Shown: positions 1-39,613 of the stretch, in pieces | Layout of the letters: every line of letters begins with the position of its first letter | Position numbering within the stretch: the stretch's first letter is position 1 | DNA from: a virus | Taxonomy: Duplodnaviria > Caudoviricetes | Length of the DNA stretch: 39,613 nt | Strand: one strand, 5' to 3' | Virus record (IMG/VR): IMGVR_UViG_3300025723_000083 | Location: 1-39,613 of that record | The notes under the pieces: generated by a model | What the model saw: only the letters and a program-made list of their open reading frames with translations | The model's database searches: none | Told to the model about the DNA's origin: nothing | Made by a program: the position numbers and the translations under genes

Positions 1-129
1 CGTCTTGCTTCAATTATTGGAACTACAGACGCTCAAATTGCGACTTCGTTGCAAAACATCGCCAACCATGTGAAAGCCGTAGTGAAGGCTACTCCAGCAC
101 CTGCGGCTACTCCAGCACCTGCGGCATAG
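1..129 (+). CDS. 3' end of a truncated hypothetical protein (Ala/Pro-rich C-terminus)
   Basis: Frame 1 is open from the window edge to TAG at 127-129 (…KATPAPAATPAPAA*), 4 nt before the next ATG. Confidence 0.6.
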   Translation, partial: RLASIIGTTDAQIATSLQNIANHVKAVVKATPAPAATPAPAA

Positions 130-133
130 TTCA

Positions 134-358
134 ATGAACACTTCGCATCACGCTCCTTTTCCTCCTTTTCCATACATGGGGTTAACCGCAGCCGCAGTGT
201 CGATGGGCTCCACGACCCTTTCTTTTGTTCAACAACACCCCGCAATTCAAGACTGTGCAGTGTTTGTTGGTTTAATTGCGGGGTGTTTTTCGATTGTTGC
301 ATCGGTAGTCACGGTCATTCTCCGAGTCAAAGAACACTTTGCTTTGGAGTCTGAGTAA
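134..358 (+). CDS. small membrane protein, holin-like
   Basis: 74 aa with a hydrophobic segment (AVFVGLIAGCFSIVASVVTVIL) and a charged C-terminus; lies in the lysis cluster. Confidence 0.55.
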   Translation: MNTSHHAPFPPFPYMGLTAAAVSMGSTTLSFVQQHPAIQDCAVFVGLIAGCFSIVASVVTVILRVKEHFALESE

Positions 359-360
359 TT

Positions 361-1470
361 GTGATTGATGCCGTGATTACGGACGAACAATTAAGCCCTC
401 TCGTCTATGATCTCATCTGGACTCACCGACCCAAGAAAACTGATCTTTGGTTGAAAAGGGGGATTAACCGAATCCCCAGAAAGAATCTTGTAGATCATTT
501 CCGCAAAAAAGGGGAGAAGGACCCCAATTTTGAAAGGCACATTCATGCCGCATATCGAAAACATTTGTCGGCTGTCGCCGCACGGGATGCGTTTTTAAAA
601 GTGGTAAACCACAAAGAATACATTGAATCAAAAACCCAATTTCCTTTGGAGCCTGGAGAAACCAATCACATTGGTTGGGTAGTCGCTTGCTACAACGAAC
701 CTGATTACGTCTCCCAATGTTTGGAATCTATTCGTCAAAACGATTCGGGACCTATTTTACTGATCAACGACGGAGGTGATGAGACTGGTTTGCAGGAGAT
801 TGCCGATTCTGTAGGAGCCAAGTTTGTAAACGGAGAACGATTAAAGAATCTTCGGGATGGCCACAATTGGTGGAAACGATTTTTTACATTGGGGTTGGAA
901 CTTGGCACCGATTATTTGGTCAAACTCGACCCCGACTCGTATTTTTGGAGACCCCTTAGAAACTCCTTAAAAGGGCTTACTTTTTTCGGCACTACAAACG
1001 ACTTTGCCGAACGGAATCCGCACACAGTTCAAGGTGGTGCCCAAGGTTTTAGTCGAGCCTACGCCGAACGTGTTTTGGCCGAGGATATGACGGCTCGACC
1101 AAGGATCAAGGCCATTGGGCCAGACAAGATTCGTTTTACTACCGATGGGTATCTTTGCGACATGAACGAAGAGATGGGAGTCCTTGGGGAGGAATGGAAA
1201 GAGGTAAATAGCGTCTATTCGTTGCGTCAAGAATTGCCCGACAGCGAACCCGGCACCTTTGCAATCACGCACCCCCACACGCTGGGAGTTGTTGCCGTTA
1301 GCCCGCACCACTCCGCCCGTTTGGATATTTGCTATGCCTGCCCTTCGTTCAACATCGACACACGAATTTGCAAGGAGAACGGCGTTTACATCTATCCAAA
1401 AACTAAAATCCCCAACGAAACGTGCCCGCTTGGAAAGTGGGACTTACCAACAACCGATACAACCAAATGA
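361..1470 (+). CDS. GT2/GT-A-like glycosyltransferase fused to a C-terminal Cys-rich module
   Basis: VVACYNEPDYVSQCLESI, LLINDGG and DxD-type VKLDPDS motifs; C-terminal RLDICYACP…C…TCPLGKW. Confidence 0.7.
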   Translation: MIDAVITDEQLSPLVYDLIWTHRPKKTDLWLKRGINRIPRKNLVDHFRKKGEKDPNFERHIHAAYRKHLSAVAARDAFLKVVNHKEYIESKTQFPLEPGETNHIGWVVACYNEPDYVSQCLESIRQNDSGPILLINDGGDETGLQEIADSVGAKFVNGERLKNLRDGHNWWKRFFTLGLELGTDYLVKLDPDSYFWRPLRNSLKGLTFFGTTNDFAERNPHTVQGGAQGFSRAYAERVLAEDMTARPRIKAIGPDKIRFTTDGYLCDMNEEMGVLGEEWKEVNSVYSLRQELPDSEPGTFAITHPHTLGVVAVSPHHSARLDICYACPSFNIDTRICKENGVYIYPKTKIPNETCPLGKWDLPTTDTTK

Positions 1471-1637
1471 AAAAACTATTGTTGCCCTTTGTGTTCCTCT
1501 GCTCCTGTGCCCACGCCCCCGTGCATTCGGTCAACACAAAGCCCGTCATGAGTTCGCTTGATAAGATTGACGCCAATCTGTCCCAAGCAGATGCCAAATC
1601 CGTCCTGATTGAAAGTTGGATCAAGAATTCCCGTTAA
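1467..1637 (+). CDS. small lipoprotein, o-spanin-like
   Basis: MKKLLLPFVFLCSC lipobox-type signal; ATGA overlap with the upstream stop. Confidence 0.6.
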   Translation: MKKLLLPFVFLCSCAHAPVHSVNTKPVMSSLDKIDANLSQADAKSVLIESWIKNSR

Positions 1638-1644
1638 TTTTACT

Positions 1645-2118
1645 ATGAACCAATCACTTACTTTTTTTGAAAAAACCCTTCTGTGGGTTTCAGTGTTGTC
1701 AGTCGTTTTGTTTTCACTGGCAACTTGCTCCCCAGCATTTTCGGCGTCCGTCTCAAAGGCCGACCAAATAGCGACGATTGAGCACCTTCGTCGTTTAGTA
1801 AAAGATTCCGAAGCTCAAGTAGTAATCGCAAAAAATGCCACTACGGAAATTCAAATTCAAGCCGACAAGATTGCCGGGGAGCGTGATTGGTGGCAGAACG
1901 ACTCTGCTCGAAAAGAGGTTGCCATTAAACGCTATCAACACAAATTGGACGTGTTGGGATTATTATTATCCGCCGCCGCTGGAGGGTTGGCATTTTTTGT
2001 TCTAGGTATGTTCACTGGCTACATTAACCCAGTGATGGCCGCTTATTCTCTCGCTGGACGCATCGTGCTTTCCACCACAGTTTCAGTTGCGGTGTACACT
2101 TGGGTTCGTTTTTTCTAA
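1645..2118 (+). CDS. membrane-anchored coiled-coil protein, spanin-like/lysis accessory
   Basis: N-terminal TM segment, central coiled coil, two C-terminal TM segments; between the lipoprotein and holin-like genes. Confidence 0.5.
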   Translation: MNQSLTFFEKTLLWVSVLSVVLFSLATCSPAFSASVSKADQIATIEHLRRLVKDSEAQVVIAKNATTEIQIQADKIAGERDWWQNDSARKEVAIKRYQHKLDVLGLLLSAAAGGLAFFVLGMFTGYINPVMAAYSLAGRIVLSTTVSVAVYTWVRFF

Positions 2119-2558
2119 TGATGAATTCCAGAGCCAACGCCATAGAAAAAAAACTTACTCAGAAGCCTCTTGATTCCAAGAAGGCTCTCTATGCGTTGCT
2201 TGCCGGGGTATGTGTTTTAATTACGTTCGGAGCTTCGGCATTCTTAATACTCACGCACGCCGAAGTGGCCAAAGAAATAGTCGAATTAGCCAATCTGGTC
2301 GTGTTGTTTTTTGGAGCCACTGTCACTACTTTAATTACGGGACAAGCCTGTATGGATTGGAAAGCTATGTCTGCATTGCAGCACTTGAGCGAAGATCGAA
2401 CTGAAGAGACTAAGGTAGAGAGCAATCAAACTCTTCCCGAATTACAAAACCTCGACAATTCCGAAGAAGTGCAGAGGGCACCGATTCAAGAAACTCAAGT
2501 CTACGTTTCGGGACGCCGAAGCCCCAAAGATTTTTTAGACCCTAGCTTAAAACTATAA
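2118..2558 (+). CDS. two-TM membrane protein, holin-like
   Basis: DSKK followed by two hydrophobic helices and an acidic tail; directly upstream of the endolysin; TAATG coupling. Confidence 0.55.
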   Translation: MMNSRANAIEKKLTQKPLDSKKALYALLAGVCVLITFGASAFLILTHAEVAKEIVELANLVVLFFGATVTTLITGQACMDWKAMSALQHLSEDRTEETKVESNQTLPELQNLDNSEEVQRAPIQETQVYVSGRRSPKDFLDPSLKL

Positions 2559-2573
2559 CTTTTGGATTAGGCT

Positions 2574-3068
2574 ATGACCTCACGTTTCAATTCCTTCATT
2601 CCTTTTGTTCTCAAACACGAAACAGAATTTGAGAAAGGGCACTACGGAGATTGGAATTTTGTACGCACCGAACGAGACCCCAATGATCCGGGTGGGACAA
2701 CTCGATTTGGTTTGGATTTCGGAGAGCACAAAGAATCCCCCTGGAACATGACTGAAGAGCAAATTGACAAATTAAGCTACGACGATGCTGTCCACCTATA
2801 CTGGAAACATTGGTGCTATGACCGAATCGAACTCATGCCCCCCAAATACGGAGAAGTTTATTTTAACTGCGCCACCATGAGTGGGCGCGGACAGGCCAAT
2901 TTAATTCGCAAACGTCAAACTACTGCGGATGGATTTTTAAAAGACGAGTTGCACGTTTTCGATCTTATTGTCCAACACCGCCCCGCTTCTCACGAGTACC
3001 TTTCGGGGTGGAAAAACCGCATATACGATGAAGCCCAGTTTCTTGGCCTAGACATTTCTCATGCCTAG
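2574..3068 (+). CDS. endolysin, glycoside hydrolase family 108-like
   Basis: VLKHE…DPNDPGGTTRFGL, Y-W motif and C-terminal YLSGWKNRI typical of GH108/PG-binding lysins. Confidence 0.8.
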   Translation: MTSRFNSFIPFVLKHETEFEKGHYGDWNFVRTERDPNDPGGTTRFGLDFGEHKESPWNMTEEQIDKLSYDDAVHLYWKHWCYDRIELMPPKYGEVYFNCATMSGRGQANLIRKRQTTADGFLKDELHVFDLIVQHRPASHEYLSGWKNRIYDEAQFLGLDISHA

Positions 3069-3091
3069 TTTAACATACCACGCACTTACCA

Positions 3092-3286
3092 ATGTACAAC
3101 CAGAACGAAAGTTTTTATCTTTGCCGCAACTGCGATGAAGCACCCGCGCTTCACGCTGGTCTGTGTCAAGTGTGCTTGGATGAAAGGGATACTGCTGAAA
3201 GTGGAATGGTAGGAGGTGCCTACACAGAGAAATTTCACAGAAAACCCAAAAAAAAGACCAAACGCTCCACTCACGACGAGGATTAA
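3092..3286 (+). CDS. small Zn-finger protein
   Basis: CxxC…CxxC in 64 aa; fills the gap before the next ATG. Confidence 0.5.
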   Translation: MYNQNESFYLCRNCDEAPALHAGLCQVCLDERDTAESGMVGGAYTEKFHRKPKKKTKRSTHDED

Positions 3287-3287
3287 A

Positions 3288-6221
3288 ATGGCCACCAGTA
3301 AACAACCCAGACCTAGCAGACCACTGCCACCAGAGACGCCCGTAGTCAGTTACCCTACCCCGAACTTCGGGGATTTAACTGTTGTACAGGATGTGGACAC
3401 ACGTCTACCCGGATATGTTGCACAGGAGTATGGAGACCTACACCCCGATCAAGTTAATTTCCCAAACCTCAAACTTGTTTTTCAGCAGCCCCTAGACAAC
3501 GAGCAGAACTATATGTGGGTTCGCCGGGTTTACGCCGCCGACCGCATTAACGAGGATGACTATAACTACGCCCTAAAGTTTAGTTCCAGTAACCCTAGTT
3601 ATCCGATTTATATTCGCAGTTACACCATTCTTCGGTCTTCATACACCCCTTTCTCAATTGGTTCGGTAGACCCAGGCAATCCAAATGCTTTTCTGGTCGA
3701 TGAACAAGTAACCCGTTTAAAAGACGATCAAGACGACGGGCAGTTGGATTCACTTTATGTTCGAGTTGTACGCACGTATGAGACCATCCCTGGTCCGGGC
3801 TTGACTAAAGTGGCCTATGGTTCCGCTAAAATCATACCCGAAAAATTCCAAGCGGCTCAGACGGTAACTTCAACAAAGACGGTTGTTCAACCAAGCACGC
3901 TCCCCGATACGATTAACGGCACAACGATTGAAAGCGTCGTTGAACAAGTTACTTCGACTCGGGCGGAAAAGGTGACCTCAAACATCACCGATACCCCCGT
4001 TCCGCTTACTAGCACCAAAATCACTCCACAGCAACAAACTGCCACGGTTACCGAGACGCTAGTTGATACGGGAACTTCAGCGGCATCTTTGCCGACTTTA
4101 AGTGCTACGATTGTTGAAGCTAGTTCCGAGAACCTGGGTAATGGTAAGAATGTTCTTTCGGTAACTAGCGTCTCTTCGGTTTTTCCAGAAACTCTCTATT
4201 CGGCAGAACGTCCCTTGTGGGGAATGCCAATGAAGTTCAAATATGCGTTGCCCCCGACCACCACATCTTCCGTAAGTGCGGGTCAGCCCGCCCCCTCAGA
4301 CGTTTCGCTCGGTTTAGGGGATACCGAAGCATCTTCCGAACAGGTTTCTAGTTTTAAAGTTAAAAAGAAACGGGTCAACATTGCCGTTCCCTCCACGACG
4401 CCTATATCGATTAAAAGTTATAAATTGGCTCCGCAAGGTCAGCTTGCAACCATTACAGAAAGCATCCTCGGACCCGATTCTAATGGTAACCCCAACCAGA
4501 CGGTCACATCTTCGCTCCTAACGCTCGAAGCAAATGTAGACAACCTTGGAGATGGAACAACGGTCACCAATGTCACAACAGTTGCTTCTCACCCACAACT
4601 TGTTGGAAAATCAACTTATGAAGGGCAAGTAGCTACCGTTACTAAACAAGTAATCGATGCAGCTTTGTACACTGCTCCAGCACTTAGCCTAACCCAACCT
4701 GAGGTCACTATTGATGCGACCGAGATTCACAAAGCTGTTCAGACCGTCGTCACACGAGATGCTCCTCCACAACTTTCGGGTGCTGTTCTCACCAATTCCC
4801 CAGTAGGTGCAGTTTATGCAACAATAACTGATCAGACAGTAGCGGCTGGGGCTACGGGCGCGGTTGCTGGAAGCTTTACAACTTTGTCTGCGAATAGTCA
4901 GCCAGTTAGCCCGATTGCTAATAAACAAAAAGTTGTAACTTTGGCTGGGGGATCTATTGGAGGAGCCTCTCAAGGGACTTCGGGGTCGCCAGCTTACCCA
5001 ACTCTTACTTCTTACGACTATGACTCTCAGGCCAACATCGAGGTAACTACCACCCGACAAGTTGTTGCCGCAGGTACAGCGGCTCCTTCGCTAGTTCCAC
5101 CAGCGTTAATAACTGGTGCAACTGCCTCAAGCCAGTTTGGAAGTCCAGCAGTGACGATGGATGACTATAAGACTCAAAACTACCAGAGCCTTATTCTTAC
5201 CCAAAAAGACAACCCCATCGACCAGTGGAAGACCTTACGTATTACAAGCAAAATCCCTTACCTGCCTGCTACTAGGACGGAGTATAAAACAGGTAGTTTT
5301 ACCATCCCTTCGTTGCTTCGTGGGGTAAACATGAGCTTGTGGCAAATGCCTTCGGGAAGGTACGACGTGAAATGGACTCCAAACCAGCGTGCGGCAGTGG
5401 GAGTTCCCACACCCTTCCGAGTGGTTACTTCGTTTCACTACGGGTATCCAACAGATCTGGTTACAAGTTCAAACAACGCCCTTTTTCAGTTTAAACCGAG
5501 TAATTTGATTTACCGAGGGGATTCATTCACAGTCAATATACCAAATGTTATCAATGATGGCTTTATTATGGGAGCTTGCTTTGATCAGACTACTTTTACC
5601 CCCAGCACAACTGGGTATACCACTGCAATAGTGGTGGGTGGAGTAACTAGTTCGACTGACACTTTCTTTACGTTTGGATCACTGGGACTTATTGGAGACA
5701 ATGGGTCAGGCCAAGGAGACCCTGCTGGATATATCCGCTACCAGCTTGCGGCACTGAACAACGACAGCATTTTGGGGGCGGTCAATGAACAGGTCATTTT
5801 TGCACCGAGTAGCCCCTCATTGAGCCAGTATCTGTCTTACACCTCGCCTAGTTCTACCTTTGTGAATTCCACTGCTGCTATTACGGCTCACCAAAAAATT
5901 TCGAGTAAAACTTCAACTTACTACACTTGTACGATCACCATTCCTTCTACTTCTACAATTCCTGCGGGGAGTTATGTAGTGGTTACGGGAAATTCTTTGG
6001 CAAATACAACCTCCCCTGTTTTCCTTTCAAACGGATTAGCTGGATCTGGAACTTTCTCTTATACTGTTGGGCCCACTGCGACAACTTCCATTACTACTGG
6101 GCTCACAGTTACCGTCTACTCGGGAGATCCGCAATCTGCTACCAAGTTGACCAGTTACGATGTGGAGTATTGGAGAGCAGGTATCTACATCATGCGCCGC
6201 CATTATGTTACCCTCTTCTAA
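3288..6221 (+). CDS. large Thr/Ser/Val-rich virion (tail) protein
   Basis: ~977-aa ORF, beta-rich composition with internal repeats; structural-gene context; ATG 3288 follows the upstream stop by 1 nt. Confidence 0.65.
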   Translation: MATSKQPRPSRPLPPETPVVSYPTPNFGDLTVVQDVDTRLPGYVAQEYGDLHPDQVNFPNLKLVFQQPLDNEQNYMWVRRVYAADRINEDDYNYALKFSSSNPSYPIYIRSYTILRSSYTPFSIGSVDPGNPNAFLVDEQVTRLKDDQDDGQLDSLYVRVVRTYETIPGPGLTKVAYGSAKIIPEKFQAAQTVTSTKTVVQPSTLPDTINGTTIESVVEQVTSTRAEKVTSNITDTPVPLTSTKITPQQQTATVTETLVDTGTSAASLPTLSATIVEASSENLGNGKNVLSVTSVSSVFPETLYSAERPLWGMPMKFKYALPPTTTSSVSAGQPAPSDVSLGLGDTEASSEQVSSFKVKKKRVNIAVPSTTPISIKSYKLAPQGQLATITESILGPDSNGNPNQTVTSSLLTLEANVDNLGDGTTVTNVTTVASHPQLVGKSTYEGQVATVTKQVIDAALYTAPALSLTQPEVTIDATEIHKAVQTVVTRDAPPQLSGAVLTNSPVGAVYATITDQTVAAGATGAVAGSFTTLSANSQPVSPIANKQKVVTLAGGSIGGASQGTSGSPAYPTLTSYDYDSQANIEVTTTRQVVAAGTAAPSLVPPALITGATASSQFGSPAVTMDDYKTQNYQSLILTQKDNPIDQWKTLRITSKIPYLPATRTEYKTGSFTIPSLLRGVNMSLWQMPSGRYDVKWTPNQRAAVGVPTPFRVVTSFHYGYPTDLVTSSNNALFQFKPSNLIYRGDSFTVNIPNVINDGFIMGACFDQTTFTPSTTGYTTAIVVGGVTSSTDTFFTFGSLGLIGDNGSGQGDPAGYIRYQLAALNNDSILGAVNEQVIFAPSSPSLSQYLSYTSPSSTFVNSTAAITAHQKISSKTSTYYTCTITIPSTSTIPAGSYVVVTGNSLANTTSPVFLSNGLAGSGTFSYTVGPTATTSITTGLTVTVYSGDPQSATKLTSYDVEYWRAGIYIMRRHYVTLF

Positions 6222-6420
6222 TTACTCCGTTGATCCAATTGAAAATGATCCGATGCTCGATCTACCACGGATGGGGATGGTTAACGAGTTACAAGGCCAT
6301 TCTTCCTACCAATACGAAGAGGTAGAAATTCCTGCGGTATTTGCCGCTGGCTCTAACGCATTTACCGGGGACCCTGTTGTTCAAGGCTCCTCGCCAAATT
6401 CAAATCCGTTCGCCAATTAG
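6205..6420 (+). CDS. hypothetical protein (71 aa), in frame with the next ORF across a TAG
   Basis: ATG overlaps the end of the upstream gene and the ORF fills the gap. Confidence 0.45.
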   Translation: MLPSSNYSVDPIENDPMLDLPRMGMVNELQGHSSYQYEEVEIPAVFAAGSNAFTGDPVVQGSSPNSNPFAN

Positions 6421-6438
6421 CCTCACGGCCACTCAACC

Positions 6439-7509
6439 ATGGGGCCGAACGATGACTACGATTTTAGGGAAATGGCGGCGAACGGGATTACCATCCCGCA
6501 GTTTCGTATGCCCTATTCGGATTGGGGCGGAAACGGATCAGATCAATACAATTCTTTTGAACCATTTGGCGGTGCCGCTTCTGGCCTTACACTTTACCAA
6601 TCCATAACCAGTAACGCACCCTCCGCCCTAACGGATCTAAATACCTTTAACCTCAACCTCACCGCAACTTCTGGCTATCCAGTCCTTTTGTATGTGGATA
6701 CCAGCTCCACCAGTTCCGCAACACTTACTCCAATAACGGGTGGATACGAAATAGTGCCAAACGGGGTCGGAACCCTTAACCTCATGGCGTATCAGTTGGG
6801 CGATTCAAATTGGGGTTTTGCTCTTTTGCCAATTGCAATTTTGGTGACGGCAATTTCACAAAAAATTACCGCAACTCCTTCGGGCACAATATCGGCGACC
6901 GAAGGTTCATCATTCGACCTATTGTTAAGTTCCACCTCGGGGGAGACCGTGACTCTTTCAACTTATTCAGGAACGGCTACTTTGTCCGCAATTTCGGGAG
7001 GCTACTCCGTTACCCCAACCTCCACTGGTACACTGCAACTGGTTGCTTCCGTACCGGGGGATACCACCGAATACGCTTCAGACACCTTGCTAATCACTGT
7101 AGCGGTTTCTGCCTCTGGAGGAGGTAGCGGCACTGGCACTGGCGGAACTACTGGAACCGAGTTACAGACGATCACAATCGGTGCGACTGAACACACGTCG
7201 GGCGGAAATCTCTACGCTAACACTTCTGGGTGTTATGTGACTATTACCGCCACATCAAATTCTGGGCTTCCCGTAACCTTATCCAAGATTAGTGGTTCTG
7301 GTGCCACGCTATCCGGGGGCACTTTAACAGATACCACGGCCGAAACAGTTATCATTCAAGCTACGGCTCCTGGGGATAGCACATGGGCCGCAACGACTTC
7401 GGCCAACGGAACGATTGCCCACGCTTCATACACATTTAAGGCCGTACCAACGGGAGGTACTGGTACGGGTACTGGTACGGGAAATACGGGAAATGGCCAA
7501 GACCCATAA
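6439..7509 (+). CDS. Ig-like repeat virion/tail accessory protein
   Basis: Three repeats of LTATS-G-PV-L…G-ATL…T-GT-L-A…GD; Gly/Thr linkers. Confidence 0.6.
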   Translation: MGPNDDYDFREMAANGITIPQFRMPYSDWGGNGSDQYNSFEPFGGAASGLTLYQSITSNAPSALTDLNTFNLNLTATSGYPVLLYVDTSSTSSATLTPITGGYEIVPNGVGTLNLMAYQLGDSNWGFALLPIAILVTAISQKITATPSGTISATEGSSFDLLLSSTSGETVTLSTYSGTATLSAISGGYSVTPTSTGTLQLVASVPGDTTEYASDTLLITVAVSASGGGSGTGTGGTTGTELQTITIGATEHTSGGNLYANTSGCYVTITATSNSGLPVTLSKISGSGATLSGGTLTDTTAETVIIQATAPGDSTWAATTSANGTIAHASYTFKAVPTGGTGTGTGTGNTGNGQDP

Positions 7510-7538
7510 CAAAAGCCCATTATCTGGTTGATTACACC

Positions 7539-7568
7539 TTGACACTACCACCCCTTTAAGGCAACACT
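7539..7568 (+). promoter_or_regulatory. putative sigma70-like promoter for the adaptor/ejection gene block
   Basis: TTGACA at 7539-7544 in an intergenic gap; weak -10 (AACACT at 18-nt spacing); palindrome GGTTGATTACACC abuts it at 7526-7538. Confidence 0.4.
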
Positions 7569-7610
7569 TCGGCACTGCGAAGCTCAACCCAAGAACTTTT
7601 TATTTAACCA

Positions 7611-8609
7611 ATGTCCATAACTTTATCCCAAGCTCGACAGACGCTTTACAAGTACGTGTCTCCCACGCTGGACACGGCTCTTGTAACGAGCAGGATAAAC
7701 TCGGCTTTGGAAAGGATTTACAACTCTGGGAAGTGGAAAGGGTTGATGGCCACAGTATTATTTAACCTTGGGGTTGACCCCAATCAGTGGTGGACGCACG
7801 AAGATGTGTCCTACATTACCCTCCCCCGCCGTTTCCAATCGGTGCTTGGTATTCTTTTTGATTCAAGACCACGGTTGATGTACCCGAGGTGGCAAGAATA
7901 CATGGCTCAGGGTATGGGCAAGCTGACTTCAAGCTCCCCAATGCAACAAGCTGTGGACATGGGTGACGAGTACGTCACTTACAATGACCCGACCTCGGCC
8001 TATTATTTAAAGATCGTTTACTCATATTTGGATTCGGGAGCCACCATTACTTTTTCAGCTACTGATTCCAATAACTCCCCAATTTATGACCCAACTGGGA
8101 ATAGCGTCATCAGCGTAACCCTACCCACAATTGGCAGTGGAACGGGGTCTTACCAATACCCGACTCAAATCACCAAACTCGTTTCATTTCAAAAACCCAT
8201 CACGGAGGCCTATCTGAACTTGTGGGCCGTCAACCCCAGCAACTCAGCTCAATCTTGTCAGATTTCCGCCTACGAGCCGACCGAAACTACCCCTCTGTAC
8301 AAACGATACCGCACACCTGCGGCTCAGTACGTGCAACAGATTCTTGCTATGTGCAAGCGTCGTTTCGTCCCGTTCGTGGCGGGTAACGACGATAATTCGG
8401 TCATTATGCCGAGCAACGAGGGGGCACTGAAAATGGTTCTTATGGCGTTGCAGTACGAAGATAAAAACGACCTCGAACGGGCTGAAACTTATTTCCAAAA
8501 AGCCATTCAGCTTCTGAATGCTGAATTGAAAGAAGATATGGGAGATCCCGTAATCACTCTGCAAATGAACCCCAACGGAGGAGTAGGGTCTGTTCCCTGC
8601 CGATACTAA
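7611..8609 (+). CDS. putative head-tail adaptor / tail tubular protein
   Basis: N-terminal ITLSQARQ…RINSALERI helix, central beta region and C-terminal helical hairpin (ALQYED…AETYFQKAIQLL), as in adaptor proteins. Confidence 0.55.
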   Translation: MSITLSQARQTLYKYVSPTLDTALVTSRINSALERIYNSGKWKGLMATVLFNLGVDPNQWWTHEDVSYITLPRRFQSVLGILFDSRPRLMYPRWQEYMAQGMGKLTSSSPMQQAVDMGDEYVTYNDPTSAYYLKIVYSYLDSGATITFSATDSNNSPIYDPTGNSVISVTLPTIGSGTGSYQYPTQITKLVSFQKPITEAYLNLWAVNPSNSAQSCQISAYEPTETTPLYKRYRTPAAQYVQQILAMCKRRFVPFVAGNDDNSVIMPSNEGALKMVLMALQYEDKNDLERAETYFQKAIQLLNAELKEDMGDPVITLQMNPNGGVGSVPCRY

Positions 8610-8613
8610 AGTT

Positions 8614-9081
8614 ATGGATAACTACAGCGGATATACTCCTGGGATGTATTTTAACCCCCCCAACTCGCAATCGATTGATGACTCGATAGACGAATGGGTC
8701 AGGAAAATAAACTCAGGTCAAATTGCTAACCCTTGGCCGCAAGGGGCTCAAGTCGGCGGGGGATCTGGTTACGGAGGTGGAATCCACAATTACAACGCAC
8801 CTAGTCAATCGGCTGCCGATGCTAACACCAAAGCGGGGGGAACCAATTACATGGTTGCGGGTAAAGTGGTCGATCCCAAGGGACCATCGACTTGGACAAC
8901 GGATGAAAGCTATCAACCAGGAAGCGAAATAAAGCCTTTTAGACCTCTACCCATTGCCCCCGTAACTCCTACTCCTACTCCTACCACTCCTACTCCAGAG
9001 ACCACTTCTAACGATGGTACAAAAGACAATGGTGGGGCGGAAGGGAACGATGAGGAAGATGACGACGGGGGAGAAGATTAA
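8614..9081 (+). CDS. low-complexity protein, putative internal virion protein
   Basis: 155 aa, Gly/Pro/Thr-rich with an acidic tail; tightly coupled operon. Confidence 0.55.
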   Translation: MDNYSGYTPGMYFNPPNSQSIDDSIDEWVRKINSGQIANPWPQGAQVGGGSGYGGGIHNYNAPSQSAADANTKAGGTNYMVAGKVVDPKGPSTWTTDESYQPGSEIKPFRPLPIAPVTPTPTPTTPTPETTSNDGTKDNGGAEGNDEEDDDGGED

Positions 9082-9100
9082 CAATTAACCAAACACGACT

Positions 9101-9994
9101 ATGGCCGACGACGATTCAAAAAATGATGATAAGAATGACGATTCCTCAAACGGAACGGATAATTCCACTCCTTCAAATGTAGCTGAGAATTCGATCACTT
9201 CGTTTAATCCAAGCTATTCCCCCGGAGAAATTCACAAAACCGATTCTTTTGGCTCGGGATTCAATCCAACAGCGAGCGGTGCTTTCGGAACCAGTGGAGC
9301 AGTGCAGAACTTTGGGGGAGGTTTTAACCTTCCGAGTGCCCCAGCTCCCGTATCTTACTCTGCTCCAAATCTATCTTCTCCGACGCCTGCTCCATCGAAC
9401 ACGTCCAACAACTCGGTGACTCCAATGACTGGAGACATTAAACCGACTCCAGTTGCACCCGTGGACAGTTACGCACGGACAATGATGAATTCTTTTACGC
9501 CAACTGGAACAAATATCACTCCATCCGTAGCTCCGTTGAACTACCAGTACCAGTCCCCTGCTCCTGCTGTAGAGTCCAGATTCAACGAGAACCCCGGCAA
9601 GCTCATTAGTTTCCCAGCGACCCCCGTTAAGTATGCACCTTCTCCAGCAACCTCTCCGGTGATGGATACTGCTATTGGTGGAGAATATAATGCCCCTCCA
9701 AAGCCGTTAACGATGGCAGATCGAATTCCATTGGATCAAGGTGCTGTTAAGCCGACCGCAAGTAATTACACCCCTGGAGCCGTTGCCCAACAGAATCAAT
9801 CCATTGATTGGAACAAAGAGTTCCTTCGTCTGACTGGAACAAAGTTTGATCCGAAATCCCGTCAAGATCGTGAGAGCATGGCACAGCTTCAAGGAAAGGC
9901 GACTGTACCCGAATTAGTTAAGCAGGGGAACCCATCGTGGGATCGTACCGATAGCAGCGCCCAATACCGCCAAGTCCACAGGAACAACCGATAA
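9101..9994 (+). CDS. disordered Pro/Ser-rich putative internal virion protein
   Basis: 297-aa ORF; N-terminus MADDDSK is shared with the next gene. Confidence 0.6.
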   Translation: MADDDSKNDDKNDDSSNGTDNSTPSNVAENSITSFNPSYSPGEIHKTDSFGSGFNPTASGAFGTSGAVQNFGGGFNLPSAPAPVSYSAPNLSSPTPAPSNTSNNSVTPMTGDIKPTPVAPVDSYARTMMNSFTPTGTNITPSVAPLNYQYQSPAPAVESRFNENPGKLISFPATPVKYAPSPATSPVMDTAIGGEYNAPPKPLTMADRIPLDQGAVKPTASNYTPGAVAQQNQSIDWNKEFLRLTGTKFDPKSRQDRESMAQLQGKATVPELVKQGNPSWDRTDSSAQYRQVHRNNR

Positions 9995-9999
9995 ATACC

Positions 10000-12039
10000 A
10001 TGGCCGACGACGACTCCAAAACTGACAATAAGGGTGACTCGGAAGATGATCCCCATTCCTACATGGATGGAATGGATGGAGCCGCCGCTAACTCGGGGGT
10101 AACTCCAGCTCCTGCACCAGATCCAGTTGCCGCAGGTGCAGCGGCTATGGACTCTAGTTCAATAGCTCCCGTTTTGGTTTCGCCTTACACAATGGGGTCA
10201 GGTTATTTGACCAATCCGTCTACTAATAGGAACATTTCGCCGCCCACTCATACATTGGGGCAGGCGGTGGAAGCTCAAAACGTCTATGAAGATCCAAGTG
10301 CACCGCACTTGGTTACCCCATACACTATGGGAGCTGGGTATGTAGTTCCAACAAAACCATCTCCAATAAACCCCGCTTTACAAATCCAATCTGAGTTAAC
10401 CCCACTTTTACGTCCAAGTATCCCCGGCGCATTTGGCAAAACCGACTCTAGTGCACCGAGTGTTTTAAATTCCAGTTCTAGTGTTTTTGCTCCAGACCTA
10501 CCTGAGACTCAACCTCAGGCAAAACCATACGCAGAAGACTACACCAATACGGCGCTTAAAAACTTACAGGCACGGATTGATTACGATACGGCTCACGGGG
10601 TCAGCCAACAGGCAATCAACAATTACACGGAGCAAGCTTTAGGTGCGTTAAGGAATGTCCAAAATGTATTTGCCAGTAAACACCCCGAAGTCGCCCCATC
10701 CGTAGCGGGTCAAATGACGGGAATGACAGATGGTAATGGAAAACCATTACCCACGAGTTACGCCAATTTTACTGATACTCCGACAATTAACAACGATGGG
10801 TCAGTAACACAAAGCACTCCTTACGGGGATATAACGATTCGCCAAAACGGCCAGCCCAATAAGCCTTTGATTGCTGGCGGTACAATCAATGGCATTCCAT
10901 CCGAGCAAGCCAACCAGCAACTAGCCCAAAGTTTATTGCGGCAAGGTGTGATAGATCCAAACAGCCCTGCTGCCGTAATCAATTCGCAAATCAATCAAGC
11001 CATCAAGGCTGGTCAACCTTTTGACGATCTCTTGACCAAGAGGGATCAGATGTCTGGCGACCCCAACTTCAATCGGTCCTCAGTTACGGGTGCTGCACTG
11101 CCAACTGAAACTCAATACACTAACGCAAGCAAGCCTGCCCAATCTGGGGGAGCTACTCCATATGTCCTTCCTTCGGCCGAAGAGTTAATGAAAGGACGGT
11201 TTACTGACACAGGTAGGAAAGACGAGAACAGCCAAGAGGTTTATACGCCAAACGAACCGCAGGACAACTTTAGGGCAGATGTATTCACCAACAGAGCTTT
11301 GGAGCAGGCTCTTGGGCATGGAATCTCGAATCTGTACCCGCAAGAGAATGCTCAACTTGGCATCCAGCTTGCCAACGCCGCACAAAACAGGGCGAAAGTG
11401 ACGGGGGAGAAACCAGAAGATATTCTTGCTCGGTCGTTGAACATGGATAGCCAATCTCCGAACATCGAGAACCAGACTAAGTACCAGCTCGCCATGCAGG
11501 CGTTGAAGAACCCAGATCCCGCCGCAATGCTTGCCGCTGGAAGTTCGGTGATTACTCCGTTCTCAGGTGGTGGAGATAAATACCAAGAATCGCAAATTAA
11601 GAACGCTACCAAGAGCGTTAACGAATTGGATGCTACCGATAAGATTAGTCAGGCGTCTCAAAAAACCGCTCAACAGCTTTCCGCTGCAAAAGATAGAATG
11701 GAACTTCAAAGAGAAAAATTTGAAGCTTCTGCAGCTGGTAAAGAAGCCAACTCACTGGATAAGGAAGCTGAACAAATTAACTCCAGAATTGCTGCTCTTG
11801 AAGGCAAAGGAATCCAAACTGATTTTGATAAACAGCACCTAGCCACACTTCAATCGCAACACGATGCGAAAATCGCTCAAGCTTTGAAACTGAGGACAGA
11901 TGGGATTAGTCCAGACGATGACTCAGTAACACCTCAGCCTTCGGTTGTAGCACCTCCCAAAGCCGGGGACATTGTTAGAGGATTTCAGTTCAAGGGAGGG
12001 AACCCAAAAGACAAAGCTAACTGGACTCCCGTAACTTAA
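10000..12039 (+). CDS. putative DNA ejection/pilot protein
   Basis: 679 aa, Q/A-rich coiled coil; C-terminal PKAGDIVRGFQFKGGNPKDKANW motif, of a kind seen at the ends of phage ejection proteins. Confidence 0.6.
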   Translation: MADDDSKTDNKGDSEDDPHSYMDGMDGAAANSGVTPAPAPDPVAAGAAAMDSSSIAPVLVSPYTMGSGYLTNPSTNRNISPPTHTLGQAVEAQNVYEDPSAPHLVTPYTMGAGYVVPTKPSPINPALQIQSELTPLLRPSIPGAFGKTDSSAPSVLNSSSSVFAPDLPETQPQAKPYAEDYTNTALKNLQARIDYDTAHGVSQQAINNYTEQALGALRNVQNVFASKHPEVAPSVAGQMTGMTDGNGKPLPTSYANFTDTPTINNDGSVTQSTPYGDITIRQNGQPNKPLIAGGTINGIPSEQANQQLAQSLLRQGVIDPNSPAAVINSQINQAIKAGQPFDDLLTKRDQMSGDPNFNRSSVTGAALPTETQYTNASKPAQSGGATPYVLPSAEELMKGRFTDTGRKDENSQEVYTPNEPQDNFRADVFTNRALEQALGHGISNLYPQENAQLGIQLANAAQNRAKVTGEKPEDILARSLNMDSQSPNIENQTKYQLAMQALKNPDPAAMLAAGSSVITPFSGGGDKYQESQIKNATKSVNELDATDKISQASQKTAQQLSAAKDRMELQREKFEASAAGKEANSLDKEAEQINSRIAALEGKGIQTDFDKQHLATLQSQHDAKIAQALKLRTDGISPDDDSVTPQPSVVAPPKAGDIVRGFQFKGGNPKDKANWTPVT

Positions 12040-12046
12040 AAAAACT

Positions 12047-15000
12047 ATGTCCGACCTAATGCCTTGGGAACAGAATTATTCAGCTCCCCAAGCTGACAAA
12101 CCAACGGACACTTCAGATCTTCCGTGGAACCAAAATTACGCAACCCCAGAGGGATCGGCTGATTCAAACAATCAATCGGAAACTCTTGCACCCTTAGCTA
12201 CACCAACGGCAAATGATGATGGTGCTTTCTGGGCGGGAGCTAGGTCGGCAGCCCGAGCAATTTTACCGGGAATAGCTGGCACTGCCGCCGCTATACCTTC
12301 CGCTGCTCTTGGAGCTTTTGCCGGTCCAGTTGGAGCTGCGGCTGCAGGCGTAGGTGGTGCAGTCGCAGGGTCAACGCTTGCTGAAAAAATTCAAACAGGT
12401 CTTGCCGATCAAATTGCTCCTGATTCATTTCTTGGCTCCAAGCAAGCCGAAGAAGATCAAGCAAATCACCCAGTTGCTTCAACGCTGGGAGGTCTACTTG
12501 GATTTGGAAGGCCAAGCGTCAAGTCGGCCATGGGAGCTGGCGAGGCATTGCTTACAAAAGGCGGTCGGGAAAGTCTGGCTCTTGCCGCAAAAAATTCCGT
12601 TCCATTTACACAAGCAAGCAGAGACTTTGCAGAAGCCGCCGCCAAAAACCCAGCGGGGGTGGAGGCAAAGGCCGCAGAACGATTCAGCCATGTGGCTGGA
12701 GCTGCCGCTGGCGTTGGTGTTGGAACCGCTCAAGGAATCGCAGCTGGAGATAGCCCGTTGCAAGCCGCAGGAATGGGGGCACTTGGTCTTGGATTTGAGC
12801 CATGGGTCGGGCCGCACGTATTCACTGGTGCTGGAAATGGCCAAGGCTCCACCAAGAAAAGTAAGCTCGATGACCTGGCTAATCAGAAGGTTGATTCTCA
12901 ACAGACCCCGCCCGCTGGAGACACAACGGGTACGGAGACAAATGTTGAAGAGAATGCCGACAATACCGATGTAGATAAGGAGAGTCTCGACAACATCAAC
13001 GATTCGATCAATAAGGCAGATCCAGCCACCAAAGATCTGGCCAACAACTTGGCAGATAATTCATCCCCTCAAACAGCGGCAGCAGTAATCGCCGCTGGAA
13101 CAACTTCTGCTTCCACACCAGCTTCAGAAACTACTACGGATAAAACATCTGTGGTTCCAGAAGTAAAAGCAGAACCTGCCGCAACACTGCAACCCGGCAT
13201 CACTTTCGTCCCAAATGCTGAAGGTCAGGTTGCATCAACCACGACCGAACCTGCTACAGCGGCAACCACAATTGCTTCAGAGCCAGCGACCGAGACTGCT
13301 ACCCCAGCACCGAAGGTTCAAGTGGCTCAAGACCCAGTAGCCGTTGCCGAACAAGCTGGCAAAACCCCCATGGAGTTCTTGCAGGAGAAGCCAGTCCTTG
13401 CTCTTGCCGAAAACCGACCACTCATGCGCAGTGGCCTCAATGTTGATAAGAAAGAGAACGGCAAAACAATTTCCTCGTTGGCCAACATCCGTGACCACGC
13501 CATCCAGACAAACAATCCAGTGTTACTGGCTGCAGTGTATCACGAGATCACTGTACGGACGGCAAAGACTCCAAATTCCAACAATTCCAATTTTCAATTC
13601 GGGGTAATAAGAGCCTACGAGCAAATGACGGGTGAGAAGCCGCTCTTGCCTGCCGACTCACAGCTTAAAGTAAAAACAACGGAGAATGGCTTCCCCAGGG
13701 TAATGAAAGGAGGGCCAGGCTTTGACCTGTCGGCCTACCAGCGTTCCGTGGAGGCACCTGTTACTCCCGCCACAGAACAAACCCCAGCTCCAAAACCTGC
13801 CGCTGAAAAGACCCCCGAAGTAACTTTGCCCGAAGAGGAGTTAGAAAATACCGAGGTTCCAGAGGGTGCTTTCACCGACGAAGAACAACCTCCGACAGAA
13901 GAAATTACTACTGCCAAAACAGCGGTCTCTTACACAAACGAAGCCCAAAAATTAGCTGAAAAACAAGGGATCAATCTGGCAGACGTACAACCAAATGCCC
14001 AAGGCACGGTTACCAAGCGTGAAGTTGCAGCTCACATAAAAGCCAATCCCCCAGAGCCAACTCCTGTCTGGCACTACGAGACTCCAGAAGCAAAAAAGTT
14101 TTTTGAAAATTTTGACGATCTGCAAAAAAAATCGGAAGAGGCAAAGACCCCCGAAGAAAAACAACAATTTGATGATCAATTGTTATCGTTGAAATCGAAA
14201 GCTAGGCAAAACCCCGAGTTGTACACACGGTGGAACCTCAACAACCCTGCGGTCAGATCGTATGATCAAGCAGGCGTTGCAACAGGAATAGCAAAGCTGG
14301 GGGGAGCAACTTGGAAAAATACCAATAGCCAAGAGACGGGATCGATGAGGCTTCGTGAGGTCAATCTTGCAGACGGAAGCACGGCTTTTGTTGATTTGGA
14401 CACGCTCCCCGAGGCAGTTGCAGATTCAATAGCTTACCCCGACCAAAGAAACCTTTCGGAAATCTCCCGTAGAACGGGGCATACCACAAAAACACTCAGG
14501 ACTTGGGAATCCCAAGGTATGCCGGGGGATACCGAAGGAGCAATCAACTGGATTGAAAAACACCAAAGAGATAAAAAAATCGCTTCTCAATCCAAGGAGG
14601 GGAAAAAATCTGCTGCTTCCTTGGATGCTACTTTGGGGGATAGCACCGCTACAATCGGGGATACTTTTGTTGGAGAAAACCCTACAAAACTTTCTACAGA
14701 AAAAGAAACCTACAGCGATTCTATTGTTAATCGAGCGGTTGCTCACATGGCAAGAACCGACATTCCTTTGTCGGACAGGTTGGCAGTTGGGAGAAAATTA
14801 CTGCAAGAAATTGATAACGGAACCAATAACGGGTTTACCGATGATCATTATAAAATAATCAGTTCGGCTTTGGATAAGCTACAAAACAACGCCTTTAAAG
14901 CTACGGAAAAACCAGCCGAGACTGAAAACAACGAAGATAAACTCAAACGACTGCAAGAGGGACACGATGCAGTAAGGGACACAATAGAACATCTTCGATC

Positions 15001-18000
15001 TAAAGGGGAAGATGTGACTCTTAAACAAGTACAAGATTTGGGGCAGCAAATGGTGGACGAGGGAATCCTTCCCCCCGGAGCAAAAAAAGTATTGGAAAAA
15101 AGAAACAAAGAAAGAGAACTCTCCCCAGAGGATTTGCTGGATGAGTTAGATTCGATCCATCAAAAATCTCAACGGGAACTTGATCGTACACCGCAAGAAA
15201 AGATGTCCCCCGAGGACTACGCCGATTATTTGGAAAAACTGCCTGAAGCGGAACGAGACGAGATTCCCACAAACGAAAATTCCGAAGGATACAATTTGTG
15301 GGAGGCTAGGAAGTTAATTTCCAAACAAAAACCCAACCAAACAAAATTTAAAAAAGTTTCCATGGATAACAGCATGGAACTGCACAACGAGTTTACCCAC
15401 ATCGCCAATGTAGATGGGGAACCTTATGGTTTAACAAACGAACTCGAAGACCCAGACGACGAAAATGCGTTTGTTTGGGGATTCCGTAGGATAGGTGATC
15501 TGAACTCAGATATGGTTGAGACTCCTTGGGGCAAAGGCAGTGAGGACGAAGTGGTGAAGATGATGCAGGAAGACCTTCAAGATCACTTGCAGGGGGAGAG
15601 TGAAATAGAAAATCAAAAAACTCCAGAATCTGTAGAGGAGCCAAGTAAAGAAAAAGAAGAAGAAGCTCCAAAAGAAGATTACCAAAAATCCAGTGACAAG
15701 GCCGATGAGTTGTTGAAAGAAGGTTATGATGCCGAGCAGCTCATGGATCGTTTTCATGTAAACGGAGAAGGTCGTGATCCGCTCCGTAAATTCCGCACTG
15801 GCACCGAGCACCTGGAGAACGAAGAGCCGCCAGCCGATCAAGTCACCCGTGGAGAACCGATCCAAACTATGCACGCTGGTGATCTTCTTGATCGTATCCA
15901 GCAAGATTTACGGGAGCGTGATAGCAAAGGCGGGATCAAAGATCGTGCCGCTCTTTCGTTTTTACGAACCATTGCCGATGTCTTTGCAAAGAACCGGGCA
16001 AGGCTAGAAGCCATACCCACCGATATTTTTCATGAACTCGAAGAGGGAACCGCTGGCGAGTACGACAAGCAGACCAAACGTATCTCACTCCCACAGGACT
16101 TCGACAGCGAGACGGCTCTTCACGAAATTTTCCACGCCCTTACCCAAGGAGGTGGGTTCCATTCCGCAGAGATCAAGAGACTCTTCTTGAAAATCCGCAA
16201 TGAAGCAGTCAAGCGCGGTTTGACTTCCGAGGAGCAGTGGACTCGTGCGGCAAATCCCGATGTCCTAGACAAGACTGCCGACGACGAGTTTCACTATGCC
16301 TTTTCATCGCACGACGAAATGATTGCGGGTCTCTTGAATCCCGACATTCGAGAGGCGTTAAACGCCATTCCGTTGAGGGACGAGGTGACGGGCAAAATGT
16401 CCAACGCATGGGAGCAACTTAAACAAAAGTTCCTCCAGCTCCTTGGCTTCCGAGTCCAGTCTGGATCAGCCTTGGATCACTATTTGACCCATGTCATGGA
16501 GCTGGTCAAACCCAGTACCGGGTCGGGTAACAAAAATTATTATTCTGCTCAATCGAATAATACGCTTGACACAAAAGGGGGTAATAGTGTAGTATATGCG
16601 AATGATTATGTCAAAAAAGACCCTTACTTCGGATCACGGACCTCTATCATACGAGGATCGCAAGAAGGCGGACAAGGTGCGCTTGAGCAGACTCCACAAA
16701 TCCAGCGAAGCGCACGAGAAGTCGCTGATCGAGGCTCAAAAGTCCGAGATGCGTTACTTGCAGTCCTTGCCGACGAGAAGCTGGTTGGAAGAGATCTTTC
16801 TAAACGCACTGAAGCGCAAGTTCGCCAAGTAAGTAACGCGCTATCGCGCTCTCTAATAGCCCCAGAAGAGGAACTCTCTCTTGGGAAGACTACAAACGAA
16901 AAGCGACTTGCGGAAGCAATACGCAAATTCCGAGAGGTTGTTCCTCTTGTTCCGTCAGAAGAGATAGATCGCCTCACCCAGTCCGAGGCAGACTCGGGAC
17001 TGATGTTGGATCAAGTCCAAGAAATGTATGAAAATGGGGCTCTTAGCGACGATAAATATGCCAAAGTTTTAAATGAATTAGCTAGGCAAAACGGCATTAA
17101 ACTTGGGAACGACCTTGATGCGGGAGCAGAGATGCTTCGTAAACACTTGGAGAACCACCAGTCTTCGGGAGCAAAATGGGTGCTGGAAGGGGAAGGAGCG
17201 GAGTCGAAGGCATATAAAGACGACCACGGCGTAGTCTATAAACTATCTCCCATAAGACAAGATGTATTGGGGATAGACTTGATAAACAAGGGGGCGCTAA
17301 ATTTAACAGACCGTCAACCAAGTCTATTTGATAGGGATGGTAGAATTCCCCTTTTTGACCGATTGATTGCAGCTAATTCTATGCCCGGACATTCGCCTAC
17401 GGAGATTGCTGGAATTACTACAGATGGGCGGATCATCCTTAAACAACCTTATTTAGGGAGAGAAGAATCTGAGACAACCAATCTAGTGCAAGCGGCAATA
17501 GATTCTGGATTGGAGATATTGCCAACGCAGAAAGAAGACCCTCGATTCGGAGGAGATGTAAATACAACGCCGATTATGTTTACGATAGGTGGAGAGCCGT
17601 GGCTCGCGTTGGACTACAACTCCCGAAACGCTCGATCTGTAGAAGGGAGATCAGTGCCTTTCGACTTGGTTTTCAAAAAACTTACCGCCAAGGAAATTGC
17701 GGCAAACAAAGACTTAAAGATTGCCGCTGATAAATTACAAAAAAACACCCTCAACTCAATTGCTCTTCGTTCAGTTAAATTCCGTAAAGCAACTACGGCT
17801 GGGGCAAATGACGCAGAACGTGAAATAGATCCCACTCGTCCAGCTCCTTTCTACAACTCTTCCACAAATGTGGAGACCACACAAAAAATGTCCGATTACA
17901 TCAATAGTGTGGGTACGGATGCCGCATACGAAAATTTGGTGAAGTACGCCAAAGACCCGACTATGGCCAGGGCACATGGATACGAAGAGAACGAAGTTCG

Positions 18001-20947
18001 TAACGGGCTGAAACAGCTTCAAGGCCAATACCAGAACAAGTACACGGAATCTCTGAAAAACCCCTCCCCTACGGCAGAAGATCTTGTAAATAGGAGAACG
18101 GCAAAATCACGCAATGAAGAGCTTACTGATCTGAACAAAATCATGGGAAGTGCGGCAGGTAAAGCCACCCAAGAGGGAGCCAATGTGGATTCTGTCAACA
18201 AGGCACCACAGGATTGGGTGGACGAGTATTTGAAATCTACTCTGGGTGGAAAACTAAATGAACTCGGAGCAGGAAAGCTCAATATCCGTCAACTTGTTGA
18301 TGGGATAAAAGCCATCAAACAATCGGCTGCGGAGATGACGATTGATGGTGCCACCAAGCTTCTTAGTAAATTTGGAATTGTTGAACCCGAGCGCTTGGCA
18401 CAACTGAAAACAATTTTGGGAGATACCGACACTACCCGAGCAGATCTTAAATCTGTTTTGGCGGAGATGATCGGAGGAAACAACCCAGAAAAAGTCGAGG
18501 CGGCAACTCAGCAGCTGACTGCTTTGTACAATACGGCTTCGCAAAAACTCGCTAGGGTGCAACTTCCCAAGGAGGTATTTGCCTCTTATGCAGGCAACGG
18601 AACAAAAGGTTCGGCTTCTGTAAGTGATAAGCTAGGCAAATACATTGGACTTGGGAGATTCAATGAAGATCAGATTCACAAGACCCTGTTGGAAACAATC
18701 GGAATCACGGGATACGATGCGGATTTTGTGAAAGCGATCCGAGACGAAGCCGCCCGGATTCAAACTCTGCCCAAAAATTCTGCACCCTACAATGATGCCT
18801 TGGCGGATTTCCAAGGTGCACTGGGTAACGAAATTTTAAGTCAACAGTGGAAAGGATCGGGCGTACTTGGAAAAGTTAAAATTGGTCTTGTTAAGATTTT
18901 ACCCGATTTGTTCCGCAGTGCTATTCTTACTGGACCTCAAACACTTCTTACCCACGGGTTTTCGGGAGGTCTTAATGTGCGACTCGAAGCGGGATTTGAA
19001 GCACTGGGTAGATACCAAGCGGCTTTGAATGAAGGTAGATCAGCGTCCGAAGCGGCTGGATACTTTAAAGACTACTTTGAATCTATGTTTGGCGGGGACA
19101 AAGGAGCTAGAGGTCGTCCTCTCGGAGGAGAGTTTTGGAGAGCCTTACGCACGGGTAAAGCCGCCGTAGGAACGAGCAAAGGAATCGGTCTTCGAGGTAG
19201 TGATGCCCTTGGGAGCAGCAATTTTGGTGGATCTGGAATCGGAGGCAAAGTTTTCCGATTTTACTCAAAGGCTATGGGAGTTCTTCCACGAACTCTTCTT
19301 GCATTCGACACTGTGAATGCGGGATCTGGAGAAGAACTTAACCAGAGATGGGCAACTCGGGCAGCTCTTTTAAATGCAGGTAGCAACGCCGAAGAAGTGG
19401 CTACCGAAATGAAACGCATTTTTGCTCCATCCACGGAGCAGTTGCAACCTGCCTACGACAAGTTGGCAGAAGAAGTCAGCAAAGGGTATTTCAACGGAGT
19501 GACTGGTTTTCAGAAAAAAGCTTTGTTGGCAGAACGATTGGAACAACTTCACAAATCAACACGTCCTTTGGAAGCCCTCAAACAAGCTGAGGCTGGAACA
19601 AAAGCCACAGAAGACTGGACAATGAAAGGAGAGCAGCATGGTCTTTGGGGTGCCCTTACAGGTGCAATTGGAAGTGCAAACAGAAAGACGGGCGTAACGG
19701 GTTTTGTGTTTCCGTTCACCCGTATTATCAGTGCTTTGATGAATACCTCGTTGAGCTATACTCCGCTGGGATTGTTGCGGGCGAACAATGCTTCCCTCTC
19801 CAACCTTTTCCTCCCAGAAAACTCAAAGTACGCATGGCCTAAGATGGTCAAGGGATCGCCAGAACAACTTGCTCTTACAAGTAAATCTATCCTTGGTTCT
19901 TCAATTGGCTTGGCCATCACGACAATGTTCCTAAAAGAACTTTCGGATGAAGAACAGACGGGAAAAAAGCCAGCGTTTATGTTCTATGGTGCCGGTCCGA
20001 AAGACCCCGCAAAACGAGGTGAATGGATGGCTGCGGGCGGGAGACCCAACACATTTGCGGTGGGTGATACTTATCTGCCGTATAAAGCTATACCCGGCAT
20101 TAACCTTTTGGGAACAATGCTTGGGACACTTCACGACTATGTGACTTACGAAAATCCGCTCCCCAAAATGAAGGGCGGGCAGATGCCTACCGCAGAGGAG
20201 ATCGCTAAACACAATAATTGGGTCTCTAGCGACAAGGCGTACCGCATTGCTACGGCGATTGCAATGAGCCCTCTTGAGCAACACTTCTTAAGTGGAGCCA
20301 AGAATTTGATCGACATCATGCACGACCCTCAGGGTGCATCGGCTCCAAGGGCAGTGGTTAACCAATTAGTCGGAACAGCCAGTCAATTCACTAACCCCAC
20401 TGTGTTTCGCACTGTTCGCGCTTTGCTTGGAGGCATTAGGCAACCAGAAGGGAATTCCCCCACTCTCGATACATACAATTCGTTGGACGGAAAAGCCGCT
20501 CAATTCATTCCGTTCTACGCTGGGTTTAATACACCATCACTTAATGTGTTAGGAGACCCGATCCAAAAGAAACCTCTTGATGCCATTACAGATAGGTGGT
20601 TGTTTTCTTCAACTACTGCTCCAGACCCAATTATTTCGCCGTTAGTAAACAATGGGTTGTTTTTACCTGGACCGAAGAAGAATTCTCCAATCATGGTTAA
20701 CAACCAAGGTAAACTTGCTACCTTGAATGATGCGGGCGACGATGCTTGGAGAGCCTACGTGGTGGCCAGAGGTAGTTTCTTAAAACAAGTGCTGTCTCCA
20801 AGCGTGGTACAGCAGCTAATCAACATGGATCGTATCCAAGCGCAATCTTATCTGGACGGCTCTGACATTGGTGGGGCGGCTTCTCACTATGCGAGAGATA
20901 TGGTGGAAGCAATGATCCAAAGCGGTCAAATCAAAGTCAACGGCTAG
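12047..20947 (+). CDS. giant polyvalent internal virion/ejection protein (zincin peptidase, kinase-like domain, LPD-type C-terminus)
   Basis: 2966 aa; N-terminal PWE repeats and Gly/Ala hydrophobic helices; HEIFH at 16121; GEGAES/VYKL/DYNSRN/PFD kinase motifs at 17189-17665; FVFPF…YTPLG and GGRPNTFAVGD in the C-terminal region. Confidence 0.8.
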   Translation: MSDLMPWEQNYSAPQADKPTDTSDLPWNQNYATPEGSADSNNQSETLAPLATPTANDDGAFWAGARSAARAILPGIAGTAAAIPSAALGAFAGPVGAAAAGVGGAVAGSTLAEKIQTGLADQIAPDSFLGSKQAEEDQANHPVASTLGGLLGFGRPSVKSAMGAGEALLTKGGRESLALAAKNSVPFTQASRDFAEAAAKNPAGVEAKAAERFSHVAGAAAGVGVGTAQGIAAGDSPLQAAGMGALGLGFEPWVGPHVFTGAGNGQGSTKKSKLDDLANQKVDSQQTPPAGDTTGTETNVEENADNTDVDKESLDNINDSINKADPATKDLANNLADNSSPQTAAAVIAAGTTSASTPASETTTDKTSVVPEVKAEPAATLQPGITFVPNAEGQVASTTTEPATAATTIASEPATETATPAPKVQVAQDPVAVAEQAGKTPMEFLQEKPVLALAENRPLMRSGLNVDKKENGKTISSLANIRDHAIQTNNPVLLAAVYHEITVRTAKTPNSNNSNFQFGVIRAYEQMTGEKPLLPADSQLKVKTTENGFPRVMKGGPGFDLSAYQRSVEAPVTPATEQTPAPKPAAEKTPEVTLPEEELENTEVPEGAFTDEEQPPTEEITTAKTAVSYTNEAQKLAEKQGINLADVQPNAQGTVTKREVAAHIKANPPEPTPVWHYETPEAKKFFENFDDLQKKSEEAKTPEEKQQFDDQLLSLKSKARQNPELYTRWNLNNPAVRSYDQAGVATGIAKLGGATWKNTNSQETGSMRLREVNLADGSTAFVDLDTLPEAVADSIAYPDQRNLSEISRRTGHTTKTLRTWESQGMPGDTEGAINWIEKHQRDKKIASQSKEGKKSAASLDATLGDSTATIGDTFVGENPTKLSTEKETYSDSIVNRAVAHMARTDIPLSDRLAVGRKLLQEIDNGTNNGFTDDHYKIISSALDKLQNNAFKATEKPAETENNEDKLKRLQEGHDAVRDTIEHLRSKGEDVTLKQVQDLGQQMVDEGILPPGAKKVLEKRNKERELSPEDLLDELDSIHQKSQRELDRTPQEKMSPEDYADYLEKLPEAERDEIPTNENSEGYNLWEARKLISKQKPNQTKFKKVSMDNSMELHNEFTHIANVDGEPYGLTNELEDPDDENAFVWGFRRIGDLNSDMVETPWGKGSEDEVVKMMQEDLQDHLQGESEIENQKTPESVEEPSKEKEEEAPKEDYQKSSDKADELLKEGYDAEQLMDRFHVNGEGRDPLRKFRTGTEHLENEEPPADQVTRGEPIQTMHAGDLLDRIQQDLRERDSKGGIKDRAALSFLRTIADVFAKNRARLEAIPTDIFHELEEGTAGEYDKQTKRISLPQDFDSETALHEIFHALTQGGGFHSAEIKRLFLKIRNEAVKRGLTSEEQWTRAANPDVLDKTADDEFHYAFSSHDEMIAGLLNPDIREALNAIPLRDEVTGKMSNAWEQLKQKFLQLLGFRVQSGSALDHYLTHVMELVKPSTGSGNKNYYSAQSNNTLDTKGGNSVVYANDYVKKDPYFGSRTSIIRGSQEGGQGALEQTPQIQRSAREVADRGSKVRDALLAVLADEKLVGRDLSKRTEAQVRQVSNALSRSLIAPEEELSLGKTTNEKRLAEAIRKFREVVPLVPSEEIDRLTQSEADSGLMLDQVQEMYENGALSDDKYAKVLNELARQNGIKLGNDLDAGAEMLRKHLENHQSSGAKWVLEGEGAESKAYKDDHGVVYKLSPIRQDVLGIDLINKGALNLTDRQPSLFDRDGRIPLFDRLIAANSMPGHSPTEIAGITTDGRIILKQPYLGREESETTNLVQAAIDSGLEILPTQKEDPRFGGDVNTTPIMFTIGGEPWLALDYNSRNARSVEGRSVPFDLVFKKLTAKEIAANKDLKIAADKLQKNTLNSIALRSVKFRKATTAGANDAEREIDPTRPAPFYNSSTNVETTQKMSDYINSVGTDAAYENLVKYAKDPTMARAHGYEENEVRNGLKQLQGQYQNKYTESLKNPSPTAEDLVNRRTAKSRNEELTDLNKIMGSAAGKATQEGANVDSVNKAPQDWVDEYLKSTLGGKLNELGAGKLNIRQLVDGIKAIKQSAAEMTIDGATKLLSKFGIVEPERLAQLKTILGDTDTTRADLKSVLAEMIGGNNPEKVEAATQQLTALYNTASQKLARVQLPKEVFASYAGNGTKGSASVSDKLGKYIGLGRFNEDQIHKTLLETIGITGYDADFVKAIRDEAARIQTLPKNSAPYNDALADFQGALGNEILSQQWKGSGVLGKVKIGLVKILPDLFRSAILTGPQTLLTHGFSGGLNVRLEAGFEALGRYQAALNEGRSASEAAGYFKDYFESMFGGDKGARGRPLGGEFWRALRTGKAAVGTSKGIGLRGSDALGSSNFGGSGIGGKVFRFYSKAMGVLPRTLLAFDTVNAGSGEELNQRWATRAALLNAGSNAEEVATEMKRIFAPSTEQLQPAYDKLAEEVSKGYFNGVTGFQKKALLAERLEQLHKSTRPLEALKQAEAGTKATEDWTMKGEQHGLWGALTGAIGSANRKTGVTGFVFPFTRIISALMNTSLSYTPLGLLRANNASLSNLFLPENSKYAWPKMVKGSPEQLALTSKSILGSSIGLAITTMFLKELSDEEQTGKKPAFMFYGAGPKDPAKRGEWMAAGGRPNTFAVGDTYLPYKAIPGINLLGTMLGTLHDYVTYENPLPKMKGGQMPTAEEIAKHNNWVSSDKAYRIATAIAMSPLEQHFLSGAKNLIDIMHDPQGASAPRAVVNQLVGTASQFTNPTVFRTVRALLGGIRQPEGNSPTLDTYNSLDGKAAQFIPFYAGFNTPSLNVLGDPIQKKPLDAITDRWLFSSTTAPDPIISPLVNNGLFLPGPKKNSPIMVNNQGKLATLNDAGDDAWRAYVVARGSFLKQVLSPSVVQQLINMDRIQAQSYLDGSDIGGAASHYARDMVEAMIQSGQIKVNG
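16566..16595 (+). promoter_or_regulatory. internal sigma70-like promoter inside the giant ORF
   Basis: TTGACA (16566-16571), 18-nt spacer, TAGTAT (16590-16595), within an AT-rich patch. Confidence 0.55.
16602..16832 (+). CDS. overprinted small basic helical protein (76 aa, +1 frame), possibly leaderless
   Basis: ATG 7 nt after the -10 box; ORF open for 76 codons; helical amphipathic sequence. Confidence 0.45.
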   Translation: MIMSKKTLTSDHGPLSYEDRKKADKVRLSRLHKSSEAHEKSLIEAQKSEMRYLQSLPTRSWLEEIFLNALKRKFAK

Positions 20948-21111
20948 AGGTGGGGATACACCGCATTTGTAAACGCCGTTCCAACTCTCGAAACGATGTA
21001 CATACAAAGGGGGATGAACCCAGCCAAAAGGATAAATCCAACGGCGAGCAAAGGTGAAATAAGGAGCGAAAAGCCCATCCACTTTAAGTTTTGTTTGTCT
21101 TCTTTCTTCAT
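20944..21111 (-). CDS. small membrane protein (55 aa)
   Basis: Manual translation MKKEDKQNLKWMGFSLLISPLLAVGFILLAGFIPLCMYIV…; below the ORF-track cutoff. Confidence 0.45.
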   Translation of the reverse strand: MKKEDKQNLKWMGFSLLISPLLAVGFILLAGFIPLCMYIVSRVGTAFTNAVYPHL

Positions 21112-21116
21112 AGGTT

Positions 21117-21323
21117 ATGTTTAAGTTGATTTCTACTGATCTTATACCCCCAGGGGGATGGCGTTGGACTTGCAAGGTTCACAATATCACGCTGGAAGCT
21201 AAGTTTTTTAACGAGTTGCTGTTTAAAGTCAACGGGTACTTAAAAGCAAATGATATCTTCGTACCCGGTGACCATGTGACTTGGTTACTGAAGGAACTGC
21301 GGGAGCAGAACGGCTGGGAGTAG
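21117..21323 (+). CDS. hypothetical phage protein (PPGGW motif)
   Basis: 68-aa ORF with IPPGGWRW and a protein-like composition. Confidence 0.55.
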   Translation: MFKLISTDLIPPGGWRWTCKVHNITLEAKFFNELLFKVNGYLKANDIFVPGDHVTWLLKELREQNGWE

Positions 21324-21327
21324 CCGA

Positions 21328-21603
21328 TTAGTTGTCGATAGTAGAGACCCCGTGCTTCCAGTGGAGCGTCACAGTATCGGGTGAGCCATCGTCATGCTGG
21401 GTGATCGATGTCCCCACGCCATTCTTGGATGATACGGGGCATATACTCCCCGACTTCGTGACTCCATCCTTGGACGTACACTCCCAGTAGAGCCCATCCG
21501 AGTAGGCTGATTTGATCTGATCCGCTGGGAACGGATACACAGGTTCGTCTGCTTTGAGTTGCGTACCAAATAGTAGCAACGCAAGTGCGAGGTATAATTT
21601 CAT
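21328..21603 (-). CDS. exported protein with signal peptide
   Basis: MKLYLALALLLFGTQLKA-DE signal; CCTTAAACAAAATG leader. Confidence 0.6.
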   Translation of the reverse strand: MKLYLALALLLFGTQLKADEPVYPFPADQIKSAYSDGLYWECTSKDGVTKSGSICPVSSKNGVGTSITQHDDGSPDTVTLHWKHGVSTIDN

Positions 21604-21673
21604 TTTGTTTAAGGGTTGGTCTCGGTCTTTCCCGAGTGTCACGCAAACTCCCAGCCGCGTTAGCTGTGATTGT

Positions 21674-21814
21674 TTACTTCTTCTTGGCTGTTTTTGCCGA
21701 GTCTTTAAACGCTTTGGCGGTTGGAGAACCGGGAGACCCCACTTTCCGTGGAGTCCCTCCCCGTTTGTGAAGCGCGTTTATGTTGGCGTAAAGACCTTTT
21801 GGCTTACTTTTCAC
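21674..21814 (-). CDS. small basic phage protein (GLYANI family)
   Basis: KGLYANI…GSPTAKAFKDSAKTAKKK, recognised as a common small phage protein; GTG start inferred. Confidence 0.6.
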   Translation of the reverse strand: MKSKPKGLYANINALHKRGGTPRKVGSPGSPTAKAFKDSAKTAKKK

Positions 21815-22286
21815 TCTCGTCGGTCGCTGGTCCTGTTTCTTCGGCCTCAGGGGTAACGGCAGGTGCGGGAAGAGCTTGTTGGGCGTAAGTACGAATCTGG
21901 AAATACCCTTGAGTGGGTTCTCCCTCGACCTCTTTGGCTTTTTTATACTCAATCCCAAATCCGATTACTCCAAAGTAACCGACCAAGTGATTCAGTTGGC
22001 GGGCAATCGTCTCGGCGGCAATGTAATGAGAGCCGTTATGAGGAACAAGATGCGTCTTCCAAGTAGGTGCTTCCGCACCGACCAAACTTCCCGCTTCGGC
22101 GGCTTCTTGCAAACTATTTTCAACTTGGAGCTGCACCGCTTTATCACGATTGTTTAAATCTTCGTGAGTAAGGGGTTTGGATTCGTACTCCGCATTCTCC
22201 TCGGATGGTGGAGCAAAGTCCACGGGTACAATGTTGGTCGGGGTTTCTACTTCTGGCGTTGGGGTGTCGGTGGTGTCGGTTGACAT
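21804..22286 (-). CDS. acidic hypothetical protein
   Basis: 160-aa ORF with an A/C-rich leader. Confidence 0.65.
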   Translation of the reverse strand: MSTDTTDTPTPEVETPTNIVPVDFAPPSEENAEYESKPLTHEDLNNRDKAVQLQVENSLQEAAEAGSLVGAEAPTWKTHLVPHNGSHYIAAETIARQLNHLVGYFGVIGFGIEYKKAKEVEGEPTQGYFQIRTYAQQALPAPAVTPEAEETGPATDESEK

Positions 22287-22388
22287 GGTGTTGGGTTGGT
22301 GTGTTTGGTTACTGACGAAAATCTGTGTGGTTAAAAGAAATGACGAGAATCAGCAGTCCGACTGCTATGGTAAGGAATAACGAGACAC

Positions 22389-22616
22389 TCATTGTCTGGA
22401 GCGATTGGCCGAACGGCTCATCACACGAAGGTTGGAGCGGCTATTGTCGGAGGTGCGGTGGTTCTTGTGATCCACGTCCTTGCCGTCCCCTTTATGGACA
22501 CGGCCAGCAGCCTCCATTTTCCGACGGGCGGCGTTGCGCTCAGCTCGGCGCTTTAGCTGGGTAGGGGTGCCTTGGTAGTCCCGGTATTCTTTGGCGTAGT
22601 TACGAGCAGTAGCCAT
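22389..22616 (-). CDS. small HNH endonuclease-like protein
   Basis: RNYAKEY…RNAARR…GKDVDHKN…N…NLRV…NR. Confidence 0.75.
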   Translation of the reverse strand: MATARNYAKEYRDYQGTPTQLKRRAERNAARRKMEAAGRVHKGDGKDVDHKNHRTSDNSRSNLRVMSRSANRSRQ

Positions 22617-22620
22617 CTGA

Positions 22621-22872
22621 TTACTTCATTGACTTGTTGCCTTTGCACTTCCACTTGCGGCGGCTCAAGTTGTTGGGTGAGTTGGGGTCTTTCCTCCAAT
22701 CCCCCTTGATGGCGTTTGATCGGGCACAATAAGCATCTCCTTTGGAGGTGCCTGGACGAATGCGATCCCCCCCATCCTTGGCTTTTCCCGCTTGCCCGTA
22801 GTGGATTGTTTTGGTGCGACCCGTAGTCGCATTCTTCACGACTTTGGTGAAACGTTTCTTAATCGTTGTCAT
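22621..22872 (-). CDS. conserved basic phage protein (YGQAG…YCARS…RKWKC)
   Basis: Recognised motif set of a common DUF-type phage family. Confidence 0.65.
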   Translation of the reverse strand: MTTIKKRFTKVVKNATTGRTKTIHYGQAGKAKDGGDRIRPGTSKGDAYCARSNAIKGDWRKDPNSPNNLSRRKWKCKGNKSMK

Positions 22873-23218
22873 CGGATTTTTTTGGTTTGTGGTGTGTGGT
22901 TTTGCAGTTGCAGGTATTGACGCTGCACTTGGAGTTTCTATCTATCTGGGCAAAAGTAATGTCAGGCATCACGACTACCTGTTCGCTATCGCCAACAATG
23001 TGGATGCGTCCTGCTGTCTTGGTTTCATAAACCCCGTGGCGATTTTGATCTTTCAAATCACGGGACAAGAAACCGAGCACTTCGTCCTCGTCGTCCCAAT
23101 CACCAGACTCTCCAGCAAGAAAGGCTCCAACAAACCAACGGATCTCATCCATGTCGCAGCCGTGTTTCTCGAATGCTTCGTCGTTAAGAACCGTCGGAAG
23201 TTTAAGTTTTACAGACAT
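22859..23218 (-). CDS. hypothetical protein
   Basis: ATG at 23218 lies just downstream of a promoter-like sequence; FLAGESGD motif. Confidence 0.55.
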   Translation of the reverse strand: MSVKLKLPTVLNDEAFEKHGCDMDEIRWFVGAFLAGESGDWDDEDEVLGFLSRDLKDQNRHGVYETKTAGRIHIVGDSEQVVVMPDITFAQIDRNSKCSVNTCNCKTTHHKPKKSDDND

Positions 23219-23231
23219 AAGGGATGAGCCC

Positions 23232-23260
23232 CTTGTAGTGGTTGAATATACCATAGTCAA
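23232..23260 (-). promoter_or_regulatory. sigma70-like promoter with a palindromic operator in its spacer
   Basis: TTGACT-17 nt-TACAAG on the minus strand; spacer contains GGTATATTCAACC. Confidence 0.5.
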
Positions 23261-23499
23261 GAAATATCGGGCTCTGTGCGGGTGAAAGATGATAGTAGTG
23301 TTTTTCCACGGGTGGGGTGACGCTTGACTTTTGCAACCAGAAGGCGTTCCACCTCTTCGGCGAACTCGTCTAGAAAACAAGATCCCACTCTGGTAAATCG
23401 TCCGGGGTAATTGCGGTGGGCTACTTGAAGGGCAAACTCCTTTACTTGGGCTCTGTTAATAATGGTGCAGCTCCTGACACGTTTTTTAGTTGGTTCCAT
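23257..23499 (-). CDS. putative histone-fold protein (80 aa)
   Basis: IINRAQVKEFA / TRVGSCFLDEFAEEVERLL / RGKTL pattern matches the a1-L1-a2-L2 layout of prokaryotic histones. Confidence 0.5.
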   Translation of the reverse strand: MEPTKKRVRSCTIINRAQVKEFALQVAHRNYPGRFTRVGSCFLDEFAEEVERLLVAKVKRHPTRGKTLLSSFTRTEPDIS

Positions 23500-23649
23500 G
23501 GGTTGGGGTTGGTGGGTTTGGGTAGTTAAAATTGGGGTGCCGCTTTGTCGATTGGCGACTGGCTGCGGCGTACCAGCATAAGATTCCATCTGAAATAATT
23601 CCTAATCAGATAGAGTTTCACCGGGGCTCTGGACAACTTACCCTATTGG

Positions 23650-23781
23650 CTACTGAGACCCTGCTTTCGTTAGCAGTGCAGCAGTGTAAAATGGGATGGA
23701 CGATTTTTTCTTTTTCTTAACCACTGGTGGGTTAGAGGCCAAGCGTTTTAGAAATTCGGTGCGATTAAAGTCTTTTTTCAT
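23650..23781 (-). CDS. small basic hypothetical protein (43 aa)
   Basis: Manual translation MKKDFNRTEFLKRLASNPPVVKKKKKSSIPFY…; fills an otherwise empty gap. Confidence 0.35.
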   Translation of the reverse strand: MKKDFNRTEFLKRLASNPPVVKKKKKSSIPFYTAALLTKAGSQ

Positions 23782-23798
23782 GGCTTAAGATTAAAGGT

Positions 23799-23841
23799 AA
23801 AGGGACGCCCCCTCCCCGATTCCTCGGGGAGAGGTGCCTTT
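23799..23841 (-). terminator. GC-rich hairpin, probable terminator
   Basis: TCCCCGA-TTCC-TCGGGGA core with extended stem, just after the stop at 23848. Confidence 0.5.
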
Positions 23842-23847
23842 GAGTGA

Positions 23848-24114
23848 CTAAGCGGCCTTTTCGGCTCCTGCTAACTCCATCTCCTCGATGAAAGCCAAGG
23901 CTTTTGCCTTTGCCTCCTCGGGATCTATGGCATCGAACATCTCCTCCTCGTGAACGGCCAAGTTCTCCTCGATGAACTCGAAGAGCAACTGACCTGCGTC
24001 AACTGGGGGCTGATGGTGAGAGGCAACCAAGTGCAACCTTGCACTAAGAGCACTAAGAGTTTCGGGGTCTAATAGACCGATCAACTCGCTGATACCAACT
24101 ACTGGAGTTTCCAT
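23848..24114 (-). CDS. acidic hypothetical protein
   Basis: 88-aa ORF preceded by GAAAGGAAC (SD-like). Confidence 0.6.
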   Translation of the reverse strand: METPVVGISELIGLLDPETLSALSARLHLVASHHQPPVDAGQLLFEFIEENLAVHEEEMFDAIDPEEAKAKALAFIEEMELAGAEKAA

Positions 24115-24236
24115 GGACTTAGTTCCTTTCGTTTCGGGGGTTTTACCAAAGCAGACCCCGGCACCGCTATTGCGGTGATCGCTACCACTCTGCCTTTAGT
24201 CAGAGGGGGCGAAGCTTTATTTCAAGGTCTGCAAAT

Positions 24237-24309
24237 ACTATAATGGAATGTCATGGTTGACACAACCATTATTTATAAATTGTCTTTCTATTGTGTGGTG
24301 TAGTTAACC
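24237..24309. promoter_or_regulatory. divergent promoter region with two palindromic operators
   Basis: ATGGTTG-ACA-CAACCAT at 24253-24269 contains TTGACA; minus-strand TTGTGT-17-TATAGT; plus-strand TATAAT at 24239; second site GGTGTAGTTAACC at 24297-24309. Confidence 0.55.
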
Positions 24310-24310
24310 A

Positions 24311-24742
24311 GTGATACATTCGCACGATTTTGTGAGCATACTTGGCGACCAAATAATTGAACTACGGGCTAAGGGAATGAGCTTCAAAGCCATTGCCAAA
24401 GAGATACCATGTTCATTAAGTACGGTTGCCTATTTTCTTAGCGACAACCAAAAAGAAAAAACGGCTAAAAGAAACCGAACTCGCCGCCAACGAATTCTTC
24501 AAGAACTGAAGGAGACTTTTGGTGGCGAATGTGCAGTCTGTGGGTACAAAACCTGCATCACTGCTCTCGAGTTTGATCACTTGGCTCCCAGCACCAAGAC
24601 TGCCGAGGTTTCTGCTCTTCGTAACCATGCGGCCTCTGCAAAAGCCGAGGCTGAAAAATGTATTTTGCTATGTTGCCGTTGTCACCGGGAGCGACACGCT
24701 GGGTTGCTTGATATTGGTGCTTACCTGGAGCCGTCCGAATGA
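24311..24742 (+). CDS. HTH + HNH (Zn-finger) endonuclease
   Basis: N-terminal HTH (LRAKGMSFKAIAKEIPCSLSTV); CAVCGY…LEFDH…CILLCCRCHRERH. Confidence 0.75.
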   Translation: MIHSHDFVSILGDQIIELRAKGMSFKAIAKEIPCSLSTVAYFLSDNQKEKTAKRNRTRRQRILQELKETFGGECAVCGYKTCITALEFDHLAPSTKTAEVSALRNHAASAKAEAEKCILLCCRCHRERHAGLLDIGAYLEPSE

Positions 24743-25131
24743 GCAAGAAAGCCGAGCCAAAATCAGATCGGGTGAAGACCAAGTTCTTACCAATTGATAT
24801 TTACAACGACAAGATCACTCTTGTCTGGCCGCTCACTCCTGCAAAAGCCAAGGCTTGGTGCAAGAAATGGAAGATCGAACTCGATCCCATGGACGAGGGC
24901 GATGATGCCGTCACTTACCGCACCGAGAATGGCTCAGTGCTCATGCTCTCAAGTTGGGACACCGACATCCATCACCTGAGTCTCCTTGCTCACGAGTCCG
25001 TTCACATTGCCTCCGACATCCTCCGCCACAAGGGCGTCAAGGAGGAGGAAGGCACCGAGGAGGCGATGGCTTATCTGGTGGGGTTGATCATACGCAAACT
25101 GCTTAAAGCGTTGACTGGACTGAAGCAATAA
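24739..25131 (+). CDS. HExxH metallopeptidase-like phage protein
   Basis: LLAHESVH…EEAMAYL; ATGA coupling. Confidence 0.65.
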   Translation: MSKKAEPKSDRVKTKFLPIDIYNDKITLVWPLTPAKAKAWCKKWKIELDPMDEGDDAVTYRTENGSVLMLSSWDTDIHHLSLLAHESVHIASDILRHKGVKEEEGTEEAMAYLVGLIIRKLLKALTGLKQ

Positions 25132-25298
25132 TTTGTCTGGGGGACAGTCAAAGATCGATGGTCGTACACGGGGAGAGTGCGACTAGTTATAGTAAACACG
25201 TTTGCAAAAGAATGTGTTACTTCATAAGTGTTTATAAATGCTGTCTTATGTTGATATTTGTTAACGAGTAACGTGTAGGTATTGACGAAAGTACCCTT

Positions 25299-25538
25299 AT
25301 GCTTTTTCTCGCAAGGGTGAATTTCTTAAATAAAAAACAACTGGCTACTTCTTTGGGGAGGTCTCGTACTTATGTATCGGCCATGTGCCGAGCGGGGTTT
25401 ATATTTCAGTACGGCGGATTGACTATCTTGGAGGAAGCTCTGGACTGGCTTAAATTAAATCCGGGGTTCCGTGTGGCGAATGTGTACAACGAGAAAATTA
25501 ACCCCTCAAAAGAAAAACTCCCCGCCAGCATAGACTGA
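25299..25538 (+). CDS. small HTH (excisionase/AlpA-like) DNA-binding protein
   Basis: LNKKQLATSLGRSRTYVSAM…ALDWL; start codon uncertain. Confidence 0.55.
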   Translation: MLFLARVNFLNKKQLATSLGRSRTYVSAMCRAGFIFQYGGLTILEEALDWLKLNPGFRVANVYNEKINPSKEKLPASID

Positions 25539-25546
25539 CGAGGAGT
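25508..25546 (-). terminator. rho-independent terminator
   Basis: Minus strand ACTCCTCGTCAG-loop-CTGGCGGGGAGT followed by TTTTTCTTTT. Confidence 0.7.
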
Positions 25547-25610
25547 GTCTTTTCCCCAAAAGACCCTTCCTTGAGCAAAATGTTCTTTGGGAACAATGGC
25601 TCGGGTTGGA
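25508..25610 (-). ncRNA. candidate ~100-nt structured sRNA
   Basis: Bounded by a TTGATG-17-TAAAAT promoter and the terminator; two internal hairpins; no plausible ORF. Confidence 0.45.
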
Positions 25611-25615
25611 CGGGT

Positions 25616-25644
25616 ATTTTATGCGTGGTTGATTAAACCATCAA
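25616..25644 (-). promoter_or_regulatory. sigma70-like promoter overlapped by a palindromic operator
   Basis: TTGATG (25644-25639), 17 nt, TAAAAT (25621-25616); TGGTTTAATCAACCA overlaps the -35 box and spacer. Confidence 0.6.
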
Positions 25645-27251
25645 GCATTAAGTGTCGTCTCGAAGTTGGACAATGAGTGTTCGATAAGCATGGGTGCATT
25701 GGCTTGGCACCACTCCGTTGCCGAGACATCTGAGTTCGTGAGTTCGGTTGTCATAGGTGTTGCACAGCTCGGCATAACCCAACCCACTGGCAGACCCATC
25801 AAAGCCTCCACAAACCTCGGATTCAACTTGGCAGTTATCTTCTCCTTCTGTTGAGCCGTCGAGTCCGACTTCAATGCTTTGTCTCTGGTCGGAATTCCCA
25901 CAATCGAAGGATGATTGCTCAGTCCAGGTTGACCGAAGTTCGGTTGATTGCCGATCTTCCCCGCTTCCATTGCCGTCGGTGTCGGCCACGAGGCTTGCTT
26001 GTAGATCTCCACTGAGGTCGGGTCTACCTGCTCTCGCAAGTTCGCTGGCGAAGTTCGTCCCTTGCGGGTCGTCGTGGCTTGACGAAGTAACGCTTCGGGT
26101 GAACGGAGATCCATGTGATCCAGCGTATTCGGAGTCGCCCAAGCCGCCATCCTCGCTAGATCCCGACCCAAACATTTCTGGTTGCTTTGAGTCCCCGTCC
26201 TCACCCCCTCGATGTGGTCTGATGCTTGAGGGGTTGCCCAGTTGTTGGGCTCGTATTTCCCCTCGATGGTTGCCGCCAGACCCTTGCCGTAGCCCGGAGA
26301 GGTTGTCCCCGGTTCCTGAGCTCTGGGAGTCGGCCAGTTGTTGCCCACCTGAATGGCCTGCGACTTGAGTGGAAGATGAAGGTTCACCCCTTTCTCCGCT
26401 TGCGTTGCCGCACGCTTCTCCCACTGCTCCTTGGTCTCGGGTTGATTCCAGTCGAAGGCCGAGGGAGTCGCCCACTTGGCGTGAACGTGATCCCTCAACT
26501 TGTACTTCCCCGCCGTCCCCGGCCGCATCTCCATGATGCCCCCTTCCCCGTCCGACGAGCTTGGTGTTCTCCAATACTCTTGGGGGTTCCCAGTCGTGTT
26601 GTCTTTCGCCGGGTCTAGCAGGCCACCTGGAAGGTAGGCTTGTACTACCACATCCAGCGTGTCCATGGACACTTTGCCCCTGCGTATCCGACCACCTGAG
26701 TAGCCGCCCTTGTGATCCCGAGTCGATGCGGTCGGCCAAGATGAAGACTCTTTTGCGTTGGTGGGGAGCACCTCCTGACCCTGCTTCAGACGCCGAGAAA
26801 ATTCCGAACGTCGTTTTGTAACCAAGCTCTTCCAAGTCGCTGATGACTGAGTTGAGTCCCATCGATACGTGCCCGTCCACATTTTCAAAGAAACATTGGT
26901 GGGGTCGCATAAGTTCAATTCCGTCTTTGATCCAAGGCCAGAGGTGTCTTGGGTCTGACTTGCCGAGGCGGTTGCCAGCGGCACTGAATGGCTGACAGGG
27001 ATAGCCTCCACTGAGGATAGATACTCGGTCACGAAAGAGTTCCCAAGGGAAGGCTTTAAGGTCCGTGTGGATAGGGGCGACATCCAGTTGGCCTTCTTCA
27101 ATGCGCTTGAGAAGGACCGAGATCGGGAAGGCTTCCCGTTCACAGTAAGCGATTGTTCGTAGAGCTGGCAGAGCTGCTCTGATTCCCAAGTCAATGCCTC
27201 CGTATCCAGAGCACAAGCTGACGTGTGTAATTGTTTCGGTAGTATCCACAT
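25641..27251 (-). CDS. overlapping MTase beta-like chain with 7 WxTP modules and motif IX
   Basis: 536 codons open in a second frame; repeated W(P/A/R)T(P/A)xxx(D/E); LNPRFVEALMGLPVGW (motif IX). Confidence 0.8.
   Translation of the reverse strand: MWILPKQLHTSACALDTEALTWESEQLCQLYEQSLTVNGKPSRSRSFSSALKKANWMSPLSTRTLKPSLGNSFVTEYLSSVEAIPVSHSVPLATASASQTQDTSGLGSKTELNLCDPTNVSLKMWTGTYRWDSTQSSATWKSLVTKRRSEFSRRLKQGQEVLPTNAKESSSWPTASTRDHKGGYSGGRIRRGKVSMDTLDVVVQAYLPGGLLDPAKDNTTGNPQEYWRTPSSSDGEGGIMEMRPGTAGKYKLRDHVHAKWATPSAFDWNQPETKEQWEKRAATQAEKGVNLHLPLKSQAIQVGNNWPTPRAQEPGTTSPGYGKGLAATIEGKYEPNNWATPQASDHIEGVRTGTQSNQKCLGRDLARMAAWATPNTLDHMDLRSPEALLRQATTTRKGRTSPANLREQVDPTSVEIYKQASWPTPTAMEAGKIGNQPNFGQPGLSNHPSIVGIPTRDKALKSDSTAQQKEKITAKLNPRFVEALMGLPVGWVMPSCATPMTTELTNSDVSATEWCQANAPMLIEHSLSNFETTLNA
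25648..27249 (-). CDS. C5-cytosine DNA methyltransferase, catalytic (alpha-like) chain
   Basis: Motif I SLCSGYGG, IV GYPCQPFS, VI ENV, VIII HQRKRVF, X LGNGVVP; GTG start. Confidence 0.85.
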   Translation of the reverse strand: MDTTETITHVSLCSGYGGIDLGIRAALPALRTIAYCEREAFPISVLLKRIEEGQLDVAPIHTDLKAFPWELFRDRVSILSGGYPCQPFSAAGNRLGKSDPRHLWPWIKDGIELMRPHQCFFENVDGHVSMGLNSVISDLEELGYKTTFGIFSASEAGSGGAPHQRKRVFILADRIDSGSQGRLLRWSDTQGQSVHGHAGCGSTSLPSRWPARPGERQHDWEPPRVLENTKLVGRGRGHHGDAAGDGGEVQVEGSRSRQVGDSLGLRLESTRDQGAVGEACGNASGERGEPSSSTQVAGHSGGQQLADSQSSGTGDNLSGLRQGSGGNHRGEIRAQQLGNPSSIRPHRGGEDGDSKQPEMFGSGSSEDGGLGDSEYAGSHGSPFTRSVTSSSHDDPQGTNFASELARAGRPDLSGDLQASLVADTDGNGSGEDRQSTELRSTWTEQSSFDCGNSDQRQSIEVGLDGSTEGEDNCQVESEVCGGFDGSASGLGYAELCNTYDNRTHELRCLGNGVVPSQCTHAYRTLIVQLRDDT

Positions 27252-27290
27252 TTGTATGGGGTTGGTAGGTTAGTGCGTGGTTGATGATAC

Positions 27291-27503
27291 CTAGGAAATA
27301 AAAGCCGTTTCGTTCTCTACTAAAATTTCGAGAGCGTCCCCGGCAATGACGCAGAGGGGCTGGGACTTCCTAGCTCGGGTTGCCGTGGGCACATTGCACA
27401 CGATATTTTTAACAAGGTGACAAGCACCTTTGAAGTGAACCGTCAGGATGTTGCACCCCTGTGATCGGGATGCGGGTTTGTTGTAGTGATACCAGAACTT
27501 CAT
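27291..27503 (-). CDS. conserved hypothetical phage protein
   Basis: MKFWYHYNKPASR…TVHFKG…CNVPT…QP; start after an A/C-rich leader. Confidence 0.65.
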   Translation of the reverse strand: MKFWYHYNKPASRSQGCNILTVHFKGACHLVKNIVCNVPTATRARKSQPLCVIAGDALEILVENETAFIS

Positions 27504-27555
27504 TGTGGGTTGGGTTAATGTGTGGTTGATGATACCTGTTGACAAGTTGATTATT

Positions 27556-27789
27556 CTACTGACTGCGGTTTGGGTTGTTGCCCTCTTTTAAGATGATGCA
27601 GTCGCCCGCAACCTCTTCAACATGGAGGGAGTGAAAATACGCTTTGGTAGCATCTCCATCATCGTCAATGTAAGATACAAACCACGAACCATCGTGATCT
27701 TCGGCAAGGTGACCCTTGACCAGATGGTCGGCTAGGATGAGGCGTGCTTGTCCGCCTTTAGATTGGAGATCAATAAGTTTTTGGATCAT
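27556..27789 (-). CDS. hypothetical protein
   Basis: 77-aa ORF in a tightly packed operon. Confidence 0.55.
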   Translation of the reverse strand: MIQKLIDLQSKGGQARLILADHLVKGHLAEDHDGSWFVSYIDDDGDATKAYFHSLHVEEVAGDCIILKEGNNPNRSQ

Positions 27790-27801
27790 AGGTGTTAGGG
27801 G

Positions 27802-28086
27802 TTAGCAGGTTGCTAGGAATTGGACTGCGGCTTTCATTCCTTTGGGAGTCGTGAGTATCTCGTTGAAACGAGTGGTCAGCATCTCGATGGAAGTGCCGTC
27901 GATGAAGTCAAACGGCTCTCGCAAATCTCCAAGGTGTCCTAGCTCGGCCTTGTAGAAAATGGGACTTCCTTTCTTTAGGAAAGTTCGGGCTTTTTTGAGG
28001 GTACTAAATTTGTACTCCGTATCGTTTACCCTCACCTCGTAGTCGGAGAGAGTGTCCCAAACTCGAACATAGTATTTAGGTTTCAT
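27802..28086 (-). CDS. hypothetical protein
   Basis: 94-aa ORF with ATGA coupling. Confidence 0.6.
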   Translation of the reverse strand: MKPKYYVRVWDTLSDYEVRVNDTEYKFSTLKKARTFLKKGSPIFYKAELGHLGDLREPFDFIDGTSIEMLTTRFNEILTTPKGMKAAVQFLATC

Positions 28087-28370
28087 GGTAGTTGGGTTGC
28101 CTTGGCGATGACTTCTTCAGATCGTTCAATAGCCGACTTGATCTGCCTGTAAGCTGAAGCGTCCTCGTAAGAGTCCATGTCTTCGGGGAGGCACTGAACC
28201 AACGACTGCAACGCCGCCAGCAATTCAGGGGCGGCGGCAATGAGTCGGGCGTTTGCTTTCCAGTCGCTCATTGTATTGTTTACTTCAGCAATAGTTCCAT
28301 CGGTATAGATGACGGCGTCTTCTTTTCCAAAGGCTAGGTTCCAAGGGCCAGGTGTGTGCTGTGTGCTCAT
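28083..28370 (-). CDS. conserved phage protein (HTPGPW…ANARLIAAAPELL family)
   Basis: Signature motifs recognised. Confidence 0.75.
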   Translation of the reverse strand: MSTQHTPGPWNLAFGKEDAVIYTDGTIAEVNNTMSDWKANARLIAAAPELLAALQSLVQCLPEDMDSYEDASAYRQIKSAIERSEEVIAKATQLP

Positions 28371-28714
28371 AGTCGTTTAATGGGTTGGTTAGTTAATCTC
28401 ATGTAGGCTTCGAGACACTCGACAAACTGCTTGCCGTACTTGACCAAGAACTCCTTGGCTCGTGGATGAATCCAGTCGGCCTTCCACGGATCGTATTCGG
28501 GATCTACATCGTAAGGATTGAAGTCCTCATCAATGTTCTTCTCTCTGGCGTAACCAAGAGTCTCAAGTACCTCGAAGGCGCGTTTACCGAGCTCTAGGTC
28601 GCCAAGTAGGTCGATGGGAAACGGCTCCCACTGGGGATCGTTGAGTTTCTTGGTGGCCGTATCGTGTACCGCTCGGGCAAGTGATGGGTCGTCGTGTATC
28701 TTTTCTATGGTCAT
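28367..28714 (-). CDS. hypothetical protein, paralog of 28716-29087
   Basis: Shares AVHxTAxKKL, KRA, LGYAxE and HPxAxE motifs with the neighbouring gene. Confidence 0.65.
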   Translation of the reverse strand: MTIEKIHDDPSLARAVHDTATKKLNDPQWEPFPIDLLGDLELGKRAFEVLETLGYAREKNIDEDFNPYDVDPEYDPWKADWIHPRAKEFLVKYGKQFVECLEAYMRLTNQPIKRL

Positions 28715-28715
28715 T

Positions 28716-29087
28716 TTATTTAGTGGTTGCGAGCAAACGCTTCTTTGCTTTTGTAATAAGAGTTTTTTTAACTTCTTCTTCGACTTCTTGAGGGTCGGGG
28801 GATGGGTGAACCAGCTCGGAGAGATAAATCAAGTAGAGATCGCCAAAACACTTGAGGTATTCGGATGCCACCGGGTGTACATATTTATATAAACTTCCGT
28901 ACTTGCGGGTTCGTTGAACCCACCTCTCCTCGGCATACCCAAGTTTCGTAAACAAACTGTAGGCACGCTTGGCTTGATTGCTGTTTACCTTGAAGCACCT
29001 TTGAAATGGAACTAAAGGCAACTTTTTCTGAGCGGTGCTGTGGACTGCTTTTGAAAGCTTCGGCATCTTGTCGAGTAGCGTCTTCAT
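28716..29087 (-). CDS. hypothetical protein, paralog of 28367-28714
   Basis: Same shared motifs; C-terminal AKKRLLATTK also shared with the upstream gene. Confidence 0.65.
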   Translation of the reverse strand: MKTLLDKMPKLSKAVHSTAQKKLPLVPFQRCFKVNSNQAKRAYSLFTKLGYAEERWVQRTRKYGSLYKYVHPVASEYLKCFGDLYLIYLSELVHPSPDPQEVEEEVKKTLITKAKKRLLATTK

Positions 29088-29121
29088 CTTATTTGGTGGT
29101 TGCGAGCAGACGCTTCTTGGC
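28716..29121. repeat. 33-bp direct repeat (28716-28748 and 29089-29121)
   Basis: 30/33 identical; encodes AKKRLLATTK* in both genes. Confidence 0.8.
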
Positions 29122-29865
29122 CGCTCGGACTTGGGACTTCACTAAAGACTTTGTTGCCGCCTCGGGGGTAGTCCCCCACCCCGTGAAGCCGAAGGAGTTG
29201 ACCACCGCATAGCCAGTCTCGGGAGGGTTGAAGCCGACCTTGGTTGTACGAGTTGCTCGGTTGACCCAGTAGAACTCCATGTCGCCACGATCCAGCTCGG
29301 GCTCACGCCTGCACTCCAAGGGAAAGAACTTGTGACCGAACAGCTCGGCTACCTTGCAGGCGGGTGAGTTGTGCCAGTCCTTGGGGACATTGGCCTCGTA
29401 GTCAACATTACTATTGCCCCATCCGCCGACATCACACTCCGCAGTAATGCGGTACGGCTTATCGGGGTTGCGGGTGACTCGACCATTTTTGTTGCAGGTC
29501 GTGTTGATGATTTTCTCGATACACTTCTTGGCCTGCTTGGCGATGCGATTGCTGAACCACTCACGACGATTCTTCAAAGGCTCGTTGATACGTTTGTGAA
29601 TCTCGTCGTTCGGACCTGAAGCACAACTCAGCTCATATCTAAGCTTCGCATTGTTAACGAAGAACTCCTTGCGTTGAAGGGTCTCCCGAATGAGATCGGC
29701 GTGCTTGTTGACCATCTTGAACACCTCGTTGCCAAGCTCCATGCGGAGGGTCTCCATAACTTGGAGTGACTCGTCGATTTCATTGACACTGGATTGCCAA
29801 CGGCGTTCGTAGTAATCACCATTATAGTGATCTTTAAGAACTGGTTTGGGTGGGTAAGAGAGCAT
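29089..29865 (-). CDS. hypothetical protein
   Basis: 258-aa ORF with CCTTAAACAAAACTATG leader. Confidence 0.7.
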   Translation of the reverse strand: MLSYPPKPVLKDHYNGDYYERRWQSSVNEIDESLQVMETLRMELGNEVFKMVNKHADLIRETLQRKEFFVNNAKLRYELSCASGPNDEIHKRINEPLKNRREWFSNRIAKQAKKCIEKIINTTCNKNGRVTRNPDKPYRITAECDVGGWGNSNVDYEANVPKDWHNSPACKVAELFGHKFFPLECRREPELDRGDMEFYWVNRATRTTKVGFNPPETGYAVVNSFGFTGWGTTPEAATKSLVKSQVRAAKKRLLATTK

Positions 29866-29898
29866 AGTTTTGTTTAAGGTTGAATGGATTGGAGTCTG

Positions 29899-30519
29899 TT
29901 ACTTCTTGGGAACAAGTCGGAGTGTGGCCTCTGCGACCATTCGCTTGTCCGTGTACTCTTTGGGAATCTGCAAGCCGACCGCATTGAGACCCGAGGCTTC
30001 TTCTTTCCACAGCTTGTCGGCACTTTTGTAGCTGTAGCTACCTGGCTCGTGCCTACGGAAAGATCGAACCAGCGAGTCAAGCACAGGCTTGGCAGACTTC
30101 CACACCAAGGGTTGGAGGGTTGCTAAATCGCTTGATGATAGGTTTTCGTCTTGCAGGCTATCGAGGCGAACGACCTTAGTGGGAACGATGCGAGGTTGAG
30201 AGATCTCCTTAACCCACCCCCCACTTGAGTCTCTCCCCCATCCAGAGACTTCTGGAACCTCGGTGGCGTACTTTAAGCAATTGGTCCCAGAGGGGCTGAG
30301 TGGAAGGCTGCCGTGTCGCAGTGCAAGAACGATGTTGAGTTGATCGTTACGCCGCATGAGCACACACAACTTGTCGCCAGCCCAGATGGTCTGGTCGTTA
30401 GCAATAAGAGTGTATGACCCGGTACGGAAACTTCTGGAATCTTCGGAGGTAAGGAGGCGGTCTCTCCACGCCACCCCAAGTTTTTGGGGTGACGAATAGC
30501 GTTTGAATTTGGAGTTCAT
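29899..30519 (-). CDS. hypothetical protein
   Basis: 206-aa ORF. Confidence 0.65.
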   Translation of the reverse strand: MNSKFKRYSSPQKLGVAWRDRLLTSEDSRSFRTGSYTLIANDQTIWAGDKLCVLMRRNDQLNIVLALRHGSLPLSPSGTNCLKYATEVPEVSGWGRDSSGGWVKEISQPRIVPTKVVRLDSLQDENLSSSDLATLQPLVWKSAKPVLDSLVRSFRRHEPGSYSYKSADKLWKEEASGLNAVGLQIPKEYTDKRMVAEATLRLVPKK

Positions 30520-30549
30520 AATTAAGGTAATGATAGGTTGATGGTTTAA

Positions 30550-31821
30550 TTAACCGCCCACAGGAATGTGGACGGTATCGCCGAAGGGAGCGGTCAGCCG
30601 CTCGTTGTTGTAGACGCACCAGATGGTGGGGAATGGCCAAGCGACATCGGGGAAGCTGCCCTCAAGATCGGTCAGATAGATGACGACTCGTGGGTCGATG
30701 CCACGGCGGAGGATCTCCTCGCCGACGGGACGGAAGTCGGTTCCGCCACCGCCACGAAGAGTCAACTCGATGGGAGACTGATCGTGATACTCCTGCACAT
30801 CGGTGATCGCCGCATCACACTGAATCACGCTGACCTTGGTAGGTTTGCACCTAGCGATGAGCGAGTTGATCTCGGACTGGAAAGAGCTGACAACCTCGGG
30901 GACTCCGTAGATAGAGCCAGAGGTATCGACTGCAATGACTACTTCGCCAAGGGTCTCGTCGTGAAGATCGGGGAGGACGATGTCGTCAGGTAGGAAACGG
31001 CGGTCAGGCTTGTTCCAGCTATAGTCGTTGGCGCTGGTCTGGTCGATGAACCGCTCCAAGATCTGTTGCCAAGGAACCTTGGGGTTGACGAGATCTTGAA
31101 CCAATGCCTCGACACAACCGGGCACGCTACCCTGCATCTTGGCAGAGGTAGCAGCTTGGACTAAACGACGCTCCCACTCCTTCTCCATCTCGTCGGCGGT
31201 AAACTCGTCGGTCGCCGCTTGTGACTCGAACTCGCCCCAGCCGCCTTCGGATTGGGTGCGGGGGGCGTTGGGGTCGGGCTTACCCTTGCCACCCTTGGAG
31301 GTGGGGTCGGGTTGACCATTGCCGCCGTTGCCGTCGCCATCCTCGGTGTCGTCACCCTCGCCACCCTCTGGCTCGTCGGGTTCGTCTTGAGGCTCGGGCG
31401 GTGGCTGTGGCTTGCGGATGTCGGCAAGGATCTGCTCGCACGACATATCGTCGTACTTGTGATCCAAGCAACCGCCGTCGGGCAGGGGCAACGCCAAGGC
31501 ACCAGCTTCCTTGTTGTAGTTATCGAGGAAGTTGTTGATGGCGTAGTCGCCAGCAATGTTGCCGTCCTTGTCTCGGGGCAAGCGAGTCAAGTGACCAAGG
31601 GCAGGGTGCATGACCTCATGCACTAGCAAACCAGCAACTTGTGCCTCGGATAGCGAGTTGATGAAGTCGGGATTGTAACGGATGACCACACCATTGGTGC
31701 AGGCAGTCGGTACGCTCGGGTCTTCGATCCGTGGCATCTGCAACAGGAGCGTTGCAAAGAACGGATGGTCGAGAACGATCTGGGTGGTAGCGGAGGCTAC
31801 TTTATCTGAGGCGATGGACAT
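30550..31821 (-). CDS. metallopeptidase + vWA domain protein (DUF2201-like)
   Basis: PTACTNG, HEVMH, acidic linker, MIDAS VDTSGS, GGGGTDF, YLTDL; start set at MSIASD. Confidence 0.85.
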   Translation of the reverse strand: MSIASDKVASATTQIVLDHPFFATLLLQMPRIEDPSVPTACTNGVVIRYNPDFINSLSEAQVAGLLVHEVMHPALGHLTRLPRDKDGNIAGDYAINNFLDNYNKEAGALALPLPDGGCLDHKYDDMSCEQILADIRKPQPPPEPQDEPDEPEGGEGDDTEDGDGNGGNGQPDPTSKGGKGKPDPNAPRTQSEGGWGEFESQAATDEFTADEMEKEWERRLVQAATSAKMQGSVPGCVEALVQDLVNPKVPWQQILERFIDQTSANDYSWNKPDRRFLPDDIVLPDLHDETLGEVVIAVDTSGSIYGVPEVVSSFQSEINSLIARCKPTKVSVIQCDAAITDVQEYHDQSPIELTLRGGGGTDFRPVGEEILRRGIDPRVVIYLTDLEGSFPDVAWPFPTIWCVYNNERLTAPFGDTVHIPVGG

Positions 31822-31849
31822 AAGGTTTAAGGGTTGAGTTGGTTGAGGG

Positions 31850-32875
31850 TTAGGAGGCGTGACCGAAGACCTCGGGGTTGTCCGTGATCCAAGTGGTGAA
31901 CGCTGGGGTCGCACTGAGGCTGGACTTGGAAGTGACTGCCGTCTTGACAGCGAACACCTCGAACTCCTTGGCCATGCGGCTGACATAGGTGACGAAGGCT
32001 CCCATCATCTTGGGGGTAACCTTCTTGGAGAGACCCGCACAGGTGGCGTAGATCGTGGAAGGATCGGTCGGCACCTCGGCGGTGTCGGGCGACAGGAGCA
32101 CGGCATCGAGATTCGGGAGCTTCTCGTAGATACCGAGGAAGCCGAGGAACTCGGTGGATGCGGCCTGACCGAGAGTGCCGTCCAGCAACAGGTGACGGAC
32201 GGTGCGGTCGGAGCAGGTCTCCACAATCTTGGACGCCTTGTCCCAAGTGCGGGGTGAGGCAAAGTTGCTGACGCCGTCCCACTTGGCACCATTGAAGGTG
32301 GTCAAGAGATCGGGGCGGAAGCGGATGAAGGCGATGACGATAGGGTCAACGCCGTTCTTCTGTGCCCACTTAGTCCAGCTCTCAAGGTCAAGCTTGATGC
32401 GGATGTTGACGATGCGGTTGACCACAGCCGACGAGAGCTTCTCGATGTTGACTCGATCCTCTGCACGATTGCCGAGCAGACAGACGAAGGCGTCATCGGG
32501 CAACTTGTGGTCGCCGACCCGGTTGTCGTTGAGGAGCTGCAACGCCACATTCTGGACAGAACGAGTGGCGCAGTTGAACTCTTCCAAGGCGATGACTGGC
32601 GTGGCGGTCTTCGGCCAGAAGGCTGGCTTACTGAACCGCATGGTCTTCTCACCTGCCTCGTCGGTGTGGAGATACGGGAAGCCCTGCACATCCTGCGGTG
32701 CGTAGTAGGCGAGTCGTGCATCGACGAACTCGGCACCGATGGAGTTGGCGTACTCGGCGACGACGGCGGACTTGCCGACGCCAGGCTGACCTTGGATGAA
32801 GGGTCGGAGACCTGCGGCGTGGCAGGACTTGAGGACACCCTTGAGTTGGGTTGGGGTTGCTTCGATGGTTTGCAT
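31850..32875 (-). CDS. MoxR-like AAA+ ATPase
   Basis: Walker A GQPGVGKS, Walker B ALEEFN, LGNR, NR arginine finger, SPRTW. Confidence 0.85.
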   Translation of the reverse strand: MQTIEATPTQLKGVLKSCHAAGLRPFIQGQPGVGKSAVVAEYANSIGAEFVDARLAYYAPQDVQGFPYLHTDEAGEKTMRFSKPAFWPKTATPVIALEEFNCATRSVQNVALQLLNDNRVGDHKLPDDAFVCLLGNRAEDRVNIEKLSSAVVNRIVNIRIKLDLESWTKWAQKNGVDPIVIAFIRFRPDLLTTFNGAKWDGVSNFASPRTWDKASKIVETCSDRTVRHLLLDGTLGQAASTEFLGFLGIYEKLPNLDAVLLSPDTAEVPTDPSTIYATCAGLSKKVTPKMMGAFVTYVSRMAKEFEVFAVKTAVTSKSSLSATPAFTTWITDNPEVFGHAS

Positions 32876-32949
32876 AATTTGTTTAAGGTTGAACTGACTT
32901 GGTGTTGGTTGATGTTGAACTGACTTGATTGTTGCGTGGTTGATGAAAC

Positions 32950-34110
32950 CTACCAGCCGAGCTTGGCGAGGATGTCCTCACCAGAGGTCTCGGCTAGAGC
33001 CTTCTCTATAAGGAAATCTTCACGATCCGCAGGGTCGGAGATGTGTGCCAATGCGGCATCGGCCACCGCATCGATCTGCTCATCGGTCGGCTCTGTGATT
33101 GTTCTTTCATCAAGAAGAGTCATGGCTGCCTTCTGCATGGCGATACCTTCGGGAGAGCAGTTTTGAGCCTGAGCCTCCATCTCTGCGAATATCTCGCTTG
33201 CGGTTAGTTTCCTATTGCTATCGGGTGCAGGTGGCGGGATCTCCCCACCCAAGTGCTCGATGATCCGGGCACAATCGCCAGCGGCAATGCCACGGAACGG
33301 GGTGCCCTCTTCACGAGCCGCATCGGGATTGATACGCAGGTGATTGTTGATCTCGGTGACGGCGGCGTCGATCACATCGTCCTCCAAGACATTCAATCCC
33401 TTGGCTCGCTCGGCGGCTTCCCACACATTGGTGAACAGCGTGTCTCGGAAGGTCGTGTTGGGATTCTGCAAGGAGGCCGACATCTTGATGAGCGGTTGGA
33501 GCAAGACCTCCTTGATGTAGGGGACCATCGAGGCGATCTGATCGTTGAAGGTCTCGTTGACATCGTTCATCACGGCGGCAGCGATGTCGCCGAAGACCCC
33601 GAGCATATTGCCGTTCGGCGTGCCCACTTGGGCGGTGCGAACCTCAGCGGCGAACTTGCTGATAACTTGATCGACGGGGGGCAAGTCGTCGTCGTTGTAC
33701 ATCGTGCCCAACCGAACCTGTGCTTCGGCTCGGGCAATGTTGTACTCGTTGGCGACCTCCTTGAGCAGAAGGTCACGCTTGGCCAGCTCGATCTTCACCT
33801 CTCGGGTCATGTCGATGTACTTGGAGGCGGGAATGAAGTAGGTGCCGTCACCCCATGGTGCTCCGTACTTACGGGGAATTGTATAGATGTAAGCATCTAA
33901 CTTACGGATTCTTTTGATGGTGTCGGCGTTGAGGATCTTCTTGTAGACCGCCGCCGAATCCTTATCGGTGATGCCAGCGTCGGCTCTTGCCTTGGCACTG
34001 GCTTCCTTGTCGATCTTCTGGGTGCCGAAGCGTCGCAGTGTGATCGTGTAGAGTACGCCACCCGAGCAGACCCGGTTGGCTAGTTCGTCGTTAGTTAGCA
34101 GTGGGGTCAT
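32950..34110 (-). CDS. DUF3150-like protein associated with the AAA/vWA module
   Basis: 386 aa; KKIL…PWGDGTYFIP…LGTMYNDDDLP…FRDTL pattern and gene neighbourhood. Confidence 0.55.
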   Translation of the reverse strand: MTPLLTNDELANRVCSGGVLYTITLRRFGTQKIDKEASAKARADAGITDKDSAAVYKKILNADTIKRIRKLDAYIYTIPRKYGAPWGDGTYFIPASKYIDMTREVKIELAKRDLLLKEVANEYNIARAEAQVRLGTMYNDDDLPPVDQVISKFAAEVRTAQVGTPNGNMLGVFGDIAAAVMNDVNETFNDQIASMVPYIKEVLLQPLIKMSASLQNPNTTFRDTLFTNVWEAAERAKGLNVLEDDVIDAAVTEINNHLRINPDAAREEGTPFRGIAAGDCARIIEHLGGEIPPPAPDSNRKLTASEIFAEMEAQAQNCSPEGIAMQKAAMTLLDERTITEPTDEQIDAVADAALAHISDPADREDFLIEKALAETSGEDILAKLGW

Positions 34111-34130
34111 TGTAATAGTTGGTTGGAAGT

Positions 34131-34631
34131 TTAGGCGAACATCGAGAACAAGGGCTGAAGCACCTTGCGGAAGAGGCTGAACCTACGGGTAGGTGCAGGT
34201 GTGTTGAGCTGTTCGAGACGCTCGGCTCTCTTACGAGCATTGTATGCCCGGTTATACTCACGCTTCTTGAGCCTCGCCTTGTAGCGTTTGTAATACTCAC
34301 GGGAGTACTCACGCTTCTTGCCTCTCTCTTTGCGAGCCAAGTAATTCTCACGGCACTTGGCCAGGTGCCTCTCTTTGTTACGAGCGTAGTAATCAGCGGA
34401 GTATTTACGCTGCTTGGCTTTGCGTTCTTCTTCAGTCATCGGGGGCTTTCTTGACGCTTTCATCGTGTTTTTTGGTTTAGTTTGGGTGGGTATGGTTGGG
34501 GTTGTAGGTAGCATTGGCTGAACGAGTTGGTGATTTGGTGGTAGGGACTCCATGTACTTGATGGCGTTGAGGCGGATGGCCTCCAGCCGATCCAAGGTCT
34601 CCGTGGGAATGGGAACAAGTTGGGTCTGCAT
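34131..34631 (-). CDS. basic protein with REY/Y-rich helical repeats
   Basis: KQRKYSADYY…KKREYSREYY…KKREYNRAY; start may be 34463. Confidence 0.55.
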   Translation of the reverse strand: MQTQLVPIPTETLDRLEAIRLNAIKYMESLPPNHQLVQPMLPTTPTIPTQTKPKNTMKASRKPPMTEEERKAKQRKYSADYYARNKERHLAKCRENYLARKERGKKREYSREYYKRYKARLKKREYNRAYNARKRAERLEQLNTPAPTRRFSLFRKVLQPLFSMFA

Positions 34632-34647
34632 GATAGGCGTGTAATTT

Positions 34648-35142
34648 TTACTCCTCGGTTTGCAGAAGATCTCCGAAGTATTCTCGGATCGCTTCGGGTG
34701 CGGCATCGACATCGCCATAGCACTCATCCTCATGAGTGCCGTCAGGGTTGGCAGTCAGCTTGCCAATGAATCCGCCACCCTCGTCTAGGTAGTAAAGAAC
34801 CAGTGTTGCCTTTACCAGTGTTGCAAGCTTCACGATGCAGGGGATCGGTGGAGCCCATGCAGTATAAAACTTGAATTGATCGGTAGGATTTTCTGGGTCT
34901 AGGTCAGGATCGTAGGTGTTCCACTTGGTGCCCCAGTTCTCAACACGCCAGTCATACCAGTTGGGTTTATCCCGTGGTGATTCCGTGCCTTCCAGTTCGG
35001 GAGGCATCGGGATAATCTTGTTGAGATCGAGCGTCCACTGACGCCCAGAATCGCTATTGTTGGAGCCCATGTAAGGCTCAATGAGTTTGATCACATCGTC
35101 GTGACCTGGAGCTTCTAGGATGTTGGTTGTATGGTTAGGCAT
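34648..35142 (-). CDS. DUF1281/YubB ferredoxin-like protein
   Basis: MPNH…IIPMP…NWYDWRVENWGTKWN…FYTAWAPP…DEGGGFIG. Confidence 0.75.
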   Translation of the reverse strand: MPNHTTNILEAPGHDDVIKLIEPYMGSNNSDSGRQWTLDLNKIIPMPPELEGTESPRDKPNWYDWRVENWGTKWNTYDPDLDPENPTDQFKFYTAWAPPIPCIVKLATLVKATLVLYYLDEGGGFIGKLTANPDGTHEDECYGDVDAAPEAIREYFGDLLQTEE

Positions 35143-35404
35143 GGTTGGGTTGGGTTTGGTTTGGTTGAACTTGTTGCACATTATCCCGACGCTCTTTGCG
35201 AAGTTGCTCGGTCATATGATCACGACACACTTCAAGGAGCAGATCGGCATCGGTGAAAGCATCCAAGCAGTCCCGATTTAGGCAGGTTCGGATCGCTTCC
35301 TTGAGCCAGAACGAGGTGGTCGGACTATTGAGAAGCTGTTGAGCAGTCGGTCGATTGGCCGCTTCGTAGTAAGTGTTGCGGTGCTCGTCGTTGATAAAGA
35401 CCAT
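35135..35404 (-). CDS. conserved hypothetical phage protein
   Basis: SFWLKEAI…RDCLDAFTDADLL motif. Confidence 0.6.
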   Translation of the reverse strand: MVFINDEHRNTYYEAANRPTAQQLLNSPTTSFWLKEAIRTCLNRDCLDAFTDADLLLEVCRDHMTEQLRKERRDNVQQVQPNQTQPNHA

Positions 35405-35439
35405 AGGATTAGTTGTTTAAGAGTTACGAATGGTTCGGC

Positions 35440-35550
35440 TCATAATTTTGGTAATTGATCCCAAGGGATCTCGCAGGCAGGGCAGAACGGAGCGTATAGA
35501 CCGCAGCGTTCACCGAACTCTTCGGTCAGCTTCTCTAGTTGTGTGGACAT
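35440..35550 (-). CDS. small Cys-containing protein (36 aa)
   Basis: Manual translation MSTQLEKLTEEFGERCGLYAPFCPACEIPW…; CCTTAAATAAACCCGATG leader. Confidence 0.45.
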   Translation of the reverse strand: MSTQLEKLTEEFGERCGLYAPFCPACEIPWDQLPKL

Positions 35551-35575
35551 CGGGTTTATTTAAGGTGGTGGTTGA

Positions 35576-35740
35576 TTAAACCAAGGGGTGAAAGTAAATC
35601 GCTAGGAAGAAACCAACCAGCGAGGTGATGATGAAGAAGAGCAGACCGCACAGGAACCAGAGCGTCTGGATCTCAAGCTGCTCTCTCTTTATCTTACGGC
35701 GTGTCGGTTCAAGCAACCGATCAAGTTGTTGTGTGGTCAT
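35576..35740 (-). CDS. small membrane protein
   Basis: C-terminal TM helix; ATGA coupling at 35740. Confidence 0.5.
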   Translation of the reverse strand: MTTQQLDRLLEPTRRKIKREQLEIQTLWFLCGLLFFIITSLVGFFLAIYFHPLV

Positions 35741-36240
35741 TTGGAGGTGTTGAAAAGGTTGATCCATTTGCTGACAAAGGATTTGGGTTTTCTTGGGGGC
35801 AGGCTTTTAAGAAGGCGTTTGACTTCCCCTATTTCAATGCGTTCCATATCCAACTGCTTAAAGACAATGGAATGGTTAAACTTGGAGGCTATTTCACTGA
35901 CTGCTTCACCACCCGCTTTCTTCAAAAGGTTCAATAAATTTCCGATAGCGTTTTCTCGTTTTTGGAACAAGCGATGGATTGCCCGGTGAAACTCCGAGTA
36001 GCTTGTGAGTTTCAAAAACCCACAGCCCCGATACGACATGATGGTATATTCATCGTGCAGTTCGCAGATCTCTTGGTCGATGGATCGGATAAGCCGAGAG
36101 AATTTGTTTGGGACAGACTCCAAGGACGACCGACGCCCCCTGCAAGAATGAAGTAAAAGAGTTGTCTGGACGAAGTTGTCTCCGAGATATTCGAGATCCG
36201 CCTGAGTGACAACCAATGAAGGTTTCTTAAAGGAATTCAT
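35737..36240 (-). CDS. hypothetical protein
   Basis: 167-aa ORF with CCTTAAACAAAAACTATG leader. Confidence 0.6.
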   Translation of the reverse strand: MNSFKKPSLVVTQADLEYLGDNFVQTTLLLHSCRGRRSSLESVPNKFSRLIRSIDQEICELHDEYTIMSYRGCGFLKLTSYSEFHRAIHRLFQKRENAIGNLLNLLKKAGGEAVSEIASKFNHSIVFKQLDMERIEIGEVKRLLKSLPPRKPKSFVSKWINLFNTSK

Positions 36241-36296
36241 AGTTTTTGTTTAAGGTGTCCAACTTGTTGCATGGTTGATGCAACCACTGCAAGTTT

Positions 36297-36596
36297 TTAT
36301 TTTGTTAAATTTTTACCTTTACGCTTTCTCTGCTCAAGCGTGGTGAAACGGCTTGGGCCGCCGTAGAACCCAACAAGCAATTCGAGGCTAGGAAACTCCT
36401 CGCCCCAGAGCTCGTTGCCTCCGTAGTAGCCGTAGCACAGGCACCAATTCTCACGACCCTGCATACCCCCATGGCGATATTGGCCATTTCGGATGTGGGG
36501 ACGAGGTGGCCTTAAACTTTGTAGAGGCCGGGTGCTATACTTCTTATACACTTTAACGCCCAGCCGAATGCAGGCATCGATCTGTTCAAAGGTCAT
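36297..36596 (-). CDS. hypothetical protein
   Basis: ORF coupled to the upstream stop. Confidence 0.5.
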   Translation of the reverse strand: MTFEQIDACIRLGVKVYKKYSTRPLQSLRPPRPHIRNGQYRHGGMQGRENWCLCYGYYGGNELWGEEFPSLELLVGFYGGPSRFTTLEQRKRKGKNLTK

Positions 36597-36841
36597 ACAC
36601 TGAAGCACCGGGCAAGGATCGGTTTGCTACTGGAAGGCATGAGCAACCGCTTCTTGTAGCCGTTGCCCACATTCAAGCTCTTGTAGTAAAGCAAGGCTTG
36701 GGGAAGGTTGCCCTTGAATCCCCACTTGGTTCGGTAAGAGCCTCGCCCTTTACCTAACTGAACCAAGAAGTCGGTCTCACTTGAAAAACCGATCAGCTTG
36801 CCGTCAAGGATTGCCGTGTGGAGTGTTACTTTTTCATTCAT
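36593..36841 (-). CDS. hypothetical protein
   Basis: 82-aa ORF with ATGA coupling. Confidence 0.6.
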   Translation of the reverse strand: MNEKVTLHTAILDGKLIGFSSETDFLVQLGKGRGSYRTKWGFKGNLPQALLYYKSLNVGNGYKKRLLMPSSSKPILARCFSV

Positions 36842-37191
36842 GCAGGTACCAGGTTGAGGTTGCGGTGGACTCGGATCTCGCCCTTGTCGGGCATCGGCAC
36901 TGGGAAACCCGCACGCCAGTAGTAGGCTTTGCCGCCCATCACCGACACCGAGATCCCATACTTCTCACCGATTGCACGGAGGCGATCCCTCGTGGTCGGG
37001 GTGTTGTGACCGCACAGATCGAAGTAGAGATCGCCAGTCTCGTGATCCAGCCGTGCTATCGTGTTGCCGTGCAACACTGCTCTCGTGCTAAAGAAGTCAC
37101 TGACAACCTTCGTGTTGGTCGGCTTGTGGAAGTTAATCCCCGACCTATGATGGAAGATAGTAGCAACTACCGAGCTAATGTTTCTACTCAT
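36838..37191 (-). CDS. conserved hypothetical phage protein
   Basis: LHGNTIA…G-NTPTTRDRL motif. Confidence 0.65.
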   Translation of the reverse strand: MSRNISSVVATIFHHRSGINFHKPTNTKVVSDFFSTRAVLHGNTIARLDHETGDLYFDLCGHNTPTTRDRLRAIGEKYGISVSVMGGKAYYWRAGFPVPMPDKGEIRVHRNLNLVPA

Positions 37192-37292
37192 TGGTTGGTG
37201 AGGTGGGTGTAGAGTTGGTGGAAGGTGTTCAAGGCACAATTCAGTGCCAAGGCGATGAGCAAGATCTCAAGAGCTTCGAGGAACTTGTTCAT
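37188..37292 (-). CDS. small hydrophobic peptide (34 aa)
   Basis: MNKFLEALEILLIALALNCALN…; ATGA-coupled at both ends. Confidence 0.45.
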   Translation of the reverse strand: MNKFLEALEILLIALALNCALNTFHQLYTHLTNQ

Positions 37293-37468
37293 CGGTTAAT
37301 GAAAAGGAAGTCAGTGTTGCAGTGTGCCAGTGCCGCATCGGCCAGCTCCACTTGGCGAACTAGGGACTCGATGGTCTCCGCTTGTTCAGTCTCAACCTGA
37401 GCATTTGCTTTCTGACCGGGCACCCAGTGGATGAACTCAGTCTCTACAGGATCAATGTATGATGGCAT
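37289..37468 (-). CDS. hypothetical protein
   Basis: Start MPSYID after an A/C-rich leader. Confidence 0.5.
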   Translation of the reverse strand: MPSYIDPVETEFIHWVPGQKANAQVETEQAETIESLVRQVELADAALAHCNTDFLFINR

Positions 37469-37570
37469 GGTGTTGGTGGGTTGGGTTGTTGTGGTTACTA
37501 ACAGACTGACAGAAAGAAAGAGGTGTCCTGCTAGACTCCCCGTGCACAAAAATGGCTTGGTTTAATCAAC

Positions 37571-37777
37571 CTAGCGGTCGTTCAAAGAATGCTCAAAGTA
37601 AAACTCGGCGAAGTCCTCAACGAATTGGATGGAGCCCGAGAACGAATCGACCGGGATTGCATACCTGGCAGGTTGGTCTGGTCGTTCTTGCCGAACATAC
37701 TTGGAGGGTGCCGTCGGTGCCGTTGAACGATCAACCTTGTTGCGTTCAAAGTGGAGGTAATTGTTTCTTCTCTTCAT
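37571..37777 (-). CDS. hypothetical protein
   Basis: Start MKRRNN after a CAACCCATAAG leader. Confidence 0.5.
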   Translation of the reverse strand: MKRRNNYLHFERNKVDRSTAPTAPSKYVRQERPDQPARYAIPVDSFSGSIQFVEDFAEFYFEHSLNDR

Positions 37778-38031
37778 CTTATGGGTTGGTTGTTGGGTTA
37801 TTGACTGAACAGACAAAAATAGATCCAAGCGTAGAAGCACAACACCCACACCACACCGAACACCTTAAACCACATGGGTTCGGGTTCCTGTAATACCGAC
37901 CGCATCCCATTCCAGTAATAACGGCGTGGGCTCTCTTTAGGGTATGGTTGTCGCATGATGATGATAGGTTTGTTTAATTTAATGGTTGATTAAATTGAGC
38001 TGAACTGATACACGGAGGCACTAAATTAAAT

Positions 38032-38715
38032 ATGCCTCCTCCACTAAATGTCCCTTGGGATAAGATACAGACCGCAGTTGAAAATGGGACTCCACTCGTC
38101 GAGGTAGCCCGGTTGTTTGGTATCAATGTGGCCGCTGTTCGTCAGCGTAGCGTCAGAGGAAAATGGTTAACACCGACGAGACAGGCAAATCTACTTAAAG
38201 CCGCAACAAGTCAGCAGTGTGCCAGTGTTGCAGTGAATGAGTCTCTTTCGGAGCAGATTAAAGAGAGCAAAGCCCTCGAAAACCTAGCGAAGACAACGAC
38301 AAGGACTTCGGATCTCGAAGAATTGTCAAAAGAGTATCGGGTAAAGGCTGCACACAAGCTCTTTCGCTTGATCGAGTCTACAATTATCACCCCTCCGAAG
38401 AACTGGAAGGACTTTGACATTGCCGACAAGATGATGCGTCGAACCTTGGGACTGGATGATGGCACGACAAAGAACAATACCATCGTGAGCCTTCAACTTG
38501 TAAATGATCGCCTAGCAGTCACCGCCCAAAATGACATTTTGGAGGGGGAATTTGTGGAGGATTCGTGTAGAGAATCCGGGCGTCAGAGTACAGGGGTAGG
38601 TTGTATACCTTCCACTACTACGGACGACCCAACTTTTGACGAGCTTCTGCAATCAGGCGGAGACGATTCTGCTCTACCCAGGCTGGACGAGCCAGCTCTG
38701 CTTCCACAATCCTAG
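38032..38715 (+). CDS. HTH protein, terminase small subunit-like
   Basis: PWDKIQ…GTPLVEVARLFGINVAAVRQRSVRGKW N-terminal HTH, helical core and disordered tail. Confidence 0.6.
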   Translation: MPPPLNVPWDKIQTAVENGTPLVEVARLFGINVAAVRQRSVRGKWLTPTRQANLLKAATSQQCASVAVNESLSEQIKESKALENLAKTTTRTSDLEELSKEYRVKAAHKLFRLIESTIITPPKNWKDFDIADKMMRRTLGLDDGTTKNNTIVSLQLVNDRLAVTAQNDILEGEFVEDSCRESGRQSTGVGCIPSTTTDDPTFDELLQSGGDDSALPRLDEPALLPQS

Positions 38716-38887
38716 CCTGCATGGCGAGCCTCACTTCCTTAGGTGAAGGCAAAGGCTTGTATTTTGGCAACTTAGGCATACGAAGGGGCTTCCTATAATC
38801 CCAGTCAAAGTCAAAGTAAGAGTCTTTCTTGTGGACTTGGCAGTCCCGAAGCCCCGAGAAGTTAGATTGAATGCAGTGTTTTTTCAT
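38618..38887 (-). CDS. hypothetical protein
   Basis: ORF from MKKHC; 3' end overlaps the convergent HTH gene. Confidence 0.4.
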   Translation of the reverse strand: MKKHCIQSNFSGLRDCQVHKKDSYFDFDWDYRKPLRMPKLPKYKPLPSPKEVRLAMQARIVEAELARPAWVEQNRLRLIAEARQKLGRP

Positions 38888-38970
38888 GGTTTTTTTGTAG
38901 GTGTTAAACTGACTGCAACCCCTACCCCATAAGAGGTAGAGGCTGAGTGTCAATCTGACAGAGTTAGGAC

Positions 38971-39402
38971 TTACTTGAGATACTCAAGAGCCTGTTCGAG
39001 AGAGCAACCGATTTTGTCTGCAAGGTTCTTGGCCGCAGTGTTGAGAACCTCCTCGGAGGAAGTGGTTTTCTTGACTGGCTCATCCTTGAGCTTCTCGAAC
39101 CGAAGGCAACCCGTGTTTTTGAGTTCCTGAGCTTGGACTGGAATGAATCCCTTGTGACGCATTCCCTCCATGAACACTTGAGTCTCAGCCCATGCCAAGC
39201 TCATCGAGCCTTTGCGAATCTCACGAATGGCAGAAGAGAGCTTGTTTCCCTTCAGCCCAGCATCCTTGAGCCTACTCTTGAGTTCAAGAGGGGTCTCAGC
39301 ACAAGCAAAGAGATATTGCGATCCCCGAACCTTGCCAGTAGTCGTCGAAACGATATCACGAATAGCGGTAGGCTGAGCCATGTTTGCGAGTGTATTTTCC
39401 AT
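38971..39402 (-). CDS. hypothetical protein
   Basis: ORF from MENTL with an A-rich leader. Confidence 0.6.
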   Translation of the reverse strand: MENTLANMAQPTAIRDIVSTTTGKVRGSQYLFACAETPLELKSRLKDAGLKGNKLSSAIREIRKGSMSLAWAETQVFMEGMRHKGFIPVQAQELKNTGCLRFEKLKDEPVKKTTSSEEVLNTAAKNLADKIGCSLEQALEYLK

Positions 39403-39496
39403 AGTTTTCTTATCTATTTTGTGTGCCAGCCCTCTTTCAGATTTCCCATTAAACATCATAGTTGCCTAGTGTTAGATTGAGAGCTGGCTACAAAAC

Positions 39497-39588
39497 AGAA
39501 GTGGGGATCTTTTCGCTGAACGACGGACGCATGGCGTAGTCTTTTTGTGTTCAGCTTGCATGGCAAGCAAACGAAAAGATCCCCTTCT
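39497..39588. other. branched (three-way junction) inverted-repeat structure
   Basis: 13-bp perfect outer stem (39503-39515 / 39572-39584) enclosing two hairpins that both have GC-ATG-GC tips. Confidence 0.6.
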
Positions 39589-39613
39589 GGTAATAATCAC
39601 GACGACTTTCTTT

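What the first reader, a model, noticed from the sequence alone, without database searches (positions are those of the whole stretch)
16566..16832. Internal promoter and overprinted, possibly leaderless gene nested in the giant virion gene just before its kinase domain
Seen in sequence: TTGACA-18-TAGTAT lies inside the 2966-aa ORF (host frame reads LDTKGGNSVVY). ATG codons follow at 16596, 16602 and 16608 in the +1 frame; 16602 sits at the expected transcription start. The 76-aa product (…YEDRKKADKVRLSRLHKSSEAHEKSLIEAQKSEMRYLQSLPTRSWLEEIFLNALKRKFAK) looks helical, while the host frame is a G/S/R-rich linker there. Inference: this could be an immunity or antitoxin protein for the kinase domain ~350 nt downstream, or a separately expressed effector. 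It may be the relic of a captured promoter-antitoxin-toxin cassette fused into an ejected protein.
Basis: partly seen in the sequence, partly recalled or inferred. Interest (0 to 1): 0.75.

Follow-up and report, generated by a model that had tools for sequence, protein, structure and literature searches.

The report
Likely kinase inhibitor nested in phage gene
A conserved promoter inside a giant phage gene is followed by a 74-76-codon reading frame, one base out of step, that overlaps the start of a protein-kinase-like module; its small protein is predicted to bind that module and likely acts as its built-in antidote.

Summary
In detail: TTGACA-18-TAGTAT at 16566-16595, then a +1 ORF (ATG 16602/16608 to 16832).

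The match alone is chance-level (2 sites vs 2.3 expected). But both related giant genes with DNA keep the same promoter through synonymous codon choices (about 0.006 and 0.001 by chance) while carrying different kinase modules. All 4 distinct kinase-bearing relatives have an ATG-led +1 ORF (56-79 codons) over the kinase N-terminal extension.

- The host frame under the ORF is not a linker. It is the folded N-terminus of a divergent Kinase-PolyVal-like module that starts at 16619.
- The promoter belongs to the giant-gene chassis; modules swap just after it.

Complex prediction supports binding (0.73 vs best control 0.00). A lake variant's differences cluster in the 139 nt encoding both predicted interface halves.

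Best reading: an embedded, host-promoter-driven antitoxin for a virion-delivered kinase (0.55). There are no RNA, translation or toxicity data, and no DNA from a distant homolog of this exact ORF. The scan saw this architecture before on other DNA with other enzymes; my paper searches did not find it.

The parts
12047..20947 (+). Giant 2966-aa polyvalent-type gene (virion/ejected role inferred, not shown)
   Evidence: ORF; relatives of 2074-2921 aa share N-terminal, HExxH and C-terminal parts; no Pfam, PHROG or NCBIfam hit
16566..16571 (+). -35 box TTGACA (host codons CTT GAC ACA)
   Evidence: TTGAC kept at the same place in L001 and L007
16590..16595 (+). -10 box TAGTAT (TATTAT in L001 and L007), 18-nt spacer
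16602..16832 (+). Nested +1-frame ORF, 76 aa from ATG 16602 or 74 aa from ATG 16608; basic two-helix protein; candidate kinase inhibitor
   Evidence: called as a gene on short contigs in the protein collection; no stop in a variant with 10 differences
16613..16619 (+). A_AAA_AAG slippery heptamer at codons 2-4 of the ORF from 16608; a -1 shift would give MSKK-DPYFG, a free kinase
   Evidence: sequence; no downstream structure (z 0.08)
16619..17741 (+). Exchangeable kinase-like module (host aa 1525 to about 1899): DPYFG N-terminus, helical domain, then a core with G-loop Glu1719, Lys1732, Gln1800, Asp1856, Asn1861, Asp1873
16754..16900 (+). Block encoding both main halves of the predicted interface (nested residues 58-71; module residues 67-71 and 91-112); holds 18 of 19 differences of the lake variant
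16586..16614 (-). Overlapping reverse promoter-like site TTGACA-17-TACACT; its -35 is not kept at that spacing in relatives; significance unknown

Best explanation
A conserved sigma-70-type promoter inside the giant gene likely drives a separately translated 74-76-residue protein, read in the +1 frame over the first 70 codons of the kinase-like module, which is predicted to bind that module and would likely inhibit it as an embedded antitoxin. SHOWN: the promoter sequence and its retention at synonymous sites; the +1 ORF here and at the same position in four relatives; that the overlapped host frame is the start of a kinase-like module that is swapped between relatives just after the -10 box; and that the short transcript has no in-frame ATG/GTG/TTG for the kinase before codon 1653, so it would mainly make the small protein. 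PREDICTED: the small protein's C-terminal amphipathic helix (residues 58-71) docks on the module's helical domain, and its long helix (29-33) touches the glycine-rich loop. INFERRED: the giant protein is packaged and ejected; the kinase harms or reprograms the infected cell; and the host promoter keeps the inhibitor present in lysogens (against kinase delivered by sibling phages) and during late synthesis of the giant protein. Because inhibitor and binding site share one short stretch of DNA, a module swap brings its own antidote.
For: PROMOTER. One TTGAC[ACT]-16..18-TANNNT site per giant gene, at the homologous codon, in 3 of 3 same-family genes with DNA. Chance of promoter-forming codons given the peptide is 0.0056 (L001/L008) and 0.0014 (L007), while only 32-44% of identical residues upstream share a codon. 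The LD-x6-[VIL][VIL][YS] peptide is at the same place in 4 of 8 giant relatives known only as proteins, plus P0010. NESTED ORF. 4 of 4 distinct kinase-bearing relatives have an ATG-led +1 ORF of 79, 63, 69 and 56 codons over the kinase N-terminal extension. Positional null about 2.5e-4 to 2e-3; protein-conditioned null 0.028. The +2 frame has 0 ATG ORFs of 55 or more codons in the four giant genes, against 12 in +1. The best-scoring +1 windows outside one Gly-rich stretch are here, and the host-frame codon score dips (8.5 vs mean 31.9). BINDING. Score 0.73 vs best of 3 controls 0.00; the mark was reached by 116 of 157 solved and 2 of 215 mismatched pairs; runs share at least 59% of contacts; partner pLDDT at least 65. 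A lake variant carries 18 of 19 differences in 139 of 676 covered nt; 3 of 10 module changes hit named interface residues (p 0.04) and 7 of 10 lie within one residue (p 1e-4). Leu60>Ser in the small protein comes with Ser96>Tyr in the module, a listed contact pair. CONTEXT. 3 of 4 other records carry a tyrosine-integrase match, 2 over the cut-off.
Against: No DNA was found for any distant homolog of this exact ORF, and the four relatives' +1 peptides are not similar to it (z at most 1.5). The protein-conditioned null is weak for three relatives (0.43, 0.81, 0.60), and the loci are not fully independent. Long +1 ORFs occur elsewhere in these genes (4 others of 55 or more codons in this gene). 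SNP codon-position tests are not significant (p 0.09 and 0.05), and the stretch just past the nested stop shows the same pattern. The back-translation test on P0009 was inconclusive. The variant cluster was noticed after the fact, rests on one lineage and may be one recombination tract; Leu60>Ser could equally be read as loss of an interface residue. Most predicted contacts are on the helical domain, not in the active site, and binding is not inhibition. Kinase activity, toxicity and virion location are untested; Pfam does not recognise the module. Several stand-alone homologs look unlikely to hold such an ORF (P0021 has a forced +1 stop). L017 lacks a matching -35 and L016 has no adjacent promoter match. 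The window's own record shows no integrase, but it is 56% complete.
Confidence: 0.55

Rival explanations
1. The promoter's purpose is to express a free kinase. Ribosomes starting at ATG 16608 would slip -1 at A_AAA_AAG and make MSKK-DPYFG..., a product that starts like the stand-alone homologs and runs to the giant gene's stop; the +1 peptide is the unshifted by-product or a stoichiometric partner.
For: The heptamer is in the right phase directly before DPYFG. Stand-alone homologs begin 1-20 residues before the same motif. A_AAA_AAG is described as highly shift-prone in E. coli (PMC5009743, passages). There is no in-frame start before codon 1653.
Against: No stimulatory structure downstream (z 0.08). 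The heptamer is absent after the +1 ATG in L001, L007, L016 and L017. AAAAAAG occurs 9 times on the + strand of the window. The product would carry about 1070 further residues of the giant protein.
Confidence: 0.12
2. The nested gene is real but is not an inhibitor: it is an assembly chaperone, activator or packaging partner of the kinase module, or an independent small effector made in the lysogen.
For: Predicted contacts lie mostly on the helical domain. All five +1 products are basic and Cys-free, which also fits nucleic-acid or ribosome binding. Their sequences are unrelated across modules.
Against: The prediction includes contacts to the G-loop Ala212/Glu213. A host-type promoter suits expression when the late giant gene is silent (inference). 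The variant changes fall on both interface halves.
Confidence: 0.18
3. The promoter is real but the ORF is incidental. The site makes a regulatory or antisense RNA, or drives the genes downstream, and the +1 frame is open because of the Arg/Gly/Ser/Gln-rich host composition.
For: P(open | protein) is 0.06-0.81 per locus. No homolog of the peptide was found. The -10 region also reads TATAAT or TATACT on the reverse strand in 3 of 3 genes. SNP tests are not significant.
Against: 4 of 4 relatives have an ATG-led ORF at this position. An ATG lies exactly 6 nt after the -10 box in the window and L007. The complex prediction passes with controls at 0.00.
Confidence: 0.15

Closest known systems
Kinase-PolyVal domain (Pfam PF18762) of phage polyvalent proteins (Iyer et al. 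2017, PMC5512222; section on kinases and term passages read)
   Same: Truncated Ser/Thr/Tyr-type kinase in a giant phage protein, with Glu before strand 2 and a conserved Gln. The paper proposes cassette exchange. Relatives L001, L007 and P0024 carry PF18762 at the same site.
   Different: This module has no Pfam hit, has an extra N-terminal helical domain and a DPYFG start, and shows no evident catalytic-loop His. The paper's main text has 0 occurrences of 'promoter', 'overlap' or 'frameshift' and describes no nested partner; its external File S2 was not seen.
Lambda Rz1 embedded in Rz (PMC5295617; passages read)
   Same: A small gene wholly embedded in the +1 frame of a larger gene, whose product works with the host gene's product.
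   Different: The spanins are cooperating lysis subunits. There Rz1 lies in a mutationally silent part of Rz; here the overlap is a folded, family-conserved domain, has its own promoter, and sits in an exchangeable enzyme module.
HipBST: HipS antitoxin of the HipT kinase (PMC10627512; abstract read)
   Same: A small protein binds a bacterial Ser/Thr kinase and inhibits it; working analogy only.
   Different: No sequence or family similarity was found. hipS is a separate gene in an operon with hipB. HipS inserts a Trp into the active site, whereas Trp59 here is predicted on the helical domain.
Polymorphic toxin-immunity cassettes such as MuF (PMC3482391, PMC12226406; search listing and abstract starts only)
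   Same: A variable enzyme module in a phage protein with a cognate small protective protein (inferred here).
   Different: There the toxin is C-terminal and the immunity gene is separate (gene order recalled, not from a call). Here the module is internal and the candidate immunity gene is overprinted on its start.

Membership tests
Kinase-PolyVal (PF18762) | Match to the Pfam model over its cut-off | tested here: not met
   No hit at E 0.05-0.1
Kinase-PolyVal (PF18762) | Profile or structural relationship to members | tested here: met
   hhalign probability 95.7, E 1e-8; 29 of 30 Atlas feature hits are PF18762 clusters, best 0.94; Foldseek PolyVal kinase E 7e-5, TM 0.54 on target
Kinase-PolyVal (PF18762) | Glu N-terminal to strand 2 and conserved Gln in the last N-lobe strand | tested here: met
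   Glu213 is Glu in 13 of 15 homologs; Gln294 in 15 of 15
Kinase-PolyVal (PF18762) | Loss of the C-terminal subdomain with ATP-binding Lys and catalytic Asp/Asn/Asp kept | tested here: met
   Lys226, Asp350, Asn355, Asp367 conserved; stand-alone homologs end about 25-60 residues after Asp367
Kinase-PolyVal (PF18762) | Insert between the conserved His and Asp of phosphotransfer | tested here: inconclusive
   No conserved His is evident in the 16-row alignment
Kinase-PolyVal (PF18762) | Protein kinase activity | not testable with these tools
   Needs an assay
Embedded +1-frame gene (Rz/Rz1 architecture) | ORF wholly inside another in the +1 frame, same strand | tested here: met
Embedded +1-frame gene (Rz/Rz1 architecture) | Both frames translated and under selection | tested here: inconclusive
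   Positional recurrence in 4 of 4 relatives; SNP and back-translation tests not significant; no RNA run listed
Type II toxin-antitoxin / toxin-immunity pair | Direct binding of the small protein to the enzyme | tested here: inconclusive
   Prediction passes, 0.73 vs best control 0.00; a model, not a measurement
Type II toxin-antitoxin / toxin-immunity pair | Enzyme toxic, rescued by the partner | not testable with these tools
   Needs co-expression
HipBST | HipA/HipT-family kinase, HipS homologous to the HipA N-terminal subdomain, HipB regulator | tested here: not met
   No Pfam, NCBIfam or PADLOC match for either product

The most novel reading that the evidence does not exclude
Polyvalent-protein kinases generally carry their own inhibitor overprinted in the +1 frame on their N-terminal extension. 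The giant phage gene supplies a fixed internal host promoter as a socket, so any kinase module recombined in behind it automatically has its cognate antitoxin expressed in the lysogen, and one ~150-nt block encodes both halves of the specificity interface. In this copy a slippery A_AAA_AAG may also release a free kinase from the same start codon.
Probability: 0.35. Interest if true: 0.85.

Novelty: new variant of a known kind. Interest (0 to 1): 0.66.

Why it matters
Polyvalent phage proteins carry many toxin-like enzymes, yet the defining paper names no cognate immunity genes for these kinases. If the antidote is hidden out of frame inside the enzyme gene and driven by an internal host promoter, annotation has been missing it. 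That would explain how modules can be swapped safely and would predict module-specific superinfection immunity. It would also be a natural case of two interacting protein surfaces encoded by overlapping and adjacent DNA. The pair is small enough for a simple toxicity-rescue test.

Tried and rejected
HOMOLOG SEARCHES FOR THE NESTED PEPTIDES found nothing: word search (L007 peptide), Atlas, Pfam (window peptide only), PHROGs (3 of the 5 peptides), NCBIfam and PADLOC (all 5). These blanks do not show absence.

DNA FOR HOMOLOGS OF THIS KINASE SUBTYPE was not found: viral scans, handle search, cultured phages and plasmids by tblastn. The viral scan with the upstream HExxH region as a single protein also found nothing. 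The genome-collection scan gave one weak 54-residue hit (L006), dropped as chance. L003-L005 are the same phage and were not counted. Duplicate loci were counted once: L001/L002/L008/L009/L010/L012/L014/L015; L007/L011/L013; L016/L019; L017/L018/L020.

EXPRESSION: no RNA holder was listed, which is no evidence either way. Only contigs were laid (8 lays of 7 of the 24 runs).

INCONCLUSIVE TESTS: SNP codon position; back-translation of P0009 and P0010; expected +1 stops from protein sequence (this window at the 30th percentile of its gene).

OTHER: Foldseek against PDB gave no match at E 0.001. VIA-align gave many protein kinases at Z 5.5-6.5, tied with helical bundles and under the Z 8 mark. 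No Rfam match in the window. ATG 16596 was rejected as the start from this promoter because it lies before the expected transcription start; it could serve on a read-through mRNA, since the G-run in the spacer pairs with the anti-SD at -10.2 kcal/mol. The single-sequence helical model was given little weight.

NOT IN PRINT rests (open-access full text only) and the term search in PMC5512222. No supplements were read; Iyer's external File S2 and operon pages could bear on this.

Full report
OBSERVATION. The sequence holds TTGACA (16566-16571), 18 nt, and TAGTAT (16590-16595) inside ORF 12047-20947, followed by +1-frame ATGs at 16596, 16602 and 16608 and a stop at 16830-16832. Alone this is not above chance: 2 such sites in the window vs 2.32 in shuffles, and 7.8% of +1 positions in this gene have 74 or more open codons ahead. 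A codon model trained on the phage's other genes shows the host-frame score dropping here (8.5 vs mean 31.9, sd 9.5) and the +1 score among the top windows; a Gly-rich stretch near 19040 scores similarly. Gene callers have called the 76-aa product, and a 74-aa variant, on short contigs, which is weak support. The phage is held in freshwater metagenomes.

THE HOST FRAME IS NOT A LINKER. A phmmer search with host aa 1387-1911 gave 31 hits. One group is stand-alone proteins of about 300-410 aa whose first residues align to DPYFG at nt 16619 (P0009, 47% identity; P0023; P0013 and others). The same module sits in other giants (P0015, P0034, P0038). AlphaFold2 with this 16-row alignment gives mean pLDDT 86.6, with a long helix at module residues 44-70 inside the overlap. 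The C-terminal half is a divergent relative of the polyvalent-protein kinase. Support: hhalign 95.7% against seven relatives' modules, two of which hit PF18762; 29 of 30 Atlas hits; Foldseek E 7e-5 to a PolyVal kinase; and conserved Lys, Gln, Asp, Asn, Asp. Pfam itself gives no hit. Activity is untested.

THE PROMOTER BELONGS TO THE CHASSIS. The second group of hits is eight giant relatives that share the HExxH domain up to the promoter peptide and then diverge. Four of them have LD-x6-[VIL][VIL][YS] at that place followed by other kinase subtypes. Two have an LA-x6 variant, and two appear by eye to have neither the motif nor a kinase there. P0010 joins a P0012-like upstream part to this window's module, placing a swap just after the -10 box. 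Two relatives with DNA, L001 and L007, have TTGACA-18-TATTAT and TTGACT-18-TATTAT at the homologous codons, the only such site in each gene. Given the peptide, such codons would arise with probability 0.0056 and 0.0014, while upstream synonymous sites are near saturation at 32-44% identical codons. I rate the promoter as real at about 0.9.

THE NESTED ORF RECURS BY POSITION. L001 has a 79-codon and L007 a 63-codon ATG-led +1 ORF after the promoter; in L007 the ATG is 6 nt after the -10 box, as for 16602. Two unrelated PF18762 loci do the same: a stand-alone kinase (L016, 69 codons) and another giant (L017, 56 codons). All end shortly before the kinase core. That is 4 of 4 distinct relatives. 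The positional null is about 2.5e-4 (2e-3 if only three count as independent). The stricter null conditioned on the host protein is 0.028 and is weak for three loci singly. The peptides are basic and Cys-free but not similar to the window's, and no DNA was found for a distant homolog of this exact ORF. A lake variant seen in three 2020 runs has 10 differences in the ORF and no stop (random placement would create one 16% of the time), 5 of them at +1 third positions. The tests are not significant, and the flank just downstream looks alike. I rate the ORF as a real gene at about 0.75.

START AND TRANSLATION. 21 of 26 gene starts tested lack a strong SD, so the absence of one is uninformative. 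P0010 loses the codon pair giving ATG 16602 and keeps that for 16608. The short transcript has no in-frame ATG/GTG/TTG for the kinase until codon 1653. ATG 16608 is followed by A_AAA_AAG in the phase for a -1 shift into DPYFG (PMC5009743 passages), but there is no stimulatory fold and relatives lack the heptamer. In L007 and L001 the purine-rich spacer is followed by an in-frame +1 ATG or GTG, so the ORF might also be read from the long late mRNA; here a TAG at 16590 closes that frame.

BINDING. The one complex job (module 17-395 with its alignment, plus the 74-aa protein) scored 0.73 against a best control of 0.00. The mark was reached by 116 of 157 solved and 2 of 215 mismatched pairs, roughly applicable since my own alignment was used. 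Runs share at least 59% of contacts and partner pLDDT is at least 65. Confident contacts join nested residues 58-71 with module residues 67-71 and 91-112, and nested 29-33 with the G-loop (212-213) and 286-287. No similar solved complex was found for either chain, so a pass from memory is less likely. Both main interface halves are encoded within nt 16763-16900, and 18 of the variant's 19 differences over 676 covered nt fall in 16754-16892. 3 of 10 module changes are at named interface residues (p 0.04) and 7 of 10 are within one residue. Leu60>Ser accompanies Ser96>Tyr at a listed contact. This was seen after the fact, in one lineage, and may be a single recombination tract.

MECHANISM. Three of four other records have an integrase match; the window's record, 56% complete, has none. 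I infer a temperate family in which a host-type promoter inside a late gene keeps a small inhibitor present against the cognate kinase, whether delivered by a sibling virion or made in the same cell (0.55). Rivals: a real gene with another role (0.18), an incidental ORF (0.15), a frameshift-made free kinase as the main purpose (0.12). The virion role of the giant protein is inferred from gene size, position and family, not shown.

COMPARISON AND NOVELTY. The architecture is like Rz1 in Rz (PMC5295617, passages). The proposed function is like HipS on HipT (PMC10627512, abstract) or a polymorphic toxin-immunity pair. It is a member of none of these. The paper defining these kinases mentions no promoter, overlap or frameshift (PMC5512222, kinase section and passages), and my searches found no description. 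Earlier unchecked notes of this scan report promoters plus +1 ORFs before other enzyme domains in other giant genes; they are not evidence, but this is one more case of a recurring pattern, here for the kinase family.

Noticed in passing
window 25641-27251 (-) and 25648-27249 (-): Two same-strand overlapping ORFs of 536 and 533 codons. One hits PHROG 'DNA methyltransferase' families; the other hits the dcm C5-methyltransferase model, E 4e-19, below its cut-off. A long dual-frame overlap or a PHROG built on the wrong frame.
   Followed up: partly
window 16586-16614 (-); L001 4590-4632; L007 791-830: The -10 region also reads as a good -10 box on the reverse strand in 3 of 3 genes (TATACT, TATAAT, TATAAT), and the window has a reverse TTGACA-17-TACACT site; possible divergent antisense transcription.
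   Followed up: partly
window 16573: One 151-nt contig of run X16 (depth 2) lacks one base in the promoter spacer (18 to 17 nt), which would shift the giant ORF into the nested frame; may be an error.
   Followed up: no
window about 19000-19300: A second dip in host-frame codon score over a Gly-rich stretch, with no long ATG-led +1 ORF.
   Followed up: partly
window-wide: Most genes lack Shine-Dalgarno sequences and have A/C-rich leaders (21 of 26 weaker than -5 kcal/mol). The kinase's look-alikes are mostly from Verrucomicrobiota, a possible host group.
   Followed up: partly
P0008 (variant of the nested protein): A 74-aa variant in the protein collection starts with Leu and has Pro at position 5, which would alter the start codon and the host DPYFG motif; DNA not available.
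   Followed up: no
L008 giant gene, codon about 1447; L017 giant gene, codon about 1417: Further ATG-led +1 ORFs of 126 and 89 codons inside these giant genes.
   Followed up: no
P0013, P0017, P0018, P0020, P0021 and similar: An unnamed family of stand-alone ~400-aa kinase-like proteins with no Pfam match (3 scanned); by composition some seem less able to hold a +1 ORF.
   Followed up: partly
window 30550-32875 (-): An AAA ATPase gene next to a DUF2201 metallopeptidase-VWA gene.
   Followed up: no

Follow-up and report, generated by a model that had tools for sequence, protein, structure and literature searches.

Two overlapping open reading frames lie on the minus strand between positions 25641 and 27251 of the stretch of viral DNA analysed here (the window; 39,613 bases, estimated by CheckV to be 56% complete). 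The ORF that we call beta begins with ATG and encodes 536 amino acids (27251..25641), and the ORF that we call alpha begins with GTG and encodes 533 amino acids (27249..25648). These correspond to frames B and A, respectively, of the initial annotation, whose claim that some 1.6 kb is open in both frames was borne out. The two starts overlap in the word ATGTG (27247..27251, minus strand; ATG for beta, GTG for alpha), and beta extends past alpha by 2 nt at its start and by 7 nt at its end, the distance between the two stops. Upstream is an A/C-rich leader of 39 nt (27252..27290, minus strand), which follows the stop of an 84-aa ORF and holds no match to a Shine-Dalgarno sequence. About 95 nt past the stops, a 13-pair terminator-like hairpin is followed by a run of T (25517..25546, minus strand; a match to the consensus only). 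No restriction-endonuclease partner was recognised beside the gene in the Pfam and PHROG annotation of its neighbours. Palindromes are depleted in the window, which fits restriction pressure in general but allows no tie to the cassettes described below. The stretch was found in freshwater metagenome runs; no RNA run is among those listed, which says nothing for or against expression. Contigs from four runs aligned to the locus with no indel and no joint, and among the pieces listed none spans the whole stretch; the run of greatest depth may be the one from which the window derives.

The openness of the second frame is not due to chance. With the alpha protein held fixed and its codons redrawn among synonyms at the window's own usage, the +1 frame was open across the gene in none of 20,000 draws, with 12.7 stops expected; for the catalytic part of alpha alone, the share of draws with an open +1 frame was 0.00045. 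The reverse redraw, in which beta residues 176-500 were held fixed, likewise left the alpha frame open in none of 20,000 draws. Across the middle of alpha the third frame holds 21 stops. Relatives of the locus repeat the pattern. An alpha-only query gave 80 IMG/VR loci, and the window plus five close loci found with beta brought these to 86, of which 76 were distinct (four distant loci from the beta query and four GenBank records were excluded). Over the alpha catalytic part, all 76 lack stops in the +1 frame against 348 expected, and the +2 frame of the same loci holds 514 against 404 expected; the sequences are related, so these are not 76 independent trials.

Alpha resembles the catalytic chain of a DNA (cytosine-5) methyltransferase. 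It matches PF00145 over residues 8-177 (E 2e-23; 83.6 bits, cut-off 22), its sequence matches include M.HaeIII as well as M.HhaI, and a Foldseek search with its model found M.HhaI, M.HaeIII and DNMT1 at E values of about 1e-10. Its PHROG family, phrog_363, is annotated as DNA methyltransferase. On the minus strand we placed motif I, for SAM binding, at residues 12-18 (27196..27216), motif IV with the catalytic Pro-Cys at 84-89 (26983..27000; invariant in 65 aligned rows, as are the catalytic residues among aligned relatives generally), motif VI (E-N-V) at 122-124 (26878..26886), motif VIII at 163-169 (26743..26763) and motif X at 509-514 (25708..25725). These names and numbers follow the C5 consensus, together with the packing of motifs IX and X in the predicted complex described below. 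Between motifs VIII and X runs a stop-free, low-complexity linker of 305 residues (176-480; 25810..26724), with 53 Gly, 46 Ser, 24 Asp and 24 Arg. The alpha model is confident in the catalytic part and at about 500-533, and pLDDT is below 50 over most of 193-495. The clade conserves a short Trp-rich motif within the linker (209-224), and another conserved segment precedes motif X. The initial annotation had described this frame in just these terms, with motifs I, IV, VI, VIII and X, a G/S/R-rich middle of about 300 residues and no motif IX. The missing motif is found, as was also claimed there, on the other chain, at beta residues 476-491 (25779..25826, minus strand). With motifs I, IV, VI and VIII and the fold on alpha, motif X near its end and motif IX on beta, the locus is likely to encode a C5 methyltransferase, with 5-methylcytosine as the predicted product.

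Beta is far less familiar. Although its PHROG family, phrog_1008, is also annotated as DNA methyltransferase, beta had no match in Pfam, in NCBIfam or among PDB sequences (searched with the single sequence and with a profile), and 19 beta-type proteins had none in Pfam. Modelled alone it folds poorly (mean pLDDT 49), with helices that are low in confidence as far as residue 81 and high at 134-160. An N-terminal arm (residues 1-171; 26739..27251, minus strand) overprints the catalytic motifs of alpha and, as modelled for a relative, docks on alpha. From residue 172 to motif IX, beta consists of seven cassettes, all different and 32-55 residues long, with W-x-T-P or W-x-T-A at the head of each; this array was absent from the earlier account of the locus. 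In order along the minus strand they are cassette 1 (residues 172-226; 26574..26738), whose type occurs in four loci including the window, cassette 2 (227-259; 26475..26573; eight loci), cassette 3 (260-305; 26337..26474; six loci), cassette 4 (306-337; 26241..26336), which is seen in the window only, cassette 5 (338-370; 26142..26240; four loci), cassette 6 (371-421; 25989..26141; seven loci) and cassette 7 (422-475; 25827..25988; 12 loci).

Such cassettes are numerous and mobile. When types are told apart at a 60% threshold across 24 residues, 111 complete betas contain 449 cassettes of about 160 types, at 0-8 per beta and with a median length of 37 aa, and 71 types give the consensus W-x-T-P-x-A ... 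L-x-x-Q-V. Thr stands at cassette position 3 in 413 of the 449, and Pro follows it in most. Distinct arrays number 102 among 110, seven pairs of types are found in both orders, and the same type never appears twice in one array. One relative whose alpha catalytic part is 86% identical (L001) has no cassettes 2, 4 and 5, and the boundaries in its DNA coincide with cassette heads. The DNA of cassette 2 recurs at 77-82% identity in three further loci, L086, L088 and L089; their alphas are 37-39% identical to that of the window, with which they share no other DNA match. From phage to phage, cassettes are gained or lost and change their order in units of whole codons. On a FastTree tree of the alpha catalytic part, analysed by parsimony counts, cassettes 2 and 7 have carriers that fall nearly at random (7 changes against 7.9 when shuffled, and 8 against 8.8, respectively), and those of cassettes 1, 3 and 6 cluster; no direction of transfer is claimed. 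The length of alpha follows the number of cassettes (rho 0.88; about 39 aa each; n = 63 loci), and the shuffled array explains the 300-aa filler of alpha.

The position at which the reading frame crosses over moves between relatives, and the cassettes keep their slot before motif IX, which supports a putative role in recognition. ShiLan gp70 is one chain with three such cassettes placed in frame after motif VIII and before motif IX; in actinophages and in locus L108, beta carries the cassettes, motif IX and motif X once alpha has stopped; in locus L116, beta consists of cassettes alone. We considered a link to the hidden-HNH element of ShiLan (PMC11855218) and discarded it, since ShiLan gp65 looks like an N6/N4-type methylase, which is another family; as far as their available text goes, PMC11855218 and PMC9957025 treat that other class of methylase.

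To measure selection on the two frames we used a pairwise ratio that allows for the overlap, NN/NS serving beta and NN/SN serving alpha, in 300 of the 2,080 pairs that 65 sequences give; such counts are not independent of one another, and the ratios are given without confidence limits. The beta ratio was 0.008 over alpha codons 2-10, 0.20 over codons 11-80, 0.46 over codons 81-172 and 0.049 over codons 470-520, and the alpha ratio over codons 11-172 was 0.067. The unused third frame gave 0.8-7.7. Ten single-coding neighbour families, taken as a null, gave 0.36-2.89 in nine cases and an uninformative zero in the tenth, and the beta value of 0.46 falls within that range. Over the first 24 codons of shared cassettes (1,098 pairs, all array positions pooled) the beta ratio was 0.048 and the alpha ratio 1.16, so there alpha is neutral and merely kept stop-free. 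The frame under selection therefore switches along the gene, with beta constrained at its N-terminus, in its cassettes and near motif IX, and alpha constrained in its catalytic part. Frame B had been described as low-information sequence over the catalytic part; this is fair for codons 81-172, but the first 80 codons are under purifying selection. Given ratios this low relative to the neighbours and the third frame, the N-terminus of beta is very likely translated.

After further scans, 187 loci were parsed, of which 174 (125 distinct) carry a W-x-x-P anchor near the beta N-terminus and 13 are distant and lack it. Among the 125, both chains are complete in 110, a contig edge intervenes in four, and 11 are broken, frameshifted or missed by the motif IX pattern (in L175, L192 and L196, motif IX lies outside the search pattern). 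The beta start precedes the alpha start in all 125, by 2 nt in 67 loci, 5 nt in 50 and 8 nt in eight. Alpha starts with GTG at the 2-nt spacing and with ATG at the other two, where the beta start is one or two codons farther upstream. What is conserved is thus the adjacency of the starts, not the literal word ATGTG, which is present in only 65 of the 125; nor is the contrast between ATG and GTG conserved, because 57 have ATG on both chains. The spacing changes at least 22 times on the tree (shuffled mean 45), a count that recombination may inflate, and the beta start is never lost. Like the overlap and the shuffled array, these twin starts are observed directly. A Shine-Dalgarno-like word lies 3-12 nt before the beta start in 46 of 119 relatives, a count that does not take in the chance level of such words, and an upstream stop overlaps or abuts the beta ATG in 36 of the 119 (22 at -2, 14 at +1), which suggests translational coupling. 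The proposal that a single ribosome-binding site serves both chains, with the choice of start codon setting their stoichiometry, is unproven. Phage C75C1 has the reverse order, the alpha ATG lying 7 nt upstream of that of beta, and in distant members of the family beta starts about 60 codons downstream. As judged from these starts, co-initiation is a trait of this clade and not of the whole family.

The predicted complex was that of a relative, not of the window's own chains. We modelled the minimal one-cassette pair of locus L056 (251 and 234 aa) with SAH and without DNA, and it scored 0.86 against 0.47 for the best of three controls. The score mark that it passes was reached by 116 of 157 solved pairs and two of 215 mismatched pairs, counts that hold roughly, as our own alignments and a ligand were used. 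Separate runs shared at least 62% of contacts, with a partner pLDDT of at least 62. In the model, motif IX (beta 215-221) packs on motif X (alpha 230-237), beta residues 1-8 touch alpha, with Ile3 on alpha 58-60, and the cassette threonine, Thr170, meets His159 in alpha motif VIII, whereas cassette residues 177-199 are absent from the listed contacts with alpha. The threonine of the TL motif in M.HhaI also adjoins motif VIII. The model supports a heterodimer of alpha and beta, although the passing score may owe something to the likeness of the pair to solved monomeric C5 enzymes. Together with the selection on both frames, it leads us to infer strongly that the two chains are translated and bind each other, and we hold with high confidence that the locus encodes a two-chain enzyme.

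Two known systems come close. In M.EcoHK31I of E. coli HK31 (target YGGCCR), the gene for alpha also encodes beta, in another frame, alpha holding motifs I-VIII as well as X and beta motif IX; in the published accounts as available, the target recognition domain (TRD) is predicted in alpha, and internal Met starts gave activity (PMC2836561, PMC3404938). The initial annotation had proposed a phage enzyme of this type, and by published description, the M.EcoHK31I sequence itself having turned up in none of the collections searched, the likeness is supported: beta is nested in an alternative frame, the motifs are split in the same way, and the chains here start within a few nucleotides of each other. 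In contrast to M.EcoHK31I, where beta is small, beta here is as long as alpha (536 aa), starts 2 nt earlier and carries seven exchangeable cassettes, which are under selection where alpha is neutral. The short conserved segments of alpha may contact DNA. In M.AquI (CYCGRG), one C5 methyltransferase is likewise made of two chains, from two genes (PMC3404938), and the phages Goose, Catdawg and Heather and locus L108 show its split, beta carrying the cassettes, IX and X; in the window, by contrast, motif X is on alpha and the overlap is complete. Paenibacillus phage Kiel007 has the same nested layout in gp52/gp53 (phrog_363/phrog_1008), both called DNA-cytosine methyltransferase in its record, but there the beta start is located some 200 nt into alpha, and beta has three cassettes; the available part of PMC6070908 tabulates these two genes only. 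In phage C75C1 both frames are present with near-coincident starts, and its record lists alpha alone.

The second system is that of the multispecific Bacillus phage enzymes. Their TRDs are of about 40-55 aa. In SPR, SP-beta MtbP, phi3T, rho11 and H2, such domains stand in tandem on single chains with measured targets, according to the sources as available (PMC8936443, PMC2413257). The array described here is likewise phage-borne and made of short variable modules before motif IX, with a threonine-centred core and similar lengths. It differs in that another chain, read from an overlapping frame, bears the modules, so that there is no single polypeptide, in that the Thr motif heads the module, and in that no profile similarity was found when the cassettes were compared with SP-beta MtbP (probability 0.05%). 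The Thr at cassette position 3 is reminiscent of the TL motif (PMC2413257, as available), but the exact core PT(ILV)(TASV) of that motif is found at only 17 of the 449 cassette heads. In known enzymes such as M.HhaI, the main specificity loop precedes TL (PMC2790894), unlike the variable body here, which follows W-x-T-P; this counts against a role in target choice. The locus works like both M.EcoHK31I and the Bacillus enzymes and fits neither family fully. In the literature within scope, which leaves aside most subscription journals, we found nothing on a co-initiated full overlap or on a cassette array.

We suggest that the two frames encode one two-chain C5 methyltransferase. Selection on both chains implies that ribosomes would initiate at either codon and yield both at full length. 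In the predicted complex, beta would complete the fold of alpha, with motif IX against motif X and its first residues on alpha 58-60, while the threonine of the W-x-T-P head would sit next to motif VIII and the variable body of the cassette would remain free of alpha. Each cassette could then be an alternative recognition module, taking the one site in turn. Alpha reads through the cassettes as a neutral spacer to motif X. If the cassettes do alternate at one site, several sequences would be methylated and the phage DNA would be shielded from host restriction enzymes. This whole reading, a two-chain C5 methyltransferase like M.EcoHK31I in which the beta cassettes set multiple targets, seems to us somewhat better than an even case.

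Its least certain part is the role of the cassettes. The enzyme may be two-chain without being multispecific, with one cassette docking or with the array giving general affinity or relaxed specificity, and targets being chosen through alpha or the beta arm. The placing of the TRD of M.EcoHK31I in alpha would agree with this, as would the conserved segments of alpha, the poor fit of the cassettes to the TL consensus and their lack of a match to the MtbP TRDs. Yet it is the beta frame of shared cassettes that is strongly purified, while the middle of alpha drifts there, and the finding that no type is repeated in any of 110 arrays fits differing specificities better than added affinity; we therefore regard this alternative as unlikely, though serious. 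Less probable still is that most beta comes from an internal start, the 5' ATG being minor or unused and co-initiation irrelevant. Internal Met starts are active in M.EcoHK31I, beta begins some 60 codons in among distant relatives, the public gene call of the window's beta runs from a later Met (480 aa), and the constraint on beta over alpha codons 81-172 is weak. Against this, the first codons of beta are the most constrained of all, a start precedes them at every one of the 125 loci under three different spacings, and the residues they encode contact alpha in the model.

That beta is overprinted with another job, for instance as an inhibitor or scaffold, and that alpha is dead or stands alone, is a highly improbable reading in our judgement. 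Beta has no Pfam or PDB match and a poor model of its own, as this would allow, but the catalytic residues of alpha are invariant, and the motif IX that alpha lacks is present on beta and packs on motif X in the model. The least probable reading of all is a single polypeptide made by programmed frameshifts from alpha (I-VIII) into beta (cassettes and IX) and back into alpha (X). Slippery homopolymer tracts do occur in some relatives, and in the actinophages and L108 beta carries both IX and X once alpha stops. Two opposite shifts would nevertheless be needed, and frameshifting leaves unexplained both why beta is open and selected upstream of motif VIII and why the alpha frame stays open through up to eight cassettes.

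A two-chain enzyme with recognition cassettes on beta thus remains the reading that we prefer, and it brings two rarities among described methylases, the nested two-chain gene of M.EcoHK31I and the tandem recognition array known from Bacillus phages, together in a single gene whose frames overlap throughout. Tentatively, we propose that the window represents a widespread phage class, in which adjacent co-initiating starts give two separate chains, one catalytic and the other for specificity. The latter would have up to eight cassettes of 28-58 residues, taken from a shared pool that numbers at least 160 types and exchanged even where the catalytic chains of the lineages are less than 40% identical. 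In such a class each cassette has to be readable in both frames, under selection in one and without stops in the other, and the array would be a natural, programmable means of methylating multiple targets and a large readable DNA-recognition code. If the cassettes do set targets, these phages have a recombining library against restriction, and the roughly 160 types found in nature open the sequence-to-target code of C5 enzymes to direct testing. Independently of the role of the cassettes, the locus shows cleanly how selection moves from one frame to the other along an overlap of full length. Gene callers often retain one frame, and the specificity chain is then lost from annotation, as in C75C1.

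As judged from matches to beta, the nested gene is common in phages: a scan with beta matched 1,898 proteins, and we estimate that about 1,200 stored viral stretches hold a pattern match. The best genome matches include Verrucomicrobia records (Geminisphaera, Pedosphaera and Opitutae) among other groups, a hint that the host may belong to the Verrucomicrobia.

The cassette region of some relatives, that is, the part of the beta frame with short exchangeable modules before motif IX, contains homopolymer or dinucleotide tracts of variable length. About 565 nt past the start of alpha, the catalytic frame, the tract is C10 in three of these related loci (L061, L062 and L067), C9 in L065 and L080, and C11 in L070; L080 has a further G10 tract at 766, and L102 a (GA)15 tract at 685. 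The C10 tract shifts both frames, resulting in the fusion of the N-terminal part of beta to the end of alpha. The presence of the identical shift in three distinct contigs, as well as in L077, suggests that slippage switches the locus on and off, and argues against error.

Four relatives (L022, L033, L052 and L088) carry an HNH-type ORF at motif IX, inserted in the beta frame; in the first three it lies after the start of the motif. In all four, the insert alters motif IX and brings in a stop that ends beta, and the alpha frame continues through it; L022 also has an early stop in alpha. A relative was found under a cytosine methyltransferase gene of Staphylococcus phage CUB-EPI_14. The window itself carries a free-standing HTH-HNH endonuclease gene (24311-24742, + strand), on the opposite strand to the methylase and approximately 900 nt from its end.

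Other frame layouts were seen within the methylase family. Beta with cassettes only is found in Nonomuraea (L116:1941-2507), ShiLan gp70 (L199:5185-6513) is a single chain with in-frame cassettes and a truncated +1 ORF, and Goose, Catdawg and Heather (L091-L093) have a partial overlap resembling the M.AquI split. In a single Dehalococcoidia genome record, a two-frame methylase of the family is present in five copies (L105, L106, L110, L113 and L114), three of which are near-identical.

Across the window (1-39613), the C-containing palindromes CCGG, CGCG, ACGT, GCGC, GGCC, TCGA and GTAC are strongly depleted, with z-values inflated by both-strand counting; CCCGGG, CGATCG and GGATCC are absent. 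A 2,966-aa ORF (12047-20947, + strand), for which searches of Pfam, PHROG and NCBIfam returned no matches, belongs to a series of large genes that lack annotation (3216-12039); together these possibly encode internal virion proteins. A MoxR-like AAA ATPase gene and an adjoining DUF2201 metallopeptidase/vWA gene, whose listed coordinates overlap by 137 nt, occupy 30550-32875 (- strand), a GC-rich segment with several long ORFs in alternative frames. Finally, the proteins of two adjacent minus-strand genes (28716-29087 and 29089-29865) have identical last nine residues, a match that suggests a short duplicated gene end.

Follow-up and report, generated by a model that had tools for sequence, protein, structure and literature searches.

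How can one stretch of phage DNA carry two long, overlapping reading frames on the same strand, and what function would be served by the array of tryptophan- and threonine-centred modules that one of them encodes? This question is raised by a methylase locus of IMGVR_UViG_3300025723_000083, a 39.6-kb virus record present in freshwater and lake metagenomes, the whole of which (39,613 nt) is referred to here as the window. The locus lies on the minus strand among small early-type genes and provides the single PF00145 match of the entire record. Frame A (27249-25648; GTG start, 533 aa) encodes the catalytic chain of a C5 cytosine methyltransferase, with motifs I-VIII, a long linker and motif X, and frame B (27251-25641; ATG start, 536 aa) an overprinted, putative second chain composed of an N-terminal arm, seven modules and a motif-IX-like helix. 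As read from the sequence, the two starts overlap (27247-27251), the ATG of B and the GTG of A being 2 nt apart, and in 92 of 148 related loci the M-W-I-x-P start shows the identical 5-mer. An earlier note on this DNA had read the modules as specificity cassettes serving one catalytic chain; our analysis places them on the second, overprinted chain, together with motif IX and an N-terminal arm under selection.

Frame A is stop-free over all seven modules, in agreement with the earlier note, according to which every unit leaves it open. When B (aa 172-475) was shuffled synonymously, frame A stayed stop-free in 0/5000 trials (mean of 10.2 stops), and synonymous shuffling of A (aa 1-172) left frame B stop-free in 10/5000, indicating that the double opening is not due to chance; the third frame contains 10 stops vs 8.2 expected. 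No indels in the stretch were listed in contigs from four public runs (30/30 bins covered in one, a possible source of the record, and 19-29/30 in the other three), and no RNA dataset with the stretch was found among those listed.

Several features of the surrounding DNA deserve to be recorded in their own right. A 22-nt motif, likely a phage promoter or operator, occurs in five copies between genes of the minus-strand block (25618-25639, 27270-27291, 27515-27536, 32929-32950 and 36264-36285), one of them upstream of the methylase starts by 20 nt, another just downstream of the methylase. Minus-strand gene starts between 21600 and 37300, those of the methylase included, have A/C-rich leaders, mostly without a Shine-Dalgarno motif. 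An HTH-HNH endonuclease gene (24311-24742, plus strand) faces the methylase from 900 bp away on the opposite strand; HNH genes are usual in phages, and the neighbouring genes, inspected by eye for a conserved partner endonuclease of a Type II restriction-modification system, vary among the 7 loci listed. A MoxR-like AAA ATPase adjoins a DUF2201 metallopeptidase/vWA gene (30550-32875, minus strand), and a 2966-aa ORF (12047-20947, plus strand) lies in the virion-type block. Across the window CCGG is strongly depleted (106 occurrences vs 335 expected), as are CGCG, ACGT, GCGC and GGCC, a depletion that may stem from avoidance of restriction sites or from the decay of cytosines once methylated, and from which target motifs cannot be named.

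The identity of chain A is straightforward: it matches PF00145 (E 2.2e-23, aa 8-177) and phrog_363 (E 1.7e-47), and its profile matches M.HhaI (E 3.5e-28). Its motifs, labelled by the established I-X numbering, follow the order of C5 cytosine DNA methyltransferases: I, IV (PC), VI (ENV), VIII and X. Motif IV with the catalytic cysteine (GYPCQ; 26992-27006, minus strand) contains a PCQ invariant in 128 aligned rows; motif VIII (QRKRVF; 26743-26760, minus strand) is followed directly by the module array; and motif X (CLGNGVVP; 25705-25728, minus strand) possesses the invariant G510 and N511. Motif IX is absent from chain A, and no conserved candidate target-recognition domain (TRD) is present in it between motifs VIII and X, besides a short island of 17 residues inside the array (W-P-A-R-P...W-E-P-P-R-V; 26625-26575, minus strand).

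Substitution counts from close pairs (taken on spanning trees, and hence not fully independent) reveal that selection changes frame along the gene. Synonymous changes outnumber replacements in frame A over the catalytic zone (2784 vs 1097) and in frame B over the module region (1529 vs 239), where frame A displays the reverse (171 vs 1564); over the motif-IX helix, B accumulated 452 synonymous vs 29 replacement changes. Within the island the pattern switches back, 94 pairs giving, in A, 232 synonymous and 79 replacement changes and, in B, 61 and 311. Selection thus acts on A in the catalytic zone, on B in the modules and motif IX, and again on A in the island. Frame A is a passenger between motifs VIII and X with the exception of these 17 residues, so that its previous description as an inert linker holds over the modules but not over 26625-26575. 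Irrespective of function, the locus is a clean example of selection alternating between two frames of one gene.

What, then, is chain B? It matches phrog_1008 (E 3.1e-25) and has 1898 homologues among 7996 candidates scored. Pfam and NCBIfam yielded no match, and phmmer against the PDB no meaningful one. A search of the ESM Atlas returned just unnamed viral clusters (TM about 0.33). Its N-terminal arm (26739-27251, minus strand) overlies the catalytic motifs of A and is selected at the residue level: of the 65 wobble columns of A considered in 82 loci, mostly four-fold, 23 show low entropy, and these frozen sites fix B residues W2, L4, P5, L60, R63, L65, W77, V144, R148 and R154. At the 19 columns of the predicted interface mean wobble entropy is 0.48, as against 1.17 for the remaining 45, the sequences being related and not independent. 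At the other end of the array, the motif-IX-like helix (LNPRFVEALMGLPVGW; frame B aa 476-491; 25779-25826, minus strand) is proposed on the basis of its selection, of the structural model and of an L-x-P...L spacing matching that of motif IX in M.H2I; it also stands between the modules and motif X in single-chain relatives. Profiles of modules plus IX, with or without X, matched no solved methyltransferase in the PDB, and a Pfam search of six IX+X chains gave no match. In one chain B relative (P0145) the N-terminal arm carries a long insertion resembling a LAGLIDADG homing endonuclease.

For the complex, a model combining A(1-228) and A(470-533) with B(1-500) attained a score of 0.87, the best of 3 controls reaching 0.02; the mark applied is passed by 116/157 solved pairs and by 2/215 mismatched pairs. 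At least 80% of contacts agree between runs, with partner pLDDT of at least 49. In the model, B 1-8, 54-81 and 129-162 contact the catalytic domain, B 473-500 packs against motif X and the A island, and A 221-228, in the region of the island, is predicted to touch motif IX. The confident part of the interface includes no B residue past 172, residues outside that part being uncertain, and the modules are left unplaced; likewise, AlphaFold of chain B alone returned a pLDDT of 54.6 and a pTM of 0.31, with the modules mostly below 50. Since the halves of a split gene may pass by likeness to solved structures, the model supports binding of A and B, short of proof. We consider it very probable that the locus encodes a two-chain C5 methyltransferase.

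The layout is shared by relatives. A survey of 201 sequences (200 loci and the window) left 148 scored loci, after 23 duplicates, 20 sequences without the motif-IX pattern and 10 without motif IV had been dropped. The frame offset is +2 in 146/148, B is open from before motif IV to motif IX in 146/148, and A is open from IV to X in 131/148 by the strict pattern. Fifteen layout exceptions comprise five pattern misses with A open, six loci in which motif X has passed to frame B, two with A interrupted and X still in A, one frameshifted locus and one with an early stop in B. An independent scan by a motif-IX DNA pattern, for which we estimate 6500 matching IMG/VR stretches, retrieved 120 loci, of which 50 with too little upstream DNA and 3 without motif IV were dropped; the same offset was found in 66 of the 67 scored, motif X lying in frame A in 58 and frame B in 4. 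In two surveyed loci (L106 and L130) frame A ends straight after motif VIII and motif X follows further on, still in frame A, which denotes either a three-piece enzyme or a pseudogene. In a single case, L157 (1657-3898), which carries the longest array (13 modules), frame A ends beyond its island and motif X lies in frame B, leaving these modules free from the need for two open frames.

Other arrangements occur as well. Motifs IX and X are both on chain B in 78/119 hits, and the mycobacteriophage Nyxis pair gp78/gp77 is split with IX+X on gp77. Single chains uniting motifs I-VIII, modules, IX and X account for 5/119 hits, all one-member clusters in which frameshift artefacts are possible; a better single-chain case is gp65 of the cultured mycobacteriophage DLane, with four modules. 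One single-chain relative is predicted to fold like M.HhaI (Z 25.0, rmsd 2.4, 220 residues aligned), and in AlphaFold of the single-chain P0211 the catalytic core and IX/X are confident and residues 181-273 (linker and both modules) fall below 50. The DLane gp65 gene (L324:1201-2595) also contains an unannotated 132-codon frame with an arm-like stretch and two further modules, and three relatives (P0147, P0223 and L191) possess an additional module after motif IX and before motif X, that is, at a second insertion site. Frame A alone is annotated in GenBank in the three cultured phages checked first. As DLane and Nyxis are in culture and carry the module family, the family is amenable to experiment.

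The modules follow the pattern W-(P/A)-T-P-x-A-x-D, then a loop rich in G/K/R, then an L-x-x-x-(V/A/I) element, the latter found in 81% of 313 types vs 24% in shuffles. In the window, the seven 8-mers and seven L-x-x-x-V-like hexamers quoted previously were all recovered in a single stop-free minus-strand frame, B; six of the modules read W-x-T-P as had been proposed, but the first reads WPTA. Their units, said to span about 30-55 aa, measure 55, 33, 46, 32, 33, 51 and 54 aa from first to last. On the minus strand, module 1 (WPTASTRD; aa 172-226 with spacer, 26574-26738) is of a type found in 12 other loci, with catalytic identity down to 36%; module 2 (WRTPSSSD; aa 227-259, 26475-26573) is of a type found in 15 others, with 21/22 residues matching in loci that have a catalytic domain of 40-41% identity to the window's; and module 3 (WATPSAFD; aa 260-305, 26337-26474) is of a type found in 10. 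Module 4 (WPTPRAQE; aa 306-337, 26241-26336) has no second copy among 147 loci at a threshold of 15 of 22 residues. The types of module 5 (WATPQASD; aa 338-370, 26142-26240), module 6 (WATPNTLD; aa 371-421, 25989-26141) and module 7 (WPTPTAME; aa 422-475 with the spacer to motif IX, 25827-25988) recur in 10, 32 and 24 other loci, respectively. Mutually, the seven are dissimilar, with at most 8/22 residues in common.

The 756 modules of 214 arrays sort into 325 types, with no array containing any type twice (0/214; null mean 10.9, 0/2000 shuffles as low); with looser thresholds, 1 and 8 arrays with a repeat were counted vs 12.7 and 27.6 under the null. Absence of repetition fits distinct functions for the types; it could alternatively result from rapid deletion of direct repeats. 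One group of the module clustering (cluster 5, 16 segments) was rejected as a false module derived from the N-terminal arm. The modules had been proposed to be swappable cassettes, and this is borne out: relative to two close relatives, whole-module indels start and finish at or beside W codons, the 148 loci display 139 architectures, and of the 165 type pairs that co-occur, 23 are found in both orders. Nor is module number invariant among homologs, ranging from 1 to 13 in the 148-locus survey (the 1s including undercounts) and from 1 to 6 in the 67-locus scan (one 0 being a counting miss); one-module members exist, and no scored locus is without a module. Entire modules are thus acquired, lost and rearranged between related phages, which makes the arrays mosaic.

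Are these modules target-recognition domains? Lying between motifs VIII and IX, they occupy the position of a TRD, and the threonine of the last module is at most 50 aa from motif IX in 178/214 arrays; the TL dipeptide of known enzymes is described as lying within 50 aa of that motif (PMC2413257). Threonine is present in 760/763 modules, a count to be read knowing that the detection pattern largely demanded it. A module-core profile lacking the Thr column ranked four TL-like sites of M.H2I (M72412.1), sites defined by our own reading, at 1, 2, 3 and 6 of 22 threonines, ranks 4 and 5 being shifted windows of one TL-like site; columns 1 and 4 were dropped after the consensus had been seen, and with these kept the ranks are 1, 2, 5 and 6. 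The single site of each of two Thurquoise phage enzymes ranks 1 of 23. The full TL consensus of PMC2413257, however, is matched by 0/763 modules: its upstream aromatic-basic element occurs in 1/763, and the residue after the threonine is P in 611/763 and I/L/V in 41 (PT in 429 of 763). The units also start just two residues before the threonine, whereas base recognition in TL enzymes is reported to lie partly N-terminal to TL (PMC2413257). No model gave the modules a confident fold (pLDDT mostly <50). The idea of a TRD-like threonine motif thus stands as regards position and the likeness of the cores to M.H2I sites, and is only partly upheld as regards the consensus, so that the modules would work like TL-centred TRDs without the family consensus. 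We regard them as probable DNA-reading units.

Orphan phage methylases serve in protection from restriction, which is the basis for the purpose proposed here. Under the reading that we favour, and judge somewhat likelier to be right than wrong, the locus would encode a two-chain phage C5 methyltransferase in which the seven exchangeable modules are alternative target-recognition units, so that several motifs are methylated and the phage is shielded from several restriction enzymes. Both chains would be translated from the adjacent ATG and GTG starts; the N-terminal arm and motif-IX helix of B would dock on the catalytic domain and motif X of A; any one module could then swing into the small-domain position, where its threonine would take the part of that of TL and the G/K/R-rich loop behind it would read the bases. 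Recombination across the conserved W-x-T-P codons would swap modules between phages, and an incoming module would have to be stop-free in frame A too, except where motif X has been relocated to frame B. That one array yields several distinct methylated motifs we infer with a likelihood slightly better than even.

The strongest competitor, though fairly unlikely in our view, retains the two-chain enzyme and the TRD origin of the modules but has one position active at a time, or overlapping relaxed specificities, the array being a reservoir. The modules are indeed minimal (mostly 25-50 aa) and without an N-TL element, and other prophage C5 enzymes, of about 700 aa and not necessarily kin to the present family, are described as relaxed in E. 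coli (PMC3925955, PMC5537653). A mere reservoir is nevertheless difficult to reconcile with purifying selection at every array position, which extends to the loops (855 synonymous vs 340 replacement changes within module types), with free variation in order and with types that are never repeated per array.

It is improbable that the modules, instead of reading DNA, are short peptides which a tolerant loop of chain B carries and which bind proteins of host defence or some other protein of the phage. The missing confident fold, the lack of the full TL consensus and the modules after motif IX in P0147 and P0223 would suit such peptides. Such a role would, however, leave the enzyme with no conserved candidate TRD in chain A between VIII and X, the short island aside, and would not account for at least one module in every scored locus or for cores that single out TL-like sites; as for modules beyond motif IX, the TRDs of M.phiBssHII too are at separated locations, according to a title cited in PMC8936443.

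Rather less probable still is a single chain arising by a programmed shift from A to B once motif VIII has been read, the B start remaining unused. Natural single-chain forms exist and imply that a fused product can fold, but B is open and selected at the residue level across the whole catalytic zone from codon 2, and with motif X of the window in frame A two shifts would be needed. The last alternative, that frame B serves no protein function and stems from neutral expansion of repeats or from chance overlap, would agree with the missing Pfam and NCBIfam matches and with GenBank often annotating frame A alone, and is contradicted by a synonymous excess in B of six-to-one over the modules and fifteen-to-one over motif IX and by arrays whose modules are not copies of one another, making it highly improbable.

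Returning to the reading of the modules as alternative recognition units, its broadest form would be that thousands of phages share more than 300 interchangeable DNA-recognition cassettes of 30-50 residues, hidden in a second frame and recombined at the W-x-T-P anchor, each adding one protected motif; we place this just short of an even chance. Were it true, phages would possess a programmable, expandable anti-restriction system and, with it, a natural cassette-to-motif code for 5mC writers. Should each module correspond to one specificity, phage methylation repertoires would become readable from sequence, hundreds of natural swap experiments would be available for the hard problem of predicting C5 specificity, and the cassettes would be ready parts for designed 5mC writers.

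How does the locus compare with known systems? The proven two-chain precedent is M.EcoHK31I (YGGCCR), an alpha/beta C5 methyltransferase whose small chain is described as nested in another frame and bearing motif IX, with motifs I-VIII plus X, and also a single TRD, on the large chain; the N-terminus of the small chain is required for association (PMC2836561, PMC3404938). The window likewise has its second chain in another frame and its motifs split as I-VIII+X and IX, and the chain B arm, selected and predicted to be in contact, parallels that N-terminus. Unlike M.EcoHK31I, as far as the available text describes it, the window locus is an orphan phage gene in which B (536 aa) runs the full length of the gene from a start 2 nt ahead of that of A and carries threonine modules as a variable array, the TRD of M.EcoHK31I being on the large chain; the likeness noted here is one of layout. 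In M.AquI, motifs I-VIII are reported on one chain and IX-X on the other (PMC3404938), an arrangement resembled by the relatives with X in frame B (6/148 loci, 4/67 loci and Nyxis gp78/gp77) and from which the window, keeping X in frame A, differs.

Besides SPR and phi3T, multispecific C5 methyltransferases of Bacillus phages include M.H2I, in which the four TL-like sites are 41-47 aa apart. Like M.H2I, the window possesses tandem, exchangeable, threonine-centred units between motifs VIII and IX (32-55 aa each), but enzymes of the M.H2I type are single-frame monomers with T-L/V cores, whereas the window is split over two frames, with W-x-T-P cores, a loop and an L-x-x-x-V helix. Tandem TRDs are described for the Bacillus phage enzymes (PMC8936443, PMC2413257), and unlike in these, hundreds of module types circulate in the family of the window. 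Frequent within-gene recombination and hidden frames are reported for an Actinobacteriophage methylase family (Gosselin et al. 2023, Arsenault et al. 2025; PMC9957025, PMC11855218), and the accessible portions of these papers concern inteins and HNH insertions, not a module array or second chain; there, too, the genes are phage methylases, and DLane gp65 and Nyxis gp77 carry modules of the window's kind, although family identity is not implied. In the open-access literature, which covers neither subscription papers nor REBASE, we found no account of the module family or of a nested chain united with tandem TRDs. Both ingredients are known, the nested second chain from M.EcoHK31I and the tandem TRDs from Bacillus phages; their union and the module family are apparently new, and the locus that combines them is widespread.
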